Shown here: positions 1 to 32,933 of the stretch, piece after piece
Layout of the letters: every line of letters starts with the position of its first letter
How positions within the stretch are numbered: position 1 is the first letter of the stretch
Assembly: GCA_049999805.1 (NCBI GenBank)
Contig: JBNGIO010006309.1
Coordinates: 1-32,933 of the forward strand
Source of the DNA: Folioceros fuciformis
Lineage: Eukaryota
Length of the DNA stretch: 32,933 nt
Direction of reading: 5' to 3'
The notes under the pieces: generated by a model
Seen by the model: only the letters and a program-made list of their open reading frames with translations
Told to the model about the DNA's origin: nothing
The model's database searches: none
Made by a program: the position numbers and the translations under genes

Positions 1-226
1 GCTGGGAGACGCAGCTGGGCTGCAGGCTCTGCCTAATCTGTGGAAAGACCGCGCTAGACGCGACTTTCCCGTTGTTTCCGTCCTGGGATCGTGAGTCGGG
101 AGTTGGGCCCAGGCTTGTGATGCACTTGCAAGTGCAGGTGCACTGTGGCAGAGAAGTGGCCCCGGTACAGCCCTCCGGAACCAAGTCTGCTGTCAAGCGG
201 CTGGCAGACTGGCAGTGGCAGCCTAA
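1..226 (+). other. Possible 3' end of a spliced gene entering from the left edge (product unknown)
   Basis: GC-rich sequence with a GTGAGT donor at 91 and a TGCAG acceptor ending at 137. One spliced frame ends at TAA 224-226. The intron is very short (47 nt) and no protein family is recognisable. Confidence 0.2.
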
Positions 227-377
227 ATCACAGTCCCATCACCCGAACATCCCGCTCTCTTTTTGTCTTTCGCTTTACAGTATTTCGCATACATCCTGCG
301 TGCTGTGTGCGGAAGTCGGGACAAAGTCCGACGATCCAATGGCATCGAATCAGGATCTTATCATTCCTTCGTCTATC

Positions 378-417
378 TACATACATACATACATACATAC
401 ATACATACATACATACA
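378..417. repeat. (TACA)10 microsatellite
   Basis: Perfect tetranucleotide run read directly; it produces the spurious YIHT/CMYV ORFs in the track. Confidence 0.97.
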
Positions 418-2043
418 TGCTGAACGTGAATGTAACGCGCGCAGCATAATGGTACATACTGCTTGCAGCGCTCACCAGGCAATTCATGTTTAATGCACGC
501 AGGTTCACGCACACAAGGGCCCCAAACTGGTGGACCGTACACGCCCGCAGGACCCGGCGTCGCGGACCCGTCAGCTTTCTGCCCTGCCCAAACAAACTCC
601 CCCTTCGTCCTCCCCCATCTAGCCCGTCAACTGGAGTCCGAGAGTCTCACACAGCTGGTTAGAAGAAAACGGGGGAGGTGATGCCAGGCCCTGGCCCATG
701 GCCCATGGCCCGACTCCCTGTGCACCAGAACCCCGGGACCACAACCAAGGCCAGGATGTAACACCACAAGCATCTCTTCCACCAAACCATACCAAACCAG
801 GAGAGAAGAGAGCGTAGCGTAGCCCAACCCAAGAGCACGAGTGTCCACACTCGCCTTCCTGGCTCCTGCAATGGCGTACACACATACTGTCAGTCAAGGT
901 CAAAGGACGTGTCAAGGGCCCGGAGAAATCGTCGGCCACCTTCTCAGCAGATCGCCCTCGCCTAGACAGGGCGATGTAGCCAGCCTCCATATGGTGCAGC
1001 TCCTTTTAGCTGGGGCCGTGGGTCCACAGTGCTTTGTGCGTCGATCATGGTTAGCTACCAACAGTACACTAATCCCGAGTGCCTGTGACTTTTCTCCTAC
1101 TCCCGAGTATGTTGTTTCCCGCCGAATCAAGCTGCTTACATATGTGGACAAAAGGATTTGCCTTCCGGCGGATTGGAGCAAGTAACATCACCTCAACGCG
1201 CACAGTCACCCAGCATGATGCAGACACACCAACGTCCTGGGACTCCATTAACTCTGCGAGTCGAGGTTGGCTTCCTGATAAGGACTCCGGCTGCGGCGGC
1301 AGCTGCAGCCTAGACGGGAAGTTAACAAGGAGTATAGTACACAGGATAAAGCTTAGGGTGGGATCCACCGTCACTACCCACGAGCAAAATATGTTCACAA
1401 TATAAACACATCCCATTCCATGTAATGTAATAGGATAGTGTCGTATACAGGACACTGGTGGAAGAAAAGCAGGCCAAAGGGCTCCACGTGGGGACCAGCG
1501 CAGTAGCCGGCTGTGCATCCACATAGCCAGACGAGTCCTGGGACCTCGTATTGTCAAAAGCCTCCGACACCTCCCAACAGTCTTTCCTGACGGGTGACGA
1601 CCCGACCGGACACACCGTTCATGATGGGTCACTGTTTTTCAACAACCCGTTCCAGTCTGCACATGTCTGCACCTGAACGCTGGAACATAGCACCTCTGAC
1701 CCCGTCCTTCACTCTCCACGTACCATGCCCGCCCTGACACGATGCTCAGTCGTGTTGAGGCGTCCATGACCAAAGGGCCTTTCCCAAACAGTCCACGGGA
1801 CGAGAAACGAGCACACTGCAAGCAACAGAAGCGTACAGCGCACTAGAGCACGGCAGAGAGGCAGCCCATAATGGCATCGCTGGCACTCACCCCCTTCCCC
1901 TTGAGTTATACATGCCTCAACAACACCTGTGAGTGTGAGAGTACCTAGGTGCTGGCCCTGTGCCTTCTGCTCGGCAATCAGGGCAAAGGCACCGCACAGT
2001 CCGACCCCTTCAGGCCGATGGGTGGGCGTGAGGGCATGCCAAC

Positions 2044-4154
2044 CTACACGCAGTTCAAATATCTGCTTCCCCAGCACCTATACGGCCTCTCCAGCTGGTC
2101 CGGTGGAGGGAGCTGATAAATAGGATGAGCGTCCGAAGAGGTGCAACAGAAGTCAAGTATGTTTTTCGTGCAACCCCTGCTGAAAGGGTGGACGTTGGCT
2201 GGCATAGTTCTGCAGGCACAACAAACCCAACGCTTGGTTTTAGCAGGGTGCAAGGCTCTAACTCTCTGGAACCGAACCGCCTGCAACATCACCCTTCCAT
2301 GCCTAGCTTACGACCTGAGATACGGAATTCGTCTGCGTCTCGTCATCTCATACGTCGTCTGATTGGTCACCACCATGTAGCTGTGGGCAGTATCAGGTTG
2401 CAACAGTCAGTGACACGCTTGGTGAGTTATCAACGCCCAAAAAGCAGGCAAGGTGGGGAAAGACGCACGTGTGGAAAGCCAGAAGCGTCATCAAAAACAT
2501 CAGGCCCGTCAGAAGAGACACAGAAACGACCAGCAAAATGGCGCCCCTTGGAATTCTGCATCGCATAGTCATGACACATCCATGAAAGAGTTAGAGCACC
2601 CTAACCTAATCTCTACGTCAAGCTTTCGGTCCAAGCTTACCCTTCACGCGAGCTCTTCTTGCTGAAGGACATGAAGTAGAGAACCATTGTCCAGGTACAC
2701 AACGTCGTCTGGGCTGTTAGAAACCACCTGTACGTCCACGATAACAGCAGCACATGAGTCCTCAACCGTGCAAAGCCTGATATCAGCCTGCTCCCACTGC
2801 ACCAATGGTGTCATAATGCTGTGCGAAACGTATGCCAACATGCTTACCAAAATCTACAATGGTTCTGTTGTCCCACACAAGTACCCAACCACACACAGTG
2901 GTGATCAAAACGAAGCACACATTTGTTACAGTCATGGCAGTGCTTAGTGCGCAATGGCTGCATCAAACAGTATGGCATCCGTCACACATTTCCTCGGAAA
3001 ACGAACATCTGCCAAGTTTCAAAATGACAAGATCTCTAGCTGGCTGACATTACCTGCAAGACACGACAGTATGAACAGCGCCAACTGTTGGGACAAGACG
3101 ACATTCGAGATCAATCAGCAAGAGGCATGCTCTAGTACACCATAACCTCGTACGTAAGCAAACAAGGTCTATCTGATCAATGACAAGGCGACATGATACC
3201 ACACAGTTCAGATCCACACAGCAGCACGGACATCTTAGTAACAAACAAACCATCACCTACCATGCTCGCAACATACCTGTTGTCGTGTAGAACCTGAGGA
3301 TCTAAAGGAGAAATTCTTTCGGAAGATCCTGCAACTTTGAACTGCTTACTACTGCTCCCCCCTAGCAACGGGCTGGTCTCCGACACTGGACCATACACGT
3401 TCCTCCCATTGCCAGCGGCATTTTTCTCCAACCTCTCCTGTTGCTGGATTCCAGACGTCGTTCCATACGATGAAGTTGCGGAGTTTGTTGTAATCCTGAG
3501 TTCCAAAGGTGAAGTCAAGAGCAAATACAAGGACTTGTTCCAGGCCAGCTCCATCCAGAACAAGAGGCCAGCCTGGCTATCCACACCAAGAATCTACATA
3601 CAGTCACCAAGAACAAGACAGGTGAACGTTTTTCAATACCACAATGCCGAGGTCCTTTCCTGTGCAGCCTTCACGTTTTCTTCAAACGTGTCATCCTCCT
3701 CCATCACGTCCACAACGTAGCTGCCAGAGGCAAACCAGATGTCGGAATTCCAACGTCGAGCACAAACAGCCCCCCCTCCCCCCACCCCAACCCACATCTC
3801 ACGCGCATGAAACTGCCTAAACCGGAAAACCAAAGCATAGACTGGCTGCCCTACCCTGGAGACGATCCTGCAGTGTAGAGATACAGAACAGTCGTGACGA
3901 GGAGCAAGACGACATACACCACCATACACCTGATCCAAACCAGACGCCATCAGCTCCGCGCGTGCTGTGCATTCAGTACAATCAAAGACAGCAAACAGCA
4001 GCACCTCGAAACCGCAACAGTACCAGCTCCGATCCAACACACTCTGACGAACATCTTGATCGATAGCCACCAGGCCCCCGATACAGCCCGCGTGAACTGC
4101 AAACCAGAGGACTTTCAGAGCCCACCCATACCTTCGTGCTGCACGTTCCCACAT
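2044..4154 (-). CDS. PAT10: DHHC-type protein S-acyltransferase (palmitoyltransferase), PAT10-like; multi-exon
   Basis: Hand-spliced exons with phase-consistent GT-AG introns: ~4154/4138-4024, 3928-3855, 3720-3640, 3495-3277, 3084-3054, 2957-2848, 2727-2641, 2555-2469, 2380-2315, 2209-2044. They give [46 protein letters not shown] (DHHC cysteine-rich domain), [35 protein letters not shown] and VHPFSRG, as recalled for plant PAT10. The start is uncertain: ATG 4154 or an upstream exon near 4270. Confidence 0.9.
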
Positions 4155-5815
4155 GTCTCCTCAAGGTCAACATAACAACCCGAGGAGGTTGAGCTGTGGA
4201 ATCACGGGCTTCAAAACCTACAACCGCAAGAGCCAGCACTCCGTAGGTCCAAGCACGACGGCGATGGCATGACGTGACGATCCCGATACAAATTCTGGTG
4301 AGCTTCCCCGGACCCTAGCGGCCATGCCTTGGCATACTGGTACAACTACCGCTAGCACCGTCAAGATGCCTGGTTCCACCTTTCAATGGCCCAGTGCGAC
4401 ATGGCCCACGCAAATCTGAGCGCACGCCTCCACAGTGTCGCCCGGCGGCTGACTCGTACAACTACCGCAGGGCCTCGTCCAGGCGTCCGTCGGCCTAGTC
4501 TAGCAGTAACGCCCACTACACCGCACTCCAAACCCCCTTCCCTTCCCTTAACTCAATCCCGTCCGAGCTCTCTACACGCCTGGACGCGCGGCCTGCAGTT
4601 TGCGTGTAGGTATCAGCTACGCACCTACTCCCCTACTCCGCCCCGCCTACACTCTGTCTACATACATACACAAATACGTGCTCCCGGCACAGGGGTATCA
4701 AAACTTAATATGCTTACATTAAATGTCATATTCGATGCAATCACAGCCTTGCATGCTAAGGATTTGAACAAACAAGAAGGCCCTGATTAAAAGAGTTCTG
4801 ACCCACATAACACTGATCTAAATGAGTGCTATGTCTTTCTTATCCCGCTCTCTCATGCAAAATTAACAGATCTTAATTCTAAGGCTATTATAATAAGATT
4901 GAACCCCCATTGCCAACAAAAGAACAATGAGTCCATGAAAGGCAAGCTCATGCCATCACCAAGCTTGATAAGCATATGAATATGAATGTAAACATCAATA
5001 CAAGGGTAAGCATGGATAGCTTTCGGACCTGGAAAAAGAAATTACAAGAAGTAAACAACCAGAAAAGTAGGTTTAGATTTTATCATTATCCTTAAGAAGC
5101 ACATTGCTCTAAGCATCATATGCCTTGGTTTGTCATACCGTTGTTTTAACATCAAAAATATGTTTCGAGGATTCTTTTTTTACTTCATACTAATTCCTTC
5201 GCCTGCATGAAATATAAGCTATGTTAGGAGTTTTGAAGAACTAATTAATATAAATTAACATCATCAAATAACAGTTGCCACATGAAGTTTTTACATTCTA
5301 ATGGTAAGTCCTACCATACATGTAGAACGTACTTGAATCATACTACTGGCATATTTGAAGGGAAAAAAAAAAAGAAGAAGAAGGATTTCATTATATGAGT
5401 GAAGATGTAGGTGATCGGTCCTAATAAACCTGCATCTTACATATATGTGTGCTAAATATATTTAATATGGCAAGTCATTTTTGATAAATCATGTAGTCAA
5501 AGAGAGTAATAATCAAAATCCATGAGTAAATAATGGCATTAAAATAACCTTGCAGGTAACAAGAGTGGCTCACTGTAGTAAATTATATTTGTACTTAAAA
5601 GTAAAACACAAGCATTTCCTCTTCTGCATGCACACGTACAGTTTCTTTTGCAAACCCAAAACTTTGCTTTATGATTTGCGGTTTGGGTAGGGCAGCCAGT
5701 CTATGCTTTGGTTTTCCGGTTTAGGATCTAACCTCAGCAATCGTTGAATGGATCTAAACAGCAATCGGATCTAAACTCAGAAAAGTTGAATGGATCTTGC
5801 AAGCTCTGCCGACAT

Positions 5816-8769
5816 TCAATAATTCATCATACTCTCATCAACAGGAGTTGTGGATTCCAACAATCGAAGAAATGCATTTTGATTAACGGTGATGCTGCCT
5901 TGTTCCCATTCCCCATGGTTGTTGGAGCCAAAGACACTTTGCACAACTTTAGGATTCGCCCTAGAACTGAGGTGATCTACCGAAATTCTGTTTCTTCTAT
6001 TGAATTGCTGGAGTCGTCTAGTCTTCTCATTGAAAATCTCTCTGCCTATGTTTTCAGTTTGCTTAGGATCTAATGCATTCATGAAACGACTAGTGTCCAA
6101 CCCCTTGGTCCCTTTTGAAAATTCCATGTTTGTCTCAGGAGGATCCCCAGACCAACTACAAGGAAGTCCTTGCAAAGGTTTAGCCTTAGGTAAGTATTGG
6201 CGTCTATCTCGATGATCCCTTTCAAGCATGAGTACCCTCTCGTCCTGCAATAGGTCAAAACTTTAGTAACCACTCGCCGATAAGGTAGATGTGTATCCCC
6301 CTAGAGTATCGACTGTAGCCCTGCATTAATGTACATAACCAAACATCAATGTGGAAAACTAATTGAAGGTTTCATGGTAGGTGTATATAGTACAATTTTA
6401 GAGCTACTTACTAAAGCTTGAGAGAAATGTCTTACTTGTTTGTTCAAGTATCTGTCCTTCCAAGAATTAGGGCACACTTTTTGTCCATGATTCCATATGT
6501 TAGGGAAGTTGTTGTTGTTTAAGCCATGGAGAGGTGGAAGCTTTGGCTTTTGCTGTGGAGAAGTGTTCATTTGAATTTGAGGAGTAGAATAAAATCTCTT
6601 GTTACTCAAATTGGGTGTTTCTTGAGGTATTTCACCAGTGGGCGGGAGTCCCAACCTAGATCTAAGCGTGTAATTCTCTTCCTTCAATTGGAATATTTGT
6701 TGTTGAAGAAGCATCAACATCTAGCAATGGAACAAAAGCATCCACTTACTTCTTACCATTCTCTACGCTAAGAAAATGGGCGGAACTGCATTTTGATACC
6801 TTGTCTCGAGCATCCATATTGATGGTAGGAGCATTGATAATTTTCTTCGCACATGTTGCATAATGCAATGTGCTTAATGTTTCATCCAAAGCCAATGTAC
6901 AAGGAGAAACACATGCGATCAAGAGAGCCAAACTATTGCCACCCAAACTTTCCATGAGTAACTTTGTGAGCATGCTTTCCCTGCAATGTAGTTATCATCA
7001 ACCCCAAGTAATATGGAGAACAAGAAGATCAACATCAAGGATCATTCAAGCTTTGTGCAAAAAGTACCTGTAAGGCACCACATCTCCTTTCTTCCCCTCA
7101 CTTAAGGCTGATATCACCTGTTTAGAAATTGGATTTGTTTAAGATACATATGTTGTAAGAAACAACTTATTGAACAAGCCTTGGACTTTGCTTTTTCATT
7201 CTTCTAAGCTTCCAAATTTTACATCAATAAAGCAACTACATTCGAGGTTCATTAGTGGACTTCAAAATATTTTTCTACCTTTCCAAGAGTGAAGAGTGAA
7301 CGATTAATGTTTCCTGTTTCTTTCAACATCTCTCCAACACTTTTACTTTTCTTAAGTCTCTCACTTCCAGCAAGGTCCACAAATAGCATTCTACCATATT
7401 TTTTAATAGGTGTTTTGTCATTTATCCATACAGAAGAATCCACATTTAATGTCATGATACAATGACTTCTGCTGCTATCTTTGTTCATTTCATGTGACCC
7501 TACCTGCAATGTTGATCAATTTGTCCTTAACAAGTTCTTATACCAAATACTCGAAATAATAAAATTTTTCAAGGTTTAAGAGGTATATGCATGTACTTTT
7601 CTATTTTTGGCTCCTTCGTTCATTACAGAAAAAACATCATCAAGAGATTCGCAATCAACAAGAAGCAAGTCCTCTACATAATATCCCTCTTTTGTACTCC
7701 ACTTTACGTCCCTTGGTGCACAATCCAATCTTAATAGATCATTCACCTGTCTTTCTTCTTCTTAATTAGACTTTGCATAACAAGCCAATGAAAACGGTAT
7801 TTATATCTTGCAATCTAGTTAGTTTTTTAAGCATTTAAAAGCCCATGATATAAGTATGATGCAATACTTGTTCATTGTAAATCTCAAAGTAAGATGCTCT
7901 TAAGGAGTATGTCTTGTTGTTTTGGGACCGATTCTTCATAGCCTTGAACAAATAAATAACTGACCTTGCAATAATACCATTTGCATCCCCATGTGCATCC
8001 ACAATCATGTCCCCTTTCTGTATAGAAGTCTGCAAGAATATATCACAATTTAAAGTGTATTTAAGTATGAATATACACTATTGAAATTCTCCCTTTGTGT
8101 GTTTGTGCAGTTTTAATGAACATACTTCTTCCCTCCCACACATGGTGTAAGTTTTGCCGGACCCTGTTTGCCCACATGCCATGATAGTAGAAGAGTAGCC
8201 TTCCAGGACAGAATCAAGAAGTCGATATACTCTACATTTTTCCATGACTTGGTCTTGTGTGACTTGGGGACCAAGACAGCCATCAAACTGGTGAGAAAAT
8301 CCATAAAAGAACATCAAGCAATGTTCAAGAAAAAATTAGTGACTGATGTGCTTATTTCTTGTTCAAATCGTACTTGAAATGAGCTTGTGGTGATATTGTA
8401 TCCAAACCCCATTTCTGTAACCTGTTTTCGATTGCTGAGGTTAGATACTTGATTCATTTCATGTTATCAAATGTTGATCACCAAAACATTAGATAATTAC
8501 TTGGAGGATCTTCTCATCGCTTGTTGTGTGCACACAACTACCCTTTGGTACTTCATCATTAGACAGTGGGCGTACTCTTACGAAAACTTGTATGCTACTT
8601 CCTTTCACTTCAATAGCGGGTTCTAATTATGAATCATTTTTGCTTTAATTAACACTACGTTGAGCTACTTAGTTGGGAAGACAAAGAAAAGAAAGATTAG
8701 AGCAATAATAATCCAACCTGAATTAACCTTCATTTCAGCTGAATCTGTATTTTCCAATATCGGACCCAT
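5816..8769 (-). CDS. N-terminal-motor kinesin, KIF12/kinesin-16-like; ~11 exons
   Basis: Phase-consistent exons 8769-8718, 8622-8501, 8421-8374, 8287-8126, 8029-7868, 7746-7597, 7503-7279, 7117-7068, 6980-6800, 6720-6436 and a probable last exon 6244-5816. Motifs: IQVFVRVRP, P-loop GQTGSGKT, SYFEIYNEQV, switch I SSRSH, switch II DLAGSE, VPYRES.LT.LL.ESLGG, then a short coiled coil. VKWSTKEGYYVEDL resembles the KIF12 loop as I recall it (VRW...GFYVE.L). The last exon and the subfamily are less certain than the kinesin call. Confidence 0.88.
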
Positions 8770-10202
8770 CCTCTTAAATGGTACTCCTCAACTGTCTTAA
8801 GAACTGATCTCTAACTCATGAACTATGGTAAAAATTTTACTATATCACATCCAAAGCAATCTCCTTAATATTTAAAGAAGACTAGTTCATGAATATCAAA
8901 AGAGCTACTAAGGTGTGCTTGAAGTGTTCATGATATTATGGAATTATCTTGTGCATGCATCCTTTTTAGTACTTAATATGTAAGTAATAAATAGTTCTGG
9001 ATTTAAGACTTATGAGTTGTCATCCCATCTTACGTATTGTCCAAGTTTGAATTATATCATATAATTTTGTGCCTTACACAAGTGTAAAAGTATATCATGC
9101 AATGAGCTCATGATATAGCCAAAGCTAGTACATGAGTTATGTAGATATTTTTTATATGTAAATATGTTGAACATCTCACTATACTTAATTAAGCTGAAAA
9201 AAAAAAGAAGAGGAACACAGAATTTGTGGGGTAGGAGTGGTGGAGGAGATAGACCCACGAAAAGTAGAGAAAAAAAAAAAAAAGCATTGATAAACTACCG
9301 TACTGAACAATGAAAAATAAAATTATCAAATATATATTTTATAATTTGGTTCTGGATAACCATGGTTCAGCTATCATATCATACTCTTCTATATTCAATA
9401 AAAAATGCAACCAACTCTTTACTCTACCTAGTTAACTCTTCATTCAACCAAATTAAGACTCATTTTCACAGATTGCCACATAAGTTTGATTGAGTGCCCA
9501 ATTCATTCATCTACTTCTACTTGTCATTCCTTCACGTGATGAAAGCTTGGAATTTCATCTGCTATGCCATAGCATCTTAAAGCATATGAGGTTTGGTCTA
9601 TGCAATTCTATCCCAAACATACCTCTTAGGTCCAGAATTAAACTTGTGCATCTTACTTATCTCATGCATTTCAAACTTTCTCTTCCACAATAGCTTTTGC
9701 AACAAAAGCTTTATCTTCCACAACATAGTTTCTACAACAAGAGCTTTCTCTCTTGCTGCCATTCTCTCTCACTCCCTCTCCTCTCTGCTTTGCCTAGCCC
9801 TACTCTTGTTGCTATGTGGGGCTCCGCAGATCTCCCACGTCGAACCAGAGTACTAACTTTAGATGCTTTATAAACAATTTCAAGAGCCTACATCTCACAT
9901 AAATATTCTAAGAGTTCTTGAAAGCCGAAATGAGTTCATGATACTACCTAAACAGTTCTGAGCGGCCTCTCAGAAATCGGGGCCGGATGCCTGCCAAACT
10001 GCCGGTGAGAGACGGGAGGAAGATGACGCTGAAGTATCCTTCTTGATGGGAGGAAAGTATTTCGGAGCAGTTCATTTCCTCAGTCGTTGTGAGTGGCGAT
10101 TCGGTGTCCAGGTTTAGGAAGGTGGCGACCAAAGCGACGCAAGAATAGAGATGGGAGGAACGGATTTTTGATTTTGTCAGTCGGGGCTCTTCAAGATGTA
10201 GT

Positions 10203-11428
10203 TCACGGGAGGCCGGGGGGCAGCGAGGGTTTTGCAACTTCCAGCAGACCACATTTGCTGATGACCACGGATTTGAGAGGCCGGTTCCAGAAATTGCGAG
10301 CGTTGGCAGCGCGATCGTCCCCCAAGAACTCTGCGATGTCGTTGAACTGCCGAATCCTTTCGCTAGGCTTGTAGGTAGGAACCAAGGCGATGCTGGCGAT
10401 CACGTCCAGACCTGCACAAGGCAAGCAGCGTCAACCAGCGCTGTTACCGGGATTGCAGAGCAGCAGCAGGTCGGGAGAGGGACAAGGAGGAGGGGCCAGG
10501 CGACCTTCCAGCACAGTCCCGAAGACGACATTGCCGTTGTCCAGCTGCGGCGCCGGCCCCGGCCCTGCGGACGCCACAAGCGCATGGCGGCATCAGCACA
10601 GACAGTAGTATCAACAACGCTGGGGAAGACGCGGAGGCAGAGAATCGTACCTGTGGTGATGAGGAATTCCACGTTGCGGTAGTCGGAGCTCAGCTTGAGC
10701 TCTTCCTCGTCGTCATTCTCCGCGAGGCAGAGTGAGACGGTGCCAGGGCGGACGTGGCGGAGCTTGAAGGAGCTAGCGCTGATGGTCTCGGGGTTCCGAT
10801 CCAACGCCCGGGGTCTCGCCACCTCGCCGCGGTCCCGGGAGCCTTGCCGACCCGCTTGGATGTACTGGCCGGAGAGGACGCGGTGGAAGATAGAGCCTTC
10901 GTAGGAGGAGCCCGCGGCGCCTGTCACCATGCCCTTGAAATTGGCCACCGTCTGCGGCACCTGTCGGCCGTAGAGTCCGATCACGATCCTCCCTAGCGGT
11001 TCCCCGTCGGAGCAGATCTGCGAGGCGTCCCCGAGGGTGCGATCGGCGCGGCTAGCGCTGGGGCAGATGCTCACGTCCAGGAACACCCGGTCCGTGATGG
11101 TGGTGTCCGGGGCGGGGTTGAGGGCTGGTCCGACCGGTTCCGCCTCTTGCTCCTCCTCTGCTCCGGCCCGAGAAGGGGCCGCGACCGACGCGATGCCGGC
11201 GGTCAGGATCAGTCCCACCTCCCTGCGCCTGCACCGCCAGCTGTTGCCCGCTGCCTTTTCCTCCACGGAGGCGCTGGCCCGCATCAGCAGTCTATGATTC
11301 GGAGAGACCTGCCTGCTCCGCCTGCTCGGCTGCGCCTGATGAATCCATGGCTTGGGTCTGCATAGGCAGGAGGAGGGTTGGTGCAGCCTCTGGGGAGAAG
11401 TGGTCCAGGCCGCTGTGGTAGCCGCCAT
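10203..11428 (-). CDS. CYP28: Thylakoid-lumen cyclophilin-type peptidyl-prolyl isomerase CYP28; 3 exons, 348 aa
   Basis: Exons 11428-10651, 10564-10505 and 10411-10203 total 1047 nt in frame. Ser/Arg-rich transit peptide, twin-Arg + hydrophobic + A-G-A Tat lumen signal, then TITDRVFLD, LGRIVIGLYG, VSLCLAENDD..YRNVEFLITTGPGPAPQLDNGNVVFGTVLEGLDV and TYKPSERIRQFND.AEFLGD.RA.NAR..WNRPLK, as recalled for plant CYP28. Confidence 0.93.
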
Positions 11429-12499
11429 CGCTCTTCCGGTGGGATGCTACATGGATCTTAGCCTGTCTACTCCCGCATTGCTCCTTCCTGTTCAGACGGT
11501 GGCCGTGAAATCTGCATTCACAAGCTTGATGCTTTCCAAGATCAAATCCTGCCAAATGTGTAACTCGAGCAGAGTAATTTGAGAGGCATCAGCAACCTGC
11601 CTTCCCTTCCATTCAGTGTGTATCCCACAGTGTAATCAGCTCGGGTCGGATCAGGAGCGGTGTATGGTAATGCCTGATATGAGTGATCGGTTGCCACCAA
11701 TCACGACTCGCCCAGCCTGGCCTGCCAGGTTGCCTTGTAGGGCCCAGTCTCCGGCAGATTCAACGGGGACGGGGAATGGAGAACCTACGTTTCGGATTGC
11801 AGAAGCCTCCACGCTTATACCACCACAGTCGCAAGGAAGAGGACTGACAACAAGGAAAGGGACCGAGACGACACAGCAGATACGCAAGATGTCACGTTAC
11901 AGTGATCTTTTTATGGCATTCGGCATGAAACGAACTGCCAGGCTTACACTTGCAATTCCGGCAGCTGCATATCCCAGTAGGTCAAACAATGCATATCCAG
12001 AAAAGCCCCGCACTCGCTGGCAGCCAGCAATGCTATCGCTCATTATTCAAGCAGCTCAGCCTGGAAAAAAAAAAAATTCTCTAACACAAATACATGGACC
12101 TGCAATAATGGCTGTAGGATGCGAAAACCAGGACGGCGGTACGCAACTCCCCGCCATTCCAAGTCCTCCAACGGATGACCCACACCTCGCAGTCCCAACC
12201 CTCTCATCTCGTAACTTAGATGACCACCTAACACCACGCCATTGCTACAAGGAAGAACGATGAGGATACCAACCCCAAAACTAAGTACATAACCAACTGC
12301 ATCCCTCCATCTCCAGGTATCCGAGTTAATACCATCTGCATCCTGCTCTCCCAAGCTAAAGCCTACGAGGGCCAAACATGATGCAGCCCTATTCGCAGCG
12401 ACCTTCCCATAGAAGACGGATGTTAGTTAGAAGACGAAGCAGATCGTGGACCATATTTCTCAGTACATACATACTCTTGCACCAACCATGCAAGAACTA

Positions 12500-14286
12500 T
12501 CACTCATGAGGAGGGCCTGCAACCCCTGAAGGAGCGGGCTTAGACGTCAAAAGAGGTTGCAGGGCTTTAACAACAATACTCATATTCGGCCGGAAGTCGG
12601 CCTCATACTGCACGCATAGGGCAGCTACAGCCGCCATCTGCCAACAGAAGCAGTAAGTGAGAAAAACCCTTTGCAGTTCACCGGAAGGTGTTTCAGACGC
12701 CACTTGAGAGGGTCAAAAGCAATCAATCTGATTCCAGAGCAAATATCTCGGGTGGTTACCTTGGCTAAAGCCTTGGCAGGGTACTCTGCCTTTAACTTTG
12801 GATCCACACACTGTTTCACCTTATCTTCACTCAGCCTCGGCGTTGCCTGCACAAGAAGTCGTGAGACGAAAAAAAAGTTTGGCATAGTGCATATCCGAAG
12901 ATGCTGGGAGAGTAGCTGACCCATGTGACGAGACTTTGCTGTCCGCGCGGCATAGTATGGTCCACAGGTTTCCTGCCCGTGAGAAGCTCCAATAGAACCA
13001 CCCCAAAACTGTAAACGTCACTTTTGAGGGTCAACTGCCCTGTCATGGCGTACCTGAAACATGGCGCGGATCACCTCATCAAACAAAGCTGCTTAACAGA
13101 AGACAGAAGATAATGAATATGAAATAGAAAAGTTAACTCCAGGCTCCAAAGAAGAGGAAGAATCAGCAAGCGCGCGTACTCTGGGGCATGGTAGCCAAAG
13201 GTACCCAAAACACGAGTAGAATGGAGACGGGCAGCCATATCAGGAGCTTGGTTGGACAGGTTGAAATCTGCAACCTTCGCCGTATAGTCATCAAACAGCA
13301 GGACGTTGCTGGATTTGATATCCCGGTGTATTATAGGGGGTTGCACCTTCTCATGAAGATACTCCAGCCCCCTGGCCGCTCCAACAGCGATCTTCACTCG
13401 CTGCATCCAGTCCAACACAGGTCCTGGCTGCGCTCCCTTCACACCTTTCCGACCTACATAGACGGGAATCTCCTCAAGTGTAACTTGAACCAACACAAAC
13501 ACGCAACAAAACCCACGCTCCCGTCACAGCAGGCTTCTGGACAGATATGATACCGTACCATGTAGAATGTCGTGGAGCGACCCCATAGTGGCGTACTCGT
13601 ATGCGAGAATACGCAGCGGGCCATCCAAACAATACCCCACCAGATCCACTACATTCTCGTTTCTCAACCTGGAGACCATGGCCACCTGCAGCCACACGCC
13701 AGCGAGACCAAATTCAACACCGGAAAAGCAGCGTGCAAACCCGGAAAAGAACGCCTTTAAGCAAGCCCGATAGACCGTCACCCTTCCTCCCCCGCACAAT
13801 ACCTGGTTCAGAAATTCCTGGTCCGGCTGGTTACTAGCATCCAGCTTCTTGACGGCAGCCACCCGGCCATCCGAGAGCTTGGCGTGGTAAACTCTGCCAT
13901 AGGAGCCCTCCCCAATCAAGGCCTTGGCGCCAAAATTATCAGTGGCCTCCCTAATGTCATCGATACCGATGGCGGGCGCATTGATGGACTGCGCCCGGGC
14001 CTGCGAAGCTGCCGGGGGCGTGTTGTCCCGCCTGGGAACGGAGTGGTAGCCTGCATCAGAAATCCGGTGAGAAGCAAGCCCGAAAGCACAGTCCCGCGTC
14101 GCATTCCACAGATCCGGGAGTGCCCGGACAGAACCCTAATTCCCATCCCGGCCGCGAATCCCCTTCCCAGATCCCTTCGCCCGGCCTACCTGCGTTCTGC
14201 GAGTCTGCTGAAAAAAAAAAAAAAACTGGGGGTTCCACGTTCTTCCGGTCCTGCTCCTCCACCGCGCAGCAACACCATCCCCCCAT
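12500..14286 (-). CDS. PTI1: PTI1-like receptor-like cytoplasmic kinase (RLCK-VIII); 7 exons
   Basis: Phase-consistent exons 14286-14190, 14050-13803, 13685-13559, 13453-13180, 13053-12921, 12846-12760, 12637-12500. Motifs [104 protein letters not shown] and [19 protein letters not shown] are diagnostic of the PTI1 family. Confidence 0.96.
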
Positions 14287-15849
14287 CTCCGCGGCGCAGC
14301 TGGGCGTCCCCGATCCGACCTTACTCCGCTACACCCGAGCCCGATCCGTGTCCATCCTCGTCCCGCCCCGTCCCCCTTCGACCGAAGCTCGCCCTCGGCG
14401 CGCCCGCACTGCCCGCACAACTAGAAGGTACAGTGCAAGTTCCCAGGGAGCAGGGCGAGCCAAGACGCTGAGGTGGGAAGCAAGTGCGCGTCGCAACGTC
14501 AGTCAGTCCGTCAGTCAGTCAAGCTCGACGCGAGCACGCAACGCGCCGCGGAGGAGAGTTGGGAGCTTGGCGGGTGATGAGCGAGTGAAATCCACAGTCA
14601 GGGTGCGCTCGGATTTCCCAACATTGCCGGATTCCAAGGGCCGCCCCCCGGCCTTTACGTGGACCCCCTCGTTTGTTGCCTAGTTTCGCCGCCGTTGCCC
14701 AGGCGCACCCACATCGTACGGCCTACGTGCCTCAAATCTTCTATTGCTCCAAATACATCCCCAACCGCGGTATACGCTGCACCAGTCTCGTAGGCAACAC
14801 CGCGTTATTACTGTGCAGTAGCGATGTACTGGTACCCCGTCACCCGTCTCCTTTCCCCTTCAACGGCGTCTCGTTTCCCTCGTCCGTATTCCAACTTCAT
14901 TTTGAATCTCTCGCGCAAAGCATCAAATCGGATATTTTCTCGAGGGGAAAAAGGAACTGACGGGGAAAAGGTCCTCTTGCAAAGGCCGACAATGGGGAAT
15001 CTGAGCGTGATGGGGCACTAGGTTTGACAACGGAAGTTACCCATCACGTCATGTGCCGAGAAAAAACGGCCTGCAAACTTGTGAGGGAAAGGGTAGGGTA
15101 TTTGGCTTTGTTGGTTTGACATGATCTCATGGTGGGAGCTTGTTGAAAGCTCCTAAGGGCAAGGAGAGTGAATTGGGAGGCCCACGAGTAGCCATTAATG
15201 GCAAGGGGCGTTGCGCTCATGAGCTTCCGTTTTGGTTGTCAACCATAGTAAGGTGATTCTTTGAGCGTGGGCTCAACTTCACCATGTTCTCCTTAATTAT
15301 CTAATTGCCTAGGCACCAGCAATCGGTTTAGGTGATGCCTAAGGTCTTTCAAGTGTTCCTTCTCCTACCCTTCATCCAATAGTGGGCAAAGAACCTTTTG
15401 CTTCTTGGTTGGTGGTGATGAGGTGTCATGGGAGAGATCGATGGCTCCATTGTTGTCTTAGGTAGGTTAGGTGGTCTGCTTGGCTGTTAAATGGCAACTT
15501 TGGCTATAGTGGTTGTGGGGCAGCGAAAATCATAGGGAGTTGTACGAGCTACGTCATCCTAGCCAAGATGCTCTTGACGTGTGCCTCCATCACTATGCTA
15601 TAGTTCACTACAACAAGTTGCTTTCCCTTGGTTAAGGCATTGAAGNNNNNNNNNNCTACAACAAGTTGCTTTCCCTTGGTTAAGGCATTGAAGTGCTCTC
15701 AAGTATGGTTTTGAAATAGAGCCAGCCTCAACGGAGGGGGCTTCTCTTGCTAAAGGGGCTTTACCACCTATTGGATCTGCTAGGCAATGACATGGGCCCA
15801 ATCTAGTTGATGCCCTTACACCAACCCAAGCAAAAAAAGAAGATCGTTG

Positions 15850-16480
15850 TCCTCTAGATGTTTCGTTTTCTCAAGCATGGACTATTGGACAATCAATTTG
15901 GCGACAACCTAATTTTAACTTGAGGTATGATGTATGAACCACATGTTGGTGATCTTAAACTTGCTTGGTGACAAGATTGTCTCCTTTGCCTTCTTCAACA
16001 TTTCTTTAGCTCTAGTGGAAGCCCAAATAGATACCACTTCCTACACTAGCCATTTGTAAACCTCCCGTGTCGTTTTCACTACCCATATCATCGAGTTGTT
16101 TCAAAGTTGCTTGCACCACATCCTCCCCTCCGCACAAGCCAACAAGTTGCACACAAATTCCCAAATTTCCAAGGTTGTGTAGATGTTGTAGTAGGCATTG
16201 AAAATGCCTAGGTTCCATTGCTCCACTAGGTCTTTGGCACTTTTCAACCATAATGTGAAATTAGGATAGCTATGCCTCTAAATATTCGCTTGTTTCCACA
16301 AACTTGATGGGAGGTGTCACGACAAAGTTGAAGTAGGAGTCCTACAGGAAGTTACGCTGCCATCAAAGAAAAGAGAGTAGGAGTGCACAAAGTAGAAGGA
16401 AAGAAGGGAAGAAGAAGCGGAAGGAGAAGAATCAGAAGCAAGGGGAGTAGTAGTAGAAGTAGCGTAAGCTCTTAGCAATG
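15850..16480 (-). pseudogene. Possible highly degenerate retroelement gag-like relic
   Basis: The minus strand gives a Ser/Thr-rich stretch then VTPPIKFVETSEYLEA*LS*FHIMVEK, reminiscent of the gag P-KF-G-...-W-F motif, with many stops. No LTR, PBS or pol found; boundaries are approximate. Confidence 0.25.
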
Positions 16481-16893
16481 AGAAGGTGAGAGAGTGAAGA
16501 TGATGAGGAGTTAGAATGTTAAGGCGTGTGCCGAGAGTTAATGGATAGTGGCTAATTCTTCCTATTGCCTCTACTAGCCAATTTGTAGCAACATAAGCTC
16601 TAATGTTGTCGATCGATGCTACCTCCTAATTGCTTTTATGGTTGTTATGCTCCTCTTCCAAGTTGTCTCTAACCGTGTGGTCCTTCTTACACGTACAACT
16701 ATCATAGTTGTTAGTCCATCAGACGTACATTAGTTGTATGTGTCTTAGTCAGAGTTTCATCTAAGGGCCTTGTTCTCCTTTGAACAACTCTTCCCTTTTA
16801 GTTTAACAAATGGTTCGATTCGTCTCGCAAGGTTTGAGATCTGATAATTACCTACCCTAACATACTTTAGTCCTACAATCTTTGTTGGAATTT

Positions 16894-17051
16894 GAAATCA
16901 CAAAGTAGACTAAAACATCAAAAAATAAAAATAACTTCAACCCGCCTTTCAACCTTTCATAAGAGAGATGGAGTTCGAAATCACAAAGTAGACTAAAACA
17001 TAAAAGAATAAAAATAACTTCAATCCGCCTTTCAACCTTTCATAAGAGAGA
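16894..17051. repeat. Tandem duplication, 83-bp period, 2 diverged copies
   Basis: GAAATCACAAAGTAGACTAAAACAT...CCTTTCAACCTTTCATAAGAGAGA starts at 16894 and again at 16977. Confidence 0.9.
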
Positions 17052-17280
17052 GCGCGTCAAGAAAGCGGACTTCGAACCATTCCGTGAGAAAGGAAGGCAT
17101 TACCTTGAACATTTGGGTATTTAGTGAAGATGAAAAATATTATAGTTAATCCCCCATCTCAATATAAATATGAATATAGAATACTTAACTACAAAGTTCT
17201 TTGATGAATTCAAATCACTTGCTTAGTATATGAAGTGTATAAAAAACATTATTTTTATGAGATTGTCTAGTACGTAGACC

Positions 17281-17338
17281 CCAAATATTTGGATTGTTAG
17301 TGAAGTGCAATCCAAATATTTGGATTGTTAGTGAAGTG
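17281..17338. repeat. Tandem duplication, 31-bp period
   Basis: CCAAATATTTGGATTGTTAGTGAAGTG occurs at 17281 and 17312. Confidence 0.9.
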
Positions 17339-17712
17339 TATGATTAAGGAGGATTTTGTTATGAAGATGATCTCAATATAGTTTGAAAATATAATAAAGA
17401 TGTATTTTTTCAAGAAAGATCTAAAAGAATTACTCTTGTTATAAGTACTTATATGTAAATTTGGAGCGTTGAAAGTGCGTTCACTTAGCAATTCACAAGG
17501 GAGCGGTGATCCATGGGACAACGATCACCATGAGTAGAAGCGATGATAGAGCGTGGTACAACTTGGGCAGTGAGTGATGGAGCATGGTAGAGCAAGAGCA
17601 TGATGGAGCGTGGTTGTATGGAGCATGAGTGATGATGGAGTGTAGAAGTCAAGAAATATCTAAAAGAATTACTCTTGTTATAAGTACTTATATGTAAATT
17701 AGGAGCGTTAAA

Positions 17713-17913
17713 TGTATGAGGGTTTTAGGTTAAGTAGTTTGATTATACATACAACCCGCGCTTTAGGGTTAGATAAAGTTAGGTTTAATAGTCGTTATAA
17801 CGGTCGCTGCGTGAACCGTGGAGTCACCTTCGAGTGACTATGTAAAGCACACTTGTGCCACATCCCTCAGTTCTAATTTCCTATCCAATATGTGTATTTT
17901 CTAATCCGCTACT
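17713..17913 (+). repeat. 5' LTR (201 bp, TG...CT termini)
   Basis: Direct repeat of 23489-23689 with 6 substitutions by hand alignment; immediately followed by the PBS. Confidence 0.95.
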
Positions 17914-17925
17914 TGGTATCAGAGC
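17914..17925 (+). promoter_or_regulatory. Primer-binding site complementary to initiator tRNA-Met
   Basis: TGGTATCAGAGC directly after the 5' LTR, the standard plant copia PBS. Confidence 0.93.
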
Positions 17926-18955
17926 AGGTGCCAAGGCGTTGAAGTGATCCACCCGCCTCCTGTCAAGAAGATCCAATTTCTGGACAGAATGCAAATGGAT
18001 TGCTTCAATACCCTGCACAGGTGTTAGTAAATGGAGTAGAAACGAGCCATGCATCTTCTAAGGCGGGCTCGAATTCCTGCAGGAAGAACCTCCAAGACGT
18101 CGGCAATGTGTACCTTGTGATGCTCCAGAATCTTGACAGCGACGGTGGTCAGAGATGTGGTGTCGTGCTGAATTGCACACGAGCGAGTGTGATTCAAGGC
18201 AGCAGTGAAGTTGTCGGCGATGGAGTGCGTACCTATTTTGGTGCGCAGTAACCTGGTGTGAAGCGATGGATAGTTGCGGACGTGCCGAACATCGCTTGCC
18301 CACAAATCAGCAACGCTCGCGATACCGGAGGTCCTTTAACAGAGGACGAGGGCAGCACCCACTGCCCCGTGACTCTCTGTCGGACTATCTGTACCAGAGT
18401 GTATCCGAAGGGAGAAGACGATATCAGCACCAACGTACCAGTGTTTCATCGCCTTCCACAGTCAGGAATCCCCATCATCGACACGCGGCCTGCCCAAATC
18501 GCACATCGTGCTCGCCTGCACAAGGAAACACCAACCATGACCACTCAAGTTATCAATTCGGCTGCGACAAAGTTTTGGAGAGCGTGAAAGAAATTTCACA
18601 GATCTTGCTGGATTTCACTATCTCCACTACTAGAAAATCACAGCAAAATCTTGAGCATTTGGACTACTTACGCACTAGAGTAGACCAGTTAGACGTTCAC
18701 ATGTGTAGCCTGGACTTACGACTTCTTGTGTTCTTGCAAGCTCAGCATAATAACTCATTGAACCAGACTGTGCCTTCCTCTACAGGCACACATTCTGGTA
18801 GAGTATGTCTGAACTGTGTTCCAGATCCAACCAGAGATCACTCGTTTCCTTCACAAACATGAAGGCCTGGAATGCAAGAAGAGGAGAGTGACAGTGGCCT
18901 CTTTGGCCTGTCACTGGAGGACGACGCGCTGTACACACTAACATCTTTCTTCAAG

Positions 18956-21900
18956 ATGGCTGAAGGACCAGACACCAATCGTTCTCATAGTCAGAGTGGG
19001 AGCAGGCGCAACAGTGGAGTCGACAACCAATNNNNNNNNNNTCCTCAGCCACCACATCCAAGGAGATGTGGGATCATCTGGCTATGGTGTACCACTCAAA
19101 TGACATGATGTCCAGGATGTCTGCACATACAAGGTTTCATTCTCTGAAGATGCACGAGGGTCAGCCATTGGACCAGTTCATCTCCAACTTTAGATCAGCA
19201 TGACTCCGCCTGGAACAGATAGGCAAGCCAGTTAGTGAGCAGGATGCTTGCATGAGGCTCCTGGCTGCTCTACCTGCAAGCTATGCAAGCTTCGTGACAA
19301 GTCAGAATGCAGTGCTGCATTTGGGGCAGCAGCTCGCAGCTATGACTGGAAGGAAAGAGGAAGAATTTCCTACCTTGAATGTCAACGAGCTAGTTGGTGC
19401 CTTGATGCAAGAAGAGGCTGGTCGTGCTGCTTCGAAAAGTACGAGAGGGCAGGCTCTCTTTACTGCCAAACAGAAGTGGCCAAAAAGGACTCTTAGCAAG
19501 CCCAATACAGGCAAAGGAAAAGGGACGTCACCTAGAGAAGCGTCCACCAGCAAAAAGAGGACTGGTAATTGTAATTGGTGTGGCCTCCCTAATCATTGGG
19601 AGCGGGAGTGTCGTAAGAAAAAGAATGGAGAGCCACGGAGAGCTGCAGCACCTGAAGCCAACATAGTGGCAAAGAAGGAGAAGTCAGCTTCCCCGTCAGT
19701 CCTTCTAGTTCAGTCCACTCCCAGCACTAAATATGTTTGCGAGCACAAGTCGTCCCAAAACAATACAGAGTCTAAGAAACCGCGAGTCTCACCACATGCA
19801 CTGACTGTATGCTTGTCAACTACTGTAACACATCATCAGTCATTCTGGTATGTAGACTCGGGGGCCACCGCACATATTTGCCACGACAGATTGGTTTTCT
19901 TTGGTTACACCGCACACAGTATTGGTCAAAACGTTGTATTAGGTGACGATAGTGAACTACCAATTAAAGGGGTAGGCACTGTGCACTTACGCCTGCAAAA
20001 TGGGGGCACACTCTCACTCCAAAACATACTTCACGTTCCCACAATCACGAAAAATCTGTTGTCGGTGTCTCAGCTCACACAAAACCACAGTTATGAGATT
20101 ACCTTCCGCGGGTCCATGTGTGTCATTCGAGTGTCAGGCAAGACTGTTGCCTTGGGGAAGCTAGTCCATGATCTCTTTATGTTGGATGTTACGAGTATTC
20201 CTGCACCATCTGCCCAGGTTGCTAGAGTTAGTTCACATGTAACAAATTCAGAGGTTACAAAAATCTGGCATATGTGATTCGGACATCCCAACCCTCGCAA
20301 GTTGCAGGACATGACTAAGCAGGACCTATATGCAGATGGTGTACCATCTAATTTAAGTCCCTTACCTTTTTGTGAAGCGTGTGTATATGGGAAGCTTCCA
20401 CGAGCTCCATATCCAAAAGGAGGTGGCACTAGGGCGACAGAGGTATTGCAGTTGGTCCATGCAGACCTATGTGGACCAGTGTCCTCACCCTCACTCGGTG
20501 GAGGCCTTTACTTCTTGACCTTCATCGACGATTACAGCAGATATTCATATGTTTACATCCTCAAATTGAAAAGTGAAGCATTTGAATATTTTAAGGAATA
20601 CAAAACCTTGGCAGAACAGCAGACTGGAAAGAAGTTGCGTTGCTTACGCACTGATAATGGTAAGGAGTTTGACTCGAATGCCTTCAATTCTTACTGCAAG
20701 TCCTTGGGCATTGCTCGTCAATTTACTGTCCCTTACAATTCTTCACAGAATGGGGTAGCAGAAAGACGGAATCGTTCTGCACAGAATGTTGCTCGAAGCA
20801 TGCTCAAACAGGCTGGATTAGTGTTGGCATACTGGGGTGAGGCCATCACAACAGCAAACTACCTGTACAATAGGCTGCCCGGCAAGTCTACCAATGGCAA
20901 AACCCCATATGAGCTCTGGTGTGGACGCAAGCCTTCAGTGCAGCATTTCCGTGCTTTTGGGTCTCCGGCTTATGCGTATGTTCCTAAAGAAAAACGCACC
21001 CATCAGAAGCTGTCAGACCGTGCAGAGAAGTTGCTGTTCATTGGATACACTGAAGGTGTCAAGGCATATAAGTTGATCAATCCAGTCACTTACCAGGTGC
21101 AGCATGCCCGTACTGTTATCTTTGATGAAGCATCGTTATTGAGTTCTTCTATTCCTGCATCTGTACCCCTCGATCTCTCCTTTGAGTTTGAAGACCCACC
21201 CGGCGAGCTTGCAGTCTTTGATATGTCCCCTCACAGCATATCTCTGCCTGCTGAAAGTCATGACATTTCATGTGAAGAGGAGGAAGTTCTGGAAAATCAA
21301 GATGCCGTTCCTGAAAAACAGTCACATGAAAATCATGACGTACCTGAAGTACCTGATGACATGCAAGCGGATGTGGATCCAGCATCAGCACCTGAACCAG
21401 AACCTGAACTTGTTCAAGTTCCAGCTCCAAGTTCTCGTCCTCAGCGTCCTCGAGCTGCCCCAGTGCCGTACGACCCTGCACAATGGACTACACGGCGCAG
21501 TCATACAGATTGGACTACTGGTGAAGTTACCACCAGCGTACCTACCATTCTTGATCCAGTGGGGGACCCTTCGGAGGAGCCGGTATCAGCTCTTGTAGCA
21601 GCACTCCAGAATCTCTCTCCAGTCTCATTCACGGTGGAAGAAATTCAGGCTTTGGCTGTTGCAACCCCGAATCCTGCTGATCCTGCAAGCATGAAAGAAG
21701 CATTCAGTGGACCTGATGTTGCTCACTGGAAAAAGGGAGTGCAGGAGGAATACGACTCACTTATAGAAAATGGGACATGGTCTCTTGAGCCGTTGCCTCC
21801 TGGACGCCGTGCCATATCCAACAAGTGGGTGTTCAAGACCAAGTATAACCAAGATGGGCCCATTGGACGCTATAAAGCAAGGCTCGTTGTGCGAGGATTC

Positions 21901-23274
21901 TCTCAGAAGCCTGGGGAGGACTACTTCGAGACTTTCGCCCCTGTAGTTAAGTTCCCAACCTTGCGCTTGGTGTTGGCACTTGCAGCCCACAGTAACCTTG
22001 ATGTCCACCAAATGGACGTAAAAACTGCATTTTTGCATGGTAAGTTGGAGGAAGAAATTTACATGGCACAACCTGAGGGGTACGTACAACCTGGACAGGA
22101 ACACCTGGTCTGTAAGCTGCATAAGACCATTTACGGTCTCAAACAAAGCCCGAGGGCTTGGCACACTAGGATCGACCAGTTTCTGGTCAAGTGTGGATTT
22201 ATAAGGGGGACAGCAGATTCTAACTTGTATATTCTAAGAAAGAAAGAAGTTTACCTGCTGCTGCTGGATTACGTCGATGACTTAATCATGGCTGCTTCCA
22301 CTGGACCCAATAACCTGCTGAAAGTGGTCAAGAATACGCTAAGGTCAGAATTTGACATGACTGATGTAGGCGAGTTGAAATTTTGCCTTGGCGTTGAGGT
22401 GACTCGAGACAGGAAGGCCGGGACACTTACTTTATCACAAAAGAAGTATATTGGAGATAGTCTTCGGGGCTTCCATTTCTTCGAGGCACATGGAACAAAC
22501 ACACCATTGACAGCTGGGGTTAAGTTGACCAGGGATCAAGCAGCCACAACCAATGCAGACATGCAAGAGATGAGCAAGATCCCCTACAAATAAGCAGTTG
22601 GGACGTTGATTTATCTCACCTGCCTGACGAGGCCGGACATAGCGTATGCAGTGCACCTGGTTTCGCAATTCTTGGCGAATTATGGGCGTGACCACTGGAC
22701 TCAGGTAAAACGAATTTTTAGGTACCTGAAGCAGACTATGGCATACAACATAGTGTACCGAGCCTCCAGCAAGCCAGTGCTGAGTCTTGAGGGAATCTGC
22801 GACAGTGATTGGGCCGCAGACCCCGATACCAGAAAGTTTATTGCTGCATATATTTTCACAATTGCAAGTGGACCCCTCTCGTGGTCCTGCAAGAAGAACA
22901 ATTCAATATGCCTCTCCAGCACGGAGGCAGAATACAAATCACTAACTGTTGCAGCAAAGGAAGCTATCTGGGATAGGAGGTGCCTGGAAGATGCAGGACA
23001 CCGCCAAGAAACACCTACTGTGTTGAACTGCGACAACCAGGGGGCCATAGCACTAGCCAACAACCCAATTTTCCATGCCCGTACAAAGCATATTGAGGTG
23101 TACCATCACTTCATTAGGGAAGTGGTGGCCAACGAAGAAGTAACTATAGCGTACATCAATACCTCTAAAAATCCTGCAGATATCTTGACGAAGGCATTAC
23201 CAAGCGAGGTACACTTGAGACACTGTGAAAGACTTGGGCTGTTACCTGGAGATAGCAACAAGAACAAGACTTGA
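18956..23274 (+). pseudogene. Copia gag-pol polyprotein pseudogene (3 in-frame stops; assembly gap at 19032-19041)
   Basis: gag (TSKEMWDHL, LLAALPASY), zinc knuckle CNWCGLPNHWEREC, protease WYVDSGATAH, integrase WHM*FGH..CEAC / VHADLCGP / RTDNGKEF / QNGVAERRNR, RT YKARLVVRGF / QMDVKTAFL / YVDD, RNase H DSDWAAD / STEAEY / CDNQGA / ADILTKAL. Stops at 19201, 20275 and 22591 are in the same frame. The start ATG at 18956 is inferred across the gap. Confidence 0.93.
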
Positions 23275-23479
23275 GTCAGAAAGATTGGACAGACCTGGAC
23301 TTAGAGTGCTAGCATGCATGTAAGGTCAGCAAGATCAGAACATGCCTGTCAGCTGGGTGAAGCACGCCTTATGTCGACAATTCGCAGTCAGGCACTGTCC
23401 GTGCATACACACACAAGCTTAAGCACAAACTCTCACGCACCTGCTAACAGTAACCAGAGCTGCATCTTAAGCACGGGTT

Positions 23480-23488
23480 GAGTGGGGG
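23480..23488 (+). promoter_or_regulatory. Polypurine tract
   Basis: GAGTGGGGG immediately 5' of the 3' LTR TG. Confidence 0.8.
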
Positions 23489-23689
23489 TGTAGGAGGGTT
23501 TTAGGTTAAGTAGTTTGATTATATATACAACCCGTGTTTTAGGGTTAGATAAAGTTAGGTTTAATAGTCGTTATAACGGTCGCCGCGTGAACCGTGGAGT
23601 CACCTTCGAGTGACTATGTAAAGCACACTTGTGCCACATCCTTCAGTTCTAATTTCCTATCCAATATGTGTATTTTCTAATCCGCTACT
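23489..23689 (+). repeat. 3' LTR (201 bp, TG...CT termini)
   Basis: Copy of 17713-17913; preceded by the PPT and followed by the TSD TTAAA. Confidence 0.95.
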
Positions 23690-23789
23690 TTAAAAGTGCT
23701 TTCACTTAGCAATTCACAAGGGAGCGGTGATCCATGGGACAACGATCACCATGAGTAGAAGCGATGATAGAGCGAGGTACAACTTGGGC

Positions 23790-24285
23790 AGTAAGTAATA
23801 GAGCATGGTAGTGCAAGAGCAGTGATGGAGCGTGGTTGTATGGAGCATGAGTGATGATGGAGTGTAGAAGAGTAAGAGTGATGATGAAGCAGGGTAGTAT
23901 GAAGCATGAGTGGTGATAGAGTGTGTTAGAATGGAGCATTACCAGTTTGGTGGCGGAGCATAAAGCAGTTTGATTAGAGCATGGTAGATCAGGAGTGGTG
24001 ATGGAGCATGGTAGATCAGGAGTGGTGATGGAGCATGGTAGAGCATGAGTGGTGATGGAGCATGGTAGAGCATGAGTGGTGATGGAGCGGTGATAGAGTG
24101 TGTTGGAATGGAGCATGACCATTTTGGTGACGGAGCATAAAGCAATTTGATGTTGGAGCGAGAGCAACGATGGAGCATGAGTAGTGATGAGGTAAGTAAT
24201 GGAGTACCGTAAATCAATAATGATAATAAATCCTAAATAGTAATGGGATGAGTGGTGATGAACGATGATGGAGCATGGTAAAACA
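23790..24285. repeat. Degenerate GAGCATGGTAG/GAGTGGTGATG minisatellite with a 27-bp core unit and a 177-bp higher-order repeat
   Basis: GAGCATGGTAGATCAGGAGTGGTGATG x2 then GAGCATGGTAGAGCATGAGTGGTGATG x2 (~23977-24084). The block GAG(T/C)GGTGATAGAGTGTGTT.GAATGGAGCAT...GGAGCATAAAGCA.TTTGAT occurs at 23908 and 24085. Confidence 0.85.
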
Positions 24286-25119
24286 TGATCAAGAAACAAG
24301 AAAATAGGTAAGTACATATACACTACTGTCATACATATGTAGGTTGGTACAAGAAGAGTAAGGCTCAAAGGTGCAGAGTAAGGCCCTTGAGTGCAATGAG
24401 TGTAATGCCTTAGCTATGTTTAAGGCCTCATTAGGGTTGGGATTGCCATCAATGATTTGTTTCTCTAATTATCATTGGCATGATAGTAGAGCACATTTGG
24501 ATTTAAACTTTTAATAGTGTTCTTCCGTTTTTTTTTTTCTACTTTTAAGATATATTACCTTGTGGTTAAGAGTTTAATAGAGTAAGGTAGGAGTGAGTAG
24601 GTTTTGGAGTGTGCCAAGGAGCATGGGTCCTACTTCATTAGCTTCCACCAAGGACACAATGATTTCAATGGGTTTACATAGGAGGCCTAACTTAGACAAT
24701 CTTTTCTTCTATGGTGGTCCGTAGGGTCGTAGGAAGGAATAACCTTCAATCCCCTTCTTCAGAGTTTTGGTGATGGTTGATGGCTGCATCTGCTCACTTC
24801 CTCGCAATATTTGAGGCAAGTTTCTTGGACCACATCTATTCAAGTGCCTTCCACAATGTCTTTATAATGACGTTCGATTAGCTTATTGGCTTCCTTTGGA
24901 GTGGCTAGCAATAGATTCCTAGGATAAGTTGCTTGGGCTTTCATCCTTTTAGATGACTATCTATATTTTAGATTGTTGTTATAAACCTAAAATACAACTT
25001 TTCATGGATAGATCCTTTTATCACTACCTTAAGAACAGAGATTGGAAGCCGCCTCTATTTTTTAAGTGACCTCTTAATAAAGTGTAATAAGCAAACGCGT
25101 TTACTATGCTCGAATGTTC

Positions 25120-25437
25120 TTCCACATAACAAACTGGTGCTAAACTTAGCAATAACATCATACTTAGATGACATTTTTAGCGGGAGTGAATGCTTGTACT
25201 ATAAATAAATAAAATACATAAGTGGAGTACAAGAATTTTCTAGGCATTGAAATGTATGAGAAAGATTTTGTGCAAGTGGACTTCTATGTTTTTCCACATA
25301 ACAAACTGGTGCTAAACTTAGCACTTACATCATACTTAGATGGCATTCTTAGCAGGAGTGAATGCTTGTACTAGAGGAGTACAAGAATTTTCTAGGCACT
25401 GACATGTATGAGAAGGATTTTGTCCAAGTGGACTTCT
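25120..25437. repeat. Tandem duplication, ~172-bp period; the second copy has a ~20-bp deletion
   Basis: TTCCACATAACAAACTGGTGCTAAACTTAGCA...CAAGTGGACTTCT starts at ~25120 and ~25292. Confidence 0.9.
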
Positions 25438-26288
25438 CTCTGGTTTAGTCAATTGTTTGCAGAACTTTTGCGTGGCTGAGTTTTTTCAATTTGTCCCGTT
25501 TATCTTCATGTAGAAGACTTCTTCCCTATCTTCCTTTTCATTTTGAAGTCTTCCTATTTCCTTTGAATGGGTTCACATCAGTCACCAACATGTAGAACCT
25601 TGTTTTCTTCTGACCTGGACAACTTTCTTTTATTTTATTGCTCCCTCAAGGAGCGCGCCAGACTCCTTTTCAACGAGTATTGAACGCCAAAAGTTGGTAT
25701 AAAAATATGGCTTCACCGAAAGGCAAAGATCTGCGGGTTGCTTTCCTTTTCTTTTATCTTGAACGACTGGGAATGACGTCTAAATACCCCCACAGAAAAG
25801 AAATACAGGCAGGTACGTTACCTGCAGCTGAACTACCTACGACAAGCAAGCAGGCCGGGTAATAGCAGAGCAGGCCAGTTCGAGAAGTGGACACAAGAAT
25901 CTATGAGACGAGTTTGAAGTAGGGAAAGGCAGCCCACAGTGCTGCAGCTTCTTGGCTTTCCCACAGGACGTTTCGGCGAAGCCGCAGGGTTTGGGCCTCC
26001 CGACCTGGTGCTGCAGGGCACTGGCCAGGTCGATCCACTCGCGGCCTTGCTGTAAGCGTGTAAGTTACGAGGCTGCTGCCTTGTTGTGGCTTTGCTATGC
26101 CTTGCTTGGTTTGGTCAACCCTGCAGATGCGGATCTGTTTCTGACTTGTTCCGTCTCAGCTTATGTGACGCCCAGATACGTCGCCATTTGGTGTGGAAAG
26201 GCTGCAATTTGATTGCTTCCGAGCTCCTCCTCACGGTTTCTCGGCGTCGTACGTGCTACAGGTTTTGCGGATCGGTAGACCCCGAGCC

Positions 26289-27617
26289 ATGGGGGGCGGG
26301 GTTCGGAGAGCCGCGCTTCCAGGCTGCTTGGGACTGGCTTTCTTCCTGTTGCTCGCGCTCCTGCCGCTCTGCAATGCTGACATCGTGCATTCCAGTATTA
26401 AGGATGATAACCGGAACATTATAGTGTTCGAGACCTTCGGGTTTGGCTCCCAGGGTCAGGTGGATGTCATTCTCAATAGTCTTGATGTGCCGACGGTGGA
26501 CAAGGCCGGCGTTGTGTCCATTCACTCCATGGGGTTTTTCCTCATCACAGGGGAGGCCCGTCTGCAGGTTCTGGTGGATCAGGAGCAAAATCCCAATGAG
26601 TGCCCGCTGGATGACCAGCACGTCAAGCTTTTGTTCCGGCTGCAGGATGTGGCTAAACTCCCTTTCACCTATAAAACCGGCGTCAACGCGGATGAGTATA
26701 CGCTTATGTTCGCAAACTGCGAGGGGAAGCAGGTATCTATGGAGGTCACCACTGAGATGTACAATTGGGTGAAAGGAGTGAAAAGCTACCTCCCTGCAGG
26801 TCAGACGCAGCTGCCGTCTCTTTATTTCTCCTTTGCCACGATTTATGTCTTGCTGTTCGTCGTCTGGGTGTACGTATGCTTGAAGCAGAAAGAAACGGCC
26901 CACTCCATCCATCTGCTCATGGGGCTCTTAGTTTTCTTAAAAGTGTTGAATTTGATGTTCGAGGCGGCTGACAAATCTTACGTGGAGAAGACTGGGACAC
27001 CCCATGGATGGGATATCGCCTTCACAATATCCAGCTTCTTCCGGGGAGTGATGCTCTTCATAGTCATTGTACTGATCGGTACAGGCTGGTCCTTCTTGAA
27101 GCCGTTTCTGCAGGACAAGGAAAAAAAGGTTCTCATGGTGGTCATTCCCTTACAAGTCATGGCAAACATAGCCAATATTGTGATTGAAGAGACAGGGCCT
27201 GCCTCAAACCGCAGCTGGTTGACGTGGAAGCAAGTGTTTCTCCTGTTCGACCTCATCTGCTGCTGCGCAGTCTTGCTCCCCATCGTCTGGTCGATAAAGC
27301 ATCTTCGAGAAGCATCTCAGACAGACGGCAAGGCTGCCAGAAATGTGGTGAAACTCACCTTGTTTCGGCATTACTACATTGTTGTGGTGAGCTACATCTA
27401 CTTCACGCGGATTGTGGTTTTTGCGCTCAAGACAGTGACGACTTACAACTATCGGTGGACAAGTGATCTTGCGGAGGAGCTGGCCACTCTTGCATTTTAC
27501 TTATTCACTGGCTATAAGTTCCGGCCTGTTCCTCACAATCCCTACTTTGTGCTTGACGAGGAGGAGGAGGAAGCCACAAGGGAGGCGGCTCTCAAAGACG
27601 ACGATTTTGAACTTTAG
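26289..27617 (+). CDS. Lung seven-transmembrane receptor family protein (GPR107/108; plant CAND6/CAND7-like), intronless CDS, 442 aa
   Basis: ATG 26289 is followed by a signal peptide (LAFFLLLALLPLCNA|D), a luminal domain (EYTLMFANC, YLPAGQTQLP) and seven hydrophobic segments. Family motifs: GTPHGWD, LIGTGWSFLKPFLQDKEKKVLMVVIPLQV.ANIA, WSIKHLREASQTDGKAARN..KLTLFRHYY, C-terminal NPYF.LDEEEE...DDDFEL. Confidence 0.93.
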   Translation: MGGGVRRAALPGCLGLAFFLLLALLPLCNADIVHSSIKDDNRNIIVFETFGFGSQGQVDVILNSLDVPTVDKAGVVSIHSMGFFLITGEARLQVLVDQEQNPNECPLDDQHVKLLFRLQDVAKLPFTYKTGVNADEYTLMFANCEGKQVSMEVTTEMYNWVKGVKSYLPAGQTQLPSLYFSFATIYVLLFVVWVYVCLKQKETAHSIHLLMGLLVFLKVLNLMFEAADKSYVEKTGTPHGWDIAFTISSFFRGVMLFIVIVLIGTGWSFLKPFLQDKEKKVLMVVIPLQVMANIANIVIEETGPASNRSWLTWKQVFLLFDLICCCAVLLPIVWSIKHLREASQTDGKAARNVVKLTLFRHYYIVVVSYIYFTRIVVFALKTVTTYNYRWTSDLAEELATLAFYLFTGYKFRPVPHNPYFVLDEEEEEATREAALKDDDFEL

Positions 27618-28503
27618 GAACCTTGCAAGTGATTTGTTTCATTTCAGCACTCTGAATTAGGTCTATGCTTGGCCACTCATGGGAAAGATTTCTCTTTTCC
27701 GTGAAGAGAGCCCAGATGAAGCAACAGCTCATGCAGAAGCCCCAGAAATATGCTGGCCTGTGTGCAGCAAGGTGGCATGCTTCCTCAAGTTCCGTCCAAC
27801 TTCTAGGTGTCACTTTTGGGGCAACTTGATGTGTAAGTATCTCAGTAGAGCGTGGGCTGCACGAGAATTCGTTTGCAGAATTCCTTTTCCAGACTCCAAC
27901 TTTGAGGGCCTCATGCTTACACCGCATCTCGACCCCGGTGCGGCTGATCTGACATAAGATTGGCAGATGCAGGTGAAGCGAATTGATTTTAGCTTTTTTT
28001 TGACCCGGTGTGTTCCAGTATTCCCTTGTGAGGGACGAACAGGTGACAAGTCCCTAGGCGGCAATGAACTGTGATTTTGATGCACGCAGCGCCTCATTGA
28101 GAACGTCAATACGTACTGCAATTTGCTCACGGTCACAGACAATTCCGACCGTCTCCAGCCAGTGAAGATTGTTTGACTCGGCAGCCGTGGCACAAAACCA
28201 GCCGGTCGGATGCGACACCTGGAGGCGGTCGACATGCATGAAGGGCTCTACCACATAACAGTGCGGGCAAGCAGACACGTGGCCGTCCACATGTCCCCTG
28301 TGTACGTTGTGCTTCCAGGAGGCCAGCCTTGGCTCCCAAGTCTGGTGGATGCAATGTGCGTCCTCAAAGCATCGTTGCGGAAGCTCTTTGGCTGAATCCC
28401 TTAGGCTGCCGCGGTGTCTGAGGCGGGGGTACAGCAAGTAAACGGGTCAACGTGTAACGATTTGTGAAGGATTGGCAGGAGCGCAGGGCTAAAAGCATCC
28501 ATC

Positions 28504-29470
28504 ATGGCAGCCAAGGAGGAAGGCTACTACCAGTCCGGCTATGGGGCGGGTACGGCGTCCCCGACGCAGCCAGCAGCAGATGTGCCCGCCGTCGTTCCTC
28601 CCGAGGAAAGGCAGACTTATTACATCAACATCCCGATCAGAGCGCTCACTTCGGATGTGGAAGAGGAGCACTTGGAGAGGCTGGCACTGTACTACACCAT
28701 CTTCGGAGCCATTTTCGTGGCCGTTGGCGTAGTCGGCATCGTGTTCCCCATCGTCTTTGCTCTGGCTGTGGAGCAGCTCATAGCGTGGCTGCTGGTTCTC
28801 ACTGGCGCCGTCTCGCTTCTTCATTTCCTGCTCGTCTGCGGCGCACCGGGGACTACGTCATTCTTGCTTCTCGGATTTCTTCATCTTGGTGTCGGCATAT
28901 GGATGCTCCTACAGCCGATCGCGGGCGGGACGATGCTCCTCTTCGTCCTTGCCGGGTGGTTTCTAGCTCATGTTTGTCGCATCTCCTTTCTCTTGGATTG
29001 TTTTTGTGAGCGGTTTGTTGATGAATCCGCAACCTGAGACCGGCAGTAATACGCGTGCGTGTGCTGGCAGGGAGTGTTGAAACTGCTCATGGCATGCCAA
29101 GTGCGGCAAATGAGCTCCTGGCCGGCAGTTTTGGTCAGCGGGCTACTGTCCATCATCCTTGCGTTCACCATTCTAGCCCTTGCGCCGACATACGGGCTGG
29201 TGCTGATAGGAATTGTGTTCGGATCCGACTTGCTTGTGTCCGGGCTATCCATGCTGTTGATCGCGTACATGGCCTACTTAGGTGAGCTTTGGTGGCTCCT
29301 GTCTGAAGTTGTCTGAAACTTGCAAAATTGTTCTCATCAGGGGTTAAGGCACTAACACGATGGTTTTCTCATCAGGCCGAAGATCTCGGGCTGCCTCTGA
29401 TGCACAACGAGAACCTCTTCTGCCAGGACCCGGCCAGGTTGCAGGCAGCCGTGCTGCTCCAGGAGCTTAG
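28504..29470 (+). CDS. HdeD / DUF308-like polytopic membrane protein; 3 exons, 257 aa
   Basis: Exons 28504-28971, 29071-29281 and 29376-29470 total 774 nt in frame with GT-AG introns. About six hydrophobic helices with the Gly-patterned hairpins of HdeD-type proteins (FGAIFVAVGVVGIVFPIVFALAVEQLIAWLLVLTGAV; LGFLHLGVGIWMLLQPIAG; GWFLAHGV; SGLLSIILA; LIGIVFGSDLLVSG). The exon 3 acceptor is less certain. Confidence 0.75.
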
Positions 29471-30212
29471 AGGGTCAGCATCGGGCTTTTACTTCATGAG
29501 ACATCGATTCTGCGCCCGACTGTCTTGTTGTGCCTCCGGCAGTTGCAGTGTCCTTCGACAATGGCACGTCACCGTAACGATCATGTATTAAATACAGAGG
29601 AAATGTTTATGTGTACTGGGACCCTGTTTTCAGTTTGTGTTGTCTGCCATTGCATTGTAGCTTGATGGTCTGTCGACTACATCGCTCCGAGCCGATCAGC
29701 TTTCTTATCACCTCTTGACACGCCTTAGGAACTTGATTAGGCTGAGGCTGTGTGCACCTCACTATATAGCACTGGGCCGTTTATTTGGTAGATGTGAGAA
29801 AGCTCCAGTTTGCTCCAGGTCCCACCGATTCGTGTCCAACAATGGGTTGTAAAATATACACATGAGGGGATATCCGGTGATGCCTTCAGCCAACACTTAT
29901 CCCTGCCAACATTTGGTTCCTTAGGCTCTGGGGTGCTCTTAAGGATTGATACTCTTAAGGATTGATATTTAAGAGTCGCTTTCCATGTGTACCCCAACCA
30001 AATCAATGTGGACAAAATAAGTTATAGGGCACTTTCCATGTTCCATAACACTTGCACGTGGCCAAAAACCAGAAAGTGCTAATGCTAGATTTTAAGTGCC
30101 AGATTTTAAGGGCGCTGACCGGGACTAGTATTGTGGTTTTATATTTTACCTATTTTACATTTTATATTACCAGCATAAATTATAGTGTAAATTATGGGAC
30201 CCTTCATAAGGG

Positions 30213-30305
30213 GTCTAAACCCTTGCTTACTCTCATGCTGCCAGTCTAAACCCTTGCTTACTCTCATGCTGCCAGTCTAAACCCTTGCTTACTCTCATGC
30301 TGCCA
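30213..30305. repeat. Three perfect tandem copies of a 31-bp unit at the LINE 5' junction
   Basis: GTCTAAACCCTTGCTTACTCTCATGCTGCCA at 30213, 30244 and 30275. Confidence 0.97.
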
Positions 30306-32861
30306 AGTGTGTTGTCCTCCGTTCTGCTTTATTCCTCTCTTCTTCAGACACCCCTCCTCTTCCCCGTCCGCTGCTTCCCTTTTCCCATGGCCCACCCGTG
30401 CTTTGCACGAGGTGCAGGAGGCTCTCTTTGGTGCGAAGGCCTAGAAAGCGGCAGGCCCAGACACTATTGCTGCAAGTTTTCTTCAGAGGGGTTGGGACCT
30501 CCTCAAACAATTTTACTTATATATCTTCCAGGCCTGCTCCACTTTGGGTTATCATCCTTTGACGTGACGTCACTCGCTCACCATCATTTTCCGCAAACTG
30601 AATCAGGCTAATTATTCGTTACCCCGCTCATATCGCCATATTGCTCTTCTTAATTGCTTAGGCAAGGCCCTGGAGGGTTTTATGGCTTCACGTCTCTCCT
30701 TCTTTGTTGAGAACAATTATGGCCTCCTTCCCTCCGGTCATTTGGGGGGTCGGCCGGGTTGGAGTACAAGCGATGCAGCAGCTCTCCTTGTTCAGGATAT
30801 CCGTCAGGCTTGGGTCAACGACATGTTCTCTCCCTGCTCCTCATGGATATCAAAGGAGCATATGACTCAGTTAACCATCAGATTCTCTTATCTATCTTGT
30901 GCAGGAAGGGTCTTCCAACTCCGCTGATCCATTGGGTCTTCCACTTTCTGTCTCAATGGGCGACGACACTTTGCCTGGATGGTCAATATAACACTCTTGC
31001 TCCCATCAGTTCTGGGTTACCCCAGGGTTCGCCAATCTCGCCTATTCTTTTCCTATTCTTCACTTCTGATCTCATCACTCAACTTCAAATCATGGGTGGT
31101 GGCACTGGCTGGATTGATGACACGGGAGCATATGTCACTGCTCCTTCATGCAAAAAGTCTACAAAAACCCTTCAGGCTATGCTTCGTGTGGCATCGGAGT
31201 GGGCCTCCACGCACCTCGTGGAGTTTGATTCTAACAAGTTTGAACTTATTCATTTTTCCCTGAAGCGTAAGGAATCAACAAAGGAATATACTCTTTTGCT
31301 ACCTGATGGTTCCCTTATCACTCCCTCCAAGTGTATTAGGTTTTTGGGCTTCTATTTGGATTCCAAGTTAACTTGGAACACGCATGTTCATCAGGTTTCG
31401 GCTTCCGCAATGCGTACTTTGTCAGCTATAATCTCTCTTAGGAATTCAGTTTGGGGCCTCAATGCCAAGCTTCTTCGACAATTATACATCAGTGTTGTCC
31501 TGCCCAAGCTCGATTACGGCTGCAATGTCTGGTTCAATGGAGGTCGTACACACATTCAACACCTCCAACGGGTCCAACGTCTAGCCTGTAGGGCCATTAC
31601 TGGTGCGTTTCGAACTACCTCCACTGATGCCCTAGAATTTGAAGCTTTTCTTTTGCCCATGGAGTTGCGCCTCCAACGCCATTCTCTCCGTTCTCTCCTC
31701 CGCAACGACTCCTGCCCTCCCTCTCACCCCATCCATCAAGTCTTTCTTCCTATGACTAACTACAAAAAACGCTACCACAATGCTATTCGCAGTCGCCTCA
31801 CACTCCTTTCCCCTAGAACTCTGTACTCCGCTTTAGGACTGCCCACCTCCACCGCCATTGAGACTATTTTTCCTCGACTCGTGCCTCCCTGGGCCTCTCC
31901 TCTTTCTTTACCCACAACCATCGTAATTTTACAATCTCCCACTTTTGCTATTGCCTCACATTCCCTACATCTTTTGACTCCTGATGCCCTTGCCATTTAC
32001 ACGGATGGTTCTCTTCTGGATGGTCATGCCGGGGGCGCAGCTGTTTTCTACTTCAATGGGGATATTGTCCATCAATTATCTTTTGGTTTAGAAACATACT
32101 ACGGGGTTTATGAGGCAGAACTCCTCTTTGTGGTCAAAGCAATTTCATGCCTGGGCACCCTCTTTGCTTTCATCCCCATGATTTCATCAATTACAATTTT
32201 CCTTGATAATCAACCAGCTATCATGTCTTTAACGGACACTTCGGCTCGCCCAGCCCAAGCTATATCTCTCCAAGCTAGGACATCTCTCCATGCCTTCTCG
32301 GTTGCTCATCCGGAGGTTTCCCTTAATCTCCACTGGATTCCGGGCCATCACAATATAGTTGGTAATGAGCATGCAGATGTAACCGCCAAGGCTGCCACTC
32401 TTCTTCCCATTTCCCGCGAAGACCGGATCCTATCAGTGTCCAGAGCTAGCTAGCAAATTCATGCTGCAAGTCTACAGGAGTGGTGTTTACGGTGGGTTTC
32501 CTCAACTAAGGCTTCTGCGCTTAAGAGGGTGGTGCTTGGTGGCCCTTCGGCCTCGGTGCTACAATGCCTTGGTCTCCATGACCGTAAGCTCTCATCATTT
32601 CTCACCCAGCTTTGGACTGGGCATATGGCTATTGAGGCTTACTTTAAGAGATTCAACATTGCAGAGGATCCTTTTTGTCGGAAATGCAGGTCTTTAGAAG
32701 AAACTTGTCACCACATCCTTGACCAGTGTGTGGCCACTCGCAACACTTGGATCCATATGTTTCAAGGCTCTTGCTACGATATCCGCCAACTTCTTAGGGT
32801 TCCCAAACTCAGGGAAAAACTTCTCTCTTACTTCAAGGCGATTGGCGATTACTTAACTTAG
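30285..32861 (+). mobile_element. 5'-truncated non-LTR retrotransposon (LINE) ORF2 pseudogene: RT + RNase H + CCHC, Tad1/I-group-like
   Basis: KAAGPDTI, LGYHPLT*RH, NYSLPRSYRHIALLNCLGKALEG, HLGGRPGWST, DIKGAYDSV, GLPQGSPISPILF, WIDD, RFLGFYLDSKLTW, RAITGAFRTTST.ALE. RNase H: YTDGS...YEAEL...DNQ...WIPGH..GNEHAD..AK. C-terminal QLWTGH..C.KC....ET..H....C. Stops at 30442, 30565 and 32451 and a frameshift near 30815-30826. No ORF1 or endonuclease; the 3' tail is not seen in the window. Confidence 0.92.
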
Positions 32862-32933
32862 GCTTATTGACATAGCTATCTAGATTTGCTATTTTGTTTG
32901 CTCTAATCCTCTTTCTTTTGCGCTTTCCCAAAG

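Follow-up and report, generated by a model that had tools for sequence, protein, structure and literature searches.

The window, by which we mean the whole stretch of 32,933 nucleotides of the Folioceros fuciformis contig JBNGIO010006309.1 analysed here, carries at 28504-29470 of the forward strand a DUF308 gene of three exons with a 257-aa product. The parts of this gene and of its probable transcript, along with two conserved motifs of the encoded protein, are as follows.

28086..28503, + strand: probable mRNA 5' leader, of approximate extent (contig of run X1 extrapolated upstream)
28504..28971, + strand: exon 1, 156 codons; ATG, acidic/proline-rich N-terminal tail, TM1-TM4 up to 'WFLAH'
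28612..28647, + strand: conserved N-terminal motif QTYYINIPIRAL, residues 37-48, predicted cytosolic (from the alignment)
28972..29070, + strand: intron 1, GT..AG, 99 nt, phase 0; skipped in contigs from 4 of 4 runs
29071..29281, + strand: exon 2, 70 codons + 1 nt; end of TM4, predicted cytosolic loop (KLLMACQVR), TM5, TM6
29282..29375, + strand: intron 2, GT..AG, 94 nt, phase 1; skipped in contigs from 4 of 4 runs
29376..29470, + strand: exon 3; basic C-terminal tail (contains EPLL) and TAG stop
29411..29422, + strand: C-terminal Glu-Pro-Leu-Leu motif (...AQREPLL...) (from the alignment)
29471..29890, + strand: probable 3' UTR, extent approximate (X1 contig: 90 nt past base 29800)

All four public runs yield transcript-like contigs that omit exactly 28972-29070 and 29282-29375, and a contig without both introns represents the spliced form. 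None of the listed matching runs is recorded as RNA, their RNA status is a guess of the search tool, and only the spliced joints of the contigs are used here. The contig of run X1 (1612 nt) has no differences from the window, with base 28300 lying at contig position 215, and the contigs of runs X2, X3 and X7 come from other organisms at 90-95% likeness to the window. The contigs point to a leader longer than 400 nt; its start near 28086 assumes that the X1 contig is collinear upstream, as contigs cannot show the start site. The joint of intron 2 was reported as 29279/29374 with a 'cut +2', and 29281/29376 fits equally. The two spliceosomal introns that a first, sequence-only reading of the locus had proposed, with transcripts suggested as the means of checking them, are thus borne out.

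The homologues agree with this gene model. P0004, the nearest homologue of full length (257 aa; the orthologue from the hornwort Nothoceros), is uninterrupted over both exon junctions. Other plants contribute six predicted products that are truncated (P0005, P0020, P0021, P0053, P0054 and P0058), and all six leave the alignment right after 'WF.xH', with a Val codon, which is the pattern that a common phase-0 GT donor would produce; the position of intron 1 is taken to be shared. In comparison with the contigs of the relatives, 30 of the 36 listed coding differences affect the third base of a codon and 32 leave the amino acid unchanged (31 further differences are unlisted); three of the four replacements are located in the tails. 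The streptophyte DUF308 branch is under strong purifying selection. The GC content of the coding sequence is 0.583 and that of the introns 0.477, with neighbouring genic bins at 0.53-0.60, and the same window holds plant genes (an ORF with CAND6/7_N and GOST_TM at 26169-27617, a cyclophilin and kinase exons) as well as plant retroelements. The locus is a real, expressed and functional nuclear plant gene that encodes a polytopic membrane protein.

Membrane core and family membership

The hydropathy of the spliced protein gives six hydrophobic segments (approximately residues 69-87, 93-111, 118-136, 144-162, 175-193 and 202-220), and the Gly/Pro pattern of this core is HdeD-like, as the sequence-only reading had it. 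By the positive-inside rule both the N- and the C-terminus are predicted to face the cytosol (K+R counts: N-terminal tail 4; loop 4-5 and TM4 end 2; C-terminal tail 5; three opposite loops 0). A fold model was made with AlphaFold2 on P0004, which is approximately 80% identical to the F. fuciformis protein, and has a pLDDT of 82.9 and a pTM of 0.74, with a core at 90-97, helices over residues 57-240 and tails that are disordered (residues 1-50 and 241-257, at pLDDT 48-60). In this model the fold consists of three tandem two-helix hairpins that form a six-helix antiparallel bundle.

The spliced 257-aa protein scores 151.0 bits (E 1.3e-48, one domain) against an HMM built from 75 prokaryote-type DUF308 sequences, with protein residues 53-236 aligned to HMM positions 14-197, and the best of 200 shuffles against the same HMM reaches 3.6 bits. 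Taken singly, the exon pieces score 20.7 and 18.2 bits against Pfam DUF308 (PF03729), below the cut-off of 25, and P0004 passes the cut-off at 38.8 bits; of the four full-length plant members tested, three pass. DUF308 is found in 30 of 30 Atlas matches. The F. fuciformis protein is a member of the HdeD/DUF308 family, and the profile search proposed as a check on that identity agrees with it.

The conserved positions tell the same story at the level of single residues. The signature columns G71, G78, P85, G104, G134, P141, G160, W176, G183, G206, G210 and G217 are conserved in at least 85% of the 75 prokaryote-type rows and in 77-100% of the 26 eukaryote rows, and S182 is also among the columns common to plant and prokaryote-type DUF308 proteins. 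Two polar columns are kept to differing degrees on the two sides, with K163 in 96% of the eukaryote rows vs. 57% of the others and D212 in 88% of the eukaryote rows vs. D in 40% and N in 41% of the others.

Distribution and history of the streptophyte branch

Every row of the homologue search that carries an organism name (12 of 12) belongs to a moss, liverwort or lycophyte, and look-up of further members adds Spirogloea, Chara, Mesotaenium, Closterium, Ceratopteris, Chlorokybus, Netrium, Klebsormidium and Nothoceros. All named relatives are thus streptophytes (Chlorokybus, Klebsormidium, Chara, Zygnematophyceae, the three bryophyte groups, lycophytes and a fern), with orthologues at 53-80% identity across bryophytes and lycophytes; paralogues occur in liverworts as well as in lycophytes. 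A search with a plant-built profile returned 2433 representative clusters (50% identity), and among the best 150 of these there is a gap in score between streptophyte-type clusters, at 105 bits or more, and the approximately 190-aa prokaryote-type clusters, at 95 bits or less; names were looked up for 30 of the best 150, so that weaker members from non-streptophyte eukaryotes would be missed. The plant profile was also scanned against genomes of prokaryote species, where 80 pattern stretches contained no relative and the plant-specific motifs were not found. Outside streptophytes the family was prokaryotic in every search run, in keeping with the description of it as mainly prokaryotic.

No seed-plant member came up in any search, with hits named in part and clusters at 50% identity that could hide members. 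In the part of a published census available to us (PMC13069868, Table S8), DUF308 occurs in 109 of 115 bryophyte genomes (95%, or near-universal) vs. 3 of 300 tracheophyte genomes; in the available part of Table S4 of the same source it stands once in the Loss column, at what may be node N2 by tab count. These figures match the earlier impression that this is not a standard angiosperm family. From the lack of seed-plant hits in the searches, the lineage leading to seed plants seems to have lost the subfamily. A literature search on DUF308/HdeD and its family identifiers had no plant DUF308 protein among the matches listed and nothing that joined HdeD, horizontal gene transfer and land plants; the plant papers that matched DUF308 actually concern DUF3084, DUF3080 and DUF3082 and were set aside.

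Two trees separate the plant proteins from the rest of the family. In the first, 31 eukaryote rows and Klebsormidium split from 119 others with an SH-aLRT of 99, and in the second the streptophyte rows split from 74 others with an SH-aLRT of 97; both are quick searches with SH-aLRT as the sole support measure, many internal forks without resolution and long branches for Netrium, Klebsormidium, Closterium NIES-68 and the fern. Within the streptophyte clade the branching order is Chlorokybus, Chara/Klebsormidium, Zygnematophyceae and land plants, and the F. fuciformis protein is 83-85% identical to the Nothoceros sequence. A single streptophyte clade with an order roughly as that of the species means vertical inheritance since at least the streptophyte ancestor, and we consider it likely, taking identity and history together, that the F. 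fuciformis gene is an orthologue of an old, Streptophyta-wide subfamily. The sequence-only reading had spoken of a bacterial gene "domesticated" in this plant, and as a lineage-specific acquisition this idea has to be given up, with the family present as one clade in all nameable streptophyte grades from Chlorokybus to fern. Its author had also named, as grounds for abandoning it, homologues widespread across eukaryotes that follow the species tree; vertical inheritance holds within Streptophyta, and a wide spread across eukaryotes was not seen in the searches.

An orthologue of this age may still have come from elsewhere at the start: stem Streptophyta could have received the gene from a bacterium, perhaps a proteobacterium of soil or fresh water, with introns and tails gained there before vertical descent. 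Such a history is compatible with the preferred reading and adds a claim on origin to it. We would call it a real possibility that stops short of being probable. The eukaryotes named among the high-scoring hits are all streptophytes of the one clade, and an algal-led profile turned up no eukaryote source besides two of its own query rows (47 proteins scored among 7999 word-sharing candidates, in a non-exhaustive search). Prokaryotes carry DUF308 widely, as in 4 of 14 control genomes. The prokaryote-type sequences that best match the algal profile share 36-40% identity with the Chlorokybus member and come from a group with representatives in Steroidobacteraceae, Xanthobacteraceae, Pseudolabrys, Methylocella/Methylocapsa and further Alpha- and Gammaproteobacteria (best 80 listed, in a search with 577 of 600 matched stretches confirmed). 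However, the second tree does not make this group the sister of the streptophytes, and its prokaryote side is a polytomy. The weaker eukaryote members that a view of the best 150 of 2433 clusters could miss also count against an origin by transfer. In the available parts of PMC13069868, DUF308 has no whole-word match in Table S5, on horizontally transferred core domains, and the census records no DUF308 gain at any node, the latter because the domain is present in its prokaryote outgroup. A bacterial transfer at the base of the streptophytes is possible, with no donor or prokaryotic sister group resolved in the trees; the phylogeny of bacterial, algal, bryophyte and fern homologues that had been suggested as a check delivers the separate streptophyte clade but no sister group.

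An origin in the cyanobacterial ancestor of the plastid, with transfer to the nucleus, loss outside Streptophyta and perhaps a role in the plastid envelope, strikes us as very improbable. Many bacterial-type membrane proteins of plants do have an endosymbiotic history, but the N-terminal 55 residues are acidic in composition, unlike plastid transit peptides, which argues against such a peptide, and losses would be needed in glaucophytes, red algae and chlorophytes. Moreover, none of the best 80 prokaryote loci listed is cyanobacterial, which is a weak test given that the search was seeded with the proteobacterial-type group. Finally, a recent lineage-specific transfer into the plant, or bacterial contamination of the assembly (the contamination already discounted by the sequence-only reading), has the bacterial type of the family in its favour and nothing more, and is refuted by the two introns removed in transcripts, the flanking plant genes and retroelements, the orthologues across bryophytes and lycophytes, the intron position shared with other plants and the host-like composition; there is no sign here of recent import.

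Terminal tails and proposed location

The N-terminal extension of approximately 55 residues is acidic and proline-rich, as first described, with 9 D/E, 3 K/R and 6 P. Within it QTYYINIPIRAL aligns with RTYYINIPI[RH]PL of mosses, liverworts and lycophytes, similar stretches occur in Chara, Spirogloea and Closterium, and the prokaryote-type rows have gaps at this YYINIPIRPL-type motif. A Yxx-hydrophobic sorting motif in YYINI was considered and dropped, because Chara and Spirogloea do not keep it. At the other end of the protein, the columns of the EPLL motif hold P in 85%, L in 81% and L in 81% of the 26 eukaryote rows and gaps in 93% of the 75 prokaryote-type rows, and the Pro-Leu-Leu motif is also present in Chlorokybus, Closterium, Mesotaenium, Netrium and Spirogloea. 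By the alignment, both terminal extensions are additions specific to the eukaryote members.

The Leu-Leu pair (residues 241-242, positions 29417-29422) lies in the predicted cytosolic tail. The sequence-only reading had pointed to QREPLL while observing that it is no strict [DE]xxxLL match, and this description stands: the stretch D-A-Q-R-E-P-L-L has Q at -4, where [DE]xxxL[LI] calls for an acidic residue, with E at -2 and D at -6. The acidic position near the pair varies among species, with mosses having E at -5. The Pro-Leu-Leu tail would serve as a sorting signal of the dileucine type, one that adaptor complexes recognise and that directs the protein to a post-Golgi membrane, probably the vacuolar or prevacuolar one; we put this forward as a tentative assignment, drawn from the motif and its conservation.

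Once in such a membrane, the bundle, with its conserved buried Lys in TM4, Asp in TM6 and His, might form a narrow conduit or a pH-responsive element for protons or for small weak acids or bases. We regard this candidate function as speculative and unlikely. The proposal recalls E. coli HdeD, with its link to acid stress, and SatP and UreI, which are channel protomers of six helices.

[quoted passage not shown] Its own role is described as poorly understood in the part of PMC5861431 available, and the available part of PMC9769608 cites a report that it represses flagellum biosynthesis through LrhA, such that little function can be transferred from the family. The latter report would suit a bundle that acts as a scaffold or regulator, and a related departure from the vacuolar proposal is a different address, in the plasma membrane or ER, with Pro-Leu-Leu serving endocytosis or the binding of a partner. 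Judging by the model, the two conserved motifs in the disordered tails do resemble short linear binding motifs. Dileucine-type signals also drive endocytosis. The conserved polar residues K163, D212, H130 and H159 (P0004 numbering) lie inside the bundle, suggesting that the membrane core itself does something, and we hold a different address or a scaffolding role to be somewhat unlikely.

The gene neighbourhood of the prokaryote-type relatives gives no functional hint for the 80 closest loci. Within 1 kb on either flank the most frequent family is CreA, at 12 of the 80, followed by molybdopterin oxidoreductase, a sigma-70-like protein with DUF6596 and peptidase M20 at 8-10 loci each. That all parts should hold at once, i.e., a bacterial transfer at or before the Streptophyta stem, tails that bind adaptors, a vacuolar or endosomal conduit and a later discard by seed plants, seems to us decidedly improbable. 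If the transfer and the conduit were both true, this would be among the oldest gene transfers from a bacterium to the plant lineage and would open a first mechanistic way into the bacterial HdeD family, so far unexplained.

The streptophyte DUF308 proteins are an uncharacterised subfamily of a known family. HdeD/DUF308 is a very large prokaryotic family of membrane proteins (the 2433 clusters come from the plant-built profile alone), and its eukaryotic branch, present in every streptophyte algal class that could be named, offers a genetically tractable place to learn the role of the fold, with Marchantia, Physcomitrium and Anthoceros all transformable. The apparent loss in seed plants adds one more ancestral land-plant gene that lies beyond the reach of angiosperm models.

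Comparison with known systems

The best structural match overall to the P0004 model is a designed six-helix barrel, and its best natural neighbours are TMEM45A (Z 11.5), SatP (Z 10.4) and UreI (Z 8.9), all within the range under approximately 13 that is common for helical bundles. The succinate-acetate permease SatP (PDB 5ys3/5ys8/5zug) resembles the model in having six up-down helices of similar length (165 residues aligned, rmsd 4.0), and the acid-gated urea channel UreI (PDB 3ux4) likewise has six up-down helices (152 residues aligned, rmsd 4.2). By Foldseek, SatP and UreI have probabilities of 0.66-0.99, TM-scores of 0.43-0.56 on the target and E-values of 0.2-0.6, with no match to the PDB at E ≤ 0.001. 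A sequence search of the PDB gave no relatives at E ≤ 1, and a Pfam scan of the exon pieces gave no SatP or UreI family at E ≤ 10, only DUF308 with weak TMEM171 and DUF6131. With structural Z-scores inside the helical-bundle background, the analogy to these channels may reflect a shared arrangement only.

The tail can be compared with dileucine sorting signals. The [DE]xxxL[LI] signals of lysosomal and vacuolar membrane proteins include forms with Pro before Leu, as in tyrosinase and LIMP-II, and plant tonoplast examples. The streptophyte proteins are alike in having a Leu-Leu (or Leu-Ile/Val/Met) pair after Pro, with acidic residues near, in a disordered tail close to the last TM segment. This dileucine-like pair is kept from Chlorokybus to lycophytes, and the place of the acidic residue varies, where [DE]xxxL[LI] sets it at -4.

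In comparison with E. coli HdeD (NCBIfam NF007577, 'HdeD family acid-resistance protein'), exon 1 matches positions 10-116 and exon 2 positions 119-184 of 190, in collinear order, the Gly/Pro/Trp pattern agrees in all three hairpins and the C-terminus is likewise predicted to be cytoplasmic. The exon pieces score 16.2 and 27.3 bits vs. the equivalog cut-off of 189, and scores so far below it, even when summed, indicate a relative in the wider family and not an orthologue of HdeD. The plant gene is eukaryotic, with introns, and its protein adds approximately 40-50 N-terminal and 30 C-terminal predicted cytosolic residues that carry the conserved motifs. The prokaryotic DUF308 proteins of approximately 190 aa (e.g., of Steroidobacteraceae and Xanthobacteraceae) align end to end with the single domain of the plant protein but are without both tails and the Pro-Leu-Leu motif, and the streptophyte proteins differ from them within the core as well, by W155, P177 and a CGAPGTT loop.

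A transcribed and spliced plant gene

The DUF308 gene is transcribed, spliced as the sequence-only reading had proposed, and under purifying selection. As read from the sequence, its ATG-initiated frame (28504-29470, + strand) is interrupted twice and encodes a product of 257 aa.

Exons and introns of the DUF308 gene
28504-28971, + strand: exon 1, 156 codons with ATG start
28972-29070, + strand: intron 1, 99 nt, GT..AG
29071-29281, + strand: exon 2, 70 codons and one base
29282-29375, + strand: intron 2, 94 nt, GT..AG
29376-29470, + strand: exon 3, TAG at its end

Both introns are skipped exactly, at their GT..AG ends, in one contig from each of four public sequencing runs (X1, X2, X3 and X7), so that data from four studies show the spliced form. 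That these runs are RNA is a guess, and a contig lacking both introns represents the spliced form regardless. The X1 contig (1612 nt) has 0 differences from the window, and in a sequencing-run search 83% of sampled words were present in this run and about 5% in many runs of other organisms; the X2, X3 and X7 contigs come from other organisms in the 90-95% likeness class. Among 36 listed differences between the CDS and the contigs (31 more lie beyond these), 32 are synonymous and 30 affect third codon positions; of the four replacements, three map to the N- or C-terminal tail. It is from the spliced contigs and the mostly synonymous differences that we conclude transcription, splicing and purifying selection.

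The 5' part of the X1 contig (28086-28503, + strand) lies opposite a 130-aa frame without a Pfam hit (28054-28446, - strand), and this region holds either a DUF308 mRNA leader longer than 400 nt or two overlapping transcripts. About 95 nt here (28398-28493) are swapped for about 90 other letters in X2, X3 and X7.

The gene is a plant gene and contamination is excluded, as had been argued from plant genes nearby. The CDS has 58.3% G+C (GC3 65.1%) and the introns 47.7%, which matches the nearby genic bins (53-60%), and the neighbours include a plant seven-TM "candidate GPCR"/GOST-type gene directly upstream.

Neighbours of the DUF308 gene
10400-11446 and 13071-14135, - strand: cyclophilin-type PPIase frame with a long N-terminal extension, and protein-kinase exons (Pkinase, PK_Tyr_Ser-Thr), upstream
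19204-23274, + strand: Ty1/copia-like retroelement, three long frames (357, 771 and 226 aa)
26169-27617, + strand: single unbroken 482-aa frame; CAND6/7_N 104.7 bits, GOST_TM 116 bits
30568-32861, + strand: LINE-like reverse transcriptase/RNase H frames (119, 580 and 135 aa), downstream

The region is thus flanked by copia-like and LINE-like elements, the former with gag/zinc-knuckle, integrase, reverse-transcriptase and RNase H-like sequence as judged by eye. AT-rich blocks at 5001-10000 and 16001-18000 (34-41% G+C) lie between genic stretches of 50-60%.

Family membership and protein architecture

Taken singly, the two exon pieces score 20.7 and 18.2 bits against Pfam DUF308, under the cut-off of 25, and they align collinearly with the NCBIfam HdeD model (positions 10-116 and 119-184 of 190). 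Membership of the family, claimed earlier from sequence, is settled by the spliced protein, whose residues 53-236 match as a single domain, with 151.0 bits (E 1.3e-48), against an HMM built solely from the 75 prokaryote-type rows of our 101-sequence alignment (the other 26 being eukaryote), while the top score among 200 shuffles is 3.6 bits. The closest full-length homologue, P0004 of the hornwort Nothoceros, passes the Pfam cut-off with 38.8 bits. Of four full-length plant members tested, three pass, and DUF308 is present in all 30 Atlas proteins that resemble the Chlorokybus member.

The anticipated core of about six TM segments with HdeD-like Gly/Pro patterning is also present, with six hydropathy peaks and all signature Gly, Pro and Trp of the family retained. 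Hydropathy and an AlphaFold2 model of P0004 built with the 101-sequence alignment (pLDDT 82.9, pTM 0.74, core 90-97) together place a predicted six-helix bundle across residues 57-240. Lys and Arg number 4 in the N-tail, 2 at the TM4 end and loop 4-5, 5 in the C-tail and 0 in the three alternate loops, a distribution from which the positive-inside rule predicts that both tails face the cytosol. Among the conserved polar residues within the bundle (P0004 numbering), K163 is found in 96% of eukaryote rows vs 57% of the others and D212 in 88% of eukaryote rows (the others have D in 40% and N in 41%), while H130 and H159 vary little or not at all across ten land-plant sequences.

The terminal additions noted in the sequence-only reading prove to carry conserved motifs specific to the eukaryote branch: an N-terminal [RQ]TYYINIPI[RH]xL (window 28612-28647) and a C-terminal x-Pro-Leu-Leu (EPLL at 29411-29422). 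Residues fill the P, L and L columns in 85%, 81% and 81% of the 26 eukaryote rows, and the columns are gapped in 93% of the 75 prokaryote-type rows, with algal variants REPLL (Chlorokybus), EEPLL (Closterium), VPLL (Mesotaenium), LPLL (Netrium) and REPLV (Spirogloea). An acidic N-terminus is atypical of plastid transit peptides, and with 9 D/E vs 3 K/R in its first 55 residues the N-tail does not look like one. In P0049, a 1208-aa Spirogloea muscicola model, the DUF308 part occupies residues 997-1204, which reflects a genuine fusion or else the merging of two gene models.

Distribution and descent

A search with exon 1 passes 23 proteins among 503 candidates, and one with a ten-sequence land-plant profile passes 42 among 8000, the 12 named rows of the latter all being mosses (Ceratodon, Physcomitrium, Sphagnum), liverworts (Riccia twice, Calypogeia twice, Marchantia paleacea) or lycophytes (Selaginella three times, Diphasiastrum). 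In an exhaustive profile search covering 1.84 billion representatives, 2433 reach E <= 0.001, and 20 of these reach E <= 1e-30; among the matches listed, streptophyte-type clusters score at least 105 bits and the ~190-aa prokaryote-type proteins at most 95 bits. The 30 representatives looked up include algae (Spirogloea, Chara, Mesotaenium, two Closterium, Netrium, Chlorokybus, Klebsormidium), the fern Ceratopteris, further Riccia and Diphasiastrum paralogues, P0004 and, on the prokaryote side, a Parvibaculum MAG. No seed plant appears among the named hits of any of these homologue searches, which agrees with a Pfam census of 446 plant genomes that counts DUF308 in 109 of the 115 bryophytes but in just 3 of the 300 tracheophytes (PMC13069868, Table S8) and with the earlier remark that this is not a standard angiosperm family. 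In the desert locust midgut transcriptome, one transcript tabulated as differentially expressed has PF03729 (DUF308) and may come from the insect, its food plant or a gut microbe (PMC10484617).

Both trees are quick searches without bootstraps, with several long rows and many poorly supported deep forks, and both give the same split. In the first (151 rows, 194 columns, LG+C20), 31 eukaryote rows and P0092 (Klebsormidium) separate from 119 other rows with SH-aLRT 99; in the second, with nine long rows removed and 17 sequences of the best-scoring proteobacterial-type group added, the support is 97. Rooted on the prokaryote side, the branching runs from Chlorokybus through Chara and Klebsormidium, and next the Zygnematophyceae, to land plants; mosses, liverworts and lycophytes each cluster by group, the last two with two paralogues each. 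The window protein has the Nothoceros sequence as its partner (83-85% identity), and the two together adjoin lycophytes (SH-aLRT 95), so that a hornwort is the probable source of the window. From this clade and its order we conclude that the gene has been inherited vertically from the streptophyte ancestor, or an earlier one, onward. Six truncated predicted products from other plants (P0005, P0020, P0021, P0053, P0054, P0058) all depart from the alignment immediately behind "WF.xH" through a Val codon, as read-through of a phase-0 GT donor at the intron 1 site would produce. This implies an intron at the same place, so intron 1 is old as well.

An algal-led profile search found, among 7999 candidates, no eukaryotes beyond the profile's own members, and its top hits are ~190-200-aa proteins 36-40% identical to the Chlorokybus member, whose relatives (577 of 600 pattern matches confirmed, taxa from the best 80) are common in Steroidobacteraceae, Xanthobacteraceae, Pseudolabrys, Methylocella/Methylocapsa and other Proteobacteria. 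In the second tree, which samples no cyanobacteria, this proteobacterial-type group is nevertheless not sister to streptophytes. That the stem streptophyte received the gene by an ancient transfer is a reasonable reading, which we hold tentatively. In the census, the single DUF308 entry of the gain/loss table is a loss and Table S5, of horizontally transferred core domains, has no DUF308 match (PMC13069868); the missing gain is uninformative on origin because any domain in the prokaryote outgroup was counted as ancestral. The chromosome of the alphaproteobacterium Methylocapsa polymorpha has three separate DUF308 genes (open frames 213, 194 and 190 aa), so paralogy is common among prokaryotes too.

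Recent domestication is contradicted by the Chlorokybus-to-land-plant clade. What stands of the proposed domestication is that a genuine plant gene, inherited vertically, encodes a member of a bacterial-type family; every particular of the underlying observation is confirmed and its interpretation is partly supported.

Possible function and known relatives

We found no treatment of a plant DUF308 protein in the searchable literature, and the streptophyte subfamily has automatic database annotation and one census count with no description as such found. Flanking genes of bacterial relatives gave no functional hint. In our preferred reading, the conserved Pro-Leu-Leu tail may serve as a dileucine-type signal to a post-Golgi, probably vacuolar, membrane, and we offer this targeting, like transfer, as a hypothesis. 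In the same reading, and with less confidence, the bundle with its buried Lys, Asp and His could act on protons or on small weak acids and bases, as a narrow conduit or a pH-responsive element.

The window protein scores far under the HdeD equivalog cut-off of 189 bits, which makes it a relative within the family rather than an orthologue of E. coli HdeD. The role of HdeD is itself called poorly understood: acid resistance requires it at high cell density alone, and a repressing effect on flagellar genes is reported too (PMC5861431, PMC9769608). Sequence searches of the PDB gave no relatives and Foldseek with the P0004 model no match at E <= 0.001. A designed six-helix barrel (Z 14.7) lies ahead of all natural structural neighbours of this model, the best of which is TMEM45A (Z 11.5), followed by SatP, a succinate-acetate channel (Z 10.4), and UreI, an acid-gated urea channel (Z 8.9), such Z values being common for helical bundles.

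Follow-up and report, generated by a model that had tools for sequence, protein, structure and literature searches.

The LINEs of land plants are described as nearly all L1, with some RTE, and the tails of plant RTE elements as (TTG)n or (TTGATG)n (PMC3747384). Tad1 is a clade whose host range is given as fungi only (PMC4438587, Table 3), and Inkcap is described as another fungal LINE clade (PMC4427930), from which the element studied here is not told apart. A survey from 2025 that covered 1,348 fungal genomes finds Tad1 enriched in fungus-to-fungus transfers and reports the Tad1 transfers as unique to fungi (bioRxiv 10.1101/2025.06.16.659975). Fungal-type transposons of two other kinds have been reported in seed-free plants, namely Tcn1-like Gypsy elements with LTRs (PMC2864245) and the Mariner elements PpTc1 and PpTc2 (PMC7466625), and the trees of P. 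patens LINE-1 and LINE-2 follow the species tree (PMC7466625). Literature searches, made without pairing ferns or Marchantia with Tad1 by name and without Repbase or Dfam, returned no hornwort, moss or lycophyte for which a Tad1-type LINE is described; Repbase, Dfam or subscription papers may already hold such an element. In a study of spinach, 46 LINEs are tabulated as 'Tad1' and 65 as 'I', and L1 does not appear in the table (PMC6337768), and these 'Tad1' entries look like an automated label, yet are in print.

The locus considered here lies in a contig of the hornwort Folioceros fuciformis (JBNGIO010006309.1), and the window is the whole stretch of 32,933 nucleotides that was analysed. Its 3' part is a LINE copy whose first base corresponds to roughly base 2400 of the full-length element and which is without ORF1 and the APE domain (Table 1). 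The 5' limit of the copy is the onset of homology with other copies, and in the other direction it extends beyond the ORF2 stop (32859-32861) to the end of the window, inside the 3' UTR. The copy is dead, its frame being broken near 30361 and 30811 and interrupted by three in-frame stops (30442, 30565 and 32451). The triple repeat at its 5' junction arose either by slippage during integration or by tandem duplication afterwards. The truncation point of another copy, L011, lies a few bases at most from that of the window copy.

Table 1. Features of the window and of two full-length family copies (L022, L029)
Feature	Position	Strand	Remarks
Plant CAND7/GPR107-like gene	26289..27617	+	PF06814 and PF21904; 63-64% to Marchantia, Riccia and Selaginella proteins
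Spliced DUF308 membrane-protein gene	28086..29877	+	PF03729 E 5e-4 (below cut-off); ends ~400 bases 5' of the LINE
Triple perfect 31-bp tandem repeat at 5' junction	30213..30305	+	Unit = 9 flank bases + the element's first 22 bases
5'-truncated dead copy of ~5.1 kb Tad-like LINE	30284..32933	+	93-96% identity with best other copies, from 30284 onward
RT, N-terminal part	30445..30810	+	One in-frame stop (30565); ends at frame break near 30811
RT core, C-terminal part	30837..31355	+	WIDD active site 31110-31121; PF00078 (RVT_1) E 1.2e-14
RNase H, fungal/animal (His) type	31986..32396	+	PF00075 E 1.1e-9; D-E-D-H-D residues
C-terminal CCHC zinc knuckle	32676..32729	+	C-X2-C-X8-H-X4-C; downstream of in-frame stop 32451
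3' UTR start	32862..32933	+	In other copies the end of the 3' UTR has a small stem-loop plus a (TAAA)n tail
5' UTR tandem units at full-length 5' ends	L022:6290-6420 and L029:2350-2800

An earlier note on this DNA had listed a series of motifs in the order RT, RNase H, CCHC, and every one of them is located by six-frame translation, in agreement with the Pfam matches to RVT_1 and PF00075. Ahead of the RNase H these are LGYHP (30544), YSLPRSYRHIALLNCLGKALE (30613), GGRPGWST (30745), WIDD (31110) and AITGAFRTTST (31593), and from the RNase H onward YTDGS (31998), WIPGH (32334), GNEHAD (32361) and QLWTGH (32607). WIPGH and GNEHAD are separated by four residues, not by the two that had been written. 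The description of the WIDD active site as unusual was mistaken, since 8 of 264 relatives share it; the other motifs among these relatives include FVDD (84), YIDD (47), FIDD (28), YVDD (25), WVDD (18) and YADD (14). The D-E-D-H-D residues of the RNase H are carried by YTDGS, YEAEL, FLDNQ, WIPGH and GNEHAD, and a zf-RVT match on the window copy (E 7.9e-6) is slightly below the family cut-off.

The neighbours of the LINE are plant genes. In run X3, which is putative RNA, introns of 94-100 bases are removed from these genes, among them GT-AG introns of 99 and 94 bases in the DUF308 gene; the host genes are covered by this run and the element is uncovered, which says nothing either way about expression of the element. 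The same run has one donor with two alternative GT-AG joints upstream of the CAND7 start (26059-26262). Just 5' of the LINE, at 29970-30215, dispersed repeats are represented by short pieces of about 90 bases, which have 23 other matches (75-88% identity), and the search for an empty insertion site recovered none, the 5' flank matching other contigs only in short repeat pieces. Farther away, the window contains a fairly intact Ty1/copia element with gag, protease, integrase and RT domains and a few stops (19204-23274, plus strand), a cyclophilin-type isomerase (10400-11446, minus strand), a multi-exon protein kinase that is presumably PTI1-like (12625-14135, minus strand) and an AT-rich stretch with short open frames (5700-6720, minus strand), which is possibly a decayed retroelement and in which the one frame scanned has no Pfam match. 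The host assembly also holds an intron-bearing gene of the LCIB family, which among land plants is reported from hornworts only (PMC8075897); this one marker, together with the land-plant genes, points to a hornwort as host. A search of the assembly for rbcL gave no match.

When a 1.5 kb piece of the element is used as query against the 87 Mb host assembly, it gives at least 46 DNA matches, mostly of 87-96% identity, across 40 contigs, several of which exceed 400 kb; the number is a lower bound, with 40 of 42 candidates scored. The copy count and the search for full-length members that the earlier note had suggested thus have an answer, for one copy with ORF1 and APE (L022) is full-length at 5105 bases. 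The full-length element was reconstructed from the upstream stretches of ten long copies. Its layout is a series of TTAGGG-bearing 5' repeats, a zinc-knuckle ORF1, an ORF2 in which APE is followed by RT, RNase H and CCHC, and finally a (TAAA)n tail. The 5' end, CTCTCCTCTCC, is common to three copies and is followed by tandem units of 31 and 38-39 bases, the number of which varies between insertions, with 4 TTAGGG motifs in L022 and 14 in L029. Such TTAGGG-bearing units are like a monomer promoter or telomere-like boxes.

ORF1 has three C-terminal zinc knuckles, as read from translations, and matched no Pfam family. Its stop overlaps the start of ORF2, as ATGA in four of the five copies with the junction shown and as GTGA in the other. 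The APE domain of ORF2 matches PF14529 with E 1.2e-17; searches of the PDB gave no match for APE and only non-significant RNase H1/HI matches (E 0.39 and worse) for RNase H. None of the family copies examined has both ORFs intact. Target duplications of 7-16 bp are found in 10 of the 14 distinct copies with both ends readable, where those of 7-8 bases are less convincing than the longer ones, and the duplication at L016:1420-1500 lies, we assume, inside copia gag-like sequence. With an ORF1, an ORF2 that has APE and RT, and no LTRs, the family has the make-up of an autonomous APE-type LINE, and with varied 5' truncation, a simple-repeat 3' tail and target-site duplications it has the insertion signs of one. 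The 3' UTR folds slightly better than its shuffles (z -1.87), and GC3 is 0.47 in the element against 0.66 in the one host gene used as comparator. One copy (L014, 1-1500) adjoins a PPR reading frame.

The I group of LINEs comprises I, Tad1, R1, LOA, Nimb and allies, and RTE elements are not known to have an RNase H or a zinc-knuckle ORF1. What is found in the present family is the I-group arrangement, with a His-type RNase H after the RT (PF00075, D-E-D-H-D, WIPGH) and then CCHC. At one RNase H position the fungal/animal type has His, and the archaeal type, that of plant L1, has Arg (PMC5348765); the element has His at this position, and in the Pfam search of the window copy PF00075 is matched and PF13456 is absent, so that the RNase H is unlike that of plant L1, as had been claimed. 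Compared with human L1 ORF2p, the family RT reaches 43 bits and a host L1 136, and the window RT is 22% identical to the host L1s; yet an AU test does not reject the grouping of the window copy with host L1 (p 0.35), in our reading because a very long L1 branch can attach anywhere. Of the two placements that the earlier note had named as fatal to its proposal, L1 is contradicted by RT scores and trees, and RTE by architecture and tail only, the trees being without an RTE reference. Its main proposal, a fungal-style I-group LINE with RNase H in a plant genome, stands, with the RT in a fungal clade (SH-aLRT 97) and plant genes as neighbours. The sequences support classification as a fungal-type I-group (Tad-like) LINE, not L1, where Tad-like means resemblance, in trees without a named Tad1 reference (such references being, we take it, Neurospora Tad1, CgT1 and MGL). 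A land plant as host falls outside the host range tabulated for Tad1, but this range describes the clade and does not define membership; the plant host is the anomaly.

Among the 120 long proteins listed as matches, all 34 that carry an organism name are fungal, and among the 120 shorter proteins listed the names are fungal for 13, animal for 6, each of these being weaker than E 1e-18, and plant for none. The closest of 1.84 billion protein representatives is 40% identical, the best identity overall is about 40-42%, and the best metagenome locus has 37% identity over full length; no close donor was found among these representatives or loci. Of 29 top relatives listed without an organism name, four could be given one (Meripilus, Hirsutella, Ephemera and Artemia). 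In BLASTP from the window RT the best protein, from a metagenome, scores 308 bits, Meripilus 280, Ephemera 160 and the host L1s 46 and 37.

The trees, which are quick or FastTree trees without bootstrap, were made with 268 rows (FastTree) and then 73, 51 and 40 rows, as fragments, near-duplicates and long branches were dropped, the last including Artemia, P0052, the host L1s and long rows without a name. The rows were chosen from matches to the query, which biases them toward the clade of the window copy. In the 40-row RT tree the window copy belongs to a clade of 33 rows with SH-aLRT 97, and the 51-row tree agrees. All 13 organism-named members of this clade are Ascomycota and Basidiomycota; 19 of the 32 other rows are without organism name, including the BLAST-closest relative, and some of these could be non-fungal. 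The RT groups with sequences of Aspergillus, Fusarium, Penicillium, Rhodotorula and Trametes, and the best trees nest the window copy inside the fungal clade, with SH-aLRT 80-92 at the inner node in quick trees and a terminal branch of 0.82-0.89. When the window copy is instead placed outside the fungal clade, as its sister, the AU test does not reject the tree (p 0.17), and when it is placed with the animal group the tree is marginally rejected (p 0.044). The 33-row clade and this last test put the RT together with fungal LINEs that carry RNase H and apart from the animal I-group elements. The knuckle region of ORF1 also matches fungal ORF1s (Hirsutella, E 2e-11, and proteins of Penicillium and Fusarium), and its nearest Atlas clusters are mostly basidiomycete, though the records are few.

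The copies differ by 2.1-4.7% from the family majority, the reading frame of which is stop-free over 539 codons. Private changes are near neutral (319/1209 versus 134/408, ratio 0.80), while changes common to at least four copies are depleted of replacements (21/1209 versus 21/408, ratio 0.34, small counts). The common changes thus appear to have been under purifying selection, which suggests successive active source elements within the host genome. All nine PF14529 and all five PF00075 profile matches (both lower bounds) are copies of this one family, in a genome that also has many L1-like and LTR RTs. A single young family fits one invasion; the amplification is recent, and the transfer may be far older or from an unsampled fungus.

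The reading that we regard as probable is that a Tad-like LINE of fungal ancestry came into this plant lineage from a fungus through horizontal transfer, after which it multiplied by target-primed reverse transcription. It is favoured because both ORFs have fungal affinity, the family is single and young, and no named relative is a plant; the ordering of the RT scores, from Meripilus over Ephemera to the host L1s, supports it as well. Against it stand the low identity of the best relative, the unrejected sister position and the unrejected grouping with host L1, and the donor and the date are its least secure parts. A bolder version, which we hold tentatively and at slightly less than even odds, is that this would be the first validated cross-kingdom passage of a fungal Tad-type LINE to a land plant, probably from a hornwort's fungal partner that the databases lack, with several active rounds of transposition, and that the TTAGGG 5' repeats could be a two-kingdom promoter that enabled the jump.

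From LINE biology, transcription would start within the repeat-rich 5' UTR, the ORF1 protein would package the element RNA, and ORF2 would be made by stop-restart at the overlapping ATGA. APE would nick the target, the RT would prime on the tail, and the element's own RNase H would strip the RNA. Early termination would leave truncated copies, the window copy included, and CG and CHG methylation would afterwards silence and erode them.

Since the collections hold no close donor, two other origins retain a share of the probability. The larger share, corresponding to an unlikely but serious alternative, goes to a relict: an I-group lineage passed on vertically that has survived in hornworts, perhaps also in further seed-free plants or in algae, and has disappeared from seed plants, with the same mechanism and no transfer. 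The long terminal branch, the low best identity and the unrejected sister position are all in accordance with this. Hornworts are, furthermore, thinly covered in the protein collection, where the best match of the host CAND7 is only 68% identical, and gene sets often omit TE proteins. However, there is no plant among the 57 organism-named relatives among the matches listed, although the collection includes proteins of Marchantia, Riccia, Physcomitrium, Ceratodon, Selaginella, Diphasiastrum, Adiantum and Ceratopteris; one young family is present in place of a diverse set; the best trees nest the window copy within the fungal clade; and Tad1 is tabulated as fungi-only (PMC4438587, Table 3). An annotation table for Anthoceros angustus (PMC7027989, supplement) has 30 PF00078 and no PF14529 or PF00075 among the entries listed, which is too weak to count as absence.

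Less probable still is a horizontal transfer from a non-fungal or unsampled eukaryote, such as an animal, an oomycete or a soil protist, with a Tad-like or other I-group element. The BLAST-nearest proteins are metagenome sequences without organism name, ORF2 has arthropod clusters at Atlas ranks 2 and 3 (0.95 and 0.94) directly after an ascomycete cluster (0.96), and the animal grouping is rejected only marginally. Against such a donor, the named animal sequences reach 160 and 108 bits, compared to 280 for Meripilus, and form their own clade, and Hirsutella is one named member of the clade with P0002 and P0272.

C-to-T changes, counted in the 20 best-matching copies against the per-column majority, make up 275 of 3265 observations at CG (8.4%), 275 of 3240 at CHG (8.5%) and 301 of 14603 at CHH (2.1%), i.e., they are roughly fourfold more frequent at CG and CHG than at CHH. 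The CHG rate exceeds the CHH rate in 20 of 20 copies, and 147 of 207 CHG sites are hit compared to 242 of 919 CHH sites (Fisher p 9e-33). These 20 copies have no RIP signature, with CAA, CAC and CAT at 2.1-2.3% and CpA outside CAG at 2.2%. From the CG/CHG-biased decay and the lack of a RIP signal it follows that the copies have aged in a plant nucleus and are not a contaminant, and the family is truly integrated in a seed-free plant genome. In runs X1 and X2, from one sample that is possibly the source of the assembly, summed depth is 7-12 over the host genes next to the element and rises to 100-790 over the element itself. Contamination, or a chimeric assembly with DNA of an associated fungus, is very improbable and for the family largely refuted: although no contig among those listed from runs X1 and X2 bridges the window copy's own 5' junction, where a single-copy contig stops at 30154, the family is spread over many contigs, some of them long, with target duplications in most testable copies, dispersed copies have a PPR gene and a plant U-box ARM gene as neighbours, run contigs reproduce the 5' junctions of two further copies, three pieces of the element occur in the 5 million letters of run X7 (same species label, different study), and the decay matches the CG and CHG methylation with nearly absent CHH described for Anthoceros agrestis transposons (PMC10952607). 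For the family, the decay pattern and the target duplications also answer the concern in the earlier note about contaminant fungal DNA.

A recently amplified family of fungal-type I-group LINEs in a hornwort is thus real and, to judge from its sequence, would work like Tad1. Either fungus-to-plant transfer of transposons extends to non-LTR elements, or a third LINE lineage survives in seed-free plants, and in both cases the family is a clean read-out of plant CG/CHG methylation acting on a foreign-type element. The surprise is lessened by the fungal-type LTR and Mariner elements known in mosses and lycophytes (Wang et al. 2021, New Phytol., reportedly describe a fungal-type Tcn1 Gypsy) and by the conventional structure of the element.

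Plant L1 elements, including the RNase H-bearing Ta11 group, are like the present element two-ORF APE-type LINEs of land plants with target duplications, and some of them carry RNase H, but with Arg (archaeal) where the element has His (fungal/animal) (PMC5348765). Unlike them, the element has an APE that matches PF14529 and a tail that is not poly(A). Animal I-group LINEs (the Ephemera and Trichonephila matches, presumably of the I and Nimb clades) share its domain order and RNase H type, but their RTs are only 26-29% identical and fall in a separate clade, joint grouping being rejected at p 0.044. The Drosophila I element has TAA repeats at its end (PMC3747384), which may be compared with the (TAAA)n tail. 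Closest in build are fungal Tad/Tad1 LINEs such as the Tad-CgT family element RtPc5 from Paracoccidioides, which also have two ORFs in different frames, an ORF2 with APE, RT and RNase H, a length of 5-6 kb and mostly truncated copies (PMC4427930). The element differs from these by its plant host, by identities with known proteins of no more than about 40%, by a (TAAA)n tail in place of poly(A), by a 5' UTR of variable TTAGGG-bearing tandem units, and by decay through CG/CHG deamination and not through RIP. Finally, the Tcn1-like Gypsy (PMC2864245) and PpTc1/PpTc2 Mariner (PMC7466625) elements are, like the present one, bryophyte or lycophyte transposons with fungi as nearest relatives, for which transfer has been proposed, but they are LTR and DNA transposons, whereas the hornwort element is non-LTR.
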